Virus record (IMG/VR): IMGVR_UViG_3300042340_000379
Span: 1-64,000 of that record
Reading direction: 5' to 3' (one strand)
Length of the DNA stretch: 64,000 bases
Shown here in pieces: positions 1 through 64,000 of the stretch. Numbering within the stretch: the first letter of the stretch is position 1; every line of letters starts with the position of its first letter. A model generated the notes under the pieces. The model worked only from the letters and a program-made list of their open reading frames with translations, ran no database searches and was not told where the DNA came from. Both the position numbers and the translations under genes were made by a program.

Positions 1-271
1 ATAAAAAGTTTAATAAATAAGCTGAGCTTATGATCAATATAACTAAAACTTATATTGATCATAAGCTTTTATTTTTTCTATTTTGAATTTCTAAAAAAAA
101 TATATTTTGTGGCCCAGGGGGGGGGGAGCCATTCGGAGGTCGCTCTCCCCGCCTCCACCTCACCCCGCCACGCGCACCCAGACCCATCAGGAGGCGGGCA
201 GACCGGGGGACCCCGCCCGCAGAGGGAGACCCTTAACACATACTTCCTTCAAAAGTAGATTTTTGAGGGGC

Positions 272-435
272 CTGAAAGCCTTACACAGCAAGCGTTTCAG
301 CCGACGCGAAAACGTGCGGGACATTACGCACGAGCCTAAAAGGGGCAAAATAGGGCCTCTGAAACGACCATATATTCATTTTTTTACTTTGGAAAGTGTC
401 AAAACCGCCAAAGCCTTACACAGTAAGCGTTTCAG
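272..435. repeat. Two copies of imperfect palindrome AAAGCCTTACACAG(C/T)AAGCGTTTCAG (272-300, 410-435)
   Basis: 26-nt direct repeat with one mismatch; the first copy extends to CTGAAA...TTTCAG dyad arms. Confidence 0.8.
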
Positions 436-519
436 AGTCTTTAGAAGCTATAATAGAAGTGGGATCTTCCATGACTTTTATGCAAAAATTTAACCAAGCG
501 CACCAAGAGAGAATAAACA

Positions 520-876
520 ATGCATGAAGCTGATTCTATGAGAGGAGCAGACCTACTACACTTCTGTCCCACCATGAACCCACACCTCTTTGAAATGAGC
601 GAAGAAGAAGAGCAAGAACGTGAAGAGATCCTTCAGGAGGTACTTCAGCTATTTAGAGAAGGATACCCAAAAGAAACAAAGCCAGATAAAAAGACTAAAG
701 AGCTCCTTTTGGATATAGTCGAGGATCTTTATTGGTTCAGAGATATAGATGAAGATTACAGATACTTCGATGAGGGCGAGACGTACCACACACGATATAC
801 AAACATTCTCTGTAGATTTGGGCTGGCTATAGAAAAGGGAATCTGGATTCCAGCGAAGAAAGGCAAAAGCATCTAA
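520..876 (+). CDS. hypothetical protein
   Basis: 118-aa ORF, acidic, same strand as neighbours. Confidence 0.6.
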   Translation: MHEADSMRGADLLHFCPTMNPHLFEMSEEEEQEREEILQEVLQLFREGYPKETKPDKKTKELLLDIVEDLYWFRDIDEDYRYFDEGETYHTRYTNILCRFGLAIEKGIWIPAKKGKSI

Positions 877-1055
877 GAAAAGGTCTTAGTAAGCTGGGCA
901 CCTGCAAGCCAAGCAGCTAGCCGCCACCCCCGGCAGATAGCTAACCAATCTATAGAACAAAGCAATAAGAGCATCTGGCAAGAGCTGGCCTCCTTTGAGG
1001 TATAGCCCATAACCAACTATTCGATCAAAAAACAAAACAATCCCAAGGAACTAAC

Positions 1056-1484
1056 ATGTCCGATCTCGAATGCCTTCCTCCTCTAAAAATTGATAAAACT
1101 AATTTTCAACCCGGCCCATGGATAGATGAGCCAGATGTGGCCTCTTGGGTAGATCGCGGTTACCTCTGCGCCATTCGTCGCAACTATATGGGCTGTCTCT
1201 GTGGTTACATTGGTGTTCCAATAACCCACCCATTTATCAATGCCTCTACTGCCAGCGATCTTAAAGGCCACATCGAAGGCACCATTAATGTTCATGGCGG
1301 TGTAACTCTTCTAAAAAAAATCGGTGGCTTTTGGTGGATTGGTTTTGACTGCTCTCATTTCGGGGACCTCATACCCGCATGGAAAAGTGAGGGTGCCTAC
1401 CGAGATTTTGCTTACGTTCAAGGTGAAGTAAAATTAATGGTGGATCAAGTCTCAGCCTCCCGCCATCCCCGGCAGATAGTTTAG
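1056..1484 (+). CDS. conserved phage hypothetical protein (CGYxGVP...VHGG...WWIGFDC family)
   Basis: AAGGA RBS; motifs CGYIGVP, VHGGVT, WWIGFDCSH are typical of a widespread phage family. Confidence 0.8.
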   Translation: MSDLECLPPLKIDKTNFQPGPWIDEPDVASWVDRGYLCAIRRNYMGCLCGYIGVPITHPFINASTASDLKGHIEGTINVHGGVTLLKKIGGFWWIGFDCSHFGDLIPAWKSEGAYRDFAYVQGEVKLMVDQVSASRHPRQIV

Positions 1485-1727
1485 CAATCCGTACAAGCAC
1501 TATGAAATTTGAATTTCTTGGGCTGCTCTTCTTTTTAGAATGGTCAGATGACGGCCTATATTACATTTTTTCTAAAAAGGATAACTCAAAGCAGACTCAC
1601 TAATTCTCTGTTTTTAAAGTCGAAATGCAAGAAATAACAGCTTTGTGCATTGTCTTGTTAAAGGTCGTGATAAAAGTCGGAAAACTTAGAAGCCCTCTCG
1701 CATGGCTAAAGAGCCTATTTTTAACTA

Positions 1728-2213
1728 ATGAACCAAGTTCTAAGTCAGAATGACCAACAGCTTGCTAAATATCTCCAGCAGATGTCTATCTTGTATGGGG
1801 AGAATCAGCAAGCTTGCTTTCCAAATCAAGTTCTAACCCACGGGCGCATTTGGACAATCTCTGAGCAACAACCCGATCGCATGACACCGCGCTTGTGTTA
1901 CGAAAACGCCTATCTGTTCTCTGACAAATCAAATATTTACTGTGAGGGCTGGGCTGTTCCCGACAACATTCCGCTTCCTATTTGGCATGCCTGGTGCATT
2001 AATCTAGAAGGAGAAGTTCTCGAGTTGACCTGGGAGAAACCAGGAATATCCTATATTGGAATCCCATTTCAAGATGATTGGTTGGTCGAAACCTTCCTCA
2101 ACTACAGAGAATACGGAATTGGCGGCGAAGCCTGCGCCAATGGATTCCCAGAAGATACAAGCGAATGGGTTCATCCCATTCAATCAAAAGGCCAAACAAT
2201 CCTAAGGAGTTGA
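1728..2213 (+). CDS. hypothetical protein, possible papain/transglutaminase-like fold
   Basis: CYENA...YCEGWA...HAWC pattern. Confidence 0.6.
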   Translation: MNQVLSQNDQQLAKYLQQMSILYGENQQACFPNQVLTHGRIWTISEQQPDRMTPRLCYENAYLFSDKSNIYCEGWAVPDNIPLPIWHAWCINLEGEVLELTWEKPGISYIGIPFQDDWLVETFLNYREYGIGGEACANGFPEDTSEWVHPIQSKGQTILRS

Positions 2214-2216
2214 GAC

Positions 2217-2447
2217 ATGGCAATTGCTAACAATTACCTTCAAGCAGCCCAGCAACACCCAAATCTAGAAAAATTCGCTCTAGCTATTCTTGCTCTCATT
2301 TATATTGAAAACGACGAGATTGTTATAGACGGAAACCTAGGGGCAGACTTTATTGGGGATGTGGTAGACAAAGCGACAGATTGCGGCCTAGATCCTGAAA
2401 ACCTAGAGTGGACAATTATAGGGCCAACGGATGACTCAAGTTTTTAG
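2217..2447 (+). CDS. hypothetical protein
   Basis: AAGGAG RBS, 76 aa. Confidence 0.65.
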   Translation: MAIANNYLQAAQQHPNLEKFALAILALIYIENDEIVIDGNLGADFIGDVVDKATDCGLDPENLEWTIIGPTDDSSF

Positions 2448-2492
2448 AAAAAAGTTGGAGTTTGGTACCCACAAGACAATTAAGCACTAACT

Positions 2493-2757
2493 ATGGAAAA
2501 CAGCAATGGAAAACTGATGAAAGCCTACTCCATTTTCTCTACCAAACTTCCAGAAGCGCCCGACAGTGTTTGCTGTCATGAATCAGCCGGTAAAGCCAGC
2601 CTTTTGCGCCAGTGCATTAGCAGAAATTTACGGCATTGAATTTGGAAAAGCCCTAACTAGTTTAAGGGTGCGTCGAGCCCCTAACTTTGACGCTTGGGCC
2701 CAAGCTCAAAACTGCCCTCGGCATATTGATACTGAATACGCAAAGTTAACAAGTTAA
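2493..2757 (+). pseudogene. probable frameshifted hypothetical gene
   Basis: ATG at 2493 reads ...CHESAGKA; a protein-like continuation AFCASALAEIYG...LRVRRAP lies in another frame after about 2598. Confidence 0.4.
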
Positions 2758-2759
2758 CC

Positions 2760-3446
2760 ATGGAAAGACGATCACTTTTAGTAGGGGGAGGGCTATTTGC
2801 CGCGTCGTTTTTAATCACAGCCTCCCTCCCAAAGAAAAAAGAGCCCATAGCAATGGCAGCTCCTGTGATTATTCCTCAGGAGCCCCAGCCAGTAGCAGCA
2901 GCGGTCACTCCCGTAGAACATGAATCTGTGACAGTGGGCGAGTCCACTCACTACAAATATAATGATGTAGCTGCCGAAAACCTAGTGCATATTGCAGATT
3001 CGGCTAATGGCAAAGAGTTTATGGCTAAAGAAGCCGCTCCTTATTTTCACAGCCTAGTCGCCGCAGCTGCCAAGCATGAAATCAGGCTCTCAGTAGTTTC
3101 TGCTTTTAGAAGCTATGATAAACAGAAAGGATTGTGGGAGAACCAGATAAAAAAGCGCGGAAGTGAAGCAGCGGCGGCAGTTTGGTCGGCTCCCCCAGGA
3201 TACAGTGAACATCACACAGGATTTGCGGTTGATTTTAACGGTGAAGATTCTTCTACAATACTAAGCGAAAGCTTTGAGAATACAACGGCTTACCGTTGGC
3301 TGAGTGAAAACGCCGCACGATTCAACTTCTACCTCTCATTCCCGAAAGACAACGCCCAAAAGATTGGGTTCGAGCCCTGGCACTGGAAATATAAACCCCA
3401 ACAGCAGCATGAAACATCTGGTACTAACTTCAACTTCGGCAATTAA
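2760..3446 (+). CDS. M15 (VanY-like) D-Ala-D-Ala carboxypeptidase / peptidoglycan peptidase with N-terminal membrane anchor
   Basis: SAFRS, APPGYSEHHTGFAVDF and FEPWHW motifs; hydrophobic N-terminus. Confidence 0.9.
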   Translation: MERRSLLVGGGLFAASFLITASLPKKKEPIAMAAPVIIPQEPQPVAAAVTPVEHESVTVGESTHYKYNDVAAENLVHIADSANGKEFMAKEAAPYFHSLVAAAAKHEIRLSVVSAFRSYDKQKGLWENQIKKRGSEAAAAVWSAPPGYSEHHTGFAVDFNGEDSSTILSESFENTTAYRWLSENAARFNFYLSFPKDNAQKIGFEPWHWKYKPQQQHETSGTNFNFGN

Positions 3447-3942
3447 AGTAGAGGCAACTAAGCAGGTTTTCCGTGACTGGGAAATTATCACTATCAAAAC
3501 TCCAACCGTTATTGAGCAGCCGTTTGGTTACGAACAAACTCGAACCTGCGCGGTCACCCGCCGTAACTACGTGTTTGAGACTTTGGGCATCAAGACCCTT
3601 CCAATTATCTCAATCGAATCTGGCCTCTCTTACAAATTCAAAAATGGAGTAGAAGAGTGGTTTGATTTCTCAGTCGGGGAGTTCTTCTTAAACGGTTCAA
3701 CTGATCTAGTTGTTTCGCCTCACCTTAAAATCCCTGAACAGTACCACAAACATATTTTAGAGGCTCAAGATCGCGGATTTGGCTCAACAACATTTGGGCA
3801 AGTTTTGAGTGAAGAGCTCCACATATCACAAGATATGTGGCATAGCGCTTTATGTGGGATTTCTCGCAAAGACCTTATTGTTCGCGCTCTTGAAGATATT
3901 GAGCTTAGAGGCTATCCCCCAGAATGGCTTGAAGACCAATAG
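3409..3942 (+). CDS. YjjX-like inosine/xanthosine triphosphatase (non-canonical purine NTPase)
   Basis: Start MKHLVLTSTSAIKVEA; EQPFGYEQT...A..R; ISIESGL; SRKDL match the YjjX family pattern. Confidence 0.7.
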   Translation: MKHLVLTSTSAIKVEATKQVFRDWEIITIKTPTVIEQPFGYEQTRTCAVTRRNYVFETLGIKTLPIISIESGLSYKFKNGVEEWFDFSVGEFFLNGSTDLVVSPHLKIPEQYHKHILEAQDRGFGSTTFGQVLSEELHISQDMWHSALCGISRKDLIVRALEDIELRGYPPEWLEDQ

Positions 3943-4000
3943 CAGAGTGGATGAACGGAACTCCCGACGCGAAGTTTGGAGCTCCAAGCGATCGCTCTCC

Positions 4001-4015
4001 TTTGTATCATACAAA
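4001..4015. promoter_or_regulatory. palindromic site TTGTAYNRTACAA
   Basis: TTTGTATCATACAAA, 31 nt before ATG 4047; related copies elsewhere. Confidence 0.55.
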
Positions 4016-4046
4016 TTAACAAGCTAACAACCCCAAGAAATATACT

Positions 4047-4477
4047 ATGACTGATTTTGATTTAGAACAAAGAATTGAGAGCGGCTACTACAGAACCAAA
4101 AAGCCCTACGCACTGTCGGATGAGCAATTTAACACTTTTCATGATGAGATAGACGCTCTAGATAGCATTCCACTAACAATCTCTGATCGAAAGCTGAAAA
4201 AGAAAGAAATTATTCAGCGCAAAAAAAACAAGCAATCAAAGAGTTACAACGCGAGTACCACGCTGATAGAAACCGCCTCTTGGATGAGTTTCAACTAGAC
4301 TGCGAGCATTGGCATAATTTTGCTAGTTTCCCACCTGTAATTAAGCGCAAAATTCATGGCATGGTTGAAAGCACAGAAGGACTTAAAAACAAGTCCGATA
4401 AATATGACGAGCTAGTAGAACTTGTTAGTCAATGCATTAAGACTATGCGAGAGTTTATTGAGAGCGAGGGACTGTAA
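4047..4477 (+). pseudogene. single hypothetical gene split by a frameshift in an A8 run (4221-4228)
   Basis: The alternative frame after the A-run reads QAIKELQREYHADRNRLLDEF and runs into ORF 4280..4477. Confidence 0.6.
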
Positions 4478-5163
4478 TGAAACAAAACATCCTTGTCATA
4501 GAAAAGTCGGCCTTGATAGAACCCAAAGGCCGACTTACCAGCATCACCAAGCCCGACGACCAGCAGCCAATTCCCGGCATGCAGGCGCGGATTAAAGAAT
4601 TAGCTGCTGACTACCAGATTTTTCTGGTAGGTAACGAGCCCCAGTGGAAACCTACTGAAACGCTAGCCCAAAACTTTCCAATTGGGGCGCATCTTTATGA
4701 TCCCCTTGCAACTGATTGCTGCCTAGTGATAAATAAAGTAGAGTTTCCTGGGGAAGTAAGGTTAGCGTTAAACCCAAACAAGGATGGAAAAGATCACACC
4801 TATATCCTTCGAGGCTCAAAAGTCCTATTTCAGTGGAAGACATCAAAGCTGATAGCCCAAGAGTATCAGTATGTATTAGAGCTATTCCCAGAAATAGATC
4901 ATGCCTACTTTTCAGGAGACAAAAATGTCTGCTTTCTTGTCACTCGCTGCGGTTTACAGCAAGTAAAAAACCTCAAGTCTGATTGGGATTATAGCCTGCC
5001 TAATCCAGGAATGCTTTGGCTAGCCGCACAAGCTAAAGACAATCATTTAGAAAAAGGTGAGCATCTGTTTATAAGCAAAGAGTCCGCTTACAAACAGAAA
5101 ATTGACCATGAGTCTGGGTTCCTATTTATGCTGCAAAGCGAGCTTTTAGGAGTGTCCGCGTGA
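4477..5163 (+). CDS. degenerate HAD-IIIA (GmhB / polynucleotide 3'-phosphatase-like) protein
   Basis: PDDQQPIPG, GN.., EYQYVLELFP and LPNPGML resemble HAD-IIIA, but the DxD and Lys catalytic residues are missing. Confidence 0.5.
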   Translation: MKQNILVIEKSALIEPKGRLTSITKPDDQQPIPGMQARIKELAADYQIFLVGNEPQWKPTETLAQNFPIGAHLYDPLATDCCLVINKVEFPGEVRLALNPNKDGKDHTYILRGSKVLFQWKTSKLIAQEYQYVLELFPEIDHAYFSGDKNVCFLVTRCGLQQVKNLKSDWDYSLPNPGMLWLAAQAKDNHLEKGEHLFISKESAYKQKIDHESGFLFMLQSELLGVSA

Positions 5164-5372
5164 ATAAGTTTTTCTCTATCGCCTTTATTATTTGGCATAC
5201 AGGATTTCTAGTTTCCTTCTGGCGTGCAAAGTACTCTAACACTTGGGAAGAGCTCCTCAGTCGAACAGGTCTTTCGTTAGCCTGGCCCGCATTTCTTGGG
5301 CTAAAGACTTACGATAGGACGAAAGCTCGTGCCAAACCCACCGTCACTTCCGCTAATAACATAACACTCTAA
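5160..5372 (+). CDS. small membrane protein
   Basis: Hydrophobic segments, coupled GTGA start/stop. Confidence 0.6.
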   Translation: MNKFFSIAFIIWHTGFLVSFWRAKYSNTWEELLSRTGLSLAWPAFLGLKTYDRTKARAKPTVTSANNITL

Positions 5373-6098
5373 ATGACCTTCTCTCGCAATAATTGGGAGC
5401 CTATAATGCCAATCGACGCTAACTATCGCCGCAAAAAGGTTTTAGATTTTCTTGCCTCAATTCACACCTATATTGGCAGAGTTCCCGACTCTCCCTGCGA
5501 GCTTGAACTCCGCACAGCATTAGAATCAGAAGAAGGATTTTCCCTAGAAGAGCCCACTTCTAATATTCTTAATCTAATAGCTGACATGCATAATTCTTTC
5601 AGCATTGCCATTGGAAAAAATAACCCAATGAGTGCTCAAGAAAACCGGCTTTTAACTTGCTTAGAAAAGTTAAGCAAGCAGTTAGATGACCAAGCTATTG
5701 AAAACGATAGCCAATGGGAAAGTCGAATGCAGTCTTTGCAAACAGCCACCGAAAAGTTCACCCGCCAGGTTCCAGATCTCAATCTAACCCTGCGGGATCG
5801 CCGCAAGATGATTCTCCAGATGTGTGAGAGCGTAACCCGCAATTTACGCTACAGAAGCGGGCCGCTTGCCGTTTATGAACAAGTTATCTACGAAGAAGTG
5901 TGCCTATGGCTAACCTTTAAGCTGAGTGTCGAGAATCTGGATATACGCGACCGTACTTTAGATGTGCTTCTAAAAACAAAGGAGTGGATTAGCAACCAAA
6001 TAGCGCGGGATAACTGCCAGAATCCTGATGAATACGCAATCTATGTAAGCTCAATGGTTATTTTTAAAACCCTACAAAATTCAACCTTTGGAGGTTAA
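5373..6098 (+). CDS. hypothetical protein
   Basis: 241-aa ORF abutting the previous gene. Confidence 0.7.
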   Translation: MTFSRNNWEPIMPIDANYRRKKVLDFLASIHTYIGRVPDSPCELELRTALESEEGFSLEEPTSNILNLIADMHNSFSIAIGKNNPMSAQENRLLTCLEKLSKQLDDQAIENDSQWESRMQSLQTATEKFTRQVPDLNLTLRDRRKMILQMCESVTRNLRYRSGPLAVYEQVIYEEVCLWLTFKLSVENLDIRDRTLDVLLKTKEWISNQIARDNCQNPDEYAIYVSSMVIFKTLQNSTFGG

Positions 6099-6102
6099 CC
6101 CC

Positions 6103-6522
6103 ATGACACTAAGAAAACTAATCGGCCAGCTATCTCTAAACGAATTGAAAGAACTAACTCAAGAGCATTCTGATTGGGAGAAAAATCAATTTATTCCCCT
6201 GGATGCAAAACTGCGTAAGATAGCAAAGCAGCATTACAGCGACGATAGCGTGCTCCTGATGGAGCGTGTAGCTAATGAAGCCTATCGAACAATCGCTCTT
6301 CAATCTCTAAAAGAAAAGCCGCAGCCCTACGCGCTTATTTCCGTTGCTGAGCGGTCATATATTATTCACACCAGCCGACAAGATGAAATCCATCTGCAAG
6401 AAAAAATTAGTGCAGTGAGCGTCAAGTTCTTTGAAAGCCTGTCTTTGGCCAGACAGTTCTACTTGAGAAACTACGACAGCGGGCTGGACGAAGAGTTTGC
6501 TCAACCAAAAGGTGAAAAGTGA
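6103..6522 (+). CDS. hypothetical protein
   Basis: GGAGG RBS before ATG 6103. Confidence 0.7.
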   Translation: MTLRKLIGQLSLNELKELTQEHSDWEKNQFIPLDAKLRKIAKQHYSDDSVLLMERVANEAYRTIALQSLKEKPQPYALISVAERSYIIHTSRQDEIHLQEKISAVSVKFFESLSLARQFYLRNYDSGLDEEFAQPKGEK

Positions 6523-6623
6523 GATACATAGTTCAAATTCTCAAAACTCAACGCTAGACAGCCAGGCCCCTCCAGCCAGTCGCGGCAGTGCGCACAAGCC
6601 AGTGCTTATGATATGATTTAAAA

Positions 6624-6707
6624 GCTAGGACTACAACTTTCTTCCTTCTACTTCTATATACAACAGGCCTCGCGCCTGTATTGCCATAGAATGTTGAATT
6701 TCCTAGC
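6624..6707 (+). ncRNA. Y-RNA-like repeat unit 1
   Basis: GCTAGG-ACTA-CAACTTTC-TTCCTTC...ATA-GAATGTTG-AATTT-CCTAGC; outer and inner stems pair; internal hairpin ACAGGC/GCCTGT. Confidence 0.75.
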
Positions 6708-6713
6708 AACCTT

Positions 6714-6778
6714 TCTGGCCTAAGCGGGTCTTCCTTCAATTGAAATTTGTAACTCTAATAGACCCGCTAATTTCCAGA
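6714..6778 (+). ncRNA. Y-RNA-like repeat unit 2
   Basis: TCTGG-CCTA-AGCGGGTC-TTCCTTCA...ATA-GACCCGCT-AATTT-CCAGA; perfect 8-bp inner stem. Confidence 0.8.
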
Positions 6779-7140
6779 CCACCTCAAAAATATAAGAAGG
6801 GTCGTTTTGGATCATAGCTAAACTGTATAAGATTAAAATCTTACAGAGGCCAACCAAACAGGAATACTCAAGTGGCTTCCAGGCCTACCTTCAAAATACT
6901 CCACACCTCTTTGCCCACGTACAAGTGTCCTGATGCGTGATAAGTCGCCGCATGGCGCGATCGCCTCTCTGGCTCTGGCATAAGTGTGGAGCCCCTATAA
7001 CAGCAAGCCAAATGCTCACCAGAGCGCGAGCTGTTATAGAACCCCTCAAACAAAGGCGACCAAAAGTACCAAACGGCCTAGATTGAAAATATCTGCAAGC
7101 CAAATGCTCACTTAAGTCACCAGCGTCCCTGAGGGTTTTC

Positions 7141-7270
7141 GGGTCAGTAGCTCAGCGGTAGAGCGCCAGCATTATACACTCTCTCCAATTCCTGCTGAAG
7201 GCGGATTAGGAGAAAGTTCCTTCATTAAAATGGGAGCTGAATGTCGCAGGTTCAAATCCTGCCTGGCCCA
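7141..7270 (+). tRNA. tRNA body with a 58-nt structured insertion in the anticodon loop (tRNA-Pro(TGG)-like if spliced, or a permuted Y RNA tRNA mimic)
   Basis: Acceptor GGGTCAG/CTGGCCC+A, D arm GCTC-AGCGGTA-GAGC, anticodon stem CCAGC/GCTGA, T arm GCAGG-TTCAAAT-CCTGC; insertion at about 7173-7230. Confidence 0.85.
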
Positions 7271-7271
7271 A

Positions 7272-7292
7272 TTGGGAATCGAGGATTCCCAA
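7272..7292 (+). other. perfect hairpin immediately 3' of the interrupted tRNA (processing or termination signal?)
   Basis: TTGGGAATC-GAG-GATTCCCAA. Confidence 0.5.
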
Positions 7293-7379
7293 ACCCTCAG
7301 TATTAGTTCTTGCTATGTACAACTAAAGCCGCAAGCTTTGGCCCTTGGGCAAGTAAGAAACACCCTAATGCAAAATAAG

Positions 7380-7506
7380 GGGCAATATACTGAGGTTTGC
7401 ACATGGCTAGCCCGCCAAGGCTAGAGCGGCTGCGTAGAACGGGGTTGGCACCCAAGTGGCGTAGTCCCATTGGAGAACAGGTTAGTTTTGAGTCTACCAA
7501 TGCCCA
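7380..7506 (+). ncRNA. degenerate tRNA-like element (Gly-GCC-like) with a long structured variable region
   Basis: GGGCAAT/AATGCCC+A acceptor-like stem, CTAGCC-CGCCAA-GGCTAG arm, degenerate T arm GGTTAG-TTTTGAGT-CTACC. Confidence 0.35.
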
Positions 7507-7549
7507 TAAACAAAATCTTGGTTAGCGCCCAAGTTGAAATAAAGAGCTC

Positions 7550-7961
7550 GGGGATGATTTGGAGTTAGGCGAACAACTGACAAACCTCCAGAAAGACTCC
7601 CCCACTAAAATCCAGGGCTGGCATCCTGGTCTTAGCGACAGCCTGAGTGATTGACCGCGAGGAATCGTTGGAAAAGATCGCTATTGCTGCTAATGAATGG
7701 GGCCCCAACTTCGGGTACCCCAAGCAGCTCTCATTGAAGCACTGCATGAGCACCAGTGTAGAGAGTGTAGCTCCAGCCGGGAAGGGATTCCCAAAGACCC
7801 GGCAAATTAAATCCAAACTAAGAAAATCCCCCTTGGGATTAACCGTAACTTAGTTTGGTTTGCGCCAATCGGTTGGTGTGATCGCGGGCATCTAAAAACC
7901 AGTAAACTGAGGGGAGCAAACAAAAAGACCAGAAACTGGTTGGTACCTAGACGCTCCCCTC
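7550..7961 (+). ncRNA. candidate large structured ncRNA of unknown family
   Basis: At least 8 nested or tandem helices, no convincing ORF, located in the tRNA cluster. Confidence 0.5.
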
Positions 7962-8030
7962 TTACAAAATTCTCAAAAACTATGAAAACATACAAATCTG
8001 CCGCCTCTACGTGCAGCGGGGATGCAATAG

Positions 8031-8357
8031 ATGAATAAAATTAAAATTTATTTTTTCCCAGATTGGGTACACATCGCGCCTCCTTGGGCGATCGCACCTG
8101 CTTCAGGTGAATCTCCTGTCTATGCAAAGCTGGAGTGCAATCATGACATCGCTATCGACCTGGTCAATGGATTCGTTCACCTGAAGATCGGGTATATGAC
8201 CAGTTGTAAAGCAGGAGAGGCGCGAAGTCTGAGCAAGATGCTCGAATATGCCGCCGATATCTGTTCTGAGGCTAATCAGTATAGATATTATGTAGAGCAT
8301 CCAACACTACTGAAGGCTTACTTGCCTGATGCTGATGTGTATATTGTGGAGGAATGA
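8031..8357 (+). CDS. hypothetical protein
   Basis: 108-aa ORF, GGGG RBS-like sequence. Confidence 0.6.
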   Translation: MNKIKIYFFPDWVHIAPPWAIAPASGESPVYAKLECNHDIAIDLVNGFVHLKIGYMTSCKAGEARSLSKMLEYAADICSEANQYRYYVEHPTLLKAYLPDADVYIVEE

Positions 8358-8884
8358 TAAATGCATCATCTAGAAGAATTCATAAAACAAGGTGTGCTTC
8401 GCGCTGAGGCTGCTAACACCAAAAAGTTGACCGGGTGGCGAAAAGTTCACAAAATTAGTCTTGGGCCAATTAAGCCATCTTACTGCCTCGATTGCGGTAA
8501 ACCTAGATGTATCTGAGCCGGATCTAGAAAAACTATTAAGTTAAGGTGGTGTAACGCTCGAAGTAAAAGATCTAATAGAATATAGACGCAAGAGAGATGC
8601 TAAACTTAGAACCCTTCGTGGATTCGTCGTTGAGCGCTTATTCTAATTGAACTCAACTCAGAGAGCTGCTGATAAAGAAATTTGCAAAGACGCTAAAGAA
8701 TGGTTTAAGAATGAGTATAAAAACTGACGCTGAATATACAGCCTTTCTTGACGAAGCCTTTTTATTGCTTCAAGTCGTTAATCGAAGTGATAATGAAGAA
8801 GCTAGATTAAATGAGCTTGTAAAAGCAATTGATCAGTGGGAAGATATAGTTTTCGCTGTTCCTCAATATTAACAATCCCTTTAG

Positions 8885-8959
8885 GGGGCGGAAGCTCAGC
8901 CTGGTAGAGCAGTCGGCTTTTAACCGATTGGACGTAGGGTTCAAATCCCACCCGCCCCA
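8885..8959 (+). tRNA. tRNA-Lys(TTT), slightly atypical (A at position 8, bulged A in T stem, no encoded CCA)
   Basis: GGGGCGG/CCGCCCC+A acceptor, GTCGG-CTTTTAA-CCGAT anticodon arm, GGG-TTCAAAT-CCC T loop. Confidence 0.85.
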
Positions 8960-8962
8960 CTT

Positions 8963-9045
8963 GCCGGACTAGAAACCTCTTCCTTCAAAAACCAACCGCC
9001 CCCTCGGGGGCACCATAGAAGAAAACAGAGGTTTCACTTCCCGGC
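8963..9045 (+). ncRNA. Y-RNA-like repeat unit 3
   Basis: GCCGG-ACTA-GAAACCTC-TTCCTTCA...ACA-GAGGTTTC-ACTTC-CCGGC. Confidence 0.8.
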
Positions 9046-9175
9046 CTACACACGCAGTTAGTGACTGCAACCAAACAGAAAAACAATTGCTCTAAAAGAG
9101 AGGTAAGGATATGTAGCGAGCGTCAAGACTTTGGTCTATAAATAACACAAACTTGAAATTCTTTACCTAAAAATC

Positions 9176-9237
9176 GCCGGACTAGAGCCAACTTCCTTCA
9201 ATAACTTTGGATGTAAATAGTTGGCTCACTTCCCGGC
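9176..9237 (+). ncRNA. Y-RNA-like repeat unit 4
   Basis: GCCGG-ACTA-GAGCCAAC-TTCCTTCA...ATA-GTTGGCTC-ACTTC-CCGGC; ends 21 nt before the start codon of the 739-aa gene. Confidence 0.8.
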
Positions 9238-9258
9238 CCCTTCTCCCTAAAGGAAGCT

Positions 9259-11478
9259 ATGAAAACTGAGATCTTGTTCAATCGTCTCAAGGCAATTTCC
9301 GTTTCTACAAGCGGATTAGCCGAAACAACAAAGCTACACAAACTTATTAAACTCAACTACCTCTCAGAATTTGCCCAGCTAGGTTTCTTCTTTGAGAACG
9401 ATCATCTATTCAATGACTCTGCTCTCGAGAACTTCTCTGAAGTCATCGCCCTGGCCACCAAAATGCGCGGCGGGGATATAGAGTACGCTCCCCTCTTTTC
9501 TGGATTCCCTAATCAGGTGCCAGATCAAGATGTTTATATGCTTCAGAGATTGCTCTCAGTTTTGATGGCAATTCCTGTCTTAGACCCTGAGACTCATGGA
9601 CGAGTTTACTGTGTTCCCAATCTATTCGACCCCTCAGTGTTTGGCGCTGACCCCGTCTTTCAGATGCAGAACAAGGAACTATTTGACAACGCCGTTGCTG
9701 AGCAAAAGGCTCGGGGTCTTGATTCTGTCCATAAATGGGTAGAGCTAGAGTTTATTCCTGAGAATCTTGTTGATGAAATTCTGCAAAACTGGGTCTACAG
9801 CTGCATCTACGCAAAATCCTCTATTCAAGAGAATTGGCAGGCTGACATTGCCTGGCTGTTAGCTTACTTCCCCACTATTGGGAAGCCCATGCAATTCGAC
9901 AATTCTCGGATTGTTCACCGCGAAAACAAAACCTTTCTCACCAAGCACTTTTGGGAGAATTGCCTTTACTCTCAAGCAATTCATCTAATGAGTTCAGCTA
10001 CTGACTGCTTGCGCTTGTTTGCGGCCTTAACCGGCAGCGACATTTCCCTAGCAGAGAAGATTAAATTCCCCAAGCTCAGCAGGGCCCAACGGAAAATCAT
10101 CCTATCTGTTCTAGAACGCAAGGAAGCCCAGACGATCGCGGAAGAGCTGAATATCTACAAAGATCTCTGGCTCGAACTCGGGCGGTATATTCACCCTACC
10201 GAGTATCGTCGTCAATACCCCAAAACGGCTGAGGCGTTTAATCTACTTCGGAATGGAAAAGTCGAAACGTTTAATGGGAAAGTGCAAAGCCTTCTAAAGA
10301 ATGGTCATTATCTTTTAGCCTCAGCCTTGCTGGCAAAGAAGCCTGGCCTATTCGCTCGACATATCGTTGACCTGATGCGTAAAGCAACAGAAGAAGAAGG
10401 CCAATTGATCGCTGGTCTTTTTGGAACCGTAGCTGACCAGGTGCCCGTCAAGACGCTGATGACTATTCACTCTTACGTGATGGGTCTAAAAGCAAGCGAA
10501 AAAACAGCGGTCATTATTAAGAATGGCAAAATTCAGGTTCTTGACCGACCTTCAGTTCTTCCGTTCTCAAAAAGGGATAATTTGATGGAGGCCCTTGACA
10601 AAGGCCTAACCCAGCTATCTGACAAAGAAACCTGGGAAGATAAATCCATCTATTTTGACGAACGCCTACGCAAATATGTACTGCCACTTTCTGAAAGGAA
10701 ATTGTCAGATAGCATGTTGCCAATGGCTCGTGGCACTAGGGTTAAAGTCAAAGGCCCAGTTGTACGCTTGTTCGCGTACTGGAAAGAAGAAGGTGAAAGA
10801 ACTGACCTTGACCTTTCCATTCTCATGTTGGATGACAAATTCAACGCTCTGAGCCATGTGTCCTACACAAATCTGAGAGAAGGCAAAGTTGTTCACTCAG
10901 GTGATGTCCAATCCGCGCCTTATGGTGCTGTCGAGTTCATTGACATCCCTCTAAGCTACGACTGCAGCAAACTTCTCCCTTCTTATGTCAAGAAAGAGAG
11001 CAAAGTACGCTACGTCGCAGTTGAAATCCACCGATACGCAGGGCATAAGTTTAGTGAAATGCCTCAAGCATTCACTGGCTGGATGGAGCGCGAGGAAGTT
11101 AACAACGACCGCGCCAGCTTCGACCCCAAAACTGTAGCTAACAAGTTACAGCTCACGGGTGGTGCTCAATACAGCATTCCAATCATTTTCGACCTTCTAA
11201 CCCAAGAAATGATTTACACCGATCTCTACGTGAGCGGGAATAAAGCAGGGTTTAACCGGGTTGAGGATGCAGCGGATAATGTCTGTCTGATCGCTGAACA
11301 GATAGCTAGATTTGTGGAAGTCAAGCCCACGTTCTATGATTTGTTATCCATCAATATCACCCATCGAGGTGGTACTTTGGTTGATGACATAGAGGACGCG
11401 GATATTGTGTTCGGCGTTAGTCCTAGTGCTGACTACGGGCCTTTTCAAGTTGGACGGGTTCTTAGCGAGCTGCTATAA
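9259..11478 (+). CDS. Helical-repeat (putative Ro60/TROVE-like) + C-terminal TerD-like domain protein (MXAN_6230/SCO0854-type)
   Basis: AAGGAAG RBS; N-terminal PLFSGFP..VP and FGADP; ATDCLR, HP.EY and KPGLFAR helical region; TerD-like DLDLS...HSGDVQSAP..A.EFID. Confidence 0.7.
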   Translation: MKTEILFNRLKAISVSTSGLAETTKLHKLIKLNYLSEFAQLGFFFENDHLFNDSALENFSEVIALATKMRGGDIEYAPLFSGFPNQVPDQDVYMLQRLLSVLMAIPVLDPETHGRVYCVPNLFDPSVFGADPVFQMQNKELFDNAVAEQKARGLDSVHKWVELEFIPENLVDEILQNWVYSCIYAKSSIQENWQADIAWLLAYFPTIGKPMQFDNSRIVHRENKTFLTKHFWENCLYSQAIHLMSSATDCLRLFAALTGSDISLAEKIKFPKLSRAQRKIILSVLERKEAQTIAEELNIYKDLWLELGRYIHPTEYRRQYPKTAEAFNLLRNGKVETFNGKVQSLLKNGHYLLASALLAKKPGLFARHIVDLMRKATEEEGQLIAGLFGTVADQVPVKTLMTIHSYVMGLKASEKTAVIIKNGKIQVLDRPSVLPFSKRDNLMEALDKGLTQLSDKETWEDKSIYFDERLRKYVLPLSERKLSDSMLPMARGTRVKVKGPVVRLFAYWKEEGERTDLDLSILMLDDKFNALSHVSYTNLREGKVVHSGDVQSAPYGAVEFIDIPLSYDCSKLLPSYVKKESKVRYVAVEIHRYAGHKFSEMPQAFTGWMEREEVNNDRASFDPKTVANKLQLTGGAQYSIPIIFDLLTQEMIYTDLYVSGNKAGFNRVEDAADNVCLIAEQIARFVEVKPTFYDLLSINITHRGGTLVDDIEDADIVFGVSPSADYGPFQVGRVLSELL

Positions 11479-11515
11479 TTAGGCAGTCATTGTAGACTCC
11501 TTGATTTGGTAGTTT

Positions 11516-11551
11516 AGGGCTGGCTGCATAAGCTGGCCCTCTTTATTTTTT
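11516..11551 (+). terminator. intrinsic terminator
   Basis: AGGGCTGGCT...AGCTGGCCCT hairpin followed by a T-rich tract. Confidence 0.65.
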
Positions 11552-11562
11552 AGGAGATAGGA

Positions 11563-11799
11563 ATGGTTGTATTACTTATGAGCTTTAATATGCATAAAGT
11601 AACAAAGCTATTCGTCAGGAACAAGAAGACAGGAGAGTTTTAAGACATCAGCTATTGATATGAGTGGGGAAAAGAAAACATCAGATTAAGGTGGCATCTC
11701 CTAAACCATGCCTCTCTAGAGACTCAAGTTGAGGGTGTCATGTCCGAGAACCAAAAACGGGCAACCCAAATCGCGCAGTTAACTCAAATCTTTCAGTAG
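11563..11799 (+). pseudogene. small gene with two in-frame stops
   Basis: AGGAGA RBS; the frame stays protein-like through a TAA and a TGA to the terminal TAG at 11797-11799. Confidence 0.45.
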
Positions 11800-11819
11800 T
11801 TTACCAAAGGATAATCATT

Positions 11820-13975
11820 ATGCTTACCGCAGAATTCCGCCCTGGCACATTGGTTATCCTTTCTGGGGCCCCTGGTTCTGGTAAAAGCAGCCTAGCCGCT
11901 CAATACCCAGAGCATGTTGTTAGTTCAGACAATTTGCGAGCTACCTTCTTTGGCTATCAAAATGAGCTGATTGAAGAGCGCCCCACGTTCTATCTCTACG
12001 GAGTTGATTCGAGGGCATCTGAACGACCCAGAAATCTTGACGATGGATTTATCTTTGAAACCCTAGAAAAGATTGTCGATGTCCGTATGAAAAACGGGAT
12101 GACGACAATTGTAGATGCCACCAGCCCAACTGACACCGATCGCCACAAGTTCGCGAAGATTGCAGAAAAGTACGGTCGGCCCGTACTAATTTGCATCATG
12201 GATGTACCTAAGGAAACTCTCTACAAACGAAACGCCAGTAGAAAGTTCCCGGTTAGCAATAGCGTAGTTGATCGATTTGTAGACAAACTAGAGCTGACCA
12301 GCCATTGGCCCTACATCTTAAATCCTGAGTTACTAAACGTTAACTACTGGACAATCCAAGCTGATCAGCCCCTAGACATTATTGGGGATATTCATGGCTG
12401 CGTTGAGGTCATTAACTTAGTAGAACGGTTAGGTTATATGCATGGAGTTCACCCACAAGGGCGCAAACTTCTCTTCCTAGGAGATATGGTGGATCGCGGC
12501 CCCCATTCCTTAAAAGTTCTTGAGTTTGTTATGGGTTTAGTGAGCCAAGGACACTACTGTGTTCTTGCCAACCATGAAGCCAATCTGCTTAAAGGTCTAA
12601 AAGGTGAAGAAGTACGATCGCACGCAACCCGCCGCACTCTCCATGAAGTTCTGTTATCTGGTAAACAAAAAGAGATCCAAAAGTTTATCGAAGAGCGCCC
12701 CCCGTTCTATCTTTATGGAGTAGACACGTTAATCTGCCATGCAGACACAACAAGCTTCTTCTACAAATCTACACTCAAAGAAGCCGTTTATGGCACTTCT
12801 ACCCTAAGTCGAGCAGTAGATAGCGATGCAATATTCGCCGCGCATTACCCTAACCGCAGGTTAATTCGAGGTCATATTGCTGCAACTAGCCCTCAGCACA
12901 ACGTTTTTGCGCTAGAAGAAGGAGCAGGATATAGCGCGGGCTTTATAGTAGCCTGTCGAGCAAGCATTGGCGGAAACTCTCTAGAGTTCTTCCGCGAGCC
13001 CACCACGTTTGTGTACAAAGATCTTCCAAAGACTTTTGAGCAACGGATGGAGCCTCTAGTCAAGACTAAATTGGTAAATGTGGATAAGTGCGGCCCGCTC
13101 AAACTGTTTAAGTACAGCAGCAAGGCATTTTACAATCCTGAAACGTTTGCTGAAAATCCTGACTTAGGCCTCGCTCGAACTGTAGTAACAGGTTTAGATG
13201 GAGAGCCCATCGGGAGTACCTTTCCTAAAATCTACAACTATGGAGAAAAAGAAGCGCCTGAAATTGACCTTAACGAAGAAATCATCTGGGTTGAAAAGCT
13301 CAATGGATTCTTCGCGCAGGTTTTTCTTGACCCTTACTCTGTAAAGCCTAAGCTTATATACACCTCTTCAGGAAAGTTTACTGGAGAGTTTGCTGAAATG
13401 GCTCGCCAGAATATCCAGCAGTATTCTGGCGCTATTATTCGACTCTTCAAAACTTCAGACGTTAAAAACCTAATGTTTGAAATTGTTGACGCCAGAGACC
13501 CCCATATTGTGGATTACTCAGAAGAAGAGTATGGTGCCTATCTAATTGGAGCCGGATATAAAATGGGCTAGCTAGTGAGCATGTTCTAGACTACATGTCT
13601 CTTTCACTTGATGAGCTGCGCCGTCCATACCGCGGTCGCGCCACGTATAGGGAGGTACTAGAGAAAACAAAAGCATGTGATCGTGAAGGGTACATGGTTC
13701 GCAGTTTAACTGGAGAGCATCTCGTTAAACTGAAGTCTCCTACCTACCTAGCGATTAAATTCATCTCACGCATGAGCAATGAGAGCGACACCGTGATGTT
13801 CCGCAATCCAACTGTCACCAAGCAGAAGATTCGCGCTCGGGGGCTAGAAGAGCTACAATTCGTTGTAGATATAATAGTTGAACAGCTTACTGAGGAAGCA
13901 TGGAAAGCCATGAACTCAATCGAGCGGCGAGACTACCTTATTCCCCTAGTTAAGAGTGAGTATGCTTATGCTTGA
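11820..13975 (+). CDS. Polynucleotide kinase - metallophosphatase - RNA ligase (Pnkp/Rnl1-like RNA repair enzyme), with a frameshift at about 13560
   Basis: GAPGSGKS, VVSSD..R and IVDAT kinase motifs; IGDIHG, GDMVDRG and ANHE phosphatase motifs; ligase motif I EKLNG, FEIV, then REGYMV and VKLKS in the second frame (13595..13975). Confidence 0.85.
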
Positions 13976-14330
13976 TGTTACGCCAACTCATATCGGCGGC
14001 TATCAAATTACCTCTAATGTAAACCTAGCCGCTGGTACTGTAACTCTCTCTGTTGTTTTTAGAACGCCAAGTCGGAATCCGCCTGCCGGAAAGCGATTTG
14101 TTTACGAATCGGAGGTGTCTTTCTCTGCCACAGCTGCAACTCCAACAGAAGCGGTGGCAGTTCTAAAGAAAAAGATGGAGACTCATCTTAGTAAGCTAAC
14201 CAAAGCAGGAGTACCCTGGCCCAGCCGTAACGCGGGCCAGTACCTTCAACTTGCAAACTTTAAACCTCTTCCCATAAGTCTGGAGCAATCAGAGCAGCAA
14301 CCAGGGCCGCAGCGTATTTACGCTAATTAG
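13962..14330 (+). CDS. hypothetical protein
   Basis: Overlaps the ligase stop; start codon uncertain. Confidence 0.55.
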   Translation: MLMLDVTPTHIGGYQITSNVNLAAGTVTLSVVFRTPSRNPPAGKRFVYESEVSFSATAATPTEAVAVLKKKMETHLSKLTKAGVPWPSRNAGQYLQLANFKPLPISLEQSEQQPGPQRIYAN

Positions 14331-14384
14331 GCTCGTTGTTTTTGGGATTGTATCAAGCAAGGCAACTGTCAAGGATTCCTTGAC

Positions 14385-14569
14385 TAATAAGCTATAATAT
14401 CGAAAAGTCTGGGCAGGAGCTTGCCCAAGACTCTAAATGGACGGGGAGGGTATGTAAGACTGGCTTGCCAGCAATGCCCGTTGAACCGTCAAGCCAGCCG
14501 TACAACGACCAACCTGGGTTGGTCGCTTAGCCGGAGAATCCTCTTCCTTTAGGTAGGGGAGCATGTCAA
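14385..14569 (+). mobile_element. Non-autonomous IS200/IS605 derivative: TnpB-type omega-RNA cassette with no ORF (copy 1)
   Basis: Ends in the IS605-type right end GAATCC..CCTTTAGGTAGGGGAG.ATGTCAA; carries a tnpB-3'-like scaffold (GGGCAGGAGCTTGCCC...AAATGGACG...TGTAAGAC...TTGAACCGTCAA); near-identical inverted copy at 28070-28254. Confidence 0.8.
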
Positions 14570-14629
14570 ATCTATTTTGCATCGCTATAGCATAAAATAG
14601 GAGAAACAACCCCTCCCTAAGAAAGAAAA

Positions 14630-15211
14630 ATGGTAGTATACAGCGCTAACGTTGAAAAGGTTTACGCTCCTTTTCAAGAAAATACCCAAGCAACCATTCC
14701 AGAAATTGTGGCTGCGGGGCCTATCACCCAAGCTAGATTGGGTGTAGATGCTCATGGGCATCCTGTTGAGACAGAAGTTGTCAATGAATTTCAACTTCCT
14801 AAGCTAAAAAAGATCCATGGGCAAGTTGCCGCCGCATTAGCCATGTGCGCATTCGGTGTTATAGCAGCACAGGTCGTAACAAAATACAGCAAACCGACCA
14901 GTATGTCTATACCGTCTACACTACAAGCGGAGTGTCCTGGTGGGTTGACACAAGGAAATCCCCTACCACCAGAAAAGCTATCAGCGGTCTCTTCTTATCT
15001 AAAAAGAGCGGCGGCTGACTTAAAATCAGAGCTTGGAAATCCTCTCTGTCAAACACCCCCAGTTGCGACCTCACAAGGGCAGGACGAAAGAGTGTTAGTT
15101 TATCAAACGGAAGTGGAAGGGCAGTTTGCATTATTTAACGTTGTAGGTTTTGGCCCAGCAGACTCTAAGAGGTATGTTGTAAATGCTGCAAACGTGGTAC
15201 AGATCCCATAA
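14630..15211 (+). CDS. hypothetical membrane-anchored protein
   Basis: Central TM segment. Confidence 0.65.
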   Translation: MVVYSANVEKVYAPFQENTQATIPEIVAAGPITQARLGVDAHGHPVETEVVNEFQLPKLKKIHGQVAAALAMCAFGVIAAQVVTKYSKPTSMSIPSTLQAECPGGLTQGNPLPPEKLSAVSSYLKRAAADLKSELGNPLCQTPPVATSQGQDERVLVYQTEVEGQFALFNVVGFGPADSKRYVVNAANVVQIP

Positions 15212-15551
15212 GCTCCTATTTTGGACTCCAATTGTAGGCATTATTTGTTTTTACATTGGCTACAATTGGATGGCAGCAGATTTAAGAGCCCGACTGTCAG
15301 AGTCCCATCTTCCTCCCAAAAAAGGGTCTCCAGTCAGAGAGGGGCCGTGTCGAGATCTTCTAAACAGGATGATACTCGAAAAAAGTCTTCCATTGGAGCT
15401 TGAAGCTCAAATTCATAACGCCCTAATATATAACAGCGTTGTTAAAGTTGAGGAAAAAGATAAAAAATGGGCCGAGCTGGCTATAGGTCAACTTCTAAAT
15501 GATGCACGAGCGGCACTAGAATGTGAGTACTCACAGCACATGCTAAAGTAA
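15183..15551 (+). CDS. hypothetical membrane protein
   Basis: N-terminal TM helix. Confidence 0.6.
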   Translation: MLQTWYRSHKLLFWTPIVGIICFYIGYNWMAADLRARLSESHLPPKKGSPVREGPCRDLLNRMILEKSLPLELEAQIHNALIYNSVVKVEEKDKKWAELAIGQLLNDARAALECEYSQHMLK

Positions 15552-15574
15552 GTTTAGCCTTTACTATTCGCGCT

Positions 15575-16087
15575 ATGTCTATATCTGATGCTACTCGCTT
15601 TTTAACAACCAATTTCCCTCTAAATTGGCAGAAAAAGGAAATTCTTTCTGAGGACGACGACTTAGCAGCGGTGTACCTATCTTGGATGGACGACTTTACA
15701 CCAGTCACAATCGAGTTTATCCTAGACTTAATACAAGGCTGCGTAAACTGTAAAGTAGACCTGTCAATTGGAGCAGAGCAGTTAAGCCAAATTGGTACGC
15801 CAGAAAGCTGTGTAGCATTCTGCAAAGACCAAATGCAGCAAGTTGCAAACCGGATGCTTCAAATCGCAGAGCCGTCCGTTTTGTTTCTTGACCGCAAAGT
15901 TGAATATAAAGATCTTCAGCCGCTTGAAACAAACGGCGAGGTCACTTTCCTTATTTCGCCAGACTACGACACAGTTGAGTTTGACCTGCTCAAAATCTGT
16001 AATCAGTATGTGGAAGGGGCCGTTCCAGTTAGGTTAAAACCCTGGAACAAACCTAAGTTAATGATGACTGTTCGCGCTCAAGATTAA
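15575..16087 (+). CDS. hypothetical protein
   Basis: 170-aa ORF. Confidence 0.65.
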   Translation: MSISDATRFLTTNFPLNWQKKEILSEDDDLAAVYLSWMDDFTPVTIEFILDLIQGCVNCKVDLSIGAEQLSQIGTPESCVAFCKDQMQQVANRMLQIAEPSVLFLDRKVEYKDLQPLETNGEVTFLISPDYDTVEFDLLKICNQYVEGAVPVRLKPWNKPKLMMTVRAQD

Positions 16088-16088
16088 G

Positions 16089-16103
16089 CTTGTACTGTAC
16101 AAA
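16089..16103. promoter_or_regulatory. palindromic site TTGTAYNRTACAA
   Basis: CTTGTACTGTACAAA, intergenic. Confidence 0.55.
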
Positions 16104-16190
16104 AATGTTACGTTGAAAATCCCCGATCTAATGTGCGCACATTAGACAGCAGCTAAGCAAGCTAAGATAAACAAAAACTTGTTTTGCTAA

Positions 16191-16757
16191 ATGCGCTTCT
16201 CCCTAGTAAAAAACGGCACAAATGTCTCTGAGAGTGATTCTCTCAGAGACATTTGTGCAAAGTTTAACCTTGTAATGAACCAGCTAGTCTTTCCTGATGT
16301 GGTCGAGATTGTATCTGGCACCTCAGTACTCGCAACAGTTAAGCCTAGCTCTCTGGTTTATGACAATAATGTTTTTCAACCTGAGGTAAGTCATTGGTTT
16401 AAAATTAACCCAACAGACAAGGAAAAAGACGCTTACTTTAAATGCCAAGAGGCAATCAGCATCTACTCAGATAGATGTATGAAACTCCTGCCAAAACCGT
16501 CAATCGTAAGCGGAGACATTAAAGTATGGTTGGAGATGGCAAGGCGGGTGCTAGAAAATGAACTTCCGATAGGAAATCCATATAGTACTAAAGCAGTTGC
16601 AACTCTTTCGGTATACCATCTTTACACTAAACCTCCCCAGCAGCGAGAGATAGTTAAAATTTTGACTCAGCTACGGCTAGCCTTGCTTTACTGCCATATT
16701 TCTATTTTTAGCAGTGCGGGGCCAGATACGGTTTATTATCTCAAGCCCTCCCGCTAG
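16191..16757 (+). CDS. hypothetical protein
   Basis: 188-aa ORF. Confidence 0.65.
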   Translation: MRFSLVKNGTNVSESDSLRDICAKFNLVMNQLVFPDVVEIVSGTSVLATVKPSSLVYDNNVFQPEVSHWFKINPTDKEKDAYFKCQEAISIYSDRCMKLLPKPSIVSGDIKVWLEMARRVLENELPIGNPYSTKAVATLSVYHLYTKPPQQREIVKILTQLRLALLYCHISIFSSAGPDTVYYLKPSR

Positions 16758-16920
16758 CCGCCAAGCGCGGCAGCAAGATACAAGCTTTCATCCCCCACCT
16801 AAGCAAAAAATGCAAAATATCACGGTACCGTGATACCCATGATTCTATCATTGAGATTAAAATGGAGACAAGCTGAATGACTTGGGGTTGTTTTGCTTTT
16901 GATCTCATGGGTAATGGGCA

Positions 16921-16955
16921 AAGGCGCTTATCAAAAGGTAAGCGCCTTATTTTTT
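16921..16955 (+). terminator. intrinsic terminator
   Basis: AAGGCGCTTA...TAAGCGCCTT plus T tract. Confidence 0.65.
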
Positions 16956-17084
16956 AAGCTGTTGTTCAAATTGCACACTTTGTAGCTATAATAAAAATAG
17001 TTGACGGGGGTTAACTTGGTTTGCGGGGTGTGTCATAGAAGCACCCCAGCAAATCTCTAATATTGACTACAGATAGAACAGTCA

Positions 17085-17122
17085 AAAGCGCCAGGATGAA
17101 ATAAACTTCTGGCGCTTTTTCT
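17085..17122. terminator. hairpin, possibly bidirectional terminator
   Basis: AAAAGCGCCAG...CTGGCGCTTTT. Confidence 0.55.
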
Positions 17123-17476
17123 ATGAAACCTAATATTTACCCTCTTGGTAATCACTCTTTCCAGCTATTCTGGCCAGAGCTGATTATGACCATTACATTC
17201 AAGTATCTAATTAACCAGCACAAAATAGAAAGTCCATTTGTAATTCAGCACTACCAAGGAAAACCTGTAGGTCAGCGCTATTTTGGATACTATGACGGCA
17301 CTCAGTATATTTCAGCAGAAGCGGGTGAAGTTACTCATGAAACACTCTGCCAAACCATCGCAATTACGGACAGTGACATAATTAGACCATGCGCGGTAAA
17401 CTTGTTTCAGAACTCTATTTTGAAACAAATTGATCATGGTTCGTATATCGTCGTCAAAGCAACACCAATACCCTAA
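17123..17476 (+). CDS. hypothetical protein
   Basis: 117-aa ORF. Confidence 0.55.
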   Translation: MKPNIYPLGNHSFQLFWPELIMTITFKYLINQHKIESPFVIQHYQGKPVGQRYFGYYDGTQYISAEAGEVTHETLCQTIAITDSDIIRPCAVNLFQNSILKQIDHGSYIVVKATPIP

Positions 17477-17496
17477 TCTAAAAAGGATTGTCCCAA

Positions 17497-18029
17497 TGCA
17501 AGAAAAGCTACTGTTGGGAGGAGGTTTCGCAGCATTAGTTTTTACTGTAGTATTCGCTCTGGCTAAAGGGGCAAAACTAGAAACTCCTTCAAGTGAATCT
17601 CTCATAGAAATTCCATTAGCCAAAACTGATGAAGGCCAACAATACGGCTTTGCAGCAGGTCAAGGCTTAGACGAGTTCTGTATTGCATCAGGTATGGGCG
17701 AGGTTACAATTAGCAAAAACGAAGAGTTTAATGCAATCGCCCCTTTTACTGGAGAAGTTAAGCAGATTGTTACAAAGCCAGGCTGCGAGCCCTGCCACTT
17801 TTATCAATCTCCTTTCTCTAACTACGCCCTTAAGCTGTGTGGAAACGCAAAAACAGGTAGCTACTCTAAGGGAGACGTTATAGCAACCAGTAAGCGCATG
17901 ACATTCGGCCTATTTGAGGCAATTCAGAACGAACCAGGTGCATCTCCAGTATACGAACCCAAGCCCCCAGCTGTAGGAGCTACTGAAAGTCAGTCCTACT
18001 TAAGAAAGGTGTTCCCTAACAATGAGTAG
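17497..18029 (+). CDS. membrane-anchored hypothetical protein
   Basis: MQEKLLLGGGFAALVF signal/TM start. Confidence 0.65.
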
Positions 18030-18315
18030 CTACCTAATCTCAAAAAGAAAAGCCCATCGACTCAACTCCAAAGTACCTGGAAAACACCCAGTTGTAAAAG
18101 ACGAAAGCCTGATAAATCTAATCAAGTTGCACCAAATTTGGTACAAACAAGAAGAAACCAAAAAGATTTTTAGAGCTCGCCATTACGGCCAGGATCAACC
18201 CTATACTTTGGAAAGCGCTTTTCCTGAAAGCAGCAGTAAACCGTCATATACGGCCTTAGTTGCAGAAGCTAAAGCTAGAGGTCTTTCTATACCAACCATT
18301 GATTTATGCCTATAA
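18022..18315 (+). CDS. hypothetical protein
   Basis: Overlaps neighbouring genes. Confidence 0.6.
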   Translation: MSSYLISKRKAHRLNSKVPGKHPVVKDESLINLIKLHQIWYKQEETKKIFRARHYGQDQPYTLESAFPESSSKPSYTALVAEAKARGLSIPTIDLCL

Positions 18316-18569
18316 GTTCAAAAGATACGTTAGTCAGTTTGATATCTCAAGACACAGGTCTGTCAGAAAAAACAGTCAGAGACGTTCTTACAGCTCTCTC
18401 GTCAGCAGTAGCTCAGGTCTTAAAAGAGCATAAAAAAGTAACCCTTTACGGTCTGGCAGTATGTGAAATAAAAAAGGCCGCAGATATGAGCACGATTGGA
18501 AGACCTATGACCCGCTCGGTTATTCAAATTCGACCGACCGCCACGTTCAAAAAGAACGTACTCAGCTAA
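18306..18569 (+). CDS. HU/IHF-family DNA-binding protein
   Basis: K.tLvs.Is..tgls...v...L.a, V.L.G, and terminal RPTATFKK pattern; 87 aa. Confidence 0.8.
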   Translation: MPISSKDTLVSLISQDTGLSEKTVRDVLTALSSAVAQVLKEHKKVTLYGLAVCEIKKAADMSTIGRPMTRSVIQIRPTATFKKNVLS

Positions 18570-18577
18570 GCTAAAAT

Positions 18578-18592
18578 TTTGTACTGTACAAA
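18578..18592. promoter_or_regulatory. palindromic site TTGTAYNRTACAA
   Basis: TTTGTACTGTACAAA, intergenic before ATG 18612. Confidence 0.55.
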
Positions 18593-18611
18593 TTTACCCC
18601 CGGAAACAACC

Positions 18612-19016
18612 ATGCAACTCACAATCACTGGAACTCCGACTGAGATTAAAGAATTCTTGAGTAAAGAATCTACTAAGCCTTTAGCAACAACGCTTGAGAT
18701 TCAAGAAGAAACTGCTGTAGATACTCAAGAGTCTAATGACTGCAATCTGTTTGAAAAAATTCTGGAAGTGTTGAAAGGAAATGAATTGTTTTTCCTTCCA
18801 ATAGGAAGTGAAAACTCAATCACAGCTAAAACCCTAGCCTACGACATTATTGAGATGATCGACGGCTATTCTACAGATGATTGGAACCAGGGAATAAACG
18901 CTCAACTTGTAAACTACATCAAACCTCTAGCTGCAGACCCTAATTCGGAAATTAAAATGGTAGATAACAGCGCTCTGCATTATCCGCATCTGTTCTACCG
19001 TACCCGCCTAAGCTAA
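18612..19016 (+). CDS. hypothetical protein
   Basis: ATG 18612 (MQLTITGTPTEIKEFL). Confidence 0.6.
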   Translation: MQLTITGTPTEIKEFLSKESTKPLATTLEIQEETAVDTQESNDCNLFEKILEVLKGNELFFLPIGSENSITAKTLAYDIIEMIDGYSTDDWNQGINAQLVNYIKPLAADPNSEIKMVDNSALHYPHLFYRTRLS

Positions 19017-19070
19017 AAGTTAAGAAATGCGCTAGTCTGGATAGAACCATCACTAGCGCATCAGTCGGTT

Positions 19071-20027
19071 ATGAAAAAATCTATAGCATCTCTATTTCTA
19101 GTTCTACTAAGCGCGGAACCAGCGCTGGCCTTATTTTCTACTACAGAGTACGAAATTGAAACTCCTCAAGCTATAGCAACAGTTAATGGAGTTGATTTAA
19201 AAAGAGTGCCCAACGCCCCGTTTAGAATCGCTATCTCAAGAAATAGCCCAGTTGGAGTTCTAAACCCAGACACCCAAATAAAAATTCTTGATGGGATTTC
19301 TAGAACTCAAGAAGAACTTACCCCTCCAAATGAGTTGAGTTCTGAAGTAGAAATTCAAGAAAAGGAACCCATTAAGATAGAGTTTAAGAGCCCCGCTGTT
19401 CGATTTCGCGTTAGCATTCCAGCTATTATCCAATCTAAAACAGATATTGCAAAGGCGAATGCCAATCCTGGAATAGGAGAAAATGAGTATATCCCTAGAG
19501 GCGGATTAGCCCGATCAGCTGAAAGAGTAATGGCTGACCCAGTAGGGGCCGCAGCTCTTGTTGATATTGCGAACCATTTAGGCCTAGATCCTACAGAGTT
19601 TATAGCTTTAATGTCTTGGGAAAGTGCTGGAACCCTAAATCCTAATGTCTTAGGAGGAGTTAAAAATTCCTACAAAGGACTTATTCAGTTCTCCCCTGGC
19701 AACGCTAAAAAATATGGGGTCACAGAGCAGATTAGCATTAGCCAATATGCGCCTGCTATTAAAGAATATCTGCTACATAGAGGATTTAAGCCAGGTGAAC
19801 ATAAAGACATTCGGTATGCTTACTCAGCTATTTTGGCCGGACAAGCCGGACAAAAATACTGGGGGCGAAAGGATAGCAATGGAACGAATGTTTGGAATGC
19901 TGAAAAGCACTTCAAATCAGGAGTTCACTATGAGCGGGCAAAAGCTTTCCTTGAGGCATCTCTAAAAGAAATGCCAGCTTCCAAACCCCAGCAGTATGAG
20001 ATTCCAGAAGTCGCTCTCTCATTTTAG
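19071..20027 (+). CDS. secreted lysozyme-like / lytic transglycosylase
   Basis: Signal peptide; ALMSWESAGTLNP...GLIQF lysozyme-fold motif. Confidence 0.75.
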   Translation: MKKSIASLFLVLLSAEPALALFSTTEYEIETPQAIATVNGVDLKRVPNAPFRIAISRNSPVGVLNPDTQIKILDGISRTQEELTPPNELSSEVEIQEKEPIKIEFKSPAVRFRVSIPAIIQSKTDIAKANANPGIGENEYIPRGGLARSAERVMADPVGAAALVDIANHLGLDPTEFIALMSWESAGTLNPNVLGGVKNSYKGLIQFSPGNAKKYGVTEQISISQYAPAIKEYLLHRGFKPGEHKDIRYAYSAILAGQAGQKYWGRKDSNGTNVWNAEKHFKSGVHYERAKAFLEASLKEMPASKPQQYEIPEVALSF

Positions 20028-20634
20028 AACCGTGCGGATAAAATTACCCTTTAGAGCCCTTTTAGTAATCTTGCTACTGGGCTCTTTTATTTTAAGCCTC
20101 TCTTTTACTAACAAGCCCACCACAGTTGACCAAAAACCTAAAGTACAGATTGCTCAAGTTGAAAAAATTGAAGGGGAACCACAGCCCACAACAGAAAAGT
20201 TTACAGCCCCCTCTGGATTTGCGGCCACTTCTTTTCCAGTAGGAAGTTTTCAAGGCTATACCTCTGCCTTTGGATACAGGGTTCATCCAATGAATAGAAC
20301 CACACGTTTTCACTATGGGCTCGATATTAGTGGGCCATTAGGCTCACCTCTATATGCTTGGGCAACTGGAACTGTAGTCAGAGCCCAGCATACAGACAAT
20401 AATACATGTGGAAAATATGTAGAAGTTAAATCTGGCGTTTGGACAAGTTTATACTGCCACGCCGATAGTGTGCTTGTAAACGTGGGCGATCAAGTGAAAG
20501 CAGGCGAGTTAATCGCGACATTAGGAACGACTGGATCTTCTACTGGCCCACATCTTCACTGGGGACTCAAGTATGATGGTCAGTGGGTAGATCCAAACAT
20601 TGTTCTTTTGGAGATGAAGAATATTCAATCATGA
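19996..20634 (+). CDS. M23 family metallopeptidase with N-terminal TM
   Basis: TSAFGYRVHP, HYGLD, Y.H, GSSTGPHLHW, VDP. Confidence 0.92.
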   Translation: MRFQKSLSHFRTVRIKLPFRALLVILLLGSFILSLSFTNKPTTVDQKPKVQIAQVEKIEGEPQPTTEKFTAPSGFAATSFPVGSFQGYTSAFGYRVHPMNRTTRFHYGLDISGPLGSPLYAWATGTVVRAQHTDNNTCGKYVEVKSGVWTSLYCHADSVLVNVGDQVKAGELIATLGTTGSSTGPHLHWGLKYDGQWVDPNIVLLEMKNIQS

Positions 20635-21458
20635 CTCAATTTACTCAACAGCAACTTGACGACAGCCGAGCAGGAAAATTCTCCAAGTTTCTTACAGAGA
20701 ACCCTACCAGGCAGCTAATTTCTTTGAGCGAGGAAGAAAAAGACGATCTTATAAAACAGCCAACGCCTATAATTGACAACGCCAAAAATGAGATTCTGCT
20801 TATTTTGTTAAGAGCCCTGCAAAAAAATCCTCTGGCTCAAGAAAGAGTTTACTCTGCTTATCTAAAGCAACCAGAGCTGCTGCTCCCAAAAATCCTCCTT
20901 TTACTTACAGGAAGAACTATCTCATACGAGCTCAAGTCAAAGCTAGTTTTAGGTGAGAAGGAAGAAGTTTACCGAGTCTCTATCTCCAAAAATTCAATTA
21001 GGGTGAAGTTTGAAAACTATCTCCCGGCTATCCATGCCGACGAGAAGGGAGAAGTGGTAAATATTTCACTAGCAGAGATAGATACAACAACTGGAGTTCA
21101 TCCTGTTGTAAAAGTCTATGCTTCTCTTTCGAGCAGAAAACCAATCAGCTCTTCATTAGCAGGAGCCCACCGCACAAAGATCAAGGCAACACTCGATCTG
21201 GATCAAACTTTTAACTCTGACCAATGGGCATTTTTGCGCTTGATCGTTGCCCTTCCAGATCAAAAATGGGAGGGGTTTAGCGTTTTTGTAAACCTAGTCC
21301 ATACTAAATCGGCTGAAATAGAAGCAGCGGCAAAAGAAGCGCTAAATGATTTTTTGGCTGAGAGGGGCACCAAAGAGTACAGAATTTTTCTGGATATCGC
21401 TGACTGGGGCCCTCTCAGTAAAATTCAGCTGCAAGCTAAAGCCCACGAGTTCACTTAA
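20631..21458 (+). CDS. hypothetical protein
   Basis: ATGA-coupled start at 20631. Confidence 0.65.
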   Translation: MTQFTQQQLDDSRAGKFSKFLTENPTRQLISLSEEEKDDLIKQPTPIIDNAKNEILLILLRALQKNPLAQERVYSAYLKQPELLLPKILLLLTGRTISYELKSKLVLGEKEEVYRVSISKNSIRVKFENYLPAIHADEKGEVVNISLAEIDTTTGVHPVVKVYASLSSRKPISSSLAGAHRTKIKATLDLDQTFNSDQWAFLRLIVALPDQKWEGFSVFVNLVHTKSAEIEAAAKEALNDFLAERGTKEYRIFLDIADWGPLSKIQLQAKAHEFT

Positions 21459-21663
21459 AAAGTGACCTCGCGTGAGAATGGTAAGCCCAGATTAACTGGC
21501 AGCGATTCTTCACTCCATAGATTTTCATGAGTTCTGTTAAGTAGTCAGACACTGTCTGCGCTTGCACATTCAGCTTATGAGCAATTGCTTTTGTGTTGGG
21601 ATCGCCATAGCATAGCTCAAACAGAACCGTCCTTTGAGCGAGTGGAAGTTGATTTGTAAGCAT
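21451..21663 (-). CDS. LuxR-type helix-turn-helix regulator
   Basis: L...QR.VL..L..G..TKAIA.KLNV..QTV..YL..LMK..GVKNR.QL. Confidence 0.8.
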   Translation of the reverse strand: MLTNQLPLAQRTVLFELCYGDPNTKAIAHKLNVQAQTVSDYLTELMKIYGVKNRCQLIWAYHSHARSLFK

Positions 21664-21697
21664 CTTTATTCAAAAATATAAACAAGCTATTAGTCGA

Positions 21698-22834
21698 ATG
21701 CACAATGGAATTATTTTGTACGAGGGCCCTTCATTATTAAATGGAGAGCCCATTGTTGTTATTTTGACAGGTCTAAGGGCACCGTCAGCCAACTCTAAAA
21801 CTGGCCCAATGGCTCAAGTTTGGGTTCTCCCTCAAGAGATCCCGTCAGCAGCAATCAAGGAAAAAAGAGATAACTCGGTTTGCGGAGACTGCCCCCTTAA
21901 AAGCGGTATATGTTATGTAAATCCAATCACTCTAAATAACGTGTATAGAGCCTGGGTTAAAAAGTTGTACGGCTCAACAGAAAAAGATATCGCTCAGGCC
22001 ATCAAACATATCAAACTCCATAGATGCAAAGTTCGACTGACAGCGTATGGTGAAGCGCCTGCTGCTCCCTATGAAGTTTTCGAGCCCTTCCTTAAAAGCT
22101 ATACTGGTTACACCCACCAATGGAAAAATCCCTCTATTGACCAACGGTGGAAAGGTAAACTTCAAGCGTCTGTTCACTCTCTCCCCGAAGCTGAAGAAGC
22201 CTGGGCAGCAGGTTGGTCAACGTTTAGAATCACACTTCCCCATGAGAAACCTACAGAGAATGAAACCTTGTGCTTGTATATGAGCAAGGGCCTTCAATGT
22301 TCGTCTTGTGGGTTGTGTAACGGGAAAAAGAACATTACAGATCCTATTCACGGTCTTGCTCATAAGCAAACCACTTTCAAAACTATGCGCACTAGCTATA
22401 AACCTGCTCCTAAATCTAGATACCTAAAAGCTAACCACCGTTTCTTTCATGGCACCTCGGCTGATTTCTTTAATGAACCTAAAGCCCCATTCTGGTTGAC
22501 TACCAGCGAAGAAAAAGCCCAAAGGTTCTCTGTTCCGCATGAAAACGGATATGAACCTCGAGTGCTAGCCTACAGGCTAAAACGTGGGCGCATTTTTGTA
22601 TATGACACAGAAAGTGCTTTGGACTATCTCTTTGGAAAAGAAAACATTAAACTGCTCGCATCACTATGCCAGAGTGAGCGCAACAGAAAAATTGCAGAAT
22701 TAGTTATGCGTGATCTTGCTTATGATGGAGTTCTTTTTGTAAATGATAGCGGGAAAGACGAACATAGTCTTGTAGTTTTAAATCCGACCATCATCGAAGC
22801 TGCAAAAATGCCAAAGCTTAAAATTGACCACTAG
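21698..22834 (+). CDS. Cys-rich phage protein (gp88 / radical-SAM-like) fused to a C-terminal ADP-ribosyltransferase-like domain
   Basis: NSKTG, CGDCPL..CYV, YTHQW, ASVHS, C..CGLC; C-terminal FFHGT, FWLTTS...A..FS and YDGV...E. Confidence 0.55.
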   Translation: MHNGIILYEGPSLLNGEPIVVILTGLRAPSANSKTGPMAQVWVLPQEIPSAAIKEKRDNSVCGDCPLKSGICYVNPITLNNVYRAWVKKLYGSTEKDIAQAIKHIKLHRCKVRLTAYGEAPAAPYEVFEPFLKSYTGYTHQWKNPSIDQRWKGKLQASVHSLPEAEEAWAAGWSTFRITLPHEKPTENETLCLYMSKGLQCSSCGLCNGKKNITDPIHGLAHKQTTFKTMRTSYKPAPKSRYLKANHRFFHGTSADFFNEPKAPFWLTTSEEKAQRFSVPHENGYEPRVLAYRLKRGRIFVYDTESALDYLFGKENIKLLASLCQSERNRKIAELVMRDLAYDGVLFVNDSGKDEHSLVVLNPTIIEAAKMPKLKIDH

Positions 22835-22878
22835 GCTTTAGCTTCTCTTGGTAGAGTAGAAGAAGCTTGAGCCTACCT

Positions 22879-23952
22879 ATGTCAATCCCAATCCAGTCTA
22901 AATTTTCAGCAGTTCAAGACCGTCGGCCAGTTCCTACCAGCCTAATTCCTGGAGAGTTGACTGTAGGTACACATACCTCTAGCCCAGGAGTGTACTTTAG
23001 AGACTCAGATAACAATCTAGTAAAAGTAGGGCCAACGCACATAGGTGCTTCAGCCCCTACTCCAACAAACCACGCGGTTATTCTTAAAGGAGAAACGTGG
23101 TGGGATGGGAACTCCATGAGAATATGGAGCGGAACTCAATGGGAAATTACAAATAGATTAAGCACAGATTTTCCTCTCCCTTTCTCTTTTCCAGAGATAC
23201 AACTCTCAAATCCTACCGGGAGCTCAATAAGTTTTTCCCAAGGGGCAGTTGTTTTATCAGATAACTCTGATAACCGATTATCTGTAAAAGCCACATCTGT
23301 TATTACTAAAAGCATATCAACATGGGCAGCTGGTGATGGTAACGGTTCTTTAATTGGCGGTTCAATAACTAACAATACTTGGTACCACGTATTTTGTATT
23401 CATAATCCAACAGCCAGTCTGACCGACTTTGCAATCGCTCCAACACTGACCCCGTCTCTTCCCAGTGGGTATACATTTAAGAGACGCTTGGGGTCTCTCT
23501 TAATAAATGCGGCGAGCTTTATAACTAAGTTCTTTCAGCAGGGCTCTCTATTCTTACTAGAAGAACCTCTCTATGACCTTATTGGAGTGAGAGTTCCAAC
23601 AACCAAAACAAATTATAAAGTTTCGGCCCCACCTAACGTCATTTCAAATGTAAAAGGAATACTTAGCCCTGGGCTTGCTGAAGTAGGGTCAACACTTGCG
23701 GTTAATGCGTTTAACCCTTCTATAGTTCTTGTAGCCGGGGCCAGTCCTGGGCAAGCAAGAGGAGCCAACCAAGCGTATAGCTCCTTAAACTATTTAGGTA
23801 CAGACTATGTTGTTAGTTCACATCCAGCTTGGATTACAAATGCAAGCTCAGAACTAGCTTTTCAGTCTAGCGGAACCTACAGAAACAGCGTAGGTTCAAC
23901 AACGTTTTTGACTTATGGTTGGGAAGATCTAAGTTTAGTAAGGGGCTTGTAA
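22879..23952 (+). CDS. tail fibre-like virion protein
   Basis: N-terminal PGEL...PGVYF.DS...VKVGP.H and GETWWDG..W cyanophage fibre motifs; WAAGDGNG..TWYH..P.GYT..RRLGS. Confidence 0.7.
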   Translation: MSIPIQSKFSAVQDRRPVPTSLIPGELTVGTHTSSPGVYFRDSDNNLVKVGPTHIGASAPTPTNHAVILKGETWWDGNSMRIWSGTQWEITNRLSTDFPLPFSFPEIQLSNPTGSSISFSQGAVVLSDNSDNRLSVKATSVITKSISTWAAGDGNGSLIGGSITNNTWYHVFCIHNPTASLTDFAIAPTLTPSLPSGYTFKRRLGSLLINAASFITKFFQQGSLFLLEEPLYDLIGVRVPTTKTNYKVSAPPNVISNVKGILSPGLAEVGSTLAVNAFNPSIVLVAGASPGQARGANQAYSSLNYLGTDYVVSSHPAWITNASSELAFQSSGTYRNSVGSTTFLTYGWEDLSLVRGL

Positions 23953-23954
23953 TT

Positions 23955-24692
23955 ATGCCATTCTTCAAAGACAATGGGTTAGGAGCCCCAGATTTTGCTT
24001 CTGGAGGAACTCAATGGGCAACAAACTCACACACAATTTTTTCATCTAATGCAAGTTATGACACCTATTTAAGTACAATTCCCGCTTTACCTAGTCCTAC
24101 AGTATCTTGGGATAACGTAAGCAGCAAGCCCTCAACTTTCCCGCCAAACGACACGACTTACCGAAGAATCTTACGCCACGTTTTTAATGGCACAACACAC
24201 ACTCTCACTATTAACTTTGCGGATCTTGGATTCTCAAATCCGACAGCTCTAAAATGGTCGTTTCGACTGGGTGGCACTAGAAATAACAACCCGCTTTTCT
24301 ATATGCGGTTTAATAATGTTGCGACGAACAGCAGTTATGCTGGCCGTTTTATATATAGTGGCCTTAGTGGCTCTACCGCCGATGCTAGTACCGGTGATAA
24401 CAATGCCACATTTTTAGGTAACCTCTACCTTATTGAATCAAACAATCACAACCCAATTATTGAGTTGTTTTGCTCAGGGGAAATAGCTGTGTCAAGCAAT
24501 CGGATCTACTGTCACCACACATCTCTTAGACATATAGACAACGTAACTGCTTGTGACCAGGTCATAAGATGCACGGCTGCATTTATACCCCCTCCTATCA
24601 CAACACTACAATTTAGTTGTTACTCTAACTCACTTCAAACTTTCGTTAATATCCCGAATAATTCTGTGTTTGAGATTCACTCTATTTCATGA
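23955..24692 (+). CDS. putative tail fibre / virion protein
   Basis: W.NV..KPSTFPP tail-fibre repeat; N/S/T-rich. Confidence 0.6.
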   Translation: MPFFKDNGLGAPDFASGGTQWATNSHTIFSSNASYDTYLSTIPALPSPTVSWDNVSSKPSTFPPNDTTYRRILRHVFNGTTHTLTINFADLGFSNPTALKWSFRLGGTRNNNPLFYMRFNNVATNSSYAGRFIYSGLSGSTADASTGDNNATFLGNLYLIESNNHNPIIELFCSGEIAVSSNRIYCHHTSLRHIDNVTACDQVIRCTAAFIPPPITTLQFSCYSNSLQTFVNIPNNSVFEIHSIS

Positions 24693-25165
24693 AGGAAATT
24701 ATGTTTTTGAAAAATGGTGACCAAGTAGCGGTTAATGAACAAACGTTCAGCTTGCAAGAATTTCAAGCACTAGAACCCGACTATGAATGTGAATATCTAC
24801 TCGAAAGTTACGGCCCTGATGGGCACTGGGTCAGCAATGGCCCTGGAACAGAGCGAGTGGATGGGTCAACTCTCTACCCTTCCAGACAGTCTTATCTAGA
24901 CAAAACCTATATCCTGCCTAGGGAGAAGGACTGGCTTCAACTAATTCAAGACGTAAACCTAGGGCCAATCTTGATGCCCTGGATGCTTCAGAATGCCAAC
25001 CCGAATAGCTTTTCATATCTGCTGGCAGTGGTTAATAACACGCACCGACAACCCTGGATGCTATATACAGCTCTAGGATTAGTTTTCCCTGGCGCTCCTG
25101 ACGAAATAAAGACAGAGCTAAACCAGGTGCTTTTAGACAATAATTTCAAAGAGATAGCTTTTTAA
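24689..25165 (+). CDS. hypothetical protein (possible fibre assembly)
   Basis: Coupled to the fibre genes. Confidence 0.6.
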   Translation: MKEIMFLKNGDQVAVNEQTFSLQEFQALEPDYECEYLLESYGPDGHWVSNGPGTERVDGSTLYPSRQSYLDKTYILPREKDWLQLIQDVNLGPILMPWMLQNANPNSFSYLLAVVNNTHRQPWMLYTALGLVFPGAPDEIKTELNQVLLDNNFKEIAF

Positions 25166-25339
25166 GCCATGACCAAATATTTTAGGAAACCTTCGGAACT
25201 CTGCGGGGACAGGCCTTAATGGCACTTTAACAGCACGAGCAGTGAGTTCACCAATTTCCCCATCGGTACATCCATGCTCGTTATGGCTGACGGTATCGTT
25301 TAATCAAAGACGGGGCTCAGACCCTGGCCTATTTAAGAT

Positions 25340-25354
25340 TTTGTATCGTACAAA
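25340..25354. promoter_or_regulatory. palindromic site TTGTAYNRTACAA
   Basis: TTTGTATCGTACAAA upstream of the HTH gene 25395. Confidence 0.55.
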
Positions 25355-25394
25355 AAATGCGCTAGGCTTTGATTAACCTTTAAGTCTTTGATTA

Positions 25395-25616
25395 ATGCTC
25401 CCTCCAGCTCTACAAGATTACATGCAGACGCTGTACCAGATGTGGGTACAGACAGGAGAAACTTCTGACAAGGCTTTAGCGGCTGAATTAGGAATAGAAG
25501 CTGACTCTGTAAGACAAAGAAGGGTACGCTTGTATTCAATAGTGCTTCCTGACGGGAGCCCAAGAACAATACCGAATCTTCTAAGATACTACTTGAAGAA
25601 TGCCCAGATTATCTGA
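25395..25616 (+). CDS. helix-turn-helix protein
   Basis: SDKALAAELGIEADSVRQRR.RL; palindromic site at 25340-25354 upstream. Confidence 0.7.
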   Translation: MLPPALQDYMQTLYQMWVQTGETSDKALAAELGIEADSVRQRRVRLYSIVLPDGSPRTIPNLLRYYLKNAQII

Positions 25617-25657
25617 AAGCGCTTTTGTTACCGTTAGAGAATGATTCCTCCTCTAAC

Positions 25658-26314
25658 ATGCTAGAAGACGCATTCCAGAAGAAAAACATAAATAAGGCCG
25701 TGCATCTTACGCACAACCTTCTATATACAACCGGGTATATAAAAACCAGCCAGGCCTTAGCCTCCCTCCCAACCGACCAACGGCTATGGCAACGGCAGAA
25801 CGGAGTTCTCCCTAAAGCCTTAAAGCAAATCTCAAAAACTTTCTCGTATGATGTCTATGGTGTAGTCCAAGATATTGAGTCGGGTTATGGAATAGTTCAA
25901 AGCTGCCCATCCATAAGGGCTGAGACCCTTGGTATTGATGGTTTTGAAGGCCACCCAACTCTAACGTATACGATTGGCCTAAGTGAAACCGTTAGAGCGC
26001 CCGAGTTTGTTGTCTCCGGTCTGGAACCTAAAGATGCGCATGAACTCTTAACTAACCTAGTTGAGTACCTTGTGCAAAAAACATATATTGATCTTGGGGA
26101 GCCGCTCACCTTGTACGGTAAGAAACTCCTATTTAAACAGTTTGATCCTAACCTCCAGATGTTAATGCCTATCTTGCAGTGGTATAATTCGTTCGAGCCT
26201 GTACATACCTGTCAAGTATTATGGACTCCATACCCCTGGAATGAGGGCACCCAAAAGTTATACTGGAGCTGTCCATTTAAATATGCTTACCCTAACCCAA
26301 AGCATCACCCCTGA
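25658..26314 (+). CDS. DUF4262-like protein
   Basis: TYTIGL....PEFVVSGL and QVLW..YPW motifs. Confidence 0.6.
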   Translation: MLEDAFQKKNINKAVHLTHNLLYTTGYIKTSQALASLPTDQRLWQRQNGVLPKALKQISKTFSYDVYGVVQDIESGYGIVQSCPSIRAETLGIDGFEGHPTLTYTIGLSETVRAPEFVVSGLEPKDAHELLTNLVEYLVQKTYIDLGEPLTLYGKKLLFKQFDPNLQMLMPILQWYNSFEPVHTCQVLWTPYPWNEGTQKLYWSCPFKYAYPNPKHHP

Positions 26315-28073
26315 AATCCAACAAGCTGACCCAGCCGATCATGCTTTTGACTACATAGTCAACCAACGCCAATCTATCTGCCTCTTTGGCCAGCCTGGAA
26401 CCGGCAAAACCACCTTAGTTAAAAGGATTTATGACGCTCTGAAAGATCAGGGCGTTTATACTATCTGTACAGCCTTCCCAGGTAAAGCGGCTATGCTGTT
26501 GCCTGGAAAGCCTATGACTTCCTCTAAGCTAGCTAATATTCGGCTGGGTCACCTAAGTTACTATCCCGATACCGATCACACCTATCGAAACAAAGTATTT
26601 GACAACGGTCTCTATATAGAAGACAGCAAAGGCTGCAGTCGGCAGTCAATCACAACTGCAGTTGAAGATGCCTGCCAAGCGTTTACAAAACCTTATCTTG
26701 TCATTATTTTTGACGAGATTTCTATGGCTAGCGCTCAGCATCTACATCTTTTCTATGAGGTCGTCAGGATGAAGCGAGAGAGAGCAGGCCTTTCTATCAA
26801 AGACGTAACCTGGCTTTTAGTTGGAGACTTTGGCCAGCTGCTTCCTCCGGACAACAACACTCAATTGATGTTTGAGCGGCCCAAGTTTGCTGTCCAAACT
26901 AACCAGCGAGAGCAGACTAGCTTTGAAAAGCCTTCATTCTTTGAGCTTGTTAACTGTAAAGTTGTTACGCTGACCAAAATTTGGAGGCAGGCTGACCCTA
27001 GCTATCTCCAAGCTATCAACTGGGCTTATTGGGGCAAAGCTGTTCACCCATCGTTCATCCAGCGAATTGGAATAGAACCCCCTGAGCACGCTGTGAAAGT
27101 GATGTTCAATAATCAGGAGGTCTTAAGGGAGAACAAACGGTATGTTGAGAACTTTATTACCCGCAATCCTGGTTGTAAAATTCAAGAGTTTAGAGCTACC
27201 CATAACTGCACTAGGCATGAATTGAAAGAGCTTGAACCCATCGGGGAATCTTTCACCCTAGCCGTAGCCTTTAACTCAGATGGCTCTCTCAAAGAAAGCA
27301 TGCCATTTATGTGCGCGGTGAATCTGCTTGACGAAAACGGTGACATGATCATTGCGAATGGCGAAACCGTCGAAGTTATTAACATTTTGGGCCCTAAGTC
27401 AATTAAAGTTAGAAAGCACAATAACCAAGAACTAACTTTAGGATTTAACCCCCACCCTGTTTCTCCCAGACGCGATGGATTTGAACCGCAGTTTTATCAG
27501 CTACCTGGCTACCCTGGTTGTACTTCTTCTCTTTATAAGTGCCAAGGTCAAACCTTTGGCCCAGGAGAAGCCCGAATATATGGTACTTGGGAATATGGCC
27601 CTCGCCGGGAGCCCGCGCCTATTCGTCGGCATGGAGCCCTGATCGTAATGGTCAGCCGCAACCAAAACTTAGAGGATGTTTACTTTGACACACAATCTCT
27701 TTCAGGGAAAGCTCAATGTATAGATTTTCTTAAGTCGTCAGTGTATGTAAACGAAAAGTGCATTAGGTTTATGCTAGACGGCAAGCGGCCAACCTGGATA
27801 TCTGACGAGGGTAAAGACGTTTACCTAATAGAGCTAAAAAAAGTCAAAGCAATTACAGGAGGCTATGATTTCTTTTTTGACTACTTTGACTTAGAAGAAG
27901 ACTGCGAGAAATCTGCATATAAAGTTAGGATCAAAGAAGGGAATGTTATATGCGCTGCTAAAAACAAAGTTCCCCTGCAACTTTCTAACGGTAAGGCTAA
28001 GCTATTTAAGAAGCTCGCCAAGATTTGGATAGAAGACTACCTACCCCAGAACATTTACACCATAGAGATTTGA
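26283..28073 (+). CDS. PIF1/RecD-like SF1B helicase
   Basis: GQPGTGKT, IFDEISM, VGDFGQLLP, LTKIWRQ, NG..V, YKCQGQT, VMVSR. Confidence 0.9.
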   Translation: MLTLTQSITPEIQQADPADHAFDYIVNQRQSICLFGQPGTGKTTLVKRIYDALKDQGVYTICTAFPGKAAMLLPGKPMTSSKLANIRLGHLSYYPDTDHTYRNKVFDNGLYIEDSKGCSRQSITTAVEDACQAFTKPYLVIIFDEISMASAQHLHLFYEVVRMKRERAGLSIKDVTWLLVGDFGQLLPPDNNTQLMFERPKFAVQTNQREQTSFEKPSFFELVNCKVVTLTKIWRQADPSYLQAINWAYWGKAVHPSFIQRIGIEPPEHAVKVMFNNQEVLRENKRYVENFITRNPGCKIQEFRATHNCTRHELKELEPIGESFTLAVAFNSDGSLKESMPFMCAVNLLDENGDMIIANGETVEVINILGPKSIKVRKHNNQELTLGFNPHPVSPRRDGFEPQFYQLPGYPGCTSSLYKCQGQTFGPGEARIYGTWEYGPRREPAPIRRHGALIVMVSRNQNLEDVYFDTQSLSGKAQCIDFLKSSVYVNEKCIRFMLDGKRPTWISDEGKDVYLIELKKVKAITGGYDFFFDYFDLEEDCEKSAYKVRIKEGNVICAAKNKVPLQLSNGKAKLFKKLAKIWIEDYLPQNIYTIEI

Positions 28074-28254
28074 CATGCTCCCCTACCTAAAGGAAGAGGA
28101 TTCTCCGGCTAAGCGACCAACCTGGGTTGGTCGCTGTACGGCTGGCTTGACGGTTCAACGGGCATTGCTGGCAAGCCAGTCTTACATACCCTCCCCGTCC
28201 ATTTAGAGTCTTGGGCAAGCTCCTGCCCAGACTTTTCGATATTATAGCTTATTA
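28070..28254 (-). mobile_element. Non-autonomous IS200/IS605 derivative: TnpB-type omega-RNA cassette (copy 2)
   Basis: Reverse complement of 14385-14569 with about 3 differences; its TCAA end overlaps the helicase stop codon. Confidence 0.8.
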
Positions 28255-28269
28255 ATAAAAGGAAAGATA

Positions 28270-30648
28270 ATGGCTATCCCAAAAGCAATGCCCGAAACCC
28301 CGACCGAAATGTCGGGGTTTGAAGTCCATAGCGTTGGCTTCACGTCTGATCCAGAAGAGCTTAGACGAGTGATGTGGATCGTAATCGATAAGATGTACGA
28401 CAACCCAACTAAGTCTCTTTTTAGAGAGTACATCTCAAACTCTATCGATTCTCACATCAGAGCTGGCCAAACCCGCCCGGTTGAAATTACTCTGCCTACA
28501 GATTTAGAGCCTTACCTTACTCTGCGCGATTGGGGTACAGGAATTTCTCGTAATTTTCTTACGGAAGTCTACACAAAACTGGGAAAGTCCGACAAGGTTG
28601 AGTCAGTCAATGAAGCAGGCCAGTTCGGCATGGGCGCTAAGGTAGTCTACGGTCACCTCCGCGCCATCAACAAAGAACAAGCCCTAATCACATCAGTTCA
28701 AAATGGGATAAAAACAGAAGGGGTCGTTCTTCTAAATGAAGGGTGCGTTCCCGACTTAGCCCTGCTTGATTCTGTTGAAACTGATGAACCTAACGGGTGC
28801 GTCTTTAGAGTACCAACGAATGCGGCTGAAATCTACAGTGATGCTAACTACATTCAACAGCTAGCAAATTATTCTCAAGATATCTTGATCACAAACCCCA
28901 TCTCGGTTAACAACACCCCAAAAGTGATCAGAACGGTTCAAACCGACCGCTATCTACTTGAGTATATTCAAGTAAAAAATGCTGAAAATAAGGCTCACGC
29001 TGGCCTTAAAATTGATGGCCGCGTGGTTATCAATGGTATGCCTTATAAGTACCCTTCGTTTATTGATGAAACTTTTAAATTTAACAGATTTGACTCTGGT
29101 CTAAATTACTTTAGATTCATAGCCAAGTTTGGGCCGAACGATCTAGAGTACACAGCTTCCCGTGATGCTATTAGAGCAGAAAGCTCTGATAAAATCACAG
29201 CTGTTCTTAAAGAGGCAACAGAGCATTTTAGAGCTCTAGTTCAGCATGAGTTAGATTCTTGCGACACAGCTTTACATGCTCAGCAATGGCTAAATTTAGA
29301 ATATGGTCTCTTGTCCTTTAAGAACTTTCAGTGGCGTGAGAGAGTTTATCAAACAAACTCTGAGTACTCTTCGAGTTTTGATAAGCTTTTCCCGGTTGAA
29401 CTAGAAACCCCTAGCTCAAATCTCTCTTTCTTATTCTTAGCAGGGTCAGCAAATCCCACCTATGTCTACACCCATTTCCAAGACAGCGATATTCTAAACG
29501 GGGTAACAAACAAAGACGGTATAAAGCAATTTTGCCTATTGGGTGCTTCAGGTAAATTCGCCAAAGTTCCAAAAAAAGCAAATGTGGCCCTAGAGTTTAT
29601 GGAACGCTACCCCGTGGTAGTCATGAACCAAGCAGACAGACTAGGCAAGCAAATAGCCAAAGATCTCAATATTGAGGGCAGCTTCTTTGTCGTAAAGCTT
29701 CCTTCTCTCAAGACTATTCCAGAATATCTGCAAGTCCTGCCCACCCGATTAGTCTACGCGCCCGAAAAGGTTGAGAGGGTAAAATCAAACAAAGAGATTG
29801 ACCTAGAGAAGAAAATTCTATCCATGTCAAGATCAGTGACAGGAGTTTTTGGAAGGGATGGATGGGCTAGCATCCTTAAGCAGAACGAAGTATCAGTCAT
29901 AGAACTACATGAAGCCTATAGTCACGCAAGACAAACCCTGTTCGAGCATTGGAGTAAATTCACATACTCTGTAAGCCCTTCGCTTCACAGTTATATGATG
30001 GACTACAACTCCAATGTAGAAATGAAGTTTTACGGCCCTACTAACTTGATAAAGCTGTACTTTAAGCAAGACTGCTTCTTCTACACAGGGCTTGAAATGT
30101 TCGCATACTTTGGGGTTGACCCAGGGTGGCTGAAAAACATCCTTAAGGAAACAAAGCGCGATGACCTAGTCTGTTCATTGGATCAATACAGAATTTATGT
30201 TAATTTTGTATCTCCAGAGTTTCAAGCGCTTCAATGGAGTCAAGAGAGCGAATATAAGCTAAAATTTGAAGAGATCCTAAATCAGTACCTTCCCCAAGAG
30301 CTAATTAAAGCTCTACGAGGAAACAAAAACCCCCTGAACATTCCTGTCAGAGACGATTCTAGATACCTTGGAGAGGATCAAATCATTGGGGATTGGCAAG
30401 ACGATAGAGTTGTCAAATCCTATATGAATGCAGAGAGTCAACACAGTCAGATTGGGCGGTATGTTGCAGAGAGTCAACACAGTCAGATTGGGCGGTATGT
30501 TGCAGAGAGTCAACACAGTCAGATTGGGCGGTATGTTATAGCCCGTTGGCTAGGCCTAGACCCAATCAATGCTCTCTGGGCTGCTCTCCCAGGAGCAAAT
30601 ATTTATCAAGTGAGCGATCGAGTAAAAGCACTAGGAATTACCTCATGA
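28270..30648 (+). CDS. rIIA: rIIA-like protein (GHKL/Hsp90-like ATPase N-terminus)
   Basis: MYDNP..LFREYISNSIDSH, LRDWGTG, G.S.K, GQFGMGAK, TDEPNG, TASRD. Confidence 0.8.
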   Translation: MAIPKAMPETPTEMSGFEVHSVGFTSDPEELRRVMWIVIDKMYDNPTKSLFREYISNSIDSHIRAGQTRPVEITLPTDLEPYLTLRDWGTGISRNFLTEVYTKLGKSDKVESVNEAGQFGMGAKVVYGHLRAINKEQALITSVQNGIKTEGVVLLNEGCVPDLALLDSVETDEPNGCVFRVPTNAAEIYSDANYIQQLANYSQDILITNPISVNNTPKVIRTVQTDRYLLEYIQVKNAENKAHAGLKIDGRVVINGMPYKYPSFIDETFKFNRFDSGLNYFRFIAKFGPNDLEYTASRDAIRAESSDKITAVLKEATEHFRALVQHELDSCDTALHAQQWLNLEYGLLSFKNFQWRERVYQTNSEYSSSFDKLFPVELETPSSNLSFLFLAGSANPTYVYTHFQDSDILNGVTNKDGIKQFCLLGASGKFAKVPKKANVALEFMERYPVVVMNQADRLGKQIAKDLNIEGSFFVVKLPSLKTIPEYLQVLPTRLVYAPEKVERVKSNKEIDLEKKILSMSRSVTGVFGRDGWASILKQNEVSVIELHEAYSHARQTLFEHWSKFTYSVSPSLHSYMMDYNSNVEMKFYGPTNLIKLYFKQDCFFYTGLEMFAYFGVDPGWLKNILKETKRDDLVCSLDQYRIYVNFVSPEFQALQWSQESEYKLKFEEILNQYLPQELIKALRGNKNPLNIPVRDDSRYLGEDQIIGDWQDDRVVKSYMNAESQHSQIGRYVAESQHSQIGRYVAESQHSQIGRYVIARWLGLDPINALWAALPGANIYQVSDRVKALGITS
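30430..30537 (+). repeat. 36-bp perfect tandem repeat x3 (AESQHSQIGRYV) in the rIIA C-terminus
   Basis: GCAGAGAGTCAACACAGTCAGATTGGGCGGTATGTT three times. Confidence 0.97.
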
Positions 30649-31508
30649 ATACCCAAACCCAAGTCCAAGACAAAATCACTTCAGTTTACACCACCCAGAT
30701 AATCCGGTTCATCAAAGGTGAAAACACGCTGTCATATTCCTTCGGTGACGAGATGCGCATCATCTCTCGTGACCTTCCATACTTTGACCTTCTGGTTGAC
30801 GCAATAGATAACAATCCTGAACTTCTGACTGAAAATCAGGAGAAACTTATTTTTCAATCAACCCAAAATGGTACTATCGACCAAGCCGGTCGGTTCTGGT
30901 ATAACGGGAAACTGTTTCCTGTTGGTTCTGCCTGCTTGGTGAAGCGAGCTGAAGAAAGCGGCCTCTCACTAGAGCCTGTACTCGCTTTCTTGGAAAAAGC
31001 CGAGCAATCTCCTGAATACGCCAAACTAGTAAAACTTGTCTCTGACAAAGTGATAGAGATCACTTGGGACGGCAACGTCATTCTCTATACTAGAGCAGCC
31101 TGGGGAATGAAAAAGATTGATGCTACAACTTGGATTGATGAGGAAACTGTCAAGCCTGGTCAAGTAGAAAGTTTCAAAGTGCCCGCTCGTACCGGCACGT
31201 TTGAGTACATTACACGACAGTGCCCTGACCAGGGAGTAATCTTTGAGGCAATGGTTAACCCAGCAAACGTCACCAGTGTCAACGACTTTCTTTACGTAAC
31301 AGAGTATACAATTCTGGGACGACTGGAAGAAAAGGCGCAGCCTGATAACTACGGCATCAGCCTAGTATACCGGGCAACCCAAGATGCGGGTCCTATGCTT
31401 GTACGGAGTCCCTATAACATAGACACGGCTAGAGCTTACCTGTCTGCCTGCGTCAAAGGAACAACCGTTAGTTCGCTAGAAGGCGTTTCAATTAGCGGTT
31501 CCTGCTAG
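30645..31508 (+). CDS. rIIB: rIIB-like protein
   Basis: ATGA-coupled to rIIA; ITWDG.V..Y and VNPANV.SV....V..Y pattern. Confidence 0.6.
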   Translation: MNTQTQVQDKITSVYTTQIIRFIKGENTLSYSFGDEMRIISRDLPYFDLLVDAIDNNPELLTENQEKLIFQSTQNGTIDQAGRFWYNGKLFPVGSACLVKRAEESGLSLEPVLAFLEKAEQSPEYAKLVKLVSDKVIEITWDGNVILYTRAAWGMKKIDATTWIDEETVKPGQVESFKVPARTGTFEYITRQCPDQGVIFEAMVNPANVTSVNDFLYVTEYTILGRLEEKAQPDNYGISLVYRATQDAGPMLVRSPYNIDTARAYLSACVKGTTVSSLEGVSISGSC

Positions 31509-31640
31509 ACAATTAAAAGTGCTGGTTTGTTAAAACTTTGATAAGCGATATTAGACCAGCACTTTTCTAAAAAAAACCTGTCATAATTAAAAGCGGTGTA
31601 ATAAAATTTAACATCCGCTGGTTCACTTTTGAGAAATAAA

Positions 31641-32111
31641 ATGGATCTAATTAATTTACAGGAGATAGCATTGCTTGAAAATATCATCATGAATAGAAAG
31701 AGTCAAATAGATTCTACCTACAAAATAGTGCCTGCTTGCAATGTATCAATAGAGAAAGTCACAGAGTTTGTTTTAAGCGACCTTCTTTTAGACGATAGGC
31801 CTTTTCTACTAGATTCGCTCAAAGTTTTAAGCAAAGAGGGTGTGTGTACAGAAGGGCTGTCTTACTTTGTGAAGTTTATAGACCAACAGCTAAAACCAAT
31901 AAAAGATGAAGAAAGCGCAAAGGAGGGACTTGAAAAAGAATTACAGCTTATAGAGAGGGCTACACTCGCTCTAATGCGCGAGAATAACGAGATAGCCCTA
32001 GGGCAGCTTAGAGCCCATGTAAATCGCATGAGTACTCAGTGCGCGGAGGTTAGAGACAAATTTTATAGCTTAACATTCCCAATAAGCTCTCAGGGAAAAG
32101 ATTTGAGCTAA
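31641..32111 (+). CDS. hypothetical protein
   Basis: ORF of about 156 aa. Confidence 0.55.
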   Translation: MDLINLQEIALLENIIMNRKSQIDSTYKIVPACNVSIEKVTEFVLSDLLLDDRPFLLDSLKVLSKEGVCTEGLSYFVKFIDQQLKPIKDEESAKEGLEKELQLIERATLALMRENNEIALGQLRAHVNRMSTQCAEVRDKFYSLTFPISSQGKDLS

Positions 32112-32170
32112 TTATTTTTTGCAATTTTTATCTAGGTGAGCTATTCTTGAGAGGAAGCTTAAGGTTCCCT

Positions 32171-33478
32171 ATGCCAAAGTTAGCCATCGAAGAAGTTCAA
32201 GAAACCCAGCTAGTGATGTTTGACTACGCTTCTATAGAAGGAGGCGCTGATATTCAAAACACCACACAGCAAATAGTCGTGCTCTGGTCTCAGAGCATTG
32301 AAGCTATTCGGCAAGTTGGGATTCATTTGAATGAAGTCAAGCAAAGACTCCATCGCAGCCAGTTTATGAAATGGATTGACGTTGAACTGAGCCCTATTGG
32401 GCTTTCGTATGACCGAGCCATTAGCGCCATGAATTTTGCAAAAGAGTACAAACGAGTTGAGGGAACTCCAAAAGAGGATGCCCTAAAACTTATGGCATCT
32501 CAAGATATGCTCAGCATTATTTACCGCATATCTTCTGAAAAGACTCCAGAAGCTTTGAGAGATAGTGTCTATGAGATGGTCTTAGATGGAGAAAAACCAG
32601 AGCGAAAGAAAATTGAAGAGCTTAAAAAGATGTGGCGAACCCATAATCTTCAAGAAGCTGGGAGTAATCTATCGGCAGAAGCGGGTTCTCTTTTAGTCCA
32701 AACAGAAATTGCCGAAGATAAAGATCAACTTCAAAGGATTTCTAAACTGAGTAAGCGCAAGCAGCTAATGGTAGCAAAATCAATTGCGTCAGGTTCTGCT
32801 TCTAGCACTCGGGAAGCTCTAAGGCAAATTAAAGAGGAACCTGAAGAAAGCATAATTGACGTAGATTCTGTTGAAAGTGTAGAGGTAGCTCAAGTTGAGA
32901 CTGTTTTAACCCTTAAGGGTAGATGGCAAACAGCTATCAGAAAAGTAGCCTCTGAAAGCGTGAATATCGCGCTTGTGGAAGCTCCTAACTCTTTTGAGTG
33001 GGTTCAAACAGAGTACGCAAATTTGCTTAAAGCGCTTGGGCCAACCCTTGCTTTAGGGGGATTTGCAATTATTAGTATGGGACAAAAGGCTATCACTGCC
33101 ACTTACGACGTGACAGAGGCTAATGGTCTGCATGTCCTCCAGCCTTTAGTGCTCCGTCTTCAACCAGGGCGCACATCTACTATCGTTGGAATTAACGTAA
33201 TGACAGCGAGCCGACTCGCGCTTGTTGTTTACAAATCACCGTACCGCCAACCAAAAGGAATGTTAGTTGACCTCCAAACTGTTGGAGAATCAACTGATGC
33301 TCAAGATTCAGTTGAATCCGGCATTGAGGCGGGGTTTGTTAAGTTTCTAACTCAACTAGGCCACGCAGATGATACCCTTCTTCATCTTCAGATAGATGCC
33401 AAAAAATCATTTAACATGAGAGAAGCTCTCATAAAAGGAACAAAACCGTTTGTAAAACAGTTTATAGCCATTGGATAA
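32171..33478 (+). CDS. DUF3102-like protein with a degenerate C-terminal methyltransferase-like domain
   Basis: FDY......IRQVG.HL.EVK..L....F..WI; C-terminal ESVNIALVEAP resembling S.D.I.TDPPY. Confidence 0.5.
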   Translation: MPKLAIEEVQETQLVMFDYASIEGGADIQNTTQQIVVLWSQSIEAIRQVGIHLNEVKQRLHRSQFMKWIDVELSPIGLSYDRAISAMNFAKEYKRVEGTPKEDALKLMASQDMLSIIYRISSEKTPEALRDSVYEMVLDGEKPERKKIEELKKMWRTHNLQEAGSNLSAEAGSLLVQTEIAEDKDQLQRISKLSKRKQLMVAKSIASGSASSTREALRQIKEEPEESIIDVDSVESVEVAQVETVLTLKGRWQTAIRKVASESVNIALVEAPNSFEWVQTEYANLLKALGPTLALGGFAIISMGQKAITATYDVTEANGLHVLQPLVLRLQPGRTSTIVGINVMTASRLALVVYKSPYRQPKGMLVDLQTVGESTDAQDSVESGIEAGFVKFLTQLGHADDTLLHLQIDAKKSFNMREALIKGTKPFVKQFIAIG

Positions 33479-33611
33479 TCTTCCATAAATGGAAACTCAA
33501 CCCCAAGCTCAGCCTGCTCAAAACTTAGACAAAAAAATAGAATTGGATAACATTGAAAAAAGAAAGAAGGTAGAAGAAAGCCTAAAAAGAATGGTTGAGT
33601 CAATAAAAGAC

Positions 33612-35801
33612 TTAAAAGAACATCTTAATAAGGGGTGTTACAGGTGAAATGGTTCTAGACGTTGTATTCTTTAGAATAAATCCATTCATAGACTTTGCAA
33701 TAACTGAGATCCCTTCTACGTCCTGAAGTGTATCAGCGTAGTAATTTGCGGGTGCAATTTGAGTCTCCCAGCTCGGCTGGAAAACAACGTCCCCCTGCCG
33801 GATGGCCGCAAATAGAGGGCCGGGATTGCAGTCTACAGTAAGAGTTCCAGCTCCTACACTTCGAGCAACAATGTTAACCGTCGCGATTTCTTTATAGTTA
33901 CGTTGAATGTAGGCTTGACCTAACGAAAATTCAGCGGGGAAACCAACATTTAAGTTACCTCGAACAGAACCATTTGAAGCAATTGTCTGCTGACCAATCC
34001 CAATGCTAGTTCCAATGGTAAACGCCAATCCAGGAACATTAGATGTGATTGTAAAAGTAGACTGACCCGATGTGTAAGTTACAGAAACTGTTGTAAGCTC
34101 ACCATTAGCAATTGAAGTTTCAATTTGGCTTACAATGGCTGCGGCAACTAATCTTTTCTTAGCAATCCAGCTATTGCTGTTTCCACCAGAGAATCCAGTA
34201 AACTGCTTACCTTCAATGTTAACCCACTCCGTTATGCCTAAAGCATTAACTGTCGAGTCAGTAAAACCAGATGTGATAACCTCACAAACTACTTGTTGAG
34301 CAACCCCTGCAACAGATGCAGCTCCAGGGTTTTGAGTGATAGCATCACTAAATAGTCGAGTCTGAGGAAAACGAATAAAGGCTGTTTCTTTAGGCCGCAG
34401 CTGAATAGGTGTGAAAACAAACCGCCCTTTATTTTCAGAGATAGGAAGTTTATAGTCTAAAAGAAACAGACAGTTAAGCATCCCAGGAACAGCAACCGGG
34501 TTAGTGGCCAAGTTGATGTTTACTCCATTAAGAGTAGGAACTTGGTCAATGTCATCGGGAACAGCCTCATTCAAAACGAGCATGTCTCGAATGACGCGAA
34601 CGGCCGTAGGAGTAAGGTCAAGAATAGCCGCAGAAGCCTTGAATGATTGGTCAACTGTAAATGTGATCTGAGCCCGCAGCTCGTAGTCAACATAAAGTCG
34701 AAGAGAATGGCCAGCCCTATTTCGAATGACAACTTGTGACCCTTGGCCCAAAAGAAATGAATCAGTAAGAGTATAAGGGCCGCACACTACTCTAAGCCTT
34801 CCCTGATAAATTTCAGCTTTAACAGTTCCAGCTGTAAAAATTGGGCCGTCACCTTCCCACTCATCTAGTGTAAATCGACAGGTCCAGTCATCTTTAGATT
34901 GCTGACTTCCTTCACCAGTAGCTGCAAAAGGCGACTGAGGGTAAATTAGTTTTTCATCAGCGCGACTGGCTGTACCTAAAGTACTCTCAATAAAAGAGGT
35001 GGGAAAAGGTAAAGCCTCAAGTTGAAAACCAGCAATAGCAAAAGTAGAACCACCCCCACCAAGAGAGAGCGCAATGGTAGTTGGCACCGTATAGTCCTCA
35101 CTAGCCGTGGCACCACTAAGACTGTTATCGTTAACTGTGGTGGCAACGTTTACAGAGTGAGTAACAGGATTTCCATTTTCAAGGTATTGTGACTGCGGCC
35201 CAACAGAAAATTGGAGAACCACTCTCTTAAATTTGCGGTCGTCTTTTTCAAACGCCTGGCCAACTCCCCAAAAGCTTTGAAGAGAAAGCCCGTCAAGCTC
35301 GTTAGTGTTAGGAACCCCGCCGCTAGTTAAAAAGTCCCCATTTAGAACATAGAGCCGGTCGCTAGTATTGACCACACCCGCAAGTTTACTCATGTAAACC
35401 GATAGAGTGTAAAACCCTGGCTTTAGATTAACAGTCTGGTAAATAGAGTGAGAGCTGACGCTTCCTCCACCAGAAGCTGAAATTTTGTCAGCAAGATAGT
35501 TCTTAGTCATAGACAAAATCAAGTCAGTGTTGACTTGAACTTGGCTACCCACAACCCAGGCAAGTCCTTGAAGATTCATAGAATCCTCAATGAGGTTAAC
35601 CGTGCCAGGCTCTAGCATTAAACCGCCGTTTAACAAGAAACGAGGTTCATGGATATTGGATTCTTTAAGATAATAACTGCGATTTTCAACAAAAGGAACA
35701 TAGGCTGCTGACGCTCGCTCAAAATTAGGGATAGTTCCGTTTGAGGGCAGAATAGTTCCCGTCAGGTTAAAAACAGTACTGCGAGCGAGATCAATGGGCA
35801 T
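33612..35801 (-). CDS. virion structural protein (carbohydrate-binding / head-spike-like)
   Basis: FERAS.A, PRF..GGLMLEP..VNL, QLEA..FPTSFI.....RADE motif set. Confidence 0.7.
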   Translation of the reverse strand: MPIDLARSTVFNLTGTILPSNGTIPNFERASAAYVPFVENRSYYLKESNIHEPRFLLNGGLMLEPGTVNLIEDSMNLQGLAWVVGSQVQVNTDLILSMTKNYLADKISASGGGSVSSHSIYQTVNLKPGFYTLSVYMSKLAGVVNTSDRLYVLNGDFLTSGGVPNTNELDGLSLQSFWGVGQAFEKDDRKFKRVVLQFSVGPQSQYLENGNPVTHSVNVATTVNDNSLSGATASEDYTVPTTIALSLGGGGSTFAIAGFQLEALPFPTSFIESTLGTASRADEKLIYPQSPFAATGEGSQQSKDDWTCRFTLDEWEGDGPIFTAGTVKAEIYQGRLRVVCGPYTLTDSFLLGQGSQVVIRNRAGHSLRLYVDYELRAQITFTVDQSFKASAAILDLTPTAVRVIRDMLVLNEAVPDDIDQVPTLNGVNINLATNPVAVPGMLNCLFLLDYKLPISENKGRFVFTPIQLRPKETAFIRFPQTRLFSDAITQNPGAASVAGVAQQVVCEVITSGFTDSTVNALGITEWVNIEGKQFTGFSGGNSNSWIAKKRLVAAAIVSQIETSIANGELTTVSVTYTSGQSTFTITSNVPGLAFTIGTSIGIGQQTIASNGSVRGNLNVGFPAEFSLGQAYIQRNYKEIATVNIVARSVGAGTLTVDCNPGPLFAAIRQGDVVFQPSWETQIAPANYYADTLQDVEGISVIAKSMNGFILKNTTSRTISPVTPLIKMFF

Positions 35802-36447
35802 GTGATAACTCCTTTAAGTTGACCATTGGATTGAAAACACCTTCAACCGCCCGGTTAATAAGACTAAGTTGATAAGGAACTTGAGAAAGCATTTGCTTAC
35901 GATCGCCTTCAGGCATTTCAGCAAGAGTTTCAACAACAGATTGAGGAAGCCCAAGAGTCTGGGCTACAACCTGAGATGAAAGCCTTCGACCTGTCGTAAT
36001 AAGAACATTTTCAGCTAAAAGATCTTGGTAGGTTTCTTCATCAAGTTTCTCAAAATTAACACCGGCGAGCCTACAAGCTTCATCCATATACTTTTGGGCT
36101 TCATTAAGCTCACGCTCAGCATCTGAAATCTGTAAGTTAATATAGCTTAGTCCGGCTGTCATTTCCTCCAGCTCAATTTTAAGAAGCTGCATTTTGAGAT
36201 TAAGGTAGTTAGAAACCTCCAAATCCCCCGCCGCTTCGGCTTTTTGCGCCTCGTTACGTTGAAGAGAAATTTCAGACTCTTTAAGCTTTATATTAACCTC
36301 ATGTTTTCGGAGGTCATACTGAGCCTTAACTAACGCCTGCTCGCGGTCAAGCCGCTGAAGATACGCCTGGCGATGTTGGCCAATCAAAGTTGGCTGAGCT
36401 TTTACAAGCCATTCAATTTGCTTATTACTGTTTGTGCTAAGTTGCAT
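35791..36447 (-). CDS. coiled-coil hypothetical protein
   Basis: Heptad-rich; abuts the previous gene. Confidence 0.65.
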   Translation of the reverse strand: MQLSTNSNKQIEWLVKAQPTLIGQHRQAYLQRLDREQALVKAQYDLRKHEVNIKLKESEISLQRNEAQKAEAAGDLEVSNYLNLKMQLLKIELEEMTAGLSYINLQISDAERELNEAQKYMDEACRLAGVNFEKLDEETYQDLLAENVLITTGRRLSSQVVAQTLGLPQSVVETLAEMPEGDRKQMLSQVPYQLSLINRAVEGVFNPMVNLKELSHAH

Positions 36448-36731
36448 TAAAATCCCGCCTCCGAACCTGACCAAGTAGAAGGAGTTTGAAGAGTAACCCC
36501 AACTGTACCCAAAACACCTCGGTCAAAAGAATAACCAAAAGTGGTTTTGCTAATACCGTTTATGCTGCCATTTGGGTTAGGCACAATTGGGCCAGCCACG
36601 TTTTGAAATCGTTGGACAGGGATATATTGAGAAATATACCGCGTAGTTGTATAGGAAAGTTCTTGAACAGTACCAGTGTACTGTAAAACTTTTCCATTAA
36701 AAGCAACACCTGTAACAGTAGTAAACTGCAT
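36447..36731 (-). CDS. hypothetical virion-module protein
   Basis: Within the minus-strand structural operon. Confidence 0.6.
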   Translation of the reverse strand: MQFTTVTGVAFNGKVLQYTGTVQELSYTTTRYISQYIPVQRFQNVAGPIVPNPNGSINGISKTTFGYSFDRGVLGTVGVTLQTPSTWSGSEAGF

Positions 36732-36732
36732 A

Positions 36733-37236
36733 TTAAATAACGGGCTCCATAATGTAGCTTATTCCACGCTTATCGACTAGCTGGTTAGTTTGGAAGTTAA
36801 CTAGGAAAAGGGGCCCATCTTCGTCAGAGGATGGAACCCACGGCTGGTCAGGCGTAGCAGTGTTAACATTCTTCAGATAAGTCAAACGTTTTTTATACTG
36901 ATAAGTCTTTTGGTTTGAGCCTGTTCCAACCGTAAATCGGTAGTAAAGAATTTGGTCGTAACGAGTGCCAGAGGTTGTTTTAGTAGGAGCGGGATTAACC
37001 GTAAAGAAGATAGTTTCTGGCGACCGCCCAACAGAATCAGGGTCAAACCAATACGTTGCTACAGAAGCAAAGGTCATCCCAGGTCTAGCATCTACAGTAA
37101 GCTTGTGATGAGGGGCATCATCTTGGTAAGTACTATCCGTGATAATTCCGGCATAAGCATACCTGCCGTCAACACCTCGGACAGGACGGATGATTTTAGT
37201 TTCTAAAGAAGCAAGTGGATCTTCAAATCTTGGCAT
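36733..37236 (-). CDS. hypothetical virion-module protein
   Basis: Within the minus-strand structural operon. Confidence 0.65.
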   Translation of the reverse strand: MPRFEDPLASLETKIIRPVRGVDGRYAYAGIITDSTYQDDAPHHKLTVDARPGMTFASVATYWFDPDSVGRSPETIFFTVNPAPTKTTSGTRYDQILYYRFTVGTGSNQKTYQYKKRLTYLKNVNTATPDQPWVPSSDEDGPLFLVNFQTNQLVDKRGISYIMEPVI

Positions 37237-37238
37237 AT

Positions 37239-39260
37239 CTACCCGTTGAATCTAGGAAGGTCTTGAGCACCGTAAAAATTAACTACGGGTTTAATAGTTG
37301 GGAGGTTCCGCTCAGACCAAACAGGAACCTGCTCAACGTAGGTAGTTTGAATAGTGCTTGCTGCAAGCTTTTCATAACCACCAAACAAGTAACCTTTAGT
37401 CGCGCTAGCAGAGCCTGTCATAGCCCAACGATTGGTTAGAAGGTCGACAGAAATTAACTCAACAGCTTCAGTAGAAAACCGCATTCTACTAGCCAGGCCG
37501 CTAGCACTCTGGTTTAGAGTAGTGCCACCTCCCCAAAGATAAGCAAAAGAGGCATCACTAAACGAGGCAGCACCAATTCTGTGATTACTTAAAGTTGTCG
37601 AGCTATTAACTAGAGTAGGTAAAGCTCCCATAGTAAGCTTACGAATTGTGGCAAAAGTCTGAGAAGCATTTCGCCCGCCAAAGATAAAGCCAACAGATTT
37701 GCCTGCCCCTGACGAGTAGTGACTTTCTCCAGTAGCCAAATAAACAGTGTCTGAACCTGACAGGACTAGAGAAGAAATTGAGATGGTATCAAGAAGGAAT
37801 GTAATGTTCTCAATACTAGTGAGAAAAGTGTTAGTGTTTGCTGCCGTACCAAGAAGACCACCAACAAAATAACCCTCTTTATAATCGTGAACCGTCGCAG
37901 CTCCTCGAGGACGAACACCACCCAGAGTCGTAGCAGCTACAACCCAAGCCTGCTTACTAAAGTTAAACTTCTCAAGCTGCCAGCTCCATGCTTCTACAGC
38001 AGGATTGTCTGTACCGGGAACAGAACCCATGCCTGCAACATACATGTTGGAGGGGGATGCCATAGTAGCCGTGTTGTCTTTGCTCTTGTGCATCCCGTCG
38101 TATTTCTCACCGGAGATGGCATCAGCAGGAGCATTGTTACTGATAACTTTAGACGTCTCAGTTGTAAAATCGAGCCGTTCAAATGTTCGTTTAAATCCGT
38201 TAGCAGATTGGCCCCCAACAATATAAGCAGCCCCAGGAACTTCAACAGGCTTTTGAGTTTGCGTGATGTTAGCGGTATACCCAGCAGGAAGAGGGTAGTT
38301 ATAAACTTGACAGCTTTGATTTTGAAGCTCAGCAATGGAGCGGGAGTAGTCTAAATTAACCCGCCGTTGTTGATCTCCTAAAAAGTTAATGTAGCCTCGC
38401 ATCGAAGACTCAATGCGATTCCGCAGATCAGGTTGCCACTCAAGTGCTTGACCATTTGGCGTTACTTGAAGAACAGCCTGAGCGGTAGACTGGTTGGTTG
38501 TATTAATCCCAGTTAAACCAACAGAACCTGTACCTCCTCCCCCAGGAGGTGCAACGTCAACCCATTCAAGAGACATCGCGTTACTAGGGCCCTTAATAGC
38601 CAAAACGCGACCGACACTTGCACCAGTTGCGTTTATAGAACCAAGGGTCACCAGTTGATTAGAAACTGTCAAAGACAGAATTCCGTTGGCGATCGCAAAA
38701 TCGGGGCCAAGAGTTACAGGGCCACCAACTCCACCAGACGTACCAACCGGAAGCACCCGGTTAGCTAAAGTCATCTGTGGGGGAGTAACCGCTACTCCCG
38801 TGATAGAGCTATAACCCAAAGACGTAATCTTAAGTTCGTTACCTACCGTGGCGAACTCAGAGCCAAGAGCATAAGCAGCGCCTCGAGCCCCACTACCAAT
38901 AACAACCTGACGAGTAGTCAGAGACAGACTTAGGGGAGAAATAGCTCCTGTAATAGTAGAACCATCTACACCCCCGACGCGAAGGTTGCCATTTACAACA
39001 GAGAACTCAGCGCCCAGCCCAACAAAAGAGGAGCCAATTAGAACTGAGTTAGAAGGCCCGTTAAAAGAAAGTTTTCGTAGGTTAGGATCCCAAGCCAGAC
39101 CAGCCCCTGCCAAGTTATCATTCTCAGTCAGAGAGAGAGATGAGTTTAAGTTGACTTTATCAAAACAGACACGAATAGGATCACCCTGGCGATCGCCAGG
39201 CGTAACCCCTGTATTTATCTGTTTTAGACCGTTAGGTAGATCGGGGAGATTGATGGGCAT
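37239..39260 (-). CDS. tail fibre / baseplate protein with C-terminal Kelch-like beta-propeller
   Basis: N-terminal INTG..P.D..GDPIR..F.KVN.N; repeated Y.xGG...(E/R).xF..E.......L blades. Confidence 0.75.
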   Translation of the reverse strand: MPINLPDLPNGLKQINTGVTPGDRQGDPIRVCFDKVNLNSSLSLTENDNLAGAGLAWDPNLRKLSFNGPSNSVLIGSSFVGLGAEFSVVNGNLRVGGVDGSTITGAISPLSLSLTTRQVVIGSGARGAAYALGSEFATVGNELKITSLGYSSITGVAVTPPQMTLANRVLPVGTSGGVGGPVTLGPDFAIANGILSLTVSNQLVTLGSINATGASVGRVLAIKGPSNAMSLEWVDVAPPGGGGTGSVGLTGINTTNQSTAQAVLQVTPNGQALEWQPDLRNRIESSMRGYINFLGDQQRRVNLDYSRSIAELQNQSCQVYNYPLPAGYTANITQTQKPVEVPGAAYIVGGQSANGFKRTFERLDFTTETSKVISNNAPADAISGEKYDGMHKSKDNTATMASPSNMYVAGMGSVPGTDNPAVEAWSWQLEKFNFSKQAWVVAATTLGGVRPRGAATVHDYKEGYFVGGLLGTAANTNTFLTSIENITFLLDTISISSLVLSGSDTVYLATGESHYSSGAGKSVGFIFGGRNASQTFATIRKLTMGALPTLVNSSTTLSNHRIGAASFSDASFAYLWGGGTTLNQSASGLASRMRFSTEAVELISVDLLTNRWAMTGSASATKGYLFGGYEKLAASTIQTTYVEQVPVWSERNLPTIKPVVNFYGAQDLPRFNG

Positions 39261-39324
39261 ATAAAAATAAGCAGCTCTTGAATAGCTTTTATAAAGTTAG
39301 TTCGAAATTGTAGATGCCTGGTGG

Positions 39325-39807
39325 TCAATCCCATCTGCCAGGCCGCAAGACTTTTCCAGATGGGTCACCTTCACCTAGAATTTCAGGCAAGATAACCCCC
39401 TCTGTAATTTCAGTAGCGTCGTGGGTATGGTATTGACCAAGCTGCTGGTTAACTGGCATATCCAGAATACTTTTGGGAACTTCAATTTCACTGCGCAGCC
39501 TATTAACTTGTTGAGCAAGCGTAGTGATATCAAATAGATTAAGCTCTAACCTTTGCCGCTCCGCGTCTAGACTGACTAGTGAGACTTTGCCTTCAATAGC
39601 ATCTAGCTGGCTTTTCATCTTGTCTAAAGTAGACTCTAGAAAACCTGCAGCTTGACTTTTTGGGCCCATAGCCCCAAGTCTAGACCTCAAATTTGGAGTA
39701 GTCCATAGACGGCCTGTCCATTTAAGTGGAGGAACAGCTGATAAAGAAGGGGCCCAAGTCGTCATAGCATCAGCTAGCTGGCGGACTTTTAGAGCAAGCT
39801 CAGTCAT
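39325..39807 (-). CDS. hypothetical virion protein
   Basis: HTH.A.EI..G fibre-type motif. Confidence 0.6.
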   Translation of the reverse strand: MTELALKVRQLADAMTTWAPSLSAVPPLKWTGRLWTTPNLRSRLGAMGPKSQAAGFLESTLDKMKSQLDAIEGKVSLVSLDAERQRLELNLFDITTLAQQVNRLRSEIEVPKSILDMPVNQQLGQYHTHDATEITEGVILPEILGEGDPSGKVLRPGRWD

Positions 39808-40714
39808 TAGTCCAGTATCCGCCTCTTAAAACAGAATCAGAGTTAAACTGCCCAAAGCCAATGCGGGCTGGGTTTAGAACCCCAACAACAACATCTTGAG
39901 CGTTGTGGTTATGCTGCTTATATATAAGGAGAAGATTCTGGTAGGCAAGAAGAAGCGCTTCATAGTCTTGCTTAAGATGTCCGTAATTCAAACCGAGAGC
40001 TTGAACTTGAAAGTCAAACTCAGCTAGCCGTTTAAGCAAACCATCTATAGATTCAGCTGGTTGAGCCGAGTAAGCTGCATTGGGATTAATAATTCGTCTA
40101 ATCTGGCTTGCTAGCTGGTTAAGCGCATTTCCTATGTCCAGTCTTGGATTTGTATCTATAGGAACCTGATCCCTAAGATAAATTTGCCGCTCGGCAGTGT
40201 AAAACCCATCCCCGTCTTCATACACTGCAAAACCACTGTCTAAACTAAACTGGGTGCCATTCCACTTCAAGCCATAGCCAGCAAGGTCTGCCGCTTTCGA
40301 GAGTGCGATCGATATGTTGTGATTAATTGTGGCAACAAGCTCAGAGACTGATAGTTCATCAAGCTTTTCTTTATCGATAAACCGGAAAGCGCCAGGTGCC
40401 TCCAGCGTTTTTACTAGAACTACACCTAGCAAACTAGGGTTGTTTAAACTTTGGTAGAATAGTTGTGCCGGTGCGTCCTGCGCCACCTCCCAGCTAACCA
40501 CGCCAGTCTCCACGCTTCTAGGTCCCGGCAGAAAGCCCAAGTAAGTGTTACTGTGGGCCAGCCCTGGAGCAGTCTTGAAAATAACCGGGTGACCAATAGT
40601 GTCAATCTCTATCTTGACGCGATCGCCACGGTAGACTACCAACGGCGGGTTGTTCGGGATTCCATCAATGGAATATTTTACTTGCCCGTCAAATAGTTGG
40701 AGAGAGATCTTCAT
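39800..40714 (-). CDS. hypothetical virion protein
   Basis: NPPL.VYRG.....GHP and AP..LFYQ cyanophage structural motif; HNHNA.DV..G.L..ARIG. Confidence 0.65.
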   Translation of the reverse strand: MKISLQLFDGQVKYSIDGIPNNPPLVVYRGDRVKIEIDTIGHPVIFKTAPGLAHSNTYLGFLPGPRSVETGVVSWEVAQDAPAQLFYQSLNNPSLLGVVLVKTLEAPGAFRFIDKEKLDELSVSELVATINHNISIALSKAADLAGYGLKWNGTQFSLDSGFAVYEDGDGFYTAERQIYLRDQVPIDTNPRLDIGNALNQLASQIRRIINPNAAYSAQPAESIDGLLKRLAEFDFQVQALGLNYGHLKQDYEALLLAYQNLLLIYKQHNHNAQDVVVGVLNPARIGFGQFNSDSVLRGGYWTND

Positions 40715-40755
40715 CCGTCCACGCTATCAAAATTACATATAGGAAAGTATTCAAT

Positions 40756-40977
40756 TTCACCAACCCCGCCCTAAAGGGAGCGGAGATTGACCGAACCAAT
40801 TCGGTTGACGCAAGAGGTGAATAGCTCATTGAGCCGAACAATCTTACAAACCTCCAGATCCTTCCCTAGTCTGGAATTCCTTTAAGCCTGATTGGTTCAG
40901 GCGTTGCTTAATGGCAAGACATGGTTTGTTTCGGTGAGCGAAGGGACTTAAACAAAGCAATTTGGGTTATACCAATC
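40756..40977 (+). ncRNA. omega-RNA (HEARO-like) scaffold
   Basis: Leader upstream of a PLMP-domain gene, with CTTCCCTAGT and GCGAAGGGAC motifs. Confidence 0.7.
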
Positions 40978-42072
40978 ATGCGAATTCCTGTTGTAGACAA
41001 AGACCACAAGCCACTCATGCCCACGACCTCGGCCCGTGCCAGGAAGTGGATTGAATCAGGCAAGGCTGTTAAGTGCTGGTCTGATTGTGGGCAGTTCTAT
41101 GTTCAACTCACGATTGAGCCTTCAGGTCGAGACACTCAAGAAATTGTTGTTGGGGTTGATCCCGGCAAGCTCTACTCTGGCATCGGAGTGCAGTCAGCTA
41201 AGTTCACCCTCTATACCGCTCATCTGGTGCTGCCTTTCCAGAAGGTGCGTGACCGGATGGACAGCCGCAGAATGATGCGACGGGCTCGACGAGGCAGAAG
41301 GATAGACCGAAAGGTTGCCTTCTCCAAACGTGCCCACAGGCAAGCTAGGTTTAGCAATCGTCGCAGCGGCAAACTGGCTCCCTCAATCAGGGCCAATCGC
41401 CAGCTAGAGCTACGGATCGTTTCTGAACTCTGCAAAATCTACCCTGTTACTCAGATTCGCTTCGAGTATGTCAGGGCCGATGTTGACCTAACCAGTGGAC
41501 GCAAGGGTGCCCGTTCTGGCAAGGGCTTCTCTGCCGTGATGGTGGGCCAAAAGTGGGCTATTCAACAGCTAGAGCAATTCGCTCCGGTTGAGGCAATCTT
41601 CGGATACCAGACTTCTGCCACTCGGAAGTACCTGGGACTGGAGAAGAACAAGGCCGACAAATCAAAGACCGAGTACGAGAGTCACGCTGTAGACGGAGTA
41701 GCCCTTGCTGCCTCCTACTTTATTGAGTACCGAAAATATCACAGGGTTGGCAAGGACGGCGGCGATTGGTTTGGCAGTGTTAGTATTACAAAAGCACCTT
41801 TCTTCGTGATGCGTCGTCCGCCCTACAGCCGCCGTCAACTTCACCTAATGGTTCCGGCCAAAGGTGGCGTTCGCCGGAAATATGGCGGCTCGACCACTCG
41901 CCACAACGTTCGCAAAGGCGATCTGGTCAATTCTCCCAAGGGAATCGGCTACGTCTCTGGCGACACGGAAAAACAGGTATCGGTCAGCAAAGCAAGCTGG
42001 AAACGGCTTGGGCAGATATCTGCAAGCAAGGTTCAACTAATCCGTCGTTCAAACGGCTTAGTTGTTGCCTAA
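40978..42072 (+). CDS. isrB: IsrB RNA-guided nickase (RRXRR/PLMP + split RuvC, no HNH)
   Basis: PLMPT, GVDPG, Arg-rich bridge helix, FEYV, HAVDG; 364 aa; no HNH or CxxC. Confidence 0.85.
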   Translation: MRIPVVDKDHKPLMPTTSARARKWIESGKAVKCWSDCGQFYVQLTIEPSGRDTQEIVVGVDPGKLYSGIGVQSAKFTLYTAHLVLPFQKVRDRMDSRRMMRRARRGRRIDRKVAFSKRAHRQARFSNRRSGKLAPSIRANRQLELRIVSELCKIYPVTQIRFEYVRADVDLTSGRKGARSGKGFSAVMVGQKWAIQQLEQFAPVEAIFGYQTSATRKYLGLEKNKADKSKTEYESHAVDGVALAASYFIEYRKYHRVGKDGGDWFGSVSITKAPFFVMRRPPYSRRQLHLMVPAKGGVRRKYGGSTTRHNVRKGDLVNSPKGIGYVSGDTEKQVSVSKASWKRLGQISASKVQLIRRSNGLVVA

Positions 42073-42127
42073 ATGTAAAGCCGTCCTCCGCTTTGCTAAA
42101 GGACGGGGTTTCCACCCACATTTTCTG

Positions 42128-42478
42128 ATGACCGACACTCTTTTTAAGTTAGGCCGGACTGTTATCACACAAGGCGCAGCAGCTGAGATTGAAAGGCTAA
42201 ACCTTCAGGCAGCGTATTTCTTCTACAGCCACTCAACAGGTAACTTTGGCACGGCAGGAGACTACCACAAAATTCTTCCAACTGTGACTGAACAGGAATT
42301 TGCAGAGGGGGCTCTTGCCACAAGTGATGACGGAAAGTTGAACGTCATCGCGATTAAAAATAACTCAGGTCGAGTGATGTCCTACTACGAAACTAATGGC
42401 ACTGTAATTTGGGTGTCAACTGATGGCCTTGGCACAGATGAGCAATATACAACTATCCTTCTTCCAAGTGAGTATTAA
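42128..42478 (+). CDS. conserved hypothetical protein (plasmid/phage family)
   Basis: F.LG..V.T.G, R.MS.Y, IW..T, TTILLPSEY. Confidence 0.75.
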   Translation: MTDTLFKLGRTVITQGAAAEIERLNLQAAYFFYSHSTGNFGTAGDYHKILPTVTEQEFAEGALATSDDGKLNVIAIKNNSGRVMSYYETNGTVIWVSTDGLGTDEQYTTILLPSEY

Positions 42479-42740
42479 GACGACAAGAAGACGCTATGGG
42501 TGCATTCACCTGACGGTTCAACTGTAGGCCGGTTCAGCGTCAGTTTTGGGATGGACATTCATCACACCCGCGAGAAAGGCCTGGACTTCTACGAAGAGCT
42601 AACGATCGCAGAGTACAATTACAAAGGAGAGAAGGAGAGAAGGAAAAGTCATGAGCAAGGAACTGAGCCGAAGACTGTACGACATGGATGCGACGGTCGA
42701 AAAACAACAACGAAGAGCACCATTTACCAAGTAAGTACTA

Positions 42741-43184
42741 ATGGCTACAATTGAAGAAAGACTTAAAGATCAACAAGAATATTTTCAGGCACTCTACTCA
42801 GCCGACACCCGAATGAGCAGGTTCAAAGAACTGGCCGAGCTTTTAGAAACCATGCGCGAAGTTATTGAAACAACCTGCCCCTATAAAGTAGGAGACACCG
42901 TCTACCTAAATCAGGCAGGCTTAGCAACAGAAGGTTGGGCATGTGCGGCTCATACTCTGGTAGTTGGACGGAAAGCAATTGTGCAGTCGCGTAACTTCCA
43001 CAACGGTAATTTTACTCTGGGGCTGTCATTTGAGAATGAAACGTGGATTGACACGGAAGGTAATGAGCAACCTCTAGATAGACCTTACGTTTATTCAATT
43101 CCGGCTAAATACATTTCGGCTTACAACCCTCAAAAAAGTGTCAACGAAGACAGTGATTTAATCACCAGGGAGTTTAACCTCTAA
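42741..43184 (+). CDS. hypothetical protein
   Basis: 147-aa ORF, coupled. Confidence 0.7.
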   Translation: MATIEERLKDQQEYFQALYSADTRMSRFKELAELLETMREVIETTCPYKVGDTVYLNQAGLATEGWACAAHTLVVGRKAIVQSRNFHNGNFTLGLSFENETWIDTEGNEQPLDRPYVYSIPAKYISAYNPQKSVNEDSDLITREFNL

Positions 43185-43681
43185 TGGCAGCAGCCGCAAT
43201 TTTAGACAACTGGTTTTTCAAAGACCCTCTAGAGTTGTCTTTTATGCAAGACATTCTAGACAAAGAAATGGAGTCATCTATTCATCCTGGGCAAGTTAAT
43301 CAAACAGACCTTTACCAATATGTCAACAAACCTAAGCTAATCATAGATAGGTTTAACACTGACTATAAACACAGTTACGTTATCTCATGTCAGGGGGTTA
43401 AGTTTCACACTGACTATACAGGCATCTGTGTGCTATGGGTTTTAAGAAACGACAACTACCAAGTCGAAGACAAAAAGCAAGTTCCAGAACATCAATCACC
43501 AGGCTCAGTTTTCATTCTAGACATTGATGAAATGCACCGATGCAAATCAATAGATGGAAAAACCAAAAACCGATACTGGACAGCGATCTCGATTGACTAC
43601 GAATTGGGACTCGAAAAAGTAACGCGACAGACCGCAATAGATAATCTAGAAAAACTTATAGAAATACTGGCGGTAGCATGA
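43184..43681 (+). CDS. hypothetical protein, possible cupin / 2OG-Fe(II) fold
   Basis: FHTD...H pattern only. Confidence 0.45.
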   Translation: MAAAAILDNWFFKDPLELSFMQDILDKEMESSIHPGQVNQTDLYQYVNKPKLIIDRFNTDYKHSYVISCQGVKFHTDYTGICVLWVLRNDNYQVEDKKQVPEHQSPGSVFILDIDEMHRCKSIDGKTKNRYWTAISIDYELGLEKVTRQTAIDNLEKLIEILAVA

Positions 43682-44274
43682 TTCAGACTGTTTCAACAAA
43701 ACTTATTCATACAACACGATCTAACCTAAAGTCCTGGGCTGAAAAACTAGCCGCAGAACAAACCAAAAATTACTCAGGTACCTTTATCAAAACCGACCTC
43801 CATAAATCATATAGTGGATTCATCTCTTATGTGGATGCCGGGGCCGAAGTGTGGTTTAAGCTAACTCATAGTCAATGCATGCAGAAATCTCAATCGCCCT
43901 ATCTGCAGCAAAAAGCTCAAATAGCTCTGGAGAACTGGAAAGACCTTAGTCGATCAGAACTTGCTGAAGCTAAAAAGGAAACTTTTGTCATTCTTAAGCT
44001 TAGTGCCTGGGTTGACACTGACCATGATTTGCTGGAGTTCCGTGGCTACTACTGTTTTGATGAGTATGGTCGCGACAGTATTTTATGGTTAAAGTATATG
44101 GGTGGAAATCCAAACCAAACAAGCCTAACTACAAACGATTTCTACTCTAGCATTTCCCTAAGTGAATATAATGAAGAGGGACCAATTATGGACGGCTATA
44201 TTCAAAAAAGGTCAGTAGAAAGTTGGCTTGAGTTAGAAACCATCAAAGCATTCCGCCACCTAAAAAGGATGTAA
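43678..44274 (+). CDS. hypothetical protein
   Basis: ATGA-coupled. Confidence 0.7.
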   Translation: MIQTVSTKLIHTTRSNLKSWAEKLAAEQTKNYSGTFIKTDLHKSYSGFISYVDAGAEVWFKLTHSQCMQKSQSPYLQQKAQIALENWKDLSRSELAEAKKETFVILKLSAWVDTDHDLLEFRGYYCFDEYGRDSILWLKYMGGNPNQTSLTTNDFYSSISLSEYNEEGPIMDGYIQKRSVESWLELETIKAFRHLKRM

Positions 44275-44279
44275 AATCA

Positions 44280-45020
44280 ATGCCAATTGATCGCTCCCAC
44301 GTTGACCCTACAGACAATCTGCTTCGCCTGCTCGACTTGCTAGACACGGGCGAAACTCCCGTCATCGAGTTTGTCCATAAAGACATTCTAGAATTAGATA
44401 GTTATTCAGTAAAAGATAAATGCAGGGTTTTATCATATACTCAAGATAATTTATTTGATGAGGAGATTGTTTATGAACTCGTTACAGATTTCTCAGAGTT
44501 TGAGGAAGAGAACAAAAACAACTCTAAAGCAAACTGGTACAACAAAGAAGGAGTGCCATGTCTAAAATGGCATGAAAGCAACTTCTACCCCCAAAACAAA
44601 CAAGTGAAGCTCTATTTGCAACTGCCCTCAGCAAATGCTCCTAAAGAACGTCATGCTGAATTAAGCACTGGGTATTACTTTCAGATTCTCAATTATGCGC
44701 CCTGGCTTATTCAACCAGAAGAAGTTAGAATCCTCTGCGTCTCTACTGCTCATGTAACCCAGCTAGATATGGAGAACCTAGCCAAGCTCGCAGAATACTC
44801 TGAGGATCTGATTGTAGTTAACCCCCAACCTAAAGAAGACCACTGGGTTTCTATAGAAACTGGAGGCAGTTTTGGGGAAAACTTTAAAGACAAAAAGCCA
44901 GAAACTTTATCTCAGGAGCTTTGGGATATCCTCATCACGGCGAATGAAGCGGGCTACCATAGAGTAGAGCTAGATGCTGCCGCTAAAATCTACGACAAAT
45001 TGCCCACATTTGATTGGTAA
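44280..45020 (+). CDS. hypothetical protein (C-terminal LCVSTAH...LD....LPTFDW family)
   Basis: Motif STAHVT and terminal LP.FDW. Confidence 0.65.
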   Translation: MPIDRSHVDPTDNLLRLLDLLDTGETPVIEFVHKDILELDSYSVKDKCRVLSYTQDNLFDEEIVYELVTDFSEFEEENKNNSKANWYNKEGVPCLKWHESNFYPQNKQVKLYLQLPSANAPKERHAELSTGYYFQILNYAPWLIQPEEVRILCVSTAHVTQLDMENLAKLAEYSEDLIVVNPQPKEDHWVSIETGGSFGENFKDKKPETLSQELWDILITANEAGYHRVELDAAAKIYDKLPTFDW

Positions 45021-45066
45021 ATTATAGGGAGCGATTTAGGTGATGATGCTATAGAAGAGGTTCTAG

Positions 45067-45363
45067 GTGAATAAACCCCAAGTTGTAAGATCAACAAGCG
45101 CTACTAATAAAAATGGGCTCCTGATGGTTGACTCAAACGAGCCGCTTGTGTTTATTAATGTAGACCAAGCTCTGCTCTACCTCAGGAAAAATCCAGGGGT
45201 AAAGAATGCTCTTGTTTGCCCTGTGAGCGATTTTTATGAAGAGGAGATTAAACCAAACATAGCCGTTGGTGAAAATGGGGAGGTGCAAACTCAAAATGTT
45301 CTAGACTATTTGAAGTCAACAAAAGTACAGTTAGCAGACGACATTCTGGCGCTTGTTAGTTAA
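45067..45363 (+). CDS. hypothetical protein
   Basis: GAGG RBS, 98 aa. Confidence 0.6.
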   Translation: MNKPQVVRSTSATNKNGLLMVDSNEPLVFINVDQALLYLRKNPGVKNALVCPVSDFYEEEIKPNIAVGENGEVQTQNVLDYLKSTKVQLADDILALVS

Positions 45364-45401
45364 TTTCGCGGAATTTCCCTCTGTCTATGCGGTGGAGTAG
45401 T

Positions 45402-46538
45402 TCAAGGAGAAATAAACGACACAGAATCGAAACCATGCTCCGTAATTAGAGCGAGCGCTTGGGTGGGGGGCTCGGGAGCATACCCACAAGTCAAGCTATA
45501 CAAATTTGGCCCGCAAGTACAGCCGTTAATAATGTAGCGGGACGATGCAACGGCCTGGTGAAAATGCCCCATAAACGTGACATCGGCAGTTAAGCCAATC
45601 TTGTCAATACGATCAAGATACTTAACGACAGAGTTATGAACGTTGGCTCCACCCTTTACATCGTCTCCGTGCATAAATCTTAGCTTACGTCCGTAGACCT
45701 CAGCAAACTGCATGCGCTCAGTTGAGATATGAAACTTAGCGTTCAGGTCTAGGTCTTTAGACCGTTCGGCTAGGTTACAAAACATAAACTGCTCATAAGA
45801 GTAGCCCTCGTTTTGATTCTCCCGCTTCTTTTGAGTTGCTCGGCCATGATTGCCAGGCACACAGATGACATCAATCTCAGAAAAGTGGGGGTTAAAAAAG
45901 CTGAGGATAGAAAGCAGCAAGCGGGAAACCGCCGCCGTCTCCTCTAATACGGTCATTGCGTTGCCGTGAACCTCAACATAAGGCTCGTGAATATCACCGT
46001 GGATATGGTCACCAATAAAAGCGAGAATCAGCCGGTCGATATTTTGTACAGTACGAAATTTGAGGGTCTTTTCTAGAGCCTTCTGGGCAATAGACAAAAT
46101 ACGCTTCTCAGAAATCTCGGGATTATGTTCATTCAAACCATACGTCATGTCCTTCTTGATGACTTCAGCGTAGTGATTGTCAGAAAAAACCATCACCGCA
46201 GTGGCATCAGAATGACCAGGCTTTTTCTCAATCTTAATTGGAGTGTTGCTATCGCTGAGAATTTGAAGCGCATCTCGACGGCGATTTTCTTCTGAAATGA
46301 GATACTTGAGAAGCTTTCGTTCATTAAGTCGGGTCTGACCAACTCTTTGCAACATTAGGTAGCTGTCAACTTCTTCGGCATTATCAGGGCTTGGAATATA
46401 CCAGCCACCCATCTCGCCTAGAATAGCTCCAAGTTCACCTAAAGAATCAAGAATGGTAGTGGTTGAGAGCCCCGTCTTTTCCTTTAATTCTCGTAAGGTT
46501 AAACTGCCATCAAGCAGAGGTCTCAAGTTATATTGCAT
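45402..46538 (-). CDS. calcineurin-like metallophosphoesterase with N-terminal HTH
   Basis: SDNH, GDHIHG, GNHG, HGD, GHFH. Confidence 0.85.
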   Translation of the reverse strand: MQYNLRPLLDGSLTLRELKEKTGLSTTTILDSLGELGAILGEMGGWYIPSPDNAEEVDSYLMLQRVGQTRLNERKLLKYLISEENRRRDALQILSDSNTPIKIEKKPGHSDATAVMVFSDNHYAEVIKKDMTYGLNEHNPEISEKRILSIAQKALEKTLKFRTVQNIDRLILAFIGDHIHGDIHEPYVEVHGNAMTVLEETAAVSRLLLSILSFFNPHFSEIDVICVPGNHGRATQKKRENQNEGYSYEQFMFCNLAERSKDLDLNAKFHISTERMQFAEVYGRKLRFMHGDDVKGGANVHNSVVKYLDRIDKIGLTADVTFMGHFHQAVASSRYIINGCTCGPNLYSLTCGYAPEPPTQALALITEHGFDSVSFISP

Positions 46539-46686
46539 TAAGCACTTATAAGCTACGATACTATTTTAAGACCCTCCCTCTGCTGTATCTGTTCATTCTC
46601 AAACACGAAAGGACTGAGATTTCTCCCAGTCCTTCGCGACTTCACTACGTGAAATTCGTAGGCTCAGCCTTTCTAAATTTTAACTT

Positions 46687-47094
46687 ATGCTCAAACTATT
46701 TGAACTTAAAAACGGAAAATTAAAAACTCTTTTCCATGCCATCCACCCCGCCGTCACAAGCCAGCAGCAAGCCCCGGCATCTCGAGTTGTGCCCATTGGT
46801 GAATGGGTGGAGGCTACGCAAAAGCCAGTGCGCGACGGGTCGGGCTCTCCTAAGTACCTGTCAGGATTTCATGTTTTCTGCTGCGACTTAGAGTCTATTG
46901 CCAAATACTGCAATCGCTTTCGCAAAGAACGAGAGCTGGTTTTGGTCGATGTGTGCGTAGGTGGAGTCAGACTTAAGCCCACTAACAGCCAGGTGCTCTT
47001 AGCTGCTACAATGTTTGTACCGCAAGGGTTTCAGCCTATCAAACTTTCAACTCTTAGGTCTCTAACATGCACGACAACCCTAAAGAAACTATAA
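46687..47094 (+). CDS. hypothetical protein
   Basis: Y.SGFH phage motif. Confidence 0.6.
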   Translation: MLKLFELKNGKLKTLFHAIHPAVTSQQQAPASRVVPIGEWVEATQKPVRDGSGSPKYLSGFHVFCCDLESIAKYCNRFRKERELVLVDVCVGGVRLKPTNSQVLLAATMFVPQGFQPIKLSTLRSLTCTTTLKKL

Positions 47095-47519
47095 ACGATC
47101 GCGTATCAAAGCTACCTAAGTGGGCACAAAAGCACATTCATAAACTAGAAAAACAAGCTAGAGAGGCGCGAGACTACGCCGTCGCAGTAGCGCTAATGAT
47201 GGATGGCTCTCCTGAGATCGAGCCTGACGTGTTACCACCTGAAGACTAGCGAGAGATTCGCAATGGCTGTATAGCTAGTAGACAGCAAATAGGAAACGGT
47301 AAAACTCGCGCTGTTGTTGAAAAAGCCTGCACGTCATCAGTTAGTCACAATGTTGGCAATTGGGATAGAACAACTACTAAAGGATCGATTTCTTTATTTA
47401 GTTCACCAGTCCTAGCCCTTCGCTCTCTCCTGCCTGAAATCCTCAAAGCCTACGGTGATGAAATGGTGGCAACAGTGAAAATGATTAGGGAGTACGAACA
47501 AAATGGATCACCTAACTAA
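47067..47519 (+). pseudogene. hypothetical gene interrupted by an in-frame TAG (47247-47249)
   Basis: The frame continues 89 codons past the TAG (VEKACTSSVSH...LF.S...AL). Confidence 0.55.
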
Positions 47520-47879
47520 AATAGAAACAGACAATCTCGAAAAGACTCTAGCGGATCTTATAACTGATCACTCTAAAAACCCAGATGGCAGTTATGAATT
47601 AGTCATTAAAGAGTCCCAAAATTCTAATTGTGTCGTCGTAATTAACAAAGACGAGTACATTTTGAAGGTTGCAGAATAGTTACATCTTTTAGGAGTGAAA
47701 CAAATGGAGCTTTACATTAAAGCTAACGAGTATCATATAGAGGCTAAAATTCAAGGTAATAAAGATTCTCTCGAGCGTCTAAAAACCACGATTGAGATGG
47801 CGCTTAGCAGAGGTTCTGCTTGTTCTGAGGGCTATTTTGACGAAGAGGGAGAAGAATATAGTGTCTTGGTAATGTTAGT

Positions 47880-48048
47880 ATGACAACTCCAACCCCTCCT
47901 CTTAAATGGGCTGGTGGTAAGCGATGGCTCATACCAACCTTGGAAAAAGTTTACGCTCCTAACCGAAGACTGGTTTGCCAACTTCTGTGCTTTCGATCCA
48001 GACATGACTATTCCCCGACAAATCCCAGCTAACATTTTAGAAAATTAA
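47880..48048 (+). pseudogene. DNA adenine methylase (Dam family) remnant
   Basis: MTTPTPPLKWAGGKRWL...RRLV, then loses the frame before the expected EPF.G motif. Confidence 0.75.
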
Positions 48049-48055
48049 AGGTTTT

Positions 48056-49708
48056 ATGACTAAAACAATCCAAGCTACAATCAACGCCGATCGCGCCCTG
48101 TCAAAGATTAGCAACTACTTTGACTTTACCGTAGAGCAAATTCTTACTGAGTTATTCCAGAATGCTCGCCGCGCTGGTGCTACTAAGTTAGATATCTACC
48201 TCGACCGCAACACTCTTCATCTTAAAGATAACGGTTGGGGTATTCCTGACCCCCAAATGCTCGTTAATTTATTTGGCAGTGGCTGGGATGAAGATACTGA
48301 GCAGCGAGAAGACCCAGCTGGCGCAGGCTTTTACTCTTTAGCTAACCGAGGATGTATGGTTAGCAGCCATAACTGGTATGCAAATCTTACTCCTGCTGGC
48401 TTTATCGGCCAAGAGAAAATCAAAATCCACGAGATCAAGTTTCAAGCCGGTACCCACATATCTTTTCAAGTAACAGAAAAAGAACTGATCAACTATGTTT
48501 TTATAGAAAACCGTGTGAAGACAGAAGCTGAATACTACCCAGTTGAAGTTACCTATAACGGCGAGACGGTTAAACGTGAAGTTTTCATTCCAGAAAGAAT
48601 GTACACCGAAAATTGGAATGGTCTTCGTATCGGTGTTGAGCCCATAAACAAAGAGAATCATTACTTAAATATCAACTTTTATGGGCAAACTGTCATATGT
48701 GATGCGGAACCTAAAGTTTACGGAAGAGTCAGAATTGATGTAGTTGACTGTACGCAACTAAGAATGGTACTTCCCGCTCGTAAAGATGTTATCCAAAACG
48801 ATTTCTTTCACAAGCTTCAGATTGAAGTTGAAAAAGTAGCATTCCGCGCACATCTTGCCGCTGGCTCTCACGAGCTTCCTTTTTCTGCGTATCAACGCGC
48901 CCATGCTTTAGGAATTAACCTACCTGAAGCAAAAATTGTCTGGGCTAAATGGGAAGCTACAAAAGCATCAGATAATCACTACTACTGGAAGACCGAACCA
49001 GGATCACTTCCTGAGAATGCCTATAGGTTTCAATCAGTGGGTAATGCGTTGCAAGACCAACTTGTTGATATTGCAACGCATGAGTTGGAGTTTATTCACA
49101 TCAAAAACAAAAACCTAGGGTACAAGTGGGCAGATTCTGTCCCTGTTCTAGATGTACGATTCCAAGTCACACATGAGGGAAAGCTCTACTTTCAAGAAGA
49201 GATTGATACCCTAAGCGGAGATTTTGTAGATGACATTCAAATTCTGTTTTTCCATAAAGGAGTATTCATTAAGTCATGCCCAATTCCAATCTTAATGTAC
49301 GAAAGCATTGAAGAAAGTGATATTGAAGCAGATTCTCAAAGCTACTTTGATAGCAGCATGCTGTCTACTCTCCTCATTAATAACTCACTAAGAGAAGGGT
49401 TTGATGTAGATAATCTTGTTTACTTTCTTCAAGCGTCTTTGTTTGCTGCTAATGACGATAGTGATGACAGTGCTGAGACTATGGAGTATCAGTTTGAAGA
49501 AGATTGCCAAAAATTTGCTTTTGATCTTCTTCTTCCAGAAGATAAAGCAATTGAGGCAAAGATCCGCAATGCTTTGTTTGACATGAGAACACTAATTCCA
49601 AAAGGATATGAAGTTAAGATTACAATTAAGACTGAGAAAGATTCTAAGCATAGTTGGATGACAGACCATCTAATCGACATCCAAGTTTCTTCGTCTCCTG
49701 AATCTTAA
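48056..49708 (+). CDS. GHKL (HATPase_c) ATP-binding protein
   Basis: ELFQNARRAGA, DNGWG, SGWD, DPAGAGFYSL. Confidence 0.85.
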   Translation: MTKTIQATINADRALSKISNYFDFTVEQILTELFQNARRAGATKLDIYLDRNTLHLKDNGWGIPDPQMLVNLFGSGWDEDTEQREDPAGAGFYSLANRGCMVSSHNWYANLTPAGFIGQEKIKIHEIKFQAGTHISFQVTEKELINYVFIENRVKTEAEYYPVEVTYNGETVKREVFIPERMYTENWNGLRIGVEPINKENHYLNINFYGQTVICDAEPKVYGRVRIDVVDCTQLRMVLPARKDVIQNDFFHKLQIEVEKVAFRAHLAAGSHELPFSAYQRAHALGINLPEAKIVWAKWEATKASDNHYYWKTEPGSLPENAYRFQSVGNALQDQLVDIATHELEFIHIKNKNLGYKWADSVPVLDVRFQVTHEGKLYFQEEIDTLSGDFVDDIQILFFHKGVFIKSCPIPILMYESIEESDIEADSQSYFDSSMLSTLLINNSLREGFDVDNLVYFLQASLFAANDDSDDSAETMEYQFEEDCQKFAFDLLLPEDKAIEAKIRNALFDMRTLIPKGYEVKITIKTEKDSKHSWMTDHLIDIQVSSSPES

Positions 49709-49847
49709 AAATGTGACTATCTCGATTAAAGCTGAGCAACACAAAAAGGAAACTTGGAGAACCGACCGCAAAATTGGCATCCAAGTTTCCTTGCCTCCTT
49801 AATCTCAAGAATAAAGCTAACACTGCACAAAACAAAAAGGAAACATC

Positions 49848-50399
49848 ATGGGCCAATACTACTACCCACTTATTATTTCTGGTAATGAAAACCCAGCTAC
49901 GATCTTGACCTCTCTCTACTCGCACGACTACGATAATGGTCGTAAGCTCATGGAGCATTCGTGGCTAGGAAACAATTTTGTATCTGCTGTAGAAAGTCTC
50001 CTAACTGAAAAACCCCAACATCTAGTTTGGGCAGGAGACTACGCGGACAACGAGCAAAACCACTCGCAAAACCTCGCGTCGATAGAAGAGGATTATAGAG
50101 TAGAAGGTGTCAAACCAAGGCTTAACTCGCTTAAAAAGCCAATAGAGGTAGGCTATTTTATTGTCAACCACACTCTAAAGGAGTATGTAGATGTAGATAA
50201 ATGCGTTGGGGGCACAGGCAAAGAAGCTGACTGGAAAATTCACCCACTACCCCTTCTAACTGTTGAGGGTAATGGCCGGGGAGGTGGTGATTATCGTGGG
50301 TGTAATTCTTATGTTGGTAAATGGGCCCGTCATCTAATTCAAATTATGGATAACGCTCCAGAAGGGTACTCAGAAATTAAGCCCAACTTCCAAGAGTAA
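49848..50399 (+). CDS. conserved phage hypothetical protein
   Basis: MGQYY, KLMEHSW, VWAGDYAD, HPLPLLT..GNGRGGGDY. Confidence 0.8.
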   Translation: MGQYYYPLIISGNENPATILTSLYSHDYDNGRKLMEHSWLGNNFVSAVESLLTEKPQHLVWAGDYADNEQNHSQNLASIEEDYRVEGVKPRLNSLKKPIEVGYFIVNHTLKEYVDVDKCVGGTGKEADWKIHPLPLLTVEGNGRGGGDYRGCNSYVGKWARHLIQIMDNAPEGYSEIKPNFQE

Positions 50400-50404
50400 G
50401 CTAT

Positions 50405-50438
50405 ATAGAAAAGCTAAGAATATTCTTAGCTTTTCTAT
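50405..50438. terminator. perfect palindrome between convergent genes (bidirectional terminator)
   Basis: ATAGAAAAGCTAAGAAT-ATTCTTAGCTTTTCTAT. Confidence 0.7.
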
Positions 50439-50442
50439 TTCT

Positions 50443-51111
50443 TTAGCTTACGTAGCCATGCTCAGGGTAGGCGTGCTCTACGTCTACCCGAGCCAAAATC
50501 TTGGCAATTAGCGGGTGCCGATGTACATCAGTTAATCCCATCTCAGCCGTAGCCACACCTTCTAGACCTCGCATTAAATTAATGGCATAGCGAATGCCAT
50601 TACGACCAAGCACATCAACTTGGTTTGGATCCCCATTAAGAACCATACGAGAGCCTTCAGCAATGCGAGTTACAAGCGTCAAAACCATAGCGTGGTCAAG
50701 GTTCTGGATCTCCTCCGCGATTACCACAGAATTCTGAAACGATCGCCCTCGCGCATGACTTACAGGAAGAACTTCAATGATGTTCTTTTCTAGCATGTAG
50801 CGAATTTCTCCATCGGTTAGAAACTGGCGAAGATTGTCTATAATTGGATTGGCAAGATAACCTAGTTTTTCATCTAGGCCACCCGGCAACGCGCCAATCT
50901 TCTCGCCGCAAGTCTCGGCAGCAAGCCTAATAATGACAATTCTTTCAGTTACATCAGATTCATCCTTTAATAGTTGATAAGCGGCCCAGATACTGAGGAG
51001 CGTTTTACCACTGCCTGCTGGGCCGCTTATTACTGTGATATCGTTGTTCTTGATCGCCTTTACGACATGACGCTGAACAGGCGATCGAAGTTGAAACTTT
51101 TGCATTTGCAC
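50443..51111 (-). CDS. phoH: PhoH-like ATPase
   Basis: GPAGSGKT, G.LPG...EK, RGRSF, EEIQN, TRI.EGS, GD..QVD, RHPL. Confidence 0.92.
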   Translation of the reverse strand: MQMQKFQLRSPVQRHVVKAIKNNDITVISGPAGSGKTLLSIWAAYQLLKDESDVTERIVIIRLAAETCGEKIGALPGGLDEKLGYLANPIIDNLRQFLTDGEIRYMLEKNIIEVLPVSHARGRSFQNSVVIAEEIQNLDHAMVLTLVTRIAEGSRMVLNGDPNQVDVLGRNGIRYAINLMRGLEGVATAEMGLTDVHRHPLIAKILARVDVEHAYPEHGYVS

Positions 51112-51172
51112 TAGCGTAAACTAGTTTAACAATGACTTATATTCCCATTACCCAACCGTTCAATACAGCCAA

Positions 51173-51772
51173 ATGACTCTACCTTCACAAGAATTTGATG
51201 ATTCAAAAGCAAGTGACTTGTCTATGCTTAACATTACCGACTTAAGAAATCGGTGCATGAAAATAGCAAAGCAAAGCACGGTTCCTTTATTTCAAATGGA
51301 TAATCGAGAACTATATATAAACTTTCTTGATGCTTTTATTGTAACCCAAGCTCTTATGGGCCCCTACTTCAAATCATCTGACCAAAGCGGGAATCCTGAC
51401 CATGCGCATAATATGCTTAGGCAAGTTATTGATAAAGATATTTTAAGACTTAGTCCAGCGGCCTGTATGGCAGCTTGGCTCACACTAGATGAGTTTCGCT
51501 GGCACAACCACATTCCATTTATTAATGATGCTAAATACCCAAACGGGCCAGGAATTGACTATTCCTATGGATTAATAGGTGACCCGTCTTTACATAGACC
51601 GCTGAAAAGCGGCCTTTCCTTTTTCACTAGTGATGACGACACCATCCGAGAGCTAAAAAGAAAGCACTATAATACAGAAGGCTGTCAAGTATTTGCCCTA
51701 AACAAATTTAGAGCTCTTAGAACTATTTCTTATGAAGAGGAGTGCCGGTTGGTTCCCCCAACGATTAGCTAA
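51173..51772 (+). CDS. hypothetical protein
   Basis: 199-aa ORF. Confidence 0.65.
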   Translation: MTLPSQEFDDSKASDLSMLNITDLRNRCMKIAKQSTVPLFQMDNRELYINFLDAFIVTQALMGPYFKSSDQSGNPDHAHNMLRQVIDKDILRLSPAACMAAWLTLDEFRWHNHIPFINDAKYPNGPGIDYSYGLIGDPSLHRPLKSGLSFFTSDDDTIRELKRKHYNTEGCQVFALNKFRALRTISYEEECRLVPPTIS

Positions 51773-52154
51773 CCAAGCCGTGAGTAATTAATCCCGTAAG
51801 CTCAACAGAACTAGTACCCGTTTTAGCTTTAACTTTGACATGGCTAACAACGCCGTTGATGCTACGAAGATAATTCTCAGAGAACACTCCAGAATAAACA
51901 TCCACTCCGCCAGATGCAAACAAAGACACATCAAAAGCGGTAGTGCCCTGGAGAGCGATTGTTCCAACATAAGGAACTAAGCCTACTTTAGTAAGAAGCG
52001 CAGACATATCTACAATCCCTGCCGCTGGAATAACCAAAGAGACAGATAGCTGTCCAATAGAAGACTCTAATCTAGCGGGGATCTCAAATGTAAGATTCGC
52101 CGTTTGATTTGGGCCTAAAGAACTAACCCGAACTGTTGTTACCGTTGTGTACAT
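51765..52154 (-). CDS. hypothetical beta-rich protein
   Basis: 129-aa ORF. Confidence 0.6.
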   Translation of the reverse strand: MYTTVTTVRVSSLGPNQTANLTFEIPARLESSIGQLSVSLVIPAAGIVDMSALLTKVGLVPYVGTIALQGTTAFDVSLFASGGVDVYSGVFSENYLRSINGVVSHVKVKAKTGTSSVELTGLITHGLVS

Positions 52155-52156
52155 AA

Positions 52157-52630
52157 ATGGAAAAATGTCCCGAAGATTATAGAGAGAACTGCCAAAAGTA
52201 CCCGGCTAGATGTCCAGTATGCGCAGCTGGATATGGGTCAAAAACTCTCTTCTATATACCCATAGATGAAACCTTATCGCCACATCCCCACGCTGAGGTG
52301 CTCAAGTCTCAAAAAAGAAGAGGGGCTAAAGCTAGGCATAAAGGACACAACGACGAGAAGAAGAGCCTGGCCCGCCTCGCTAACAGGCTAGTAAAAGGTA
52401 CAATAGGGTCAGGCATGGTGTGCGGCGATGGCGATGCAACCCTGCTTGATATTGGTCAAGTGGAGGTAAAAAGCCGGTCAAATATCGGCATCACAAAAGC
52501 CGAATACGACAAGGGAGTAAAGCAAGGCGTTAAGGTCTGGCAGATTGTCACTCCCCATGGAACATTCTACGTTCTCCCCGAAGATACATTTGTCAACATT
52601 ACACAGAATTTTATCCATGCTCAATCTTAA
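52157..52630 (+). CDS. PD-(D/E)XK nuclease, Holliday junction resolvase-like, with Cys-rich N-terminus
   Basis: G...E, GSG...GDGD, VEVK; adjacent to recA. Confidence 0.65.
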   Translation: MEKCPEDYRENCQKYPARCPVCAAGYGSKTLFYIPIDETLSPHPHAEVLKSQKRRGAKARHKGHNDEKKSLARLANRLVKGTIGSGMVCGDGDATLLDIGQVEVKSRSNIGITKAEYDKGVKQGVKVWQIVTPHGTFYVLPEDTFVNITQNFIHAQS

Positions 52631-53774
52631 AGAACTTGAAAAGCTATCCCAAGCAATGGGATGTCAAACCTACACACCAAACACTCTCCCACCCGCAGAG
52701 TTTATATCAACTAGAAACATCGCTTTGGACTGGGTCTCTGGGGGCGGCTTAGTTAGAGGCACGCCACATGAATTGTTTGGAGACACAAACCTCGGCAAAA
52801 CAACTCACGCAGTAACTCAGTGCCTAAACTTTTGTCAGATGGGCTTAGGCGCTCGCTACTATGATGTAGAAAAACGCTTGTTCGCGTCTACAGTTCAACG
52901 AATCTTCAAAGATGACCCTAGCCGCGAACTCTTCTCTGTGCATAAGATCTCAACATTCGAGCATCTCTTCACTTTCTTAGAGGCAGAAGCTGCAGCAGGG
53001 TTTGAGGGGCTGATTATTATAGATTCCCTCGCGACTTTACAGTCTCAGATGGGTATTGATGCCCAAGATAAAGACTTAGAAGCTTCACGGATGGGCGGGT
53101 TTCTGGCTAGTCCTTTGGCTCGCATCGCTCCTCGACTTAAGGATATGCTAGCAGATCACTTGATCACAGCTATCATCATTAACCAGTCTCGAGCCCGTAC
53201 CAGTCAGTATCAGACCAAGACTAATCGGCCTGGTGGAAATGCTATTCAATTTTTGTACAGTACAACACTAGAGTTGACTGGCAATAACAAACCTGAAAAG
53301 GAATTAACCGCACTAGATGGTTCTTCTCTCGTTGCTTGCCACGTAAAGACTGACAAGTCTAGTTTTGCGCCTGCTTATCGCCAGGGTGACTATGCTGTAA
53401 CAAGTGAAGGCATTGATAACGCCTACTCTATGTATGCCTTTCTGACCGATCCGAAGATGCCCCAAGTCTTAGAGCGGCAAGGCAATAAATGGATCGCACC
53501 TCAAGAATGCATTGACAAGCTGAATCTCCCTGATGATGGACTCTTGGCTAAAAAGAAAGATGCGTTGTACGGTTATTTGGCTGACCCAGAGAATAAGGCA
53601 GTGTATGATTGGCTATATGACCATATCTACAGTACCTACATTCAGGTAAAGGTTAAGCTAAAAGATGACAGCGACGAAATCCAGCCAGAACCAGAAGATG
53701 ATCGACGTGAGCCCAGCGGAGTCACAGAGCGAGTCTTCACCGCAACAGGAGGAGACGAAAGTTTCCCAGATTAG
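52617..53774 (+). CDS. recA: RecA/UvsX-like recombinase
   Basis: IST..ALD...GGG..RG...ELFG...GKTT, DVE, IIIDS, INQ.R, PGGNA..F. Confidence 0.9.
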   Translation: MLNLKELEKLSQAMGCQTYTPNTLPPAEFISTRNIALDWVSGGGLVRGTPHELFGDTNLGKTTHAVTQCLNFCQMGLGARYYDVEKRLFASTVQRIFKDDPSRELFSVHKISTFEHLFTFLEAEAAAGFEGLIIIDSLATLQSQMGIDAQDKDLEASRMGGFLASPLARIAPRLKDMLADHLITAIIINQSRARTSQYQTKTNRPGGNAIQFLYSTTLELTGNNKPEKELTALDGSSLVACHVKTDKSSFAPAYRQGDYAVTSEGIDNAYSMYAFLTDPKMPQVLERQGNKWIAPQECIDKLNLPDDGLLAKKKDALYGYLADPENKAVYDWLYDHIYSTYIQVKVKLKDDSDEIQPEPEDDRREPSGVTERVFTATGGDESFPD

Positions 53775-54021
53775 TGTTGAACTTCTAATGAGTGGGCAAA
53801 AAGTCCAGAAAACCCTTCAAGAGATTGAAGAGAAAGGTGAGGGACTAAAAGAACAACAAGCTAAACTCATCAATGAGTACCAAGAGCTTCAAATTCAACA
53901 CACCCACGCAAAAGGGAAACTTGAGATGTTCCTCCAAATGATCACAGATTTATATACTCTGCCTGAAGGGGCAGTCGTAAACATGACAGATGGAACCATT
54001 CAATACCCAACCGATTCTTAA
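53698..54021 (+). CDS. coiled-coil hypothetical protein
   Basis: Bridges recA and polA; start uncertain. Confidence 0.5.
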   Translation: MIDVSPAESQSESSPQQEETKVSQISVELLMSGQKVQKTLQEIEEKGEGLKEQQAKLINEYQELQIQHTHAKGKLEMFLQMITDLYTLPEGAVVNMTDGTIQYPTDS

Positions 54022-55372
54022 ATACATTAAAACGGAGCGCTCATTCTTACGAGCTGTTGAAGAAGTATCTTTAATGTCAAAAACCTTGGCTTTAGATACT
54101 GAAACGGGGCTTAGAAAAGAGTGGGCGCACGTTGGAGAAGAAGGGAGGCTAAATCCGCACACAGGGAATGTCTCCCTTTTAACTCTAAAAGAAGAAACCG
54201 GCACGCCCTACGTGTTTGACTTCTTCGCTCTGAGAGCTAAAGGAATTGATCTTGAGCCTCTCCACCAAGAGCTAAAGAAAAAAGTTCTAATCGCGCATAA
54301 GGCAACATTCGATGGAAAAATGCTTGTTGGTGAGTTTGGCCGCAACGATTTAACGTGGTGGTGTACGCTAACTGGCGACCAACTTCTTTCTAATGCCACA
54401 GGTTCAAAGTTTGGTATGGCCCGAGGTCACCGACTAATTGACTGCGTGCGAGATTTCCTAGGTGTTATTCTCACAGGAAAGGGAACGCTCCAGAGAGACA
54501 ACTGGGATTTAGAACTTGAGTCGCGCACGCTTAAAAATCCTCATTGGATTGAAATGCTCAAGTACGCGGCTGACGATACTCTCTATCTTTTCCCGCTAAA
54601 AAATCTCTATGAGAAAGTCCTAGTCAGCCCACTTCCATCATCTATGTTTAACAAACATAATCGACCGGATGAAGAGTGCGGGTTTGGTATGAAGAAAGCG
54701 GTCGAGATAGAAATGGAATTTATCAATCCCACTATCGAGATGGAGTATTATGGGTTTCCTGCTGCGCCTTCTCTAATAGAAGCCCTTCAGCTAGCTAATG
54801 ATGACAGCCGTTTAGATTCAGCCTGCGACCTAGCTGAGCAGTTAGGTATTCCCCTAGACTATGACCCAATCCTGGGGGATATCCCATTCGACAGGACAAT
54901 GAAAGTCTTCAATAACCCTAAAAGGATTACAGAGTTATTGCAGGAAGTTGGGGTGATTGTTGGGGATGCCCAGAAAGCAACGCTTATGCGCGTTCAAAGC
55001 ATCTACGACCAGGTTAGCAGCAACCAGGGAGAAGACGATCCAGACCCTCTTGCATTTATCAATGAAGAAGAAGAAGAGCAGTATAGGCAAGTTATGGAGT
55101 TTGAAAACTCCCTGCTAGTTAAAGGCTCTTTAATTCTTCAGACTCTTCTAAAATATAAACAGAAGAGTAAGCAGAAGGGTATGAGCATGCTGCCGTACAT
55201 CAACCCAGCCAGCGGCTGCGTCCATCCTAACGTTTCGGCCTGCCGCGCAAGCACCGGCAGAGTCGCCATGGCCAGGCCAAACTTGCAGCAGATTAGTAAT
55301 CTTAATGCTTATCCACAAGAGATTGAGTTTAGAAACGGTTCAATGCAGTATTTATCAGCGTGCAAGCTGTGA
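53990..55372 (+). CDS. polA: family A DNA polymerase, N-terminal part (3'-5' exonuclease + thumb)
   Basis: ExoI LDTETG, ExoII AHKATFD, ExoIII YAADD; STGR....PNLQQI. Confidence 0.9.
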   Translation: MEPFNTQPILKYIKTERSFLRAVEEVSLMSKTLALDTETGLRKEWAHVGEEGRLNPHTGNVSLLTLKEETGTPYVFDFFALRAKGIDLEPLHQELKKKVLIAHKATFDGKMLVGEFGRNDLTWWCTLTGDQLLSNATGSKFGMARGHRLIDCVRDFLGVILTGKGTLQRDNWDLELESRTLKNPHWIEMLKYAADDTLYLFPLKNLYEKVLVSPLPSSMFNKHNRPDEECGFGMKKAVEIEMEFINPTIEMEYYGFPAAPSLIEALQLANDDSRLDSACDLAEQLGIPLDYDPILGDIPFDRTMKVFNNPKRITELLQEVGVIVGDAQKATLMRVQSIYDQVSSNQGEDDPDPLAFINEEEEEQYRQVMEFENSLLVKGSLILQTLLKYKQKSKQKGMSMLPYINPASGCVHPNVSACRASTGRVAMARPNLQQISNLNAYPQEIEFRNGSMQYLSACKL

Positions 55373-55605
55373 AACTGGTTAGCACCCATGAAGCGATCGT
55401 GCTCTCGGCTTTCAAAGGTCGGGAGCAGGTTCAAGTTCCTGACCTTCCCCTTACAGGGAAAGAGTACCGGCAGGCTGTAACCGCTCTTGTTCAACGAGGG
55501 TGGCTAAAAAACAGTCGCCTTCCATTGACTCTAACTAGAAGCTTAACCTTAAAAGCCTATCTAAAGGCTGAGCACTCCAAAGCTGAGAATGATTGCTATG
55601 ACTAG
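55360..55605 (+). CDS. small basic hypothetical protein between the polA halves
   Basis: 81-aa ORF overlapping the polA-N stop. Confidence 0.5.
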   Translation: MQAVKLVSTHEAIVLSAFKGREQVQVPDLPLTGKEYRQAVTALVQRGWLKNSRLPLTLTRSLTLKAYLKAEHSKAENDCYD

Positions 55606-55625
55606 CGTAGTTATTACTAAAAGCT

Positions 55626-55850
55626 ATGCTTGACAAAGGAATCATTACTTACTCAGTTATGTTCGAGCGCCTTGGAGACGTTCACATTCTTGACGATCAC
55701 ATCACCGTTGACTCAGACCATGACAAGGTAGATGTAATTCTAGCGGCTCGGTTAAGTTCTGGTGATGTAATCGCGCTCGAAGACTGCACGCTTGAAGACC
55801 ACGGCATCCGCCAGGCCGCTATTATAGAGGTCAGTTCTGAAGAAGCCTAA
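55626..55850 (+). CDS. small acidic hypothetical protein between the polA halves
   Basis: 74-aa ORF; true start may be 55598 with a frameshift in an A run. Confidence 0.55.
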   Translation: MLDKGIITYSVMFERLGDVHILDDHITVDSDHDKVDVILAARLSSGDVIALEDCTLEDHGIRQAAIIEVSSEEA

Positions 55851-55876
55851 GCTACTATTCACTATTTAATTTTCCT

Positions 55877-56875
55877 ATGCAGCTAGCCCAAGATACTTAC
55901 GAGGTTAGCGAGCAGGGCGTAATCCTCGGGCCAGATGACAATATAGTTGTCGCAAAATACCTAGTAAAAATTGGCCCTAAGAATATATTTCTATGTCCTG
56001 AAGGGTGGCTGTTCACCGGCTTAGATTACTCCAGTCAAGAACTTATGATTGGCGCGGTCTGGTCTGGTGATCCTAAAATGCTTCAGGCTTATACAGAGCC
56101 TGAGTTTGTAGACCACCCAGAGACGGGCGAAAAGATTGCCAACCCCCTTGCTGACCTTCATACAATTACAACTAAGGAAGCATGCTTCCCAGGAATTTTC
56201 ACAGACAAAGATTGGTATGAATGGATTCCCACCGCTAAAACCAAAGGGCTAATCCAATTCCCGCATGAACCTCGGCACTACGGGAAAATTACTAACTTTA
56301 CTCTCATCTATGGTGGGACAGCTATGTCTCTATCTGTCACCCTGGCTCTTCCCGAAACGTTATGCAATGACATTATAAAAGGCCACAAAAAGACTTACGC
56401 TGCGTATCATAATTGGGCGGCTGAGAATGCTGCTGTTGGTGCCGCGACAGGATGGATCAGTACTCCTTGGGGTACTAGAGTTCGAGCTGTAAATGAAACA
56501 AACGCAAAAGGCGGCGGTTCAGCTGAGTTAATGGCCGTAAACGTCGCGATCCAAGGCACTGGAGCAGACATCTGCAAAGAAGCCATGAACAGAATATGGA
56601 AGTGGAAAGAGAAGTATAATTATCCAGTTAGGCTGGCCGGTCAGGTGCATGATGAGATTGTACCTATTGTCGCAGGAAACGCTAAGCTAGACCTAGACAA
56701 ATGCAAATGGGACGGAGATGTCATTATCACTCCCAAATGGATAGTCGATGGGCCAATCTTAGAGTTAGCACCTCAAATTCGCCAAATCATGATTGACGTT
56801 GAGACAGAATGTTTTGACAGTCGTCTTGCAGGGCGAGTTGATTATCCTGACCCAAGCCCATTCTGGAAAAAGTAG
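55877..56875 (+). CDS. polA: family A DNA polymerase, C-terminal part (palm/fingers)
   Basis: Motif A DYSSQEL, motif B R..GK..NF..IYG, NVAIQGTGAD, motif C VHDEI. Confidence 0.92.
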   Translation: MQLAQDTYEVSEQGVILGPDDNIVVAKYLVKIGPKNIFLCPEGWLFTGLDYSSQELMIGAVWSGDPKMLQAYTEPEFVDHPETGEKIANPLADLHTITTKEACFPGIFTDKDWYEWIPTAKTKGLIQFPHEPRHYGKITNFTLIYGGTAMSLSVTLALPETLCNDIIKGHKKTYAAYHNWAAENAAVGAATGWISTPWGTRVRAVNETNAKGGGSAELMAVNVAIQGTGADICKEAMNRIWKWKEKYNYPVRLAGQVHDEIVPIVAGNAKLDLDKCKWDGDVIITPKWIVDGPILELAPQIRQIMIDVETECFDSRLAGRVDYPDPSPFWKK

Positions 56876-56902
56876 TAGTCTCACTAAAACCTCCTCTATC
56901 TA

Positions 56903-57457
56903 ATGTGTAAGTTCCTAAATCGTGTCCGTAATTATTTTGTTCAAAACTCTCTTGAAACTTTATTTAGTAAACTTGAAAACGACCATGAGCTTCAGACCAT
57001 TCTCTATGGAGCATATGATAGACGGGTGTTTGATAGAGAGTACACTCGTTTAGACAATGGCTGGATGTATGTTGTCTACAGTGATGTGAATCGAGACAGT
57101 GTCTGCCTGTTTGAAATAACAGTTAAGGACTGGCACCCTATTCTCAGAACTCTCCTGCCATTTGAGATGGTTAACGCTAGTGCTCAGACTAATGCTGAGG
57201 TCATCGAGCGCCTCACGTTTAAGAGCAACTTTGGGCATGTCACCCAAGAGCAAAGTACCTATGGCAAAATTAGGTATTACCTGGCTCAACCGCTTAGAGA
57301 CTTGAAAGAGTCAACCCTTAAAGCGACTTTGAAAACCACACTTAGAGAATTTATTGAAGTTCTTCGGCCTGAACTGGGAGCCATTCAGCAAGAAATATCT
57401 GATGACGCCGCGCTCTACAGAGAACATTCAGAGGACGACGACGAAGTAGACAACTAA
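56903..57457 (+). CDS. hypothetical protein
   Basis: 184-aa ORF. Confidence 0.65.
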   Translation: MCKFLNRVRNYFVQNSLETLFSKLENDHELQTILYGAYDRRVFDREYTRLDNGWMYVVYSDVNRDSVCLFEITVKDWHPILRTLLPFEMVNASAQTNAEVIERLTFKSNFGHVTQEQSTYGKIRYYLAQPLRDLKESTLKATLKTTLREFIEVLRPELGAIQQEISDDAALYREHSEDDDEVDN

Positions 57458-57481
57458 TCCATAAGTTATTCCCCGCCAACT

Positions 57482-58807
57482 ATGATTGTATGTTTTACAG
57501 CCGATTTGCAAAATGCCCTTCGGTACTTTGCACCAACAGAGAATGAGAACTTTTACGCCAGCACACCCCCTGGTGATATTAGGCAATGCTGTCTGTTTGA
57601 AGTAAAGACAGAAGAAGTCTTCCTTAGCGTATTCGGCCAGGATGATTGTTGGATTCAGCAACGAGTAAAAACATCGCTTTCCCCTATGGGAATTAAGATG
57701 CTTATCACTCGCGACTCTCTAGAAAAGCTAAAGAAATTTCCAACAGATACTCAGCTTGAACTAAGGGAGAGCAGCGATGGCGTACTGGCCACTTCATTCA
57801 GAGAGTTTAACGCTAAAGGGCACCCAATTAAGCTAGACCAGGTTATTCTACAGCCCTACCCTGGGACACTAGACGCTTTTCCTACTCCGCAGTTTGCCAA
57901 TAACCTGCTGGCTGAAATTCCAGCAAAGAAGTTCTATGAACTGATCGCCACAGTTCTAGAGTGTGGGGAACACAAAAAGGATAAAACTAGGCCTATCCGT
58001 CTATCTGTAAATCCATTTAGAGTTGAGACAAACTCTGCGACTTGCAGCAAATTTAGGTTTGAGCTTTCAACCTCATCAATAGGTGAGATTAAAGATACCT
58101 GGATGCTACGTGGATCCCATCTCCCTCTTATCTTAGGTGTTACATCAAAAGCATCTGAAAGTAATGTTGAAATTCACTACAGCCCCGGTGTTCCATCAGA
58201 GAGTCCTGAAAGCCTTACTTTTCACGGAGACTTAGGTTCAGCTAGCCTCCCTATCCAAAAGGGAGTAGACTTTGAGTCATTCAAGAGGGGCCTAGACTAC
58301 ATCTCTATTTTTCCTAAAGCAGAGCTAGTAGCAGAGCGGCAGATTCAGCGCGATCGCCTGGAAGACGCTCTCAAGATCCAACATCCTGGCGCGGCAACCA
58401 CCCCTACCGTAATTCTCTCTCAAGAGAATACAAATCTGCGCTTATCAAAGCAAGGGGACGTGACAAAGAAGGAAGTATCTAACCTCCCCTTTGTAATTAC
58501 TGAAGGAGTAGACAACTGGCCTGAATGTCGAATTGACTATAACGCTCTGGTACTTCTCACTAGCCTAACCCGCCGATTGAAAAGCATCCATGAAGCTGAA
58601 ACTGACCTGATTAAGTTGAGGCTAGCCAGCCATTGCGTCAATTCAGCTAGACAGCGGGCACGCCGTTCCCGGCAGAAGGACTATCTTATCAATGTGGTTC
58701 TTTCCGAAAAAGAATCGGGCTATCAAATTGTTATTCCGGTACAAGTCGATGAAATACCCCAGGCGTTGGAAAGCAAACCAGTTGATGTGGCTACTACAGC
58801 CGCTTGA
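57482..58807 (+). CDS. hypothetical protein, possible divergent beta sliding clamp
   Basis: Size, alternating alpha/beta pattern, L..AL start, FP linker, position in replication block with clamp loader. Confidence 0.35.
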   Translation: MIVCFTADLQNALRYFAPTENENFYASTPPGDIRQCCLFEVKTEEVFLSVFGQDDCWIQQRVKTSLSPMGIKMLITRDSLEKLKKFPTDTQLELRESSDGVLATSFREFNAKGHPIKLDQVILQPYPGTLDAFPTPQFANNLLAEIPAKKFYELIATVLECGEHKKDKTRPIRLSVNPFRVETNSATCSKFRFELSTSSIGEIKDTWMLRGSHLPLILGVTSKASESNVEIHYSPGVPSESPESLTFHGDLGSASLPIQKGVDFESFKRGLDYISIFPKAELVAERQIQRDRLEDALKIQHPGAATTPTVILSQENTNLRLSKQGDVTKKEVSNLPFVITEGVDNWPECRIDYNALVLLTSLTRRLKSIHEAETDLIKLRLASHCVNSARQRARRSRQKDYLINVVLSEKESGYQIVIPVQVDEIPQALESKPVDVATTAA

Positions 58808-58893
58808 TGTCGTAAGACTAAACGGAAAATACTACACTGTAGAGCAAATTTTACGATCAGATATTCCAGGAAGTATCCCAAGGGCACTTGGCC

Positions 58894-59679
58894 ATGTTAC
58901 CGATTTTCGACCCGAGCAAAGCGACAGGGCCAGTCTACAGGAATGAACCTCACCCCCTCATTCCATTCGATCGCAGCTGTGAAGCTTGTACGCTAAGCTG
59001 TGGAAAAGCAGTACCTGGCGCAGGGCCTGCCGACTTATCTAAAGTCAAGCTCATAGTCCTATCTGACTATCCCGGCCCTTATGAGCAGCAGTATGGCTGG
59101 CCTCAAGTTCCGGCCCCTTATGTTAGATATGAAGAAGATAAAGCTAAACAAAAGCGGCGTAGGGTTAAGTTCCCCTGGAAAAATTCAGGGGAGTTCCTGC
59201 GCCTCATTCTCAAAGAAGAACTGGGACTCGATCCCTGGGAAGAAGTGTTCTATACAAACGGTGTACAATGTTCTCCATTTCGTGGCAAAGAGAAGATCAA
59301 TATCAACTTGACGCATATTCGACCATGTGTAAACCGACATGTTCGGAAGATGATCGAGGCACTGGACGATAACTGTCCTTACGCCCCGATTGTAGTGGCG
59401 GGGGGTAAAGCAGCTCTCCCCGCCTTCAATCTTTTGTATGATACAAAGTTTAAGAGCATTCAGTCTATGCTCCATGTCAAAGACGTTATTGTAGAAGAGC
59501 GGAGAGTCGCGTTTACCAATAACCCTGCTGCCGTGGCTAAAGGGGAGGCTCGCTTGATCAGCTCTATGGTTACGTCAAATGGGGTGTTCCAGCCTTCCAA
59601 AGTTAGACCTTGGAAATTGCTGGGGACACCTCAGTGGCATTTTGTTAACTCTATTAAATGGCTAGAGGATTATTTATGA
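58894..59679 (+). CDS. uracil-DNA glycosylase family 4-like protein (divergent)
   Basis: CEACTL, VPGAGP, DYPG..E, SG..L, YTN.V.C.P, PC, IV..G. Confidence 0.7.
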   Translation: MLPIFDPSKATGPVYRNEPHPLIPFDRSCEACTLSCGKAVPGAGPADLSKVKLIVLSDYPGPYEQQYGWPQVPAPYVRYEEDKAKQKRRRVKFPWKNSGEFLRLILKEELGLDPWEEVFYTNGVQCSPFRGKEKININLTHIRPCVNRHVRKMIEALDDNCPYAPIVVAGGKAALPAFNLLYDTKFKSIQSMLHVKDVIVEERRVAFTNNPAAVAKGEARLISSMVTSNGVFQPSKVRPWKLLGTPQWHFVNSIKWLEDYL

Positions 59680-59885
59680 AGAAAAGTGGCGACCAAGCAT
59701 GCGTGTTAAAAAATGGTTTTGGCTACCTGTCAGGATTACCCAATTCTCCATCTAGTCATGCAGAGATTGCCGACGCCCAAGTGTTTAAGAATAGACAAGA
59801 AGCAATAGAAGCATGGCAGAGTACTAGAGGCTCTGATAACCCTGCTGTTAGAGCCCCTCAAATTATAAATGTGCAAGATCTCTAG
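59676..59885 (+). CDS. hypothetical protein
   Basis: ATGA-coupled. Confidence 0.5.
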   Translation: MKKSGDQACVLKNGFGYLSGLPNSPSSHAEIADAQVFKNRQEAIEAWQSTRGSDNPAVRAPQIINVQDL

Positions 59886-59948
59886 ACAAACTAAAGAAAT
59901 GAAAACAAGAAGATCGTTAAAGTTGAAAACAAAGGAGTATCTATAAGT

Positions 59949-60176
59949 ATGACTAACTTTACTGAACAGTTGAATAGATGGCCGGAAGAGGTTGATTTCT
60001 GGGCAATGCTAGAAGCACACCTAGGCCCGCTGCCAAGAGTCATCCCTGTACCAGGAGCAACTAACTCAGAAGGAACTGAGCCCCTCCTGCTCACCCGAGC
60101 CATAGTAAATGAAGCGCTCTATGCAGAAATGTTTGGCGTGAAAATTGAGGAAGTAAGAGCAGACTCAGAGTCATGA
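59949..60176 (+). CDS. hypothetical protein
   Basis: AAGGAG upstream; ATGA-coupled to the helicase. Confidence 0.55.
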   Translation: MTNFTEQLNRWPEEVDFWAMLEAHLGPLPRVIPVPGATNSEGTEPLLLTRAIVNEALYAEMFGVKIEEVRADSES

Positions 60177-61753
60177 TTACTATCCCCATTCAGCCAGACT
60201 CTGATGTTGAGTTGATTCAAGATACCTTTCTCAACGACCCAGATTACCCTCTCTGGGAAGCTAAAGCAAAAGCTGTCTACGATAAACTTCCAGCCTACTA
60301 CAAAGACAAGCGGCCCTACCAATGGGAATGGCCCGCTATGTACTGCATCAGAAACTCAAACTTGTTCGCCGGGAGTATGGGTATTGGTAAAACCCTAATC
60401 ACCCTTATCCTTATTCAAACTCTCTACCAACTCGATCGCCCTGGCCAGGTTCACATTGCTGTACCGACCATGACTCTCTTTGGAGAATGGAAAGCCGAGC
60501 TTGACCGTGTTATCCCTGGCTCCTATGTTGTAATCAGAAACCAAAACCAGCTCAAAAAAGCAACCGCGCCCATTTTTCTATACACAATGGATCTTCCAAA
60601 GTGTAATTACAAGGTGGCTGAGGATTCTCCTTATGAGGAAGAATACGCAATGGTATCTCTGGCTGATTGGATTACTCAATATCGCGCCCCTGACCTATTT
60701 GTTCTAGATGAGCTAGACGAAGTAAGAAAGCCAAACAGCCAGCGCTATCAACATCTACTTCAAGTACGACAAAGCAGCAACCGTGTTCTAGGTCTAACCG
60801 GCACACCCGCCGAGAGCCCTGAGGACATTCACAATTTATGTCAGTTTATCTACCAAGATGAATGGCCATTCGAGACCCTTAAAGAATTTGAGTACGTCTT
60901 CGTAGACAAAAAAGAACTGAAGACACATTACGTTAAGGGTTCTAAAGAAACAGAGGCTAGTAAACGCTGGCTCTCGCATATCAAATTCCACAAAATTTCT
61001 CAGTACGCCGAGCTGCTGCAGACCTACATTCACCGGGCAACGCTTGATGACCCTGACGTTACTCCTTTTATCACAGTTCCAGAACAGATAGAGAATCACC
61101 AAAGCATCGCTGCTTTACCTGCTACTACTAATCTATATGAGCAAGCCGTAGCAGATAACGCCAGCATGATTAACCTGCTGGCTAAGAGCGATCGCAGTGC
61201 TGAGGCACTTAACTTGTGCAACACCCTCATCAAAACGGTGAATCACCCTAAGCATAAAACCGCAAAGGTTCAAGCGCTTGAGGAGATTCTGGCCCGTCAT
61301 AAGAAAGTTCTTATCTTCACCGATAGAATAGAGTCAGCCCTTTATCTTCATGAAAACCACCACATTGGAACTTGGAATCTAACCTCTGACATGAGTTCTC
61401 TCCAACGGGAGAAACTTCTAGAGGAGGCTAAGACAGAACCAGGTGACCTCATTCTGCCACTGAGGATTGGGTCGAAGGGTCTCAATCTCCCTCAATTCGA
61501 TGCCGTGGTAGTGTATTGCATGGGATGGAGTGGAACCCGTGTCGCCCAGGCCATCCTGCGAGCGGCCAGACCCGGCAGTCAGTACGCCAATGTGAGTGTC
61601 TACTTCCTGTTCCACAAACATATGGTAGACGAACACCAACACTCAGTCATTACTGAAAAGATGCAAAACCTTAAAAAGCTCCTTGACCTTGAGGGGTATG
61701 GAGACTTAATCGAAAATGTCGGCCAGAGCGTCCTCTCTTTAATCAACGCATGA
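60173..61753 (+). CDS. SNF2-like SF2 helicase
   Basis: MGIGKT, LDE, LTGTP, KVLIFT, GLNL, QA..RA.RPG. Confidence 0.88.
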   Translation: MITIPIQPDSDVELIQDTFLNDPDYPLWEAKAKAVYDKLPAYYKDKRPYQWEWPAMYCIRNSNLFAGSMGIGKTLITLILIQTLYQLDRPGQVHIAVPTMTLFGEWKAELDRVIPGSYVVIRNQNQLKKATAPIFLYTMDLPKCNYKVAEDSPYEEEYAMVSLADWITQYRAPDLFVLDELDEVRKPNSQRYQHLLQVRQSSNRVLGLTGTPAESPEDIHNLCQFIYQDEWPFETLKEFEYVFVDKKELKTHYVKGSKETEASKRWLSHIKFHKISQYAELLQTYIHRATLDDPDVTPFITVPEQIENHQSIAALPATTNLYEQAVADNASMINLLAKSDRSAEALNLCNTLIKTVNHPKHKTAKVQALEEILARHKKVLIFTDRIESALYLHENHHIGTWNLTSDMSSLQREKLLEEAKTEPGDLILPLRIGSKGLNLPQFDAVVVYCMGWSGTRVAQAILRAARPGSQYANVSVYFLFHKHMVDEHQHSVITEKMQNLKKLLDLEGYGDLIENVGQSVLSLINA

Positions 61754-62820
61754 CCATCCCCCTTTACCTACAACCCCAATTCGTTCCCCAAACATGGGAA
61801 CAACTAAGAGGGCCCATGTGGCTCCCCCACTTAGCAAAAAAGTGGATCGCGTTCGACAAGCTGCCTCGATATCTTTCAGTGTACGGTGACAGTGGTTCAG
61901 GCAAGACCACATTTACAAAGCTGCTTATTCGCTCTACTCTCTGCCTTAACCGGCAACCAGGACAATCAGACCCCTGTGGCCACTGTGCTGTGTGTAAAAC
62001 TGACCCCTCAATGATGTCAGAACTCAGTAATGTTCACTGGGTTTCTCCAGCTCCTATTACTGGGGAGTCCGAATACAAAGCGGCTCAGCACGCTGTCGAG
62101 TCTGTCTTTGAAGCTCCATTTGGCTACGGCTCTGACGGACATCTTTTTCTTGTATTCGAGGAAGCGCAGCAACTACGAAATGACACCCTAACTAAACTGC
62201 TGCAGTTTGGTGATGTAGACTGCATCGGTAACCATCTAACAATTATTCTTCTATCCATGTCTCCAGAGCGGATTGAGAGCGATATCCGCCAGGCGTTTAG
62301 AGGCAGGGGTCAAGAGATCCAACTGCCTAAACCGTCTACCCGACAGCTAAAAGAATACTTGCAAGAAAACTTTCCCGACATGCCAGAGGAAAGTTGTGAT
62401 CTAATCTCGAAATACACACAAAACTATCGAGATGCTTTGTCTCGAGTTGAAGTAGCCCAACATTTAGACAAAAAGCTAAGACCAGAAATGGTGGCTATTT
62501 CTATTCAACAAATCCCCCGCCAACGGCGATTGGAAATCTGGGAGAAGCTCGCTAACAAATTCACTAAGCGGGCTGACCTTAGAACACTAATTGAAGATAC
62601 CGCTGAACAAGTAGACGCCCGTGCGCTGCTGAATCAAATGCTGCAAGACGCTGAAGAAGCATCTGAGACTTTTGAGAACGATATATTTCTTAATCAGTTG
62701 TTTATTCAGGTAAGTCAAAACTGGGCATTTATGAAACCTTACAACCTTCTAGTCCAACTAGTAGATCACCCAATCGCCCAACTTACTGTCGATTATCTTG
62801 CTGACCTATGCAATCAATAA
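61750..62820 (+). CDS. DnaX (gamma/tau)-like clamp loader subunit
   Basis: PQTW..L.G, GDSGSGKTT, zinc finger C...PCGHCAVC, FEEAQ, RDAL. Confidence 0.8.
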   Translation: MTIPLYLQPQFVPQTWEQLRGPMWLPHLAKKWIAFDKLPRYLSVYGDSGSGKTTFTKLLIRSTLCLNRQPGQSDPCGHCAVCKTDPSMMSELSNVHWVSPAPITGESEYKAAQHAVESVFEAPFGYGSDGHLFLVFEEAQQLRNDTLTKLLQFGDVDCIGNHLTIILLSMSPERIESDIRQAFRGRGQEIQLPKPSTRQLKEYLQENFPDMPEESCDLISKYTQNYRDALSRVEVAQHLDKKLRPEMVAISIQQIPRQRRLEIWEKLANKFTKRADLRTLIEDTAEQVDARALLNQMLQDAEEASETFENDIFLNQLFIQVSQNWAFMKPYNLLVQLVDHPIAQLTVDYLADLCNQ

Positions 62821-63815
62821 GAGAAAGCTTAGAGCCAGGGGTTCTATATCTAGTCACCGGCTCAGCCCAGCAAGTTCGCTATCTTTTGCCTAATCTACCA
62901 ATAGAGCACCTCTATAAGCCAACAACTCAACAGTTCTCCAGAGCTGTAACTGATTCAAGAGAAGAAGAAACGCTGGTTATCATCCAGCCTGACCAGCGAG
63001 TGTATCCAAAGCGTAAAGGAAAGAAAACCACCGAGGCGGATTACAAATATGGATTGCCCCAAGCGTTTGAAGATGAACCTGACCCCGCCGCTTATTTCTT
63101 TATATGCTGCGGGATAGATGCCAAGTCATTCTACAAAAAGTTAGAGGGTGGGCCATACCAGCAACTTGACCTTACAAAGGAGTCCTATGACCTCAAAGAA
63201 CTCGCGCCAGACTCAGACATTCCCAACCTTGAGCAGGCGGCAACAGATTATAGACTTTATCCAACTGGTTTTCTCAACTATCTGGTAAGTTACCCAAACA
63301 TTCAAAGTGATACGGTAACCTATTGGGCAGAGCAGTTCATCCAAGCGCTAGCCGCTGGGCCTCGGCAAGTTGCTCAAATCCCGGCGAGTGAATTGCGCCA
63401 GTACTGTCTTGACCATCTATCCATTAGAGTAGAGACAGAGAATGACCAAGAGGTCTATAGAACCAGCATCCTGTTCAAAAACATGACCGCCGCGTTGGGG
63501 CTAGGAAAGAAAAATCTTGTACCATACAAAAGCTCTCCCTGGGGAGCGCATCAAGAACTCGCTGTCTACATCGGCCCTTTCCTAGAGCTAGCATCAACCA
63601 GGTATCGAAGCAATCCTAAGTTACCTGTAATGGCGTTTGCCAGGTGGGTAGCTGCCGCAAGTAGAGAAACAGGTTATAACAATGGCCTTTCCTTTTACAC
63701 AACAGCGAAAGGTATACGGTACAGTCAATTCAGACCTTCGAGCCAGGCTAAGGAAGCGTGGGCGATACTACTCACACAGCTTCAAAATCCAGTACAATTA
63801 ATAAAGGAACCATAG
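62808..63815 (+). CDS. hypothetical protein (possible second clamp-loader subunit)
   Basis: Coupled to the DnaX-like gene; no Walker A. Confidence 0.5.
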   Translation: MQSIRESLEPGVLYLVTGSAQQVRYLLPNLPIEHLYKPTTQQFSRAVTDSREEETLVIIQPDQRVYPKRKGKKTTEADYKYGLPQAFEDEPDPAAYFFICCGIDAKSFYKKLEGGPYQQLDLTKESYDLKELAPDSDIPNLEQAATDYRLYPTGFLNYLVSYPNIQSDTVTYWAEQFIQALAAGPRQVAQIPASELRQYCLDHLSIRVETENDQEVYRTSILFKNMTAALGLGKKNLVPYKSSPWGAHQELAVYIGPFLELASTRYRSNPKLPVMAFARWVAAASRETGYNNGLSFYTTAKGIRYSQFRPSSQAKEAWAILLTQLQNPVQLIKEP

Positions 63816-63823
63816 AAAATATT

Positions 63824-64000
63824 ATGACTTCAGAACTCGCTACCGTCCAAAATTTAGGCGCTCTTACAACAGAGCAGAAGTCTCAGCTCGCCAATCTCAT
63901 CGGCGTTGATGGAACTAAGTTAGAACGACTCCTCAAGTCTAATCCATCGGCTGTTATCAAGAAAATGAACCTGCTGAAAAATGCAGGCAGTGAAGGCGGT
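63824..64000 (+). CDS. partial ORF running off the window
   Basis: ATG 63824, open to the window end. Confidence 0.6.
   Translation, partial: MTSELATVQNLGALTTEQKSQLANLIGVDGTKLERLLKSNPSAVIKKMNLLKNAGSEGG

What the first reader, a model, noticed from the sequence alone, without database searches (positions are those of the whole stretch)
6624..13975. Candidate phage RNA-repair RNP system: Y-RNA-like ncRNA array + Ro/TROVE-like-TerD protein + PNK/phosphatase/ligase + tRNAs
Seen: four dispersed units (6624-6707, 6714-6778, 8963-9045, 9176-9237) share the architecture [outer stem ending GG]-(A/C)CTA-[8-bp inner stem]-TTCCTTC-[variable loop]-A(T/C)A-[inner stem']-A(A/C)TT(T/C)-[CC outer stem']. The inner stems differ in sequence but stay paired (CAACTTTC/GAATGTTG, AGCGGGTC/GACCCGCT, GAAACCTC/GAGGTTTC, GAGCCAAC/GTTGGCTC). 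That is covariation, so the selected feature is RNA structure. The last unit lies 21 nt upstream of a 739-aa helical + TerD-like gene, which is followed by a Pnkp-like kinase-phosphatase-ligase. Established: Ro60/Rsr binds Y RNAs through a terminal stem with an internal loop followed by a pyrimidine-rich tract; bacterial Y RNAs mimic tRNA and cluster with RNA-repair genes; phage PNK/Rnl1 repairs tRNA-Lys cut by host anticodon nucleases such as PrrC. Inference: this is a phage-encoded, multi-RNA, Ro-like complex with a non-canonical partner (TerD instead of vWA) that delivers or protects tRNAs for repair as a counter-defence.
Basis: partly seen in the sequence, partly recalled or inferred. Interest (0 to 1): 0.92.

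Follow-up and report, generated by a model that had tools for sequence, protein, structure and literature searches.

The report
Y-RNA-like RNAs with non-Ro partner

Summary
Four units (6624-6707, 6714-6778, 8963-9045, 9176-9237) share one fold: outer stem ending GG, CUA-type bulge, covarying 9-bp inner stem, invariant CUUCCUUC. They are the only four matches in 64 kb to a covariance model built mostly from other genomes.

The "tRNA" at 7141-7270 is a circular permutation of the long form of this RNA, set in a tRNA scaffold.

The same RNA lies next to homologues of the 739-aa protein in about 60 bacterial loci from many phyla and about 40 of 77 phage loci. Every hit is on the gene's strand. Long forms carry a T arm, acceptor hairpin and D arm, which is the YrlA/Y-RNA topology.

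The protein is not Ro60/TROVE: no Pfam hit, hhalign probability 1%, no Foldseek match. It has a helical N-terminal part, a TerD-like beta-sandwich and a small C-terminal domain.

The context is RNA repair. In the phage this is tRNA-Lys(UUU) plus a Pnkp-like kinase-phosphatase-ligase. In Bacteroidota it is a divergent WYL regulator, the gene, the RNAs, then RtcB (plus RlaP and an exonuclease in Fulvivirga).

Best reading: a Ro/Y-RNA-like particle with a non-homologous protein. Binding and function are inferred, not shown.

The parts
6624..6707 (+). Unit U1: short-form Y-like RNA with an extra GC hairpin in the loop
   Evidence: R1 45.8 bits, E 1.5e-10, not in the training set. Fold z = -4.2.
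6714..6778 (+). Unit U2: minimal short-form Y-like RNA, tandem to U1
   Evidence: R1 55.1 bits, E 3e-13. Fold z = -4.1.
7141..7270 (+). Fifth unit: tRNA-topology (circularly permuted) long form. It has a normal acceptor stem, D arm and T arm. The anticodon loop is replaced by inner stem (ACUCUCUCC / GGAGAAAGU), AAUU and AUUA bulges, a capped CC..GG stem and UCCUUC.
   Evidence: Rfam tRNA 54.7 bits with a 60-nt insert, while ARAGORN finds no tRNA here. The half-motif GGNYTR-N9-TCCTTC occurs 5 times in the window against 0.11 expected, and one copy is at 7203-7223. The repeat finder groups 7200-7229 with U1, U3 and U4. The permuted sequence aligns over its full length to the 23 long units and matches 43 of 46 conserved columns.
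8885..8960 (+). tRNA-Lys(UUU), 2 nt upstream of U3
   Evidence: ARAGORN. Rfam tRNA 59.8 bits.
8963..9045 (+). Unit U3: short-form Y-like RNA with a GC hairpin in the loop
   Evidence: R1 50.4 bits, E 7e-12, not in the training set. Fold z = -4.6.
9176..9237 (+). Unit U4: minimal short-form Y-like RNA, 21 nt before the ATG
   Evidence: R1 61.3 bits, E 5e-15. Fold z = -4.8.
9259..11478 (+). 739-aa partner protein: mixed alpha/beta start (about residues 1-170), helical repeats (about 170-455), TerD-like beta-sandwich (about 494-660), small C-terminal alpha/beta domain
   Evidence: AF2 pLDDT 88, pTM 0.85. About 720-aa homologues, some named 'TerD family protein'. 2,514 clusters at 50% identity. 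phrog_33734, function unknown. NF041916 at 279 bits, below its cut-off. No TROVE.
11516..11550 (+). Intrinsic-terminator-like hairpin after the 739-aa gene
   Evidence: 10-bp stem with 6 GC pairs, followed by a T run.
11820..13571 (+). Pnkp-like protein: P-loop polynucleotide kinase (11-158), metallophosphatase (about 186-400), N-terminal half of an Rnl1-like ligase domain with a KLNG motif (422-578)
   Evidence: Pfam AAA_33 and Metallophos. PDB 4j6o and 4gp6, which I take from memory to be Clostridium thermocellum Pnkp domains. TIGR04075 at 137 bits. phrog_562 positions 30-184. KLNG motif read from the translation.
13595..13975 (+). 126-aa ORF in another frame: continuation of the Rnl1-like ligase domain
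   Evidence: phrog_562 positions 215-327 of 377, E 2e-9. In L037 the matches to both pieces lie in one frame.

Best explanation
The five units are small non-coding RNAs of a Y-RNA-like family. Each has a protein-binding module: a terminal stem ending G-G/C-C, an asymmetric internal loop (NYUR opposite NNUUY), a 9-bp helix of free sequence, and an invariant single-stranded CUUCCUUC. The loop is variable. It can be minimal, hold a T arm only, or hold a full tRNA-like body (V, T arm, acceptor hairpin, D arm).

I infer that the adjacent ~720-aa helical plus TerD-like protein binds the conserved module and forms an RNP analogous to Ro60/Y RNA, without being homologous to it. I further infer that the RNP works in tRNA/RNA damage handling. 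The tRNA-like body would present a tRNA shape to tRNA-acting enzymes, either tethering repair enzymes or competing with nucleases. The protein would act as scaffold.

In this phage the RNAs lie in a short tRNA region and are probably cut out along with tRNA-Lys. The cassette sits directly upstream of a healing-and-sealing enzyme (kinase, phosphatase, ligase). This fits protection or repair of tRNAs, plausibly tRNA-Lys(UUU), cut by host anticodon nucleases.

Shown: RNA structure and covariation, tight strand-specific co-occurrence with the protein family, the tRNA-like module, the RNA-repair neighbourhood, and absence of TROVE homology.

Inferred: direct binding, expression as discrete RNAs, the repair or counter-defence role.
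For: RNA structure
- Covariation score 0.94 against 0.21 for shuffles.
- RNAalifold on an unbiased MAFFT alignment of 23 long units gives five helices, with 23 of 28 pairs compensated.

Co-occurrence with the protein family
- R1 gives 108 hits in 71 loci holding homologues. All are on the gene's strand, nearly all within about 1 kb of the gene (one lies about 1.8 kb downstream, just past RtcB in L003). They lie downstream in most phyla and upstream in the Actinoplanes-type loci.
- R2 gives 106 of 106 hits on the gene strand in those same loci, the window and six phage loci (largely the same units), and 82 of 82 in 77 further phage loci, with full-length hits in about 40 of these.
- Distant phage homologues at about 25% identity (Weasels2, RcXuper) still have the RNA beside the gene. 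In Weasels2 the loop motif has drifted to UACUUC.

Specificity
- R1 finds no other hit in the 64-kb window.
- It finds none in 50 kb of the Ro60-encoding phage Bxz1.
- It hits only 3 of 80 viral loci fetched by a loose motif scan. One of the three has the gene directly after the units.

Modularity
- The Ro-linked YrlA-like RNA of Bxz1 shares the tRNA-like module (R2 41 bits). It lacks the stem module.

RNA-repair context
- The window has the Pnkp-like enzyme.
- Ten loci have a WYL-WCX regulator gene next to the system (upstream and divergent in nine), and five have RtcB after the RNAs.
- Fulvivirga L005 adds an RNase T-family exonuclease, RtcB and two RlaP genes.
- Weasels2 has RtcB 3 kb downstream, and RcXuper has RlaP next to the gene.
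- This mirrors Salmonella rtcR / rsr-yrlBA-rtcBA (PMC7790460).

Phage tRNA arrays
- The units are interleaved with tRNA genes in L138 and L090.
Against: - There is no direct evidence of binding or of discrete transcripts.
- No promoter-like excess was seen around the units.
- Apart from the RNAs, no protein neighbour is conserved across all loci. RNA-repair genes are present in only a minority, so the repair link may be clade-specific.
- TerD domains are otherwise known from Ter stress-resistance systems, not from RNA binding.
- The protein gives no match to any known RNA-binding fold.
- The ligase domain here is split by a frame change and may be inactive.
Confidence: 0.62

Rival explanations
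1. The units are cis-acting elements of the partner gene's own transcript (5' or 3' UTR). They would control its translation or stability, for example by autoregulatory binding sites or by the CUUCCUU loop pairing with the gene's ribosome-binding site, and would not be free-standing RNAs.
For: The units are always on the gene's strand and directly flank it. In the window U4 ends 21 nt before the ATG. The sequence AAGGAAG at 9250-9256, just before the ATG, is the exact complement of CUUCCUU.
Against: Arrays of up to 7 units, including full tRNA-like bodies, are excessive for a UTR switch. The units lie upstream in some clades and downstream in others. In phages they are interleaved with tRNA genes kilobases from the gene, and U1 and U2 lie 2.5 kb upstream of it. 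The loop motif is invariant in Bacteroidota as well, a phylum in which Shine-Dalgarno pairing is little used (my own knowledge).
Confidence: 0.1
2. The RNAs act on their own as tRNA decoys or competitive inhibitors of tRNA-cleaving or tRNA-modifying enzymes. The protein would only stabilise or process them, or would be an enzyme that uses them as substrate, and there would be no Ro-like scaffold RNP.
For: The tRNA-like module is very close to a real tRNA. A decoy role has been proposed for YrlA (PMC7790460). The window version keeps true tRNA ends.
Against: Most units (about 60-90 of about 110) have no tRNA-like part, yet they keep the stem module and the invariant CUUCCUUC. So the conserved and shared function lies in the module that tracks the protein, not in tRNA mimicry.
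Confidence: 0.13
3. One reading: the 739-aa protein is a divergent Ro60/TROVE orthologue whose vWA domain has been replaced by TerD.
For: It has a helical-repeat N-terminal part and a C-terminal domain with conserved acidic motifs typical of TerD metal sites. It is adjacent to Y-like RNAs and RNA-repair genes, as rsr is.
Against: No TROVE hit in any of 33 homologues at E <= 1. hhalign of the family against a Ro60 alignment gives probability 1% over 19 columns. Foldseek of the full model and of the N-terminal model gives no Ro60 among the 50 matches listed for each, and the best E-values are 0.014 and 0.12. The RNA lacks the Ro-binding motif GNCGAAN0-1G described in PMC4201824.
Confidence: 0.04
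4. The protein is an ordinary Ter-type stress or tellurite-resistance component, and its adjacency to the RNAs has no functional meaning.
For: NCBI and JGI name homologues 'TerD family protein' or 'stress response protein SCP2'. A jumbo-phage survey read stand-alone phage TerD genes as Ter-system parts (PMC7824862).
Against: No other Ter genes were found among the conserved neighbours. The RNA-gene pairing holds across many phyla and phages and down to about 25% protein identity. The TerD Pfam model matches only 7 of 33 members, and weakly.
Confidence: 0.02

Closest known systems
Bacterial Ro60 (Rsr) / Y RNA particles, especially Salmonella rsr-yrlBA-rtcBA and mycobacteriophage Ro with YrlA
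   Same: One large protein gene is flanked on the same strand by one to several small RNAs. Some of these carry a T arm, acceptor hairpin and D arm between the strands of a terminal stem. Both are frequently linked to RtcB and other RNA-repair genes, with a divergent ligand-sensing regulator. Both occur in large phages beside tRNA genes.
   Different: The protein is not homologous: no TROVE, no vWA, hhalign 1%. The RNA's protein-binding module is different (GG / NYUR / 9 bp / CUUCCUUC instead of GNCGAAN0-1G). The regulator is WYL-WCX rather than RtcR (CARF plus sigma-54 activator). Arrays are often larger, and most units lack the tRNA-like part.
Rfam YrlA (RF02553)
   Same: The long units align end to end with the model, including terminal stem, T arm, acceptor hairpin and D arm (40.9 bits, E 1e-7 in a 451-nt search).
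   Different: The score is below the gathering score of 69. The internal YrlA helix is not matched. Ten loci and the window give no hit at gathering threshold. Short units have no Rfam match at all.
Bacterial Pnkp (Clostridium thermocellum Pnkp/Hen1 RNA repair) and T4 Pnk + Rnl1
   Same: The 583-aa ORF has the kinase - metallophosphatase - ligase order of Pnkp, and its ligase part resembles Rnl1. The nearby tRNA-Lys(UUU) is the classic PrrC target (my own knowledge).
   Different: It scores 137 bits against a TIGR04075 cut-off of 750. No Hen1 was found. The ligase domain is split between two frames. The enzyme is not a conserved neighbour of the RNA-protein pair.
NCBIfam NF041916, MXAN_6230/SCO0854 family RING domain-containing protein
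   Same: Residues 334-701 align to profile positions 385-751 of 842 (E 7e-83), so the C-terminal two thirds are related.
   Different: The score of 279 bits is below the cut-off of 600. No RING region was matched. No paper mentions that family.

Membership tests
Ro60 / Rsr (TROVE + vWA) | TROVE domain (Pfam PF05731) detectable by sequence | tested here: not met
   No Pfam hit for the window protein. No TROVE in 33 homologues at E <= 1. hhalign of A1 against the Ro60 alignment A7 gives probability 1%. True Ro60 proteins all carry PF05731 and PF25045.
Ro60 / Rsr (TROVE + vWA) | C-terminal vWA domain (Ro60's carries a MIDAS site; my own knowledge) | tested here: not met
   The C-terminal part is a TerD-like beta-sandwich followed by a small alpha/beta domain. 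No match to the second Pfam domain that all the Ro60 proteins carry (PF25045).
Ro60 / Rsr (TROVE + vWA) | Ring-shaped HEAT-repeat fold similar to solved Ro60 structures | tested here: not met
   Foldseek against the PDB with the full model (pLDDT 88) and the N-terminal model (pLDDT 83) gives best E-values of 0.014 and 0.12, to exportins and adaptor-type repeats. No Ro60 is among the 50 matches listed for each. Caveat: Foldseek is weak on helical repeats.
Ro60 / Rsr (TROVE + vWA) | Encoded next to Y RNAs on the same strand, often with RtcB | tested here: met
   This is a functional analogy and does not show homology.
YrlA RNA (Rfam RF02553) | Score at or above the family's gathering threshold (69 bits) | tested here: not met
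   Best score 40.9 bits in L005. No hit in the window or in 10 loci at gathering threshold.
YrlA RNA (Rfam RF02553) | tRNA-like domain in the order V, T arm, acceptor hairpin, D arm, enclosed by a terminal stem | tested here: met
   23 long units, with 23 of 28 pairs compensated. About 37 full-length R2 hits. In the window it is present only in permuted form at 7141-7270.
YrlA RNA (Rfam RF02553) | Ro-binding motif GNCGAAN0-1G near the 5' end (PMC4201824) | tested here: not met
   That position holds GG-NYUR-N9-CUUCCUUC in all units. R1 finds nothing beside the Ro gene of Bxz1.
TerD domain (Pfam PF02342) | Match to the TerD profile, and a beta-sandwich with acidic metal-binding motifs | tested here: inconclusive
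   The window protein has no hit at E <= 0.01. Seven of 33 homologues hit weakly, best E 1e-6. Sources name homologues TerD family. AF2 shows an all-beta region at 494-660. Invariant D516, D518, S520, S547-G548-D549, E559 and D562 resemble TerD metal sites as I recall them.
Bacterial Pnkp (TIGR04075) | Kinase + metallophosphatase + ligase in one chain, scoring above the equivalog cut-off (750 bits) | tested here: not met
   All three parts are recognisable. The score is 137 bits, and the ligase domain is split over two ORFs in different frames. It is Pnkp-like, not an equivalog.
tRNA | Cloverleaf with a 7-nt anticodon loop | tested here: met
   8885-8960 is tRNA-Lys(UUU). 7141-7270 has the acceptor, D and T arms but a 60-nt insert in place of the anticodon loop, and ARAGORN does not call it. 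It is tRNA-like and unlikely to be a decoding tRNA.

The most novel reading that the evidence does not exclude
A second, evolutionarily independent Y-RNA-type ribonucleoprotein exists and is widespread in bacteria and large phages. It would consist of a ~720-aa helical + TerD-like protein family (about 2,500 clusters at 50% identity) that specifically binds a GG/NYUR/helix/CUUCCUUC module carried by modular RNAs with or without a tRNA-like body, and it would serve as the scaffold of RtcB- or Pnkp-based RNA repair. This phage would further show that the RNA tolerates circular permutation into a genuine tRNA scaffold, so the active object is a tRNA whose anticodon arm is the protein handle.
Probability: 0.55. 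Interest if true: 0.88.

Novelty: new variant of a known kind. Interest (0 to 1): 0.82.

Why it matters
What bacterial Ro60/Y-RNA particles do is still unsettled. One open point is why some Y RNAs mimic tRNA.

A non-homologous protein family that has converged on the same kind of RNA partner, in the same repair operons and the same phage tRNA regions, gives an independent system in which to ask that question. It also argues that the tRNA-like RNA, rather than the Ro ring, is the conserved functional core.

It would assign a function to a large family now labelled "TerD family" or "hypothetical". It would add an RNA family missing from Rfam. It would also offer cultured hosts for experiments: Fulvivirga, Rapidithrix, Acanthopleuribacter, Stieleria, Actinoplanes, Paenibacillus, and the isolated phages Weasels2 and RcXuper.

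The permuted tRNA-embedded unit is a natural experiment on which ends and which surfaces matter.

Tried and rejected
- Rfam at gathering and at E <= 10 over 6300-9400 gave only the two tRNA hits and noise.
- MAFFT on the four window units misregistered the 3' half by one column, so I built the model from 37 geometry-matched units instead.
- A permissive stem descriptor gave 534 mostly false hits and was abandoned.
- PDB sequence searches with the protein and with its family profile found nothing.
- Foldseek with two models found nothing.
- Looking for the window's other proteins next to the homologues showed that Pnkp is not a conserved neighbour. Only L037 has it.
- Reading 7141-7270 as a tRNA-Ile(UAU) with a spliceable intron was considered and rejected. 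The 'UAUA' is the family's conserved linker before the inner 3' strand, and the whole insert aligns to the family after permutation.
- A search for further permuted units in 267 sources found none.
- Literature searches linking TerD with Y RNA, YrlA, tRNA-like RNAs or RtcB, and for SCO0854, found nothing relevant.
- Burroughs & Aravind 2016 and the 2020 Ro60 review could not be read here, so prior description there cannot be excluded.
- The 2026 preprint on three tRNA-mimic families concerns other RNAs.
- The promoter scan was uninformative.


Full report
**1. The observation**

- an outer stem of 5-6 bp ending G-G/C-C;
- a 4-nt bulge (ACUA or CCUA);
- a 9-bp inner helix whose sequence differs in every unit but stays paired;
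- the invariant CUUCCUUC, with CU closing the helix and UCCUUC opening the loop;
- a variable loop;
- the inner 3' strand;
- a 5-nt bulge (AAUUU or ACUUC);
- the outer 3' strand.

Each unit folds far better than its shuffles, with z = -4.1 to -4.8. Rfam has no family for them.

**2. The same RNA elsewhere**

The 739-aa ORF (9259-11478) has no Pfam domain. It does have ~720-aa homologues at 28-42% identity in many phyla, some named "TerD family protein".

I fetched 71 genomic loci that encode a relative. They come from Bacteroidota, Myxococcota, Cyanobacteria, Planctomycetota, Actinomycetota, Vulcanimicrobiota, Gracilibacteria and others.

A simple scan asked only for TCCTTC preceded by a strand that pairs downstream. 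It found the same element right next to the gene in nearly every locus. The hits also carried the flanking GG-NYUR and NNUUU-CC, which the scan had not required.

Thirty-seven short units with identical geometry align cleanly. On that alignment:
- 99.6% of cells pair;
- 10 of 14 pairs change on both sides;
- the covariation score is 0.94, against 0.21 for shuffles and at most 0.20 for slid partners.

Pairing was a selection criterion, so the percentage paired is partly circular. The conserved unpaired motifs and the location next to the gene are not.

*Model R1.* Built from this alignment, R1 finds exactly four hits in the window and nothing else up to E = 10. The four include U1 and U3, which were not used to build it. 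In the 71 loci (792 kb) it finds 108 hits. All are on the gene's strand, and nearly all lie within about 1 kb of the gene; one lies just past RtcB in L003. They lie downstream in most phyla and upstream in Actinoplanes and a few others.

**3. Long forms and the link to Y RNAs**

Many units in other genomes have about 100 nt between the inner-helix strands. Twenty-three of them align well.

RNAalifold predicts five helices on that alignment: outer stem, inner stem, a 5-bp T arm with a GUUCGAAUC loop, a 6-bp acceptor-like hairpin, and a D arm (GUAGCUCAGU.GGUAGAGC). Twenty-three of 28 pairs show compensatory change.

This order (V, T, acceptor hairpin, D) inside a terminal stem is the YrlA architecture described by Chen et al. 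2014 (PMC4201824). Rfam YrlA aligns end to end with one such unit at 40.9 bits. That is below its gathering score of 69, and its internal helix is not matched.

*Model R2.* Built from the long units, R2 finds about 37 full-length long forms. All 106 of its hits are on the gene strand.

**4. A fifth unit in the window**

Rfam calls a tRNA at 7141-7270 with a 60-nt insert in the anticodon loop. ARAGORN does not call it.

The half-motif GGNYTR-N9-TCCTTC occurs five times in 64 kb, against 0.11 expected. Four copies are U1-U4 and the fifth is at 7203-7223, inside that insert. There the 9-mer GGAGAAAGU pairs with ACUCUCUCC (7178-7186). That strand is followed by AAUU-CC, a short capped stem, and GG-AUUA.

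Read in tRNA order, this is the family's module turned inside out. I cut the sequence in the cap and joined the acceptor ends. The result aligns over its whole length to the 23 long units and matches 43 of 46 columns conserved at 80% or more. The independent repeat finder also groups 7200-7229 with U1, U3 and U4.

So the phage has a circularly permuted long form with true tRNA ends. None was found in the other 260-odd sources.

**5. The protein**

AF2 gives a confident model, pLDDT 88 and pTM 0.85. It has a mixed alpha/beta start, about 14 helices (170-455), a beta-sandwich (494-660) and a small C-terminal domain.

Tests for a Ro60 relationship were all negative:
- The TerD Pfam model matches 7 of 33 homologues weakly, and TROVE matches none.
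- Foldseek against the PDB finds nothing below E = 0.01 with either the full or the N-terminal model. No Ro60 is among the 50 matches listed for each.
- A profile of the family finds nothing among PDB sequences.
- hhalign against an alignment of true Ro60 proteins, seeded from mycobacteriophage Bxz1 gp220, gives probability 1%.

The protein is therefore not a Ro60/TROVE member.

It is related to NCBIfam NF041916 (RING_SCO0854) below the cut-off and to phrog_33734 of unknown function. A profile of the N-terminal part finds 2,514 clusters at 50% identity, and nearly all of the 150 listed are 650-780 aa long. Many Arg residues are invariant. This is compatible with RNA binding but does not prove it.

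**6. Context**

*The window is phage.* It encodes tail and baseplate proteins, DNA polymerase A, clamp loader, a RecA/UvsX-like protein and an HNH endonuclease. It is the first 64 kb of a 208-kb IMG/VR contig.

*Downstream of the partner gene.* After a terminator comes a 583-aa protein with a P-loop kinase, a metallophosphatase and the first half of an Rnl1-like ligase domain with a KLNG motif. The second half of that ligase domain is in the next ORF, in another frame.

*Bacterial neighbours.* No protein neighbour is conserved across all bacterial loci. In Bacteroidota, however, the layout is: divergent WYL-WCX regulator, the gene, the RNA array, then RtcB. In Fulvivirga the operon continues with an RNase T-family exonuclease, RtcB and two RlaP nucleotidyltransferases. 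This parallels Salmonella rtcR / rsr-yrlBA-rtcBA (PMC7790460).

*Phages.*
- Distant homologues sit in tRNA clusters near RtcB (Weasels2) or RlaP (RcXuper).
- They still have R1- or R2-type RNAs beside them, with the loop motif drifted to UACUUC in Weasels2.
- In 77 IMG/VR loci encoding relatives, R2 finds 82 hits. All are on the gene strand, most just upstream, in about 40 loci.
- In L138 and L090 the units are interleaved with up to 18 tRNA genes.

**7. Controls**

R1 finds nothing in 50 kb of Bxz1. R2 finds the Ro-linked YrlA-like RNA 160 nt upstream of the Ro gene through its tRNA-like module only. So the tRNA-like body is shared between the two systems, and the stem module tracks the protein partner.

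A loose motif scan of IMG/VR returned mostly chance hits. R1 confirmed three loci. One of them has the gene directly after the units. The other two are short slices of long contigs.

**8. Interpretation**

The most economical reading is an RNP analogous to Ro60/Y RNA, built with a non-homologous protein and acting in tRNA/RNA damage handling. In the phage it is combined with tRNA-Lys(UUU) and a healing-and-sealing enzyme. Binding, expression and function are inferences.

Four rivals are scored in their own section of this report, with the evidence for and against each: cis-regulatory UTR elements, free-standing decoys, a divergent Ro60, and an ordinary Ter-system protein.

**9. Novelty**

Rfam 15 has no family for these RNAs. 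PHROGs and NCBI give the protein no function. Text searches found no paper linking TerD proteins with Y or tRNA-like RNAs or with RtcB.

One relevant comparative-genomics paper (Burroughs & Aravind 2016) could not be read here. As I recall its abstract, it names Rot/TROVE and SPFH/Band-7 scaffolds with cognate RNAs, not TerD.

I rate the finding as a new variant of a known kind, with high interest.

Noticed in passing
window 11820-13571 and 13595-13975: The Rnl1-like ligase domain is split. Residues 422-578 of the 583-aa ORF match phrog_562 positions 30-184. The next ORF, in a different frame 24 nt later, matches positions 215-327. In L037 the matches to both pieces lie in one frame. This could be a real split, a frameshift or an assembly error.
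   Followed up: partly
window 6997-7019 and 7089-7111: A 23-nt direct repeat (…GCAAGCCAAATGCTCAC, 91% identical) lies in the ORF-poor stretch between U2 and the tRNA-like unit. Its function is unknown.
   Followed up: no
window 6851-6867 and 9068-9084: A 17-nt repeat, CAACCAAACAG(G/A)AA(T/A)AC, lies 73 nt after U2 and 23 nt after U3. It could be a processing or promoter-type signal tied to the units.
   Followed up: no
window 9250-9256: The sequence AAGGAAG just before the ATG of the 739-aa gene is the exact complement of the units' invariant CUUCCUU. It may be coincidence or a regulatory pairing.
   Followed up: no
L034 and L037: Standard-code translation of the homologue (L034) and of the Pnkp-like neighbour (L037) contains many stop codons (19 and 9). 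L034 is Gracilibacteria, so this is probably an alternative genetic code. Both loci still carry the RNA units.
   Followed up: partly
L003:9810-9939: A further full-length long-form unit lies after RtcB (R2 95.9 bits), so the RNA array brackets the ligase gene in this Cyclobacteriaceae genome.
   Followed up: no
L187:23744-23882 (Mycobacterium phage Bxz1): The YrlA-like RNA upstream of Ro gp220 is found by my model R2 (41 bits) but is not reported by Rfam at its gathering threshold. The Rfam YrlA threshold therefore misses at least one Ro-linked member.
   Followed up: partly
window 53990-55372 and 55877-56875: DNA polymerase A appears as two ORFs: a 3'-5' exonuclease plus the start of the polymerase, then the polymerase core. 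About 500 nt lie between them.
   Followed up: no
L138:822-6382 and L090:1202-3585: These phage contigs have tRNA arrays of 18 and 10 genes. Y-like units are inserted a few nucleotides from tRNA ends, for example a unit at 5870-5951 followed by tRNA-Ile at 5956. This suggests co-transcription and release by the tRNA-processing enzymes.
   Followed up: partly

What the first reader, a model, noticed from the sequence alone, without database searches (positions are those of the whole stretch)
7141..7270. tRNA whose anticodon loop carries a circularly permuted copy of the repeat motif
Seen: a canonical tRNA body is interrupted at about 7173-7230 by ACA-CTCTCTCC-AATTC-CTGC-[TGAAG]-GCGG-ATTA-GGAGAAAG-TTCCTTCA. 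These are the motif parts in permuted order: the 3' half comes first, the outer stem is closed by a loop, and the tRNA occupies the place of the variable loop. Removing 7173-7230 gives a 7-nt loop AT-TGG-GA (Pro TGG anticodon with G37). There are no group I intron core sequences. Inference: it is either a new class of protein-dependent tRNA intron, excised and sealed by the neighbouring Ro-like protein and ligase, or a permuted tRNA-mimic Y RNA with free, possibly chargeable acceptor ends.
Basis: partly seen in the sequence, partly recalled or inferred. Interest (0 to 1): 0.88.

Follow-up and report, generated by a model that had tools for sequence, protein, structure and literature searches.

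The report
tRNA-shaped RNA carrying a protein-binding hairpin
The "interrupted tRNA" is real, but it is most likely not a tRNA with an intron: it belongs to a widespread, apparently undescribed family of small structured RNAs that always sit beside one large protein gene in phages and bacteria, here built in tRNA order so that it looks like a tRNA whose anticodon loop has been replaced by the family's hairpin.

Summary
Window 7141-7270 (+) is a tRNA body (Rfam tRNA, 54.7 bits) with about 60 nt in the anticodon loop. That insert is a circular permutation of a motif with four plain copies nearby: 6623-6708, 6712-6780, 8961-9047 and 9174-9239.

The motif is a real RNA family.
- Its two helices covary.
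- A covariance model found 220 copies next to homologues of the 739-aa protein (9259-11478) in 106 bacterial and phage loci. All are on the gene's strand.
- Many copies carry a tRNA-like domain (T arm, closed acceptor hairpin, D arm), as in bacterial YrlA Y RNAs.

The window RNA is the same design in tRNA order: open acceptor, closed hairpin.
- About 15 further examples exist. One lies 20 nt from a homologue, and a soil group lies within tRNA arrays upstream of homologues.
- A model built without the window scores it at 80.3 bits, against 51.1 bits for an ordinary tRNA.

The intron reading is disfavoured. The module mostly occurs outside tRNAs, and hypothetical "anticodons" differ among near-identical bodies.

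The partner protein shows no detectable Ro60 similarity. It has a helical repeat and a TerD-like domain. The neighbouring enzyme is Pnkp-like, and RtcB follows in Bacteroidota. Function is inferred: a Y-RNA-like RNP linked to tRNA repair.

The parts
7141..7270 (+). tRNA-order member of the RNA family ('type iii'). It is a tRNA body whose anticodon loop is replaced by the closed module. Acceptor stem 7141-7147/7263-7269; D arm 7150-7164; anticodon stem 7166-7170/7236-7240; T arm 7246-7262; discriminator A at 7270; no encoded CCA.
   Evidence: Rfam tRNA 54.7 bits with a 60-nt insert. Own tRNA model R2: 55.8 bits. Type-iii model R3, built without this sequence: 80.3 bits, E 1.5e-20, full length.
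7179..7224 (+). Permuted module inside the tRNA body. Order: inner-stem 3' strand 7179-7186, AAUUC 7187-7191, outer stem 7192-7195/7201-7204 closed by UGAAG 7196-7200, AUUA 7205-7208, inner-stem 5' strand 7209-7216, conserved loop word UUCCUUCA 7217-7224.
   Evidence: Sequence read, fold and structure-aware alignment to R3. The helices of the class covary.
6623..6708 (+). Plain (unpermuted) module copy 1, with a hairpin in its variable loop.
   Evidence: R1 45.5 bits, E 1.4e-8; not in the training set. Fold z = -4.7.
6712..6780 (+). Plain module copy 2.
   Evidence: R1 54.3 bits (in the training set). Fold z = -4.6.
8885..8960 (+). Ordinary tRNA-Lys(UUU). Plain module copy 3 follows 3 nt after it.
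   Evidence: ARAGORN; Rfam 59.8 bits.
8961..9047 (+). Plain module copy 3, with a GC-rich hairpin in its variable loop.
   Evidence: R1 48.5 bits, E 2.7e-9; not in the training set. Fold z = -5.1.
9174..9239 (+). Plain module copy 4. It ends 20 nt before the start codon of the partner protein gene.
   Evidence: R1 54.9 bits. Fold z = -4.7.
9259..11478 (+). Partner protein, 739 aa. The predicted structure has an N-terminal alpha/beta part, a helical repeat (about residues 170-410) and a TerD-like beta sandwich (about 490-660). It matches part of the NCBIfam model for the MXAN_6230/SCO0854 family and phrog_33734.
   Evidence: No TROVE domain. Its homologues are the anchor of every module array found.
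11820..13571 (+). Pnkp-like RNA end-healing enzyme. It has a P-loop kinase, a metallophosphoesterase and a short Rnl1-like C-terminal segment.
   Evidence: Pfam AAA_33 and Metallophos; TIGR04075 bacter_Pnkp, partial; phrog_8238 and phrog_562 RNA ligase.
7129..7300 (+). A 10-bp stem (7129-7138 with 7291-7300) that brackets the tRNA-order RNA plus a small hairpin (7274-7290). It may be a precursor structure. It is specific to this window.
   Evidence: Sequence read. The stem is kept in the minimum-free-energy and centroid folds of 7085-7345.

Best explanation
Window 7141-7270 is a non-coding RNA of a modular family that partners with the 739-aa protein encoded 2 kb downstream.

**The module (shown).** The family's constant part is a bulged hairpin:
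- an outer stem ending in an invariant GG/CC
- a 4-nt internal loop on the 5' side and a 5-nt internal loop on the 3' side
- an 8-bp inner stem
- a single-stranded UU(C/A)CUUC word

The variable part sits in the hairpin loop. It can be nothing, a small hairpin, a T arm, or a whole tRNA-like domain.

**Three topologies (shown).**
- In most tRNA-bearing copies the RNA ends lie in the outer stem and the acceptor stem is closed by a loop. This is the YrlA-like topology.
- In a few copies the module is joined to the acceptor end.
- In the window copy the gene is circularly permuted. The outer stem is closed by a 5-nt loop and the acceptor stem is open. The RNA therefore reads as a tRNA with the module in place of the anticodon loop.

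**Inferred steps.**
- The RNA is cut out of a polycistronic transcript by RNase P and RNase Z, like the tRNAs around it. It may be CCA-tailed.
- The partner protein binds the module.
- The tRNA-shaped body acts as a handle or bait for tRNA-directed enzymes. This would be part of a tRNA-damage surveillance or repair system working with the adjacent Pnkp-like enzyme (RtcB in bacterial loci). The arrangement is functionally analogous to Ro60/Rsr, Y RNA and RtcB.

The module is not removed by splicing.
For: **The module is a real structured RNA.**
- In a 48-sequence alignment, 12 of 15 pairs show double compensatory changes.
- Model R1 finds 4 copies in the window, 89 in 50 of 71 bacterial loci and 131 in 56 of 65 phage loci.
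- All 220 locus hits are on the strand of the homologous protein gene and lie next to it.

**tRNA-like domains occur inside the module loop.**
- These copies carry a T arm, a closed acceptor hairpin and a D arm.

**tRNA-order relatives exist.**
- L202 8180-8313 is a tRNA hit at 55.6 bits with a 66-nt insert, 20 nt downstream of a homologue.
- A soil metagenome group of about 12 sequences lies 130-1,100 nt upstream of homologues of the SCO0854 family, inside tRNA arrays.
- Across 13 such RNAs, 90.8 % of cells are paired, against 35-48 % when partners are slid.
- 6 of 7 acceptor pairs, 4 of 5 anticodon-stem pairs, 5 of 8 inner-stem pairs and 3 of 4 outer-stem pairs show compensatory changes.
- R3, built without the window, scores it at 80.3 bits.

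**It is not a read-through of two tandem units.**
- There is no other tRNA-like half near 7141-7270.
- The two inner-stem strands are complementary, 7 of 8.

**The context is RNA repair.**
- A Pnkp-like gene is adjacent.
- In Bacteroidota the layout is WYL regulator, then protein, then RNA array, then RtcB.
- In Rhodococcus phage Weasels2, RtcB lies 3 kb downstream.
- All 211 tRNA-model hits in the phage loci are on the gene's strand.

**Precedent.**
- YrlA Y RNAs carry a tRNA-like domain. Mycobacterium smegmatis YrlA is cut by RNase P and CCA-tailed (PMC4201824).
- The Salmonella rsr-yrlBA-rtcBA operon responds to damaged tRNAs (PMC7790460).
Against: - There are no expression, processing or binding data. 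The protein-RNA interaction rests only on conserved adjacency and shared strand.
- The partner protein has no recognised RNA-binding domain.
- The flanks of the insert keep tRNA-like residues: CU at positions 32-33 in 10 of 13 sequences, and a purine then A at positions 37-38 in 12 of 13. Precise excision would therefore give a canonical 7-nt loop, which is what an intron model predicts.
- The enzymes nearby (Pnkp-like, RtcB) are also the healing and sealing enzymes of tRNA splicing.
- In the window, a 10-bp stem brackets the RNA. This could hinder RNase P or RNase Z, or could mean the RNA works as part of a longer transcript.
- The window and L202 bodies do not share the tRNA-Lys-like ancestry of the soil group. 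The tRNA-order form may have arisen more than once.
Confidence: 0.72

Rival explanations
1. It is a genuine decoding tRNA, for example tRNA-Pro(UGG). It carries a new kind of short, protein-dependent intron, which an unknown endonuclease cuts out. The halves are then healed and sealed by the neighbouring Pnkp-like enzyme or ligase.
For: - The tRNA body is canonical, with a 7-bp acceptor stem and discriminator A.
- Residues 32-33 and 37-38 are kept at the insert flanks in most relatives.
- Healing and sealing enzymes are adjacent.
- The relatives sit inside tRNA arrays.
Against: - The 'intron' is a conserved, covarying module. It occurs more than 200 times outside tRNAs, and also in RNAs whose acceptor stem is closed by a loop, which cannot be tRNAs.
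- The hypothetical anticodons are Pro, Gln, Lys, Arg, Thr, Asn and Ser among soil-group bodies that are nearly identical and resemble tRNA-Lys(CUU). Only a 3' GGA or UAA is conserved.
- There is no group I core. By inspection there is no bulge-helix-bulge: the junctions are 8-nt and 19-nt single strands.
- No candidate endonuclease was identified.
- The excision point is not unique.
Confidence: 0.08
2. It is a Ro60-type Y RNA in the strict sense (YrlA class), and the 739-aa protein is a cryptic, extremely divergent Ro60/TROVE relative.
For: - The overall logic matches the rsr-yrlBA-rtcBA operon (PMC4201824, PMC7790460).
- In locus L232 a genuine Ro60 gene (Pfam TROVE 2.6e-30 plus vWA_Ro60) is preceded by two tRNA-order RNAs. 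Their hairpins have the same layout and a UU(C/A)CUUCG loop.
- The protein model gives a weak fold hit to a phage TROVE protein (E 0.016, probability 0.89).
Against: - No TROVE or vWA match in Pfam or NCBIfam for the protein or for 25 homologues.
- hhalign of the family profile against the L232 Ro60 gives probability 0.4 %.
- No Ro60 among PDB fold matches.
- The Rsr-binding word GNCGAA(N)G is absent from the window modules, which have GG-AYUA/CCUA-stem instead.
- Ro60's vWA domain is replaced by a TerD-like sandwich.
Confidence: 0.1
3. It is a dead tRNA gene, an ordinary phage tRNA accidentally disrupted by insertion or recombination of a nearby repeat unit, and has no function of its own.
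For: - Plain repeat units and a tRNA gene lie within 2 kb.
- No close relative of this phage is available to test conservation of this exact locus.
Against: - The same architecture recurs in at least 14 other sequences from unrelated contigs.
- Compensatory changes keep the acceptor, anticodon, T, inner and outer stems paired.
- In the window copy, every stem of both the body and the module is intact.
Confidence: 0.04

Closest known systems
YrlA-type bacterial Y RNAs with Rsr (Ro60) in rsr-yrlBA-rtcBA RNA-repair operons (Chen et al. 2014, PMC4201824; Hughes et al. 2020, PMC7790460)
   Same: - Small RNAs are encoded in arrays beside a large protein gene and an RNA repair ligase.
- The design is modular: a protein-side stem plus a tRNA-like domain (T arm, D arm, acceptor stem).
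- They are also present in phages.
[quoted passage not shown]
   Different: - The partner protein has no detectable TROVE or vWA domain.
- The stem lacks the GNCGAA(N)G word and instead has its own signature: GG / 4-nt loop / 8-bp stem / UU(C/A)CUUC.
- The window RNA has the opposite topology, with an open acceptor and a closed protein-side stem.
- No Rfam family matches.
Intron-containing tRNAs: cyanobacterial group I introns in tRNA-Leu(UAA) and tRNA-fMet, and archaeal or eukaryal bulge-helix-bulge introns
   Same: Extra sequence sits inside the anticodon loop of a tRNA-shaped gene. The host is probably cyanobacterial, since a HIP1 GCGATCGC site is present.
   Different: - The insert is 58-65 nt, against more than 200 nt for group I introns.
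- There is no group I core.
- There is no bulge-helix-bulge.
- The insert is a conserved stand-alone RNA module elsewhere.
Circularly permuted tRNA-like RNA genes: two-piece tmRNA (ssrA) of cyanobacteria and alpha-proteobacteria, and permuted tRNA genes of the red alga Cyanidioschyzon merolae (from general knowledge, not tested here)
   Same: One RNA architecture is encoded in two circularly permuted gene orders, with the ends moved from one helix to another.
   Different: Those are translation RNAs, and the permuted form needs processing to restore function. Here both gene orders appear to be used side by side as alternative scaffolds for the same protein-side module. ARAGORN finds no tmRNA in the window.
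T4 Pnkp/Rnl1 repair of tRNA-Lys cut by the PrrC anticodon nuclease (from general knowledge)
   Same: The locus combines a phage Pnkp-like healing enzyme, a ligase-like segment and a phage tRNA-Lys(UUU). The soil-group RNAs have tRNA-Lys-like bodies.
   Different: No structured RNA cofactor or TerD-like protein is known in the T4 system. No anticodon nuclease was identified here.

Membership tests
Canonical decoding tRNA | Cloverleaf with a 7-bp acceptor stem, D arm, T arm and T-loop GTTCRANYC | tested here: met
   Rfam RF00005 54.7 bits, full length. R2 55.8 bits.
Canonical decoding tRNA | A 7-nt anticodon loop with one definable anticodon | tested here: not met
   65 nt lie between the anticodon-stem strands. 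ARAGORN in default mode does not call it. Several different excisions give canonical loops.
Group I intron in a tRNA | Conserved catalytic core (P3-P9), usually more than 200 nt | tested here: not met
   No RF00028 or any other intron family, even at E <= 5, in 4000-14000. The insert is about 60 nt.
Bulge-helix-bulge (archaeal or eukaryal) tRNA intron | Two 3-nt bulges separated by a 4-bp helix at the splice sites, with the intron after position 37 | tested here: not met
   Checked by inspection of the sequence and folds. The junctions are single strands of 8 nt (7171-7178) and 19 nt (7217-7235). No such helix appears.
YrlA-type Y RNA (Ro60/Rsr partner) | Encoded next to a TROVE-domain (Ro60/Rsr) gene | tested here: not met
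   The adjacent 739-aa protein has no TROVE domain in Pfam or NCBIfam. hhalign against a real Ro60 gives probability 0.4 %. No Ro60 among PDB fold hits. The only hint is a weak BFVD hit, E 0.016.
YrlA-type Y RNA (Ro60/Rsr partner) | The word GNCGAA(N0-1)G in the 5' strand of the protein-binding stem | tested here: not met
   The window modules read GG-ACUA/CCUA/AUUA-stem. The word does appear in approximate form (UGUCGUA, UGACGUA) in the Ro60-linked RNAs of L232.
YrlA-type Y RNA (Ro60/Rsr partner) | tRNA-like domain with T arm, D arm and acceptor stem | tested here: met
   for the window RNA. for relatives.
YrlA-type Y RNA (Ro60/Rsr partner) | RNA ends in the protein-binding stem, with the acceptor stem closed by a loop | tested here: not met
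   The window RNA has the reverse arrangement: the outer stem is closed by UGAAG and the acceptor is open. Many relatives do meet this feature.
UU(C/A)CUUC module RNA family defined here (models R1 and R3) | Outer stem ending GG/CC, 4-nt and 5-nt internal loops, 8-bp covarying inner stem, and a UU(C/A)CUUC loop word | tested here: met
   All parts are present in permuted order at 7179-7224. R3, built without the window, gives 80.3 bits, against 51.1 bits for an ordinary tRNA.
UU(C/A)CUUC module RNA family defined here (models R1 and R3) | Same strand as, and within a few kb of, a homologue of the 739-aa protein | tested here: met
   The window RNA lies 2 kb upstream of 9259-11478 on the + strand. 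All 220 R1 hits in the loci obey this rule. So do L202 and the soil group.
UU(C/A)CUUC module RNA family defined here (models R1 and R3) | The RNA is expressed and bound by the protein | not testable with these tools
   No transcriptome or binding data are available.

The most novel reading that the evidence does not exclude
This would be a second, independently built 'Ro-like' ribonucleoprotein system of bacteria and phages. Its parts would be:
- a ~720-aa protein (helical repeat plus TerD-like domain, MXAN_6230/SCO0854 family) with no detectable relation to Ro60
- arrays of modular RNAs with a conserved bulged hairpin
- tRNA-like domains plugged onto that hairpin in three different topologies

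The tRNA-order version found in this window would be released from tRNA arrays by RNase P and RNase Z with authentic tRNA ends. It would then serve as a tRNA decoy, sensor or handle in tRNA-damage repair, or in phage counter-defence against anticodon nucleases.
Probability: 0.5. Interest if true: 0.88.

Novelty: new variant of a known kind. Interest (0 to 1): 0.78.

Why it matters
Y RNAs with Ro60 are the only well-known case of a protein that uses modular, tRNA-mimicking RNAs as adaptors in RNA quality control. What the tRNA-like part is for remains an open question.

This locus points to a parallel system with several useful properties:
- It has a different protein.
- It is present in many phyla, including Cyanobacteria, Bacteroidota, Myxococcota, Actinomycetota and Planctomycetota.
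- It is present in many large phages, where it is embedded in tRNA arrays and next to Pnkp or RtcB.

The family shows the tRNA-like part attached in three topologies. One has free acceptor ends. That makes the question [quoted passage not shown] directly testable.

It also gives a likely function to a large, widespread family of hypothetical proteins, often mis-named TerD or SCP2. It explains unannotated gaps in cultured phages such as Rhodococcus phage Weasels2.

For annotation, it warns that "tRNAs with introns" called in phage tRNA arrays can be either these RNAs or read-throughs of tandem units.

Tried and rejected
- **Group I or other known RNA families.** Rfam at gathering and at E <= 5 gave only the two tRNA hits.
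- **Close relatives of the phage by DNA.** Only tRNA-Lys matched.
- **Ro60 homology of the 739-aa protein.** Negative or marginal in every test: Pfam, NCBIfam, PDB sequence search, PDB fold search and hhalign. The one hint is a weak BFVD TROVE hit.
- **ARAGORN intron mode as a finder of relatives.** Of 41 long calls, most were fusions of adjacent tRNAs, or read-throughs from the D half of one tandem unit into the T half of the next (L026, L029, L033, L059, L124). I rejected these because their two inner-stem strands belong to different units and are not complementary, and because R2 and R3 score them at only 21-54 bits.
- **My first hand-written permuted-motif scan.** It was too noisy to use.
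- **L168 = L222.** This looked like a tRNA-order relative. It instead has an intact Thr(UGU) anticodon arm and a hairpin inserted between the D arm and the anticodon arm. I left it out.
- **L204 and L211.** Both are odd or damaged, so I left them out of the alignments.
- **Literature searches.** I searched for TerD with Y RNA, SCO0854, MXAN_6230, phrog_33734 and 'permuted tRNA-like'. None found a description of this system. The library is incomplete, so prior description cannot be excluded.
- **A pairing partner for UUCCUUC.** The loop word is invariant, so covariation cannot test any partner, for example the frequent downstream GGA. This remains open.
Full report
**What is at the coordinates.** The sequence at 7141-7270 (+) reads as follows.
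- 7-bp acceptor stem GGGUCAG/CUGGCCC
- D arm GCUC-AGCGGUA-GAGC
- 5-position anticodon stem CCAGC/GCUGA (four pairs)
- variable region AUGUC
- T arm GCAGG-UUCAAAU-CCUGC
- discriminator A, with no encoded CCA

Between the anticodon-stem strands lie 65 nt: AUUAUACA, CUCUCUCC, AAUUC, CUGC, UGAAG, GCGG, AUUA, GGAGAAAG, UUCCUUCA and UUAAAAUGGGA.

- Rfam's tRNA model aligns the whole body at 54.7 bits with a 60-nt insertion in the anticodon loop.
- ARAGORN misses it in default mode and calls it only when introns are allowed.
- No other Rfam family, and in particular no group I intron, matches the region even at E <= 5.
- That excision point is not unique, however. Other cuts give UAU or UAG loops that look just as canonical.

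**The repeat motif is a real structured RNA tied to one protein family.** Four unpermuted copies lie at 6623-6708, 6712-6780, 8961-9047 and 9174-9239. The third starts 3 nt after tRNA-Lys(UUU), and the fourth ends 20 nt before the ORF at 9259. Each folds far better than shuffled controls, with z from -4.6 to -5.1.

I fetched homologues of the 739-aa product of 9259-11478: 71 bacterial and 79 phage loci. The word TTCCTTC clusters right beside the gene on the gene's strand.

- A 48-sequence alignment of short-loop copies gives a consensus of two helices separated by a 4-nt and a 5-nt internal loop.
- 12 of the 15 pairs show double compensatory changes. The GG/CC pair, a C-G pair and UUCCUUC are invariant or nearly so.
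- The covariance model R1 finds the two window copies that were not in its training set, at E 1e-8 to 3e-9.
- R1 finds 89 copies in 50 of 71 bacterial loci and 131 copies in 56 of 65 phage loci.
- All 220 locus hits are on the strand of the protein gene. They lie downstream of it in most bacteria and upstream in most phages.
- Some lineages, such as Actinoplanes and Rhodococcus phage Weasels2, use UUACUUC or AUACUUCG in place of UUCCUUC.

**The variable loop often holds a tRNA-like domain, in three topologies.** In dozens of copies the loop contains, in order: a variable region, a T arm (GGUUCGAnUCC), an acceptor 3' strand, a short loop, an acceptor 5' strand, UA, a D arm (GCUCAGUUGGUAGAGC) and a short anticodon-stem remnant (folds).

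- That is the architecture described for YrlA Y RNAs (PMC4201824).
- Some copies carry only a T arm.
- One copy (L121 3392-3524) has a whole cloverleaf with a UUCG-closed anticodon arm, attached through its acceptor stem.
- The window RNA is the third arrangement: the same parts, with the outer stem closed by a 5-nt loop and the acceptor stem open.

**The tRNA-order form is a recurrent, selected class.** I ran an exact-pattern scan requiring a D-arm word, then TTCCTTC, then a T-arm word.

- In IMG/VR it found L202 8180-8313. This is an Rfam tRNA hit at 55.6 bits with a 66-nt insert, lying 20 nt downstream of a homologue of the protein.
- In metagenomes it found a high-GC group of about 12 sequences, plus L217.
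- Where enough flank is present (L214, L230, L235, L247), these RNAs lie 130-1,100 nt upstream of a distant homologue on the same strand.
- That homologue matches the NCBIfam MXAN_6230/SCO0854 model at E 2.5e-97. The RNAs are embedded in arrays of ordinary tRNAs.

I counted pairs on 13 tRNA-order RNAs.
- 90.8 % of cells are paired, against 35-48 % when partners are slid by 1-3 columns.
- Compensatory changes occur in 6 of 7 acceptor pairs, 4 of 5 anticodon-stem pairs, 3 of 5 T-stem pairs, 5 of 8 inner-stem pairs and 3 of 4 outer-stem pairs.

Model R3 was built from 11 of these RNAs without the window.
- It matches window 7141-7270 over its full length at 80.3 bits (E 1.5e-20).
- The neighbouring tRNA-Lys scores 51.1 bits by skipping the module.

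Apparent 'intron tRNAs' in tandem arrays of the YrlA-like form (L026, L029, L033, L059, L124 and others) are read-throughs. They score 21-54 bits and their inner-stem strands come from different units. The window copy is not of that kind. No other tRNA half lies nearby, and its inner strands pair 7 of 8.

**Intron or scaffold?** Several observations favour an intron.
- The insert flanks keep CU (positions 32-33) in 10 of 13 RNAs, and a purine then A (positions 37-38) in 12 of 13.
- The neighbouring enzymes are of the healing and sealing kind.

The observations against an intron are stronger.
- The inserted sequence is the conserved, covarying unit of the family. It is mostly found outside any tRNA, or in RNAs whose acceptor stem is closed.
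- There is no catalytic core and no bulge-helix-bulge.
- After the proposed excision, the soil group would give UGG, UUG, UUU, CCG, GGU, GUU, CUG and GCU 'anticodons'.
- Those bodies share nearly the same acceptor stem, T arm and discriminator, and they best match the neighbouring tRNA-Lys(CUU).
- What is conserved at the 3' flank is a GGA or UAA, not an anticodon.

I therefore read the tRNA-like residues as vestiges of the tRNA from which the scaffold was built.

**The partner and the context.**
- The 739-aa protein has no Pfam domain. It matches part of NF041916 and phrog_33734.
- Its homologues are often named TerD or SCP2. One of 25 homologues hits Pfam TerD.
- An AlphaFold model (pLDDT 87) shows an N-terminal alpha/beta part, a helical repeat (about residues 170-410) and a TerD-like sandwich (about 490-660).
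- It has no significant PDB fold neighbour and no Ro60 hit.
- hhalign against a genuine Ro60 is negative.
- BFVD gives full-length phage homologues, and only a weak hit to a phage TROVE protein (E 0.016).
- The next gene, 11820-13571, is Pnkp-like: a kinase, a metallophosphoesterase and a short Rnl1-like end.
- In Bacteroidota the locus is a divergent WYL regulator, then the protein, then the RNA array, then RtcB.
- In Rhodococcus phage Weasels2, three modules fill the unannotated gap after gp266, and RtcB lies 3 kb downstream.
- In the phage loci, all 211 tRNA-model hits share the gene's strand.

This is the layout of the Salmonella rsr-yrlBA-rtcBA operon, which responds to damaged tRNAs (PMC7790460), with a different protein in the place of Rsr.

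**Mechanism, and what is shown versus inferred.**

Shown:
- the RNA family and its structure
- its exclusive placement beside one protein family in the fetched loci
- the three topologies
- selection on both the tRNA body and the module in the tRNA-order class
- the RNA-repair and tRNA-array context

Inferred:
- the protein binds the module
- the tRNA-order RNA is released by RNase P and RNase Z, and perhaps CCA-tailed
- the tRNA-shaped body recruits or baits tRNA-directed enzymes in tRNA-damage surveillance, repair or phage counter-defence

The 10-bp stem that brackets the window RNA (7129-7138 with 7291-7300) is unexplained. It is not seen in relatives.

**Novelty.** No Rfam family and no paper in the searched library describes this module or its link to the protein family. 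The library is incomplete. The kind of system, a modular tRNA-mimicking RNA beside an RNA-repair operon, is known from Ro60/Y RNA. The partner protein, the module signature and the tRNA-order topology are new as far as I can tell. I rate it a new variant of a known kind, of high interest.

Noticed in passing
L232 5962-8674 (metagenome contig Ga0105099_10002320), minus strand: A genuine Ro60 gene (Pfam TROVE 2.6e-30 plus vWA_Ro60) is preceded by two tRNA-order RNAs, at 7656-7786 and 8543-8674. Each has a hairpin in the anticodon loop with the same layout as the window module. The loop reads UU(C/A)CUUCG, and the internal loop UGUCGUA or UGACGUA resembles the Rsr-binding word GNCGAA. This suggests that tRNA-order Y RNAs also exist for true Ro60, and that the two RNA families may share ancestry.
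   Followed up: partly
L168 1987-2114 (-), identical to L222 8324-8451 (+): A tRNA-Thr(UGU)-like gene with an intact anticodon arm carries a hairpin of about 54 nt inserted between the D arm and the anticodon arm. No homologue of the 739-aa protein lies in the fetched flank.
   Followed up: partly
window 7129-7138 with 7291-7300, and hairpin 7274-7290: A perfect 10-bp stem brackets the tRNA-order RNA together with a small 3' hairpin. It is kept in the minimum-free-energy and centroid folds. It is not seen around relatives, and its role is unknown. It could be a precursor-processing structure.
   Followed up: partly
window 6997-7019 and 7089-7111: A 23-nt direct repeat (ATAnCnGCAAGCCAAATGCTCAC, 91 % identical) lies in the non-coding stretch just upstream of the tRNA-order RNA. 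The first copy sits in a hairpin (CUAUAACAGC...GCUGUUAUAG).
   Followed up: no
window 8885-9047: tRNA-Lys(UUU) is followed after only 3 nt by a plain module copy, so the two are probably co-transcribed. tRNA-Lys(UUU) is the classical target of PrrC-type anticodon nucleases, and a Pnkp-like enzyme is encoded 3 kb downstream.
   Followed up: no
L230, L235, L221, L231 (soil metagenome contigs): The tRNA-order RNAs of the soil group have bodies that best match the neighbouring ordinary tRNA-Lys(CUU), with the same T arm and a near-identical acceptor stem. This points to local derivation from a tRNA-Lys gene.
   Followed up: partly
L248 5458-5817 (Rhodococcus phage Weasels2, NC_041887, about 85,477-85,836): Three module copies with loop word UUACUUC lie in an unannotated gap after gp266, which is a homologue of the protein. 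A tRNA array lies upstream and RtcB 3 kb downstream. This is a cultured phage in which the system could be tested.
   Followed up: partly
L250 1398-1528 and 2586-2744 (Rhodobacter phage RcXuper, OP186293): The 1.9-kb unannotated gap upstream of the homologue gp7 holds a tRNA-order RNA with a 7-bp acceptor stem and an insert of about 60 nt that lacks the UUCCUUC word. It also holds a second weak long tRNA-model hit. A nucleotidyltransferase gene follows gp7.
   Followed up: no
window 11965-12007 and 12682-12724: A 43-nt direct repeat (84 % identical) lies inside the Pnkp-like ORF and encodes a repeated ...EERPTFYLYGV... peptide. A third, weaker copy is at 11311-11337, at the end of the 739-aa ORF.
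   Followed up: no
window 1-64000: The window is the first 64 kb of a 207,855-bp IMG/VR contig (IMGVR_UViG_3300042340_000379). It carries phage genes (RIIA-like, Dda-like helicase, tail protein) and a HIP1 site (GCGATCGC at about 6949), which suggests a large cyanophage.
   Followed up: partly

What the first reader, a model, noticed from the sequence alone, without database searches (positions are those of the whole stretch)
14385..28254. Two protein-less TnpB-type omega-RNA cassettes with different 3' guide flanks
Seen: near-identical 185-bp elements at 14385-14569 (+) and 28070-28254 (-). Each begins with TAATAAGC-TATAAT and ends in the IS605 right-end hairpin plus TCAA, with no tnpA or tnpB in the window. 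The flanks after TCAA differ (ATCTATTTTGCATCGC vs ATCTCTATGGTGTAAA), and the second is antisense to the 3' end of the helicase gene. Established: TnpB omega-RNAs take their guide from the sequence 3' of the right end. Inference: these are MITE-like elements that express guides for a TnpB or TldR supplied in trans, protecting the insertion or excluding element-free phages.
Basis: partly seen in the sequence, partly recalled or inferred. Interest (0 to 1): 0.6.

Follow-up and report, generated by a model that had tools for sequence, protein, structure and literature searches.

The report
Orphan TnpB guide-RNA modules in cyanophage
Two nearly identical 185-base inserts in a 208-kb freshwater cyanophage are gene-less leftovers of a host transposon that still encode the whole scaffold of its TnpB guide RNA; this kind of element is known, and whether these two are used is untested.

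Summary
Two 185-nt copies (14385-14569 +, 28070-28254 -) differ at 3 bases, sit between genes and have unrelated flanks. They are homologous to the last ~150 nt of a tnpB gene plus the right end (RE) of an IS200/IS605-family element. That element is common in one order of filamentous cyanobacteria (23 of 173 genomes), the likely host lineage. A covariance model built from host copies alone scores the phage copies at 172 and 171 bits, as high as held-out host copies. The fold has 22 of 29 pairs with compensatory changes. All copies end in GAAT-hairpin-...TCAA and diverge right after TCAA, so the two different 3' flanks lie where guides lie.

The elements lack the left-end hairpin, so they are not classical PATEs/MITEs. 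The window has no tnpA or tnpB, and the phage has no tnpA. The phage does carry three tnpB genes at 86.8-96.1 kb, all from other subfamilies. The cognate subfamily is found in candidate host genomes.

Function in trans is plausible but untested. No RNA data and no empty-site allele were found. There is only a lone TATAAT, and only copy 1 has a TAM-like left flank. Protein-less omega-RNA elements are already described, so this is a modest variant.

The parts
14385..14569 (+). Cassette 1: 185-nt protein-less omega-RNA/right-end module, co-directional with the flanking genes
   Evidence: Repeat. 172 bits against the host-only model R2. Homologous to tnpB 3' ends plus RE.
28070..28254 (-). Cassette 2: same module, antisense to the flanking genes. 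Its TCAA end supplies the TGA stop of the helicase ORF.
   Evidence: Identical copy in a second sample.
14393..14398 (+). Lone consensus -10 hexamer TATAAT (copy 2: 28241-28246, - strand). It lies where host copies encode K-N-I of the RuvC-III motif.
   Evidence: Sequence. Host copies read AAAAAT/AAGAAT there. No -35 partner was found.
14406..14432 (+). Stem 1 hairpin (copy 2: 28207-28233). Read on the opposite strand it is terminator-like.
   Evidence: MFE fold. Terminator-like hits.
14439..14490 (+). Three-tier helix with the conserved GTAAGAC core (copy 2: 28149-28200)
   Evidence: RNAalifold helices 1-3 with compensatory changes.
14506..14525 (+). Palindromic hairpin whose loop is flipped between the copies (copy 2: 28114-28133)
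14536..14561 (+). GAAT plus the subterminal RE hairpin (copy 2: 28078-28103). 34 of 37 terminal nt match the RE of phage TnpB1.
14562..14569 (+). CATGTCAA terminus. TCAA is the RE boundary in every family copy (copy 2: 28070-28077).
   Evidence: All 40+ copies diverge right after TCAA.
14570..14589 (+). Putative guide 1 (ATCTATTTTGCATCGC...)
   Evidence: Position 3' of the RE. No second target in the phage or in 5 host genomes beyond controls.
28050..28069 (-). Putative guide 2 (ATCTCTATGGTGTAAA...), antisense to the helicase 3' end
14380..14384 (+). Left flank TTGAC, which matches the family target/TAM (TGAC variant)
   Evidence: Host left flanks are TTAC or TGAC and covary with the LE guide AAAG or CAAG.
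28255..28259 (-). Left flank TTTAT, one mismatch from TTAC
   Evidence: compared.

Best explanation
Each repeat is a 5'-truncated, protein-less derivative of an IS200/IS605-family element. That family has a divergent tnpA plus tnpB, a TTAC/TGAC target and a GAAT-hairpin-TCAA right end, and it is native to the phage's likely hosts, filamentous cyanobacteria of the order that includes a Phormidesmidales MAG. What remains is the segment that in full elements overlaps the last ~50 tnpB codons plus the right end, which is the omega-RNA scaffold. All of its conserved helices are intact (shown). Copy 1 could be transcribed by read-through, and either copy from the lone TATAAT at its 5' edge. That would give an omega-RNA whose guide is the adjacent 16-20 nt of phage DNA (inferred). 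A TnpB supplied in trans would load it (inferred). The candidate is the cognate subfamily in the host, or possibly phage TnpB1, whose guide-proximal hairpin matches 34 of 37 nt. The complex would cut phage genomes in which the TAM directly abuts the guide, meaning cassette-free alleles, which favours retention or homing of the cassette. Identity as an omega-RNA/RE relic: about 0.95. Active use as a trans guide: about 0.35.
For: Homology: BLAST hits in 23 of 173 genomes of the host order. In most, cassette nt 12-185 equal the tnpB 3' end plus RE. The cassette frame still reads the TnpB C-terminal tail.
Structure: 29 pairs, 22 with compensatory changes; 93.8% paired against 77.5% shuffled and 31-45% slid.
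Leave-out model R2: cassettes 172 and 171 bits against 124-170 for held-out host copies.
Boundary: every copy diverges after TCAA.
Removing 28070-28254 keeps the helicase C-terminus and restores a stop-RBS-ATG junction.
Partners: the cognate family is in candidate host G001 (76-93% identity) and keeps D-E-D. The phage carries an intact TnpB1.
The phage TnpB1 RE hairpin resembles the cassettes rather than its closest host relatives.
The cassette is present at the same site in a strain about 2.3% diverged and in several lakes.
Precedent: PATEs encode omega-RNAs that TnpB acts on in trans (PMC10055086); a PATE-derived RNA is expressed and active (PMC4615843).
Against: There is no expression evidence; no RNA run holds the phage.
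No -35/-10 pair is present, only a lone TATAAT.
Neither phage TnpB belongs to the cognate subfamily. Their own 3' regions score only 43 and 35 bits on R2.
Copy 2's left flank, TTAT, is not the family TAM.
No empty-site allele was seen, so there is no current target.
The same genome holds shorter, clearly non-scaffold RE relics of 66 and 44 nt, which shows that plain decay products persist here.
The Rfam gathering threshold was not reached; the best hit is HgcC at E=0.048.
Confidence: 0.4

Rival explanations
1. Inert debris. The cassettes are non-functional remnants of host IS insertions that lost the left end and tnpB. They persist because they are short, intergenic and harmless.
For: The phage holds other RE-only relics: 66 nt at G000 193999-194064, 100% identical to host REs, and two 44-nt copies at 191980-192023 and 166886-166929. 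5'-truncated tnpB copies are common in hosts (L103, L109, L101/L116). There is no tnpA in the phage, no full promoter and no RNA data.
Against: Both copies keep the entire scaffold with every helix and score as high as live host copies. They differ by only 3 nt, none of which breaks a helix. A perfect TATAAT sits at the 5' edge where host copies have none. The cassette is kept in a strain about 2.3% diverged.
Confidence: 0.35
2. Recombination substrate. The two inverted ~190-bp repeats mainly act as homology for inversion of the 13.5-kb segment between them, giving genome isomers. The omega-RNA origin would then be incidental.
For: One 549-nt contig of run X3 joins the left flank of copy 2 to a cassette carrying copy-1 alleles and the right flank of copy 1. 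That is the junction an inversion would produce. IR-flanked invertible segments are reported in freshwater cyanophages (10.64898/2026.02.14.705889).
Against: A single short-read contig through a repeat may be an assembler path. The reference arrangement is bridged in the 208-kb record and in a second sample. All genes inside and outside the segment are on the + strand.
Confidence: 0.15
3. Cis-regulatory hairpins. The inserts act as terminators or insulators between phage genes rather than as guide-RNA genes.
For: Stem 1 read antisense is terminator-like. In copy 2 it lies on the + strand just after the helicase gene.
Against: In copy 1 the same hairpin faces the wrong way. The count of terminator-like sites is within the shuffle expectation. 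This does not explain conservation of the whole 185-nt scaffold.
Confidence: 0.05

Closest known systems
PATEs (palindrome-associated transposable elements) of IS200/IS605 that encode omega-RNAs
   Same: No protein. They retain the RE and the omega-RNA-coding segment. The guide would come from the 3' flank and TnpB must act in trans (PMC10055086; PMC4615843). True PATEs of this same family exist in host genome G065.
   Different: The phage copies lack the LE subterminal hairpin. Only about 8-11 nt of uncertain origin precede the tnpB-derived part. They sit in a phage and have a lone TATAAT at the 5' edge.
IS608 (Helicobacter pylori), the IS200/IS605 paradigm
   Same: Host relatives insert 3' of TTAC, end in TCAA, and carry AAAG 5' of the LE hairpin and GAAT 5' of the RE hairpin. 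Those are the IS608 motifs as I recall them (own knowledge), seen here. The LE guide and the target covary: AAAG with TTAC, CAAG with TGAC.
   Different: The sequence family and host are different, and the cassettes have no LE, tnpA or tnpB.
ISDra2-type TnpB omega-RNA
   Same: The scaffold overlaps the tnpB 3' end and RE, and the guide lies immediately 3' of the RE boundary (established knowledge: Karvelis 2021, cited).
   Different: No sequence similarity was tested or claimed. The TAM here is TTAC/TGAC by inference, not TTGAT.
sotRNA / Rfam HgcC (RF00062), ncRNAs at tnpB 3' ends
   Same: The weak HgcC match covers the RE-like hairpin. HgcC shares the RE-like tetraloop motif with tnpB 3' RNAs.
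   Different: 18.8 bits against a gathering score of 50, so the cassettes are not members.
Phage-borne tnpB in cyanophage A-1(L)
   Same: A freshwater cyanophage carrying host-derived tnpB, with speculation about roles in homing or inversion.
   Different: That case is a full tnpB identical to host copies. Here there are also orphan guide-RNA modules.

Membership tests
Omega-RNA / right end of the host IS605-family tnpB subfamily (MKARYQYRIYPT... type) | Sequence homology to the tnpB 3' end plus RE of full elements | tested here: met
   68-93% identity to copies in 23 of 173 genomes. In full elements the match begins about 30 nt before the end of the tblastn-aligned tnpB and runs to TCAA.
Omega-RNA / right end of the host IS605-family tnpB subfamily (MKARYQYRIYPT... 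type) | Fits a covariance model built without the phage copies | tested here: met
   R2 (32 host sequences): 171.8 and 171.1 bits, full length. Held-out host copies score 124-170 bits.
Omega-RNA / right end of the host IS605-family tnpB subfamily (MKARYQYRIYPT... type) | Conserved secondary structure supported by covariation | tested here: met
   22 of 29 pairs have compensatory changes. 93.8% of cells are paired, against 77.5% shuffled (0 of 500 reach it) and 31-45% slid.
Omega-RNA / right end of the host IS605-family tnpB subfamily (MKARYQYRIYPT... type) | RE terminus: GAAT, subterminal hairpin, TCAA, with flanks diverging right after | tested here: met
Omega-RNA / right end of the host IS605-family tnpB subfamily (MKARYQYRIYPT... 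type) | A cognate TnpB available | tested here: inconclusive
   None in cis. The phage has three tnpB genes of other subfamilies. The cognate subfamily is present in candidate host genomes, including G001, but the host is inferred, not shown.
Omega-RNA / right end of the host IS605-family tnpB subfamily (MKARYQYRIYPT... type) | Transcribed and processed into an RNA carrying a 3' guide | not testable with these tools
   No RNA run holds the phage.
Omega-RNA / right end of the host IS605-family tnpB subfamily (MKARYQYRIYPT... type) | Guides TAM-dependent DNA cleavage | not testable with these tools
   Needs biochemistry or interference assays.
PATE / MITE of IS200/IS605 | No protein-coding gene | tested here: met
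   Only the last ~50 codons of tnpB remain.
PATE / MITE of IS200/IS605 | Both LE and RE subterminal hairpins | tested here: not met
   The LE hairpin (...CCTTTAGGG... type), present in the G065 MITEs and in full elements, is absent from the cassettes and their flanks.
PATE / MITE of IS200/IS605 | Insertion immediately 3' of the family target (TTAC or TGAC) | tested here: inconclusive
   Copy 1 has TTGAC (fits). Copy 2 has TTTAT (one mismatch).
PATE / MITE of IS200/IS605 | Several copies with unrelated flanks | tested here: met
   Two copies, with flanks unrelated.
Rfam curated families (HgcC RF00062 and all others) | Score at or above the gathering threshold | tested here: not met
   No gathering hit. 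HgcC scores 18.8 bits against 50.
TldR-type (nuclease-dead TnpB) guide RNA | Association with a RuvC-inactivated TnpB homologue and a guide matching a regulated promoter | tested here: not met
   No such gene is adjacent. Phage TnpB1 and TnpB2 and the host family keep D-E-D. The guides match only their own flanks.

The most novel reading that the evidence does not exclude
The phage keeps promoter-equipped, immobile omega-RNA genes that borrow a TnpB nuclease, either the host's cognate enzyme or its own TnpB1, whose guide-proximal hairpin has been made alike. The complex would cut cassette-free sibling or competitor phage genomes during co-infection. That would be an RNA-guided gene-drive or exclusion device split between virus and host. 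The inverted pair might in addition drive a 13.5-kb genome isomerisation.
Probability: 0.15. Interest if true: 0.7.

Novelty: new variant of a known kind. Interest (0 to 1): 0.42.

Why it matters
If the cassettes are used, they would show that the guide-RNA half of a TnpB system can live apart from its nuclease, on a virus, and be served by a host or a distantly related phage enzyme. That would extend the in-trans modularity proposed for PATEs to phage-host and phage-phage conflict. It would also offer a natural test of how far TnpB and omega-RNA pairs can be cross-matched. If they are not used, the locus is still a clean record of IS traffic from a filamentous cyanobacterial host into its phage. 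It also gives a strong host-assignment clue: a 66-nt relic 100% identical to host copies, and a TnpB 92% identical to one in a Phormidesmidales MAG.

Tried and rejected
- GenBank phages: no match to the cassette or to the helicase region.
- IMG/VR exact-pattern scans: nothing. A degenerate core pattern gave one chance hit inside a coding region, which R2 rejected.
- Two metagenome pattern scans: nothing.
- Relatives of the flanking proteins in IMG/VR: none.
- Empty-site alleles: not found. Contigs of 4 lake runs show no joint. Exact-protein look-ups returned only cassette-bearing contigs.
- Second targets for the guides: none in the phage. In 5 candidate host genomes there were only 2-mismatch hits, on the same scale as the reversed-pattern controls.
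- The idea that the first 11 nt (TAATAAGCTAT) are a remnant of the LE terminus (host CAAAAGCGAT...): rejected as unproven. The loose motif occurs about 30 times in the phage.
- Flank paralogy as the source of the duplication: rejected.
- Phage TnpB1 or TnpB2 as the direct parent of the cassettes: rejected. Only the terminal 37 nt match, and R2 gives 43 and 35 bits.
- Sigma-70 promoter pair: none.
Full report
OBSERVATION
The window holds one long inverted repeat, 14380-14573 against 28066-28259 (194 nt, 97%). The cores 14385-14569 (+) and 28070-28254 (-) are 185 nt and differ at three bases. These are 14505 A/G, and 14515-16 TG/CA, the flipped loop of a palindromic hairpin. Both copies begin TAATAAGC-TATAAT and end in a hairpin followed by CATGTCAA. 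Four more bases (ATCT) are shared and then the flanks diverge. Flanks 300 nt out share nothing beyond chance.

Both copies are intergenic. Copy 1 lies between two + strand ORFs. Copy 2 lies on the - strand between a PIF1/AAA_30-type helicase ORF and a 792-aa ORF. The helicase TGA stop is inside the element's TCAA. Removing 28070-28254 cleanly would leave the same helicase C-terminus with a TAA stop, followed by an AAGGA ribosome-binding site and the next ATG. Removing copy 1 would rejoin an 8-bp palindrome to a T-rich tract. The 185-nt unit therefore looks like the inserted unit (inference).

CONTEXT
The window is bases 1-64000 of a 207,855-bp IMG/VR virus record, estimated 97% complete. It comes from lake-water metagenomes. 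Outside the window the phage carries three tnpB-type genes:
- TnpB1: 94903-96072 (+). It matches OrfB_IS605, Cas12f1-like_TNB and HTH domains and has an intact D-E-D.
- TnpB2: 86774-87973 (-).
- A shorter third gene: 88748-89761 (-).
The phage has no Y1 tnpA. TnpB1 has relatives at 75-92% identity in many filamentous cyanobacteria. The best is a Phormidesmidales MAG, handle G001.

WHAT THE REPEATS ARE
BLAST of the cassette against the 173 genomes of G001's order hits 23 of them, at 68-93% identity and often in several copies. In most hits, cassette nt 12-185 coincide with the 3' end of a tnpB gene and the DNA downstream of it. This tnpB subfamily begins MKARYQYRIYPT. It is 41% identical to phage TnpB1 and about 35% to TnpB2. 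The cassette frame still reads that subfamily's C-terminal tail (NIEKSG...GLVA*).

In genome G154 the full element is 1804 nt, with a divergent tnpA, and it is flanked by TTAC on the left in 3 of 3 copies. Other copies have TTAC or TGAC on the left. This covaries with AAAG or CAAG just 5' of the left-end hairpin. Every copy has GAAT, a subterminal hairpin and ...TGTCAA on the right, and flanks diverge immediately after TCAA. These are the IS608 motifs as I recall them (own knowledge).

An alignment of 38 copies gives a consensus fold of 29 pairs, of which 22 show compensatory changes. Paired cells are 93.8%, against 77.5% in shuffles (0 of 500 reach it) and 31-45% when partners are slid. A covariance model built from 32 host copies only scores the phage cassettes at 171.8 and 171.1 bits over its full length. 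Held-out host copies score 124-170 bits. The cassettes are therefore bona fide members of this element's omega-RNA/right-end family. Rfam has no family that reaches threshold. The best hit is HgcC at 18.8 bits. HgcC is itself linked to tnpB 3' RNAs.

WHAT THEY ARE NOT
Genome G065 holds true MITEs of this family, with the left-end hairpin and a TGAC flank. The phage cassettes lack that hairpin. Homology to tnpB fades at about nt 8-12, and the first bases are of uncertain origin. They are therefore 5'-truncated right-end modules, not classical PATEs.

The parent is neither phage tnpB. Only the terminal 37 nt match TnpB1's right end. The 3' regions of TnpB1 and TnpB2 score 43 and 35 bits on R2.

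There is one notable detail. TnpB1's terminal hairpin and the GAGCATGTCAA tail match the cassettes at 34 of 37 nt. They differ from the closest host relatives of TnpB1 in G001, which are 93-94% identical just upstream but carry the usual ...CGTGCC...GGTCGGGGAGGATGTCAA form. That points to sequence exchange between the cassette and the TnpB1 right end inside the phage. It is the only hint that TnpB1 might accept the cassette RNA.

OTHER RELICS
R1 found further right-end fragments in the phage:
- 66 nt at 193999-194064, 100% identical to host copies in G001 and G076.
- Two copies of a 44-nt hairpin+TCAA unit, at 191980-192023 (+) and 166886-166929 (-).
So two classes of truncated right-end modules each occur twice, each with the same truncation point. 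How units without a left-end hairpin are copied is unexplained.

FUNCTION
No RNA run holds the phage. Contigs from four lake runs show the cassette at site 1 in every run that covers it. One of these strains is about 2.3% diverged. No run shows an empty-site joint. A second JGI sample bridges copy 2 in the reference arrangement with an identical cassette.

There is no -35/-10 pair, only a lone perfect TATAAT where host copies read AAAAAT or AAGAAT. Copy 1 could also be transcribed by read-through. The guides match nothing else in the phage, or in five candidate host genomes, beyond controls. Copy 1's left flank (TTGAC) fits the family TAM. Copy 2's (TTTAT) does not.

The trans-guide model has precedent in the literature on PATEs. 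Here it is plausible and untested, and I put it at about 0.35. Inert debris is about equally likely.

One X3 contig joins copy 2's left flank to copy 1's right flank, which is the junction expected of an inversion isomer. It may also be an assembler path through the repeat.

VERDICT
The functional reading is open. Protein-less omega-RNA elements are known. The new aspects are the phage location, the lack of a left end, the junctional -10 box, and the hairpin shared with a non-cognate phage TnpB.

Noticed in passing
G000 86774-96119 (outside the window; loci L003, L005, L006, L152-L154): A cluster of three tnpB-type genes, each with its own GAAT-hairpin-TCAA right end. TnpB1 lies directly downstream of a tRNA gene. 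No tnpA is present anywhere in the phage.
   Followed up: partly
G000 193999-194064 (+); 191980-192023 (+); 166886-166929 (-): Right-end-only relics. One is a 66-nt piece 100% identical to host copies (G001, G076). The others are two copies of a 44-nt hairpin+TCAA unit with the same truncation point and different flanks.
   Followed up: partly
window 14385-14742, run X3 record 4: A 549-nt contig carries copy 2's left flank, a cassette with copy-1 alleles, and copy 1's right flank. This is the junction expected if the 13.5-kb segment between the inverted cassettes inverts. It could also be an assembly path through the repeat.
   Followed up: partly
L145-L147 (G154), L087, L093, L113, L090, L112: In host elements the 4 nt 5' of the left-end hairpin covary with the left flank: AAAG with TTAC, CAAG with TGAC. 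This follows the IS608-style rule for recognising the cleavage site.
   Followed up: partly
window 7141-7270 (+): A tRNA match (54.7 bits) with a 60-nt insertion in the anticodon loop that ARAGORN did not call. An ordinary tRNA-Lys(UUU) lies at 8885-8960.
   Followed up: no
window 30429-30537 (+): Three perfect tandem copies of a 36-nt unit inside the 3' part of the 792-aa ORF (28270-30648), which has no Pfam match.
   Followed up: no
window 49625-49812 (+): Two adjacent 88-nt direct repeats, 70% identical, 100 nt apart.
   Followed up: no
window 14457-14496, runs X3, X5 and X7: Very deep short contigs (up to about 150x) match only the conserved scaffold core and continue into tnpB-like sequence. 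Cyanobacteria carrying this IS family appear abundant in the same lakes.
   Followed up: no
window 11820-13571 (+): A 583-aa ORF upstream of cassette 1 with precomputed AAA_33 and Metallophos hits (polynucleotide kinase/phosphatase-like).
   Followed up: no
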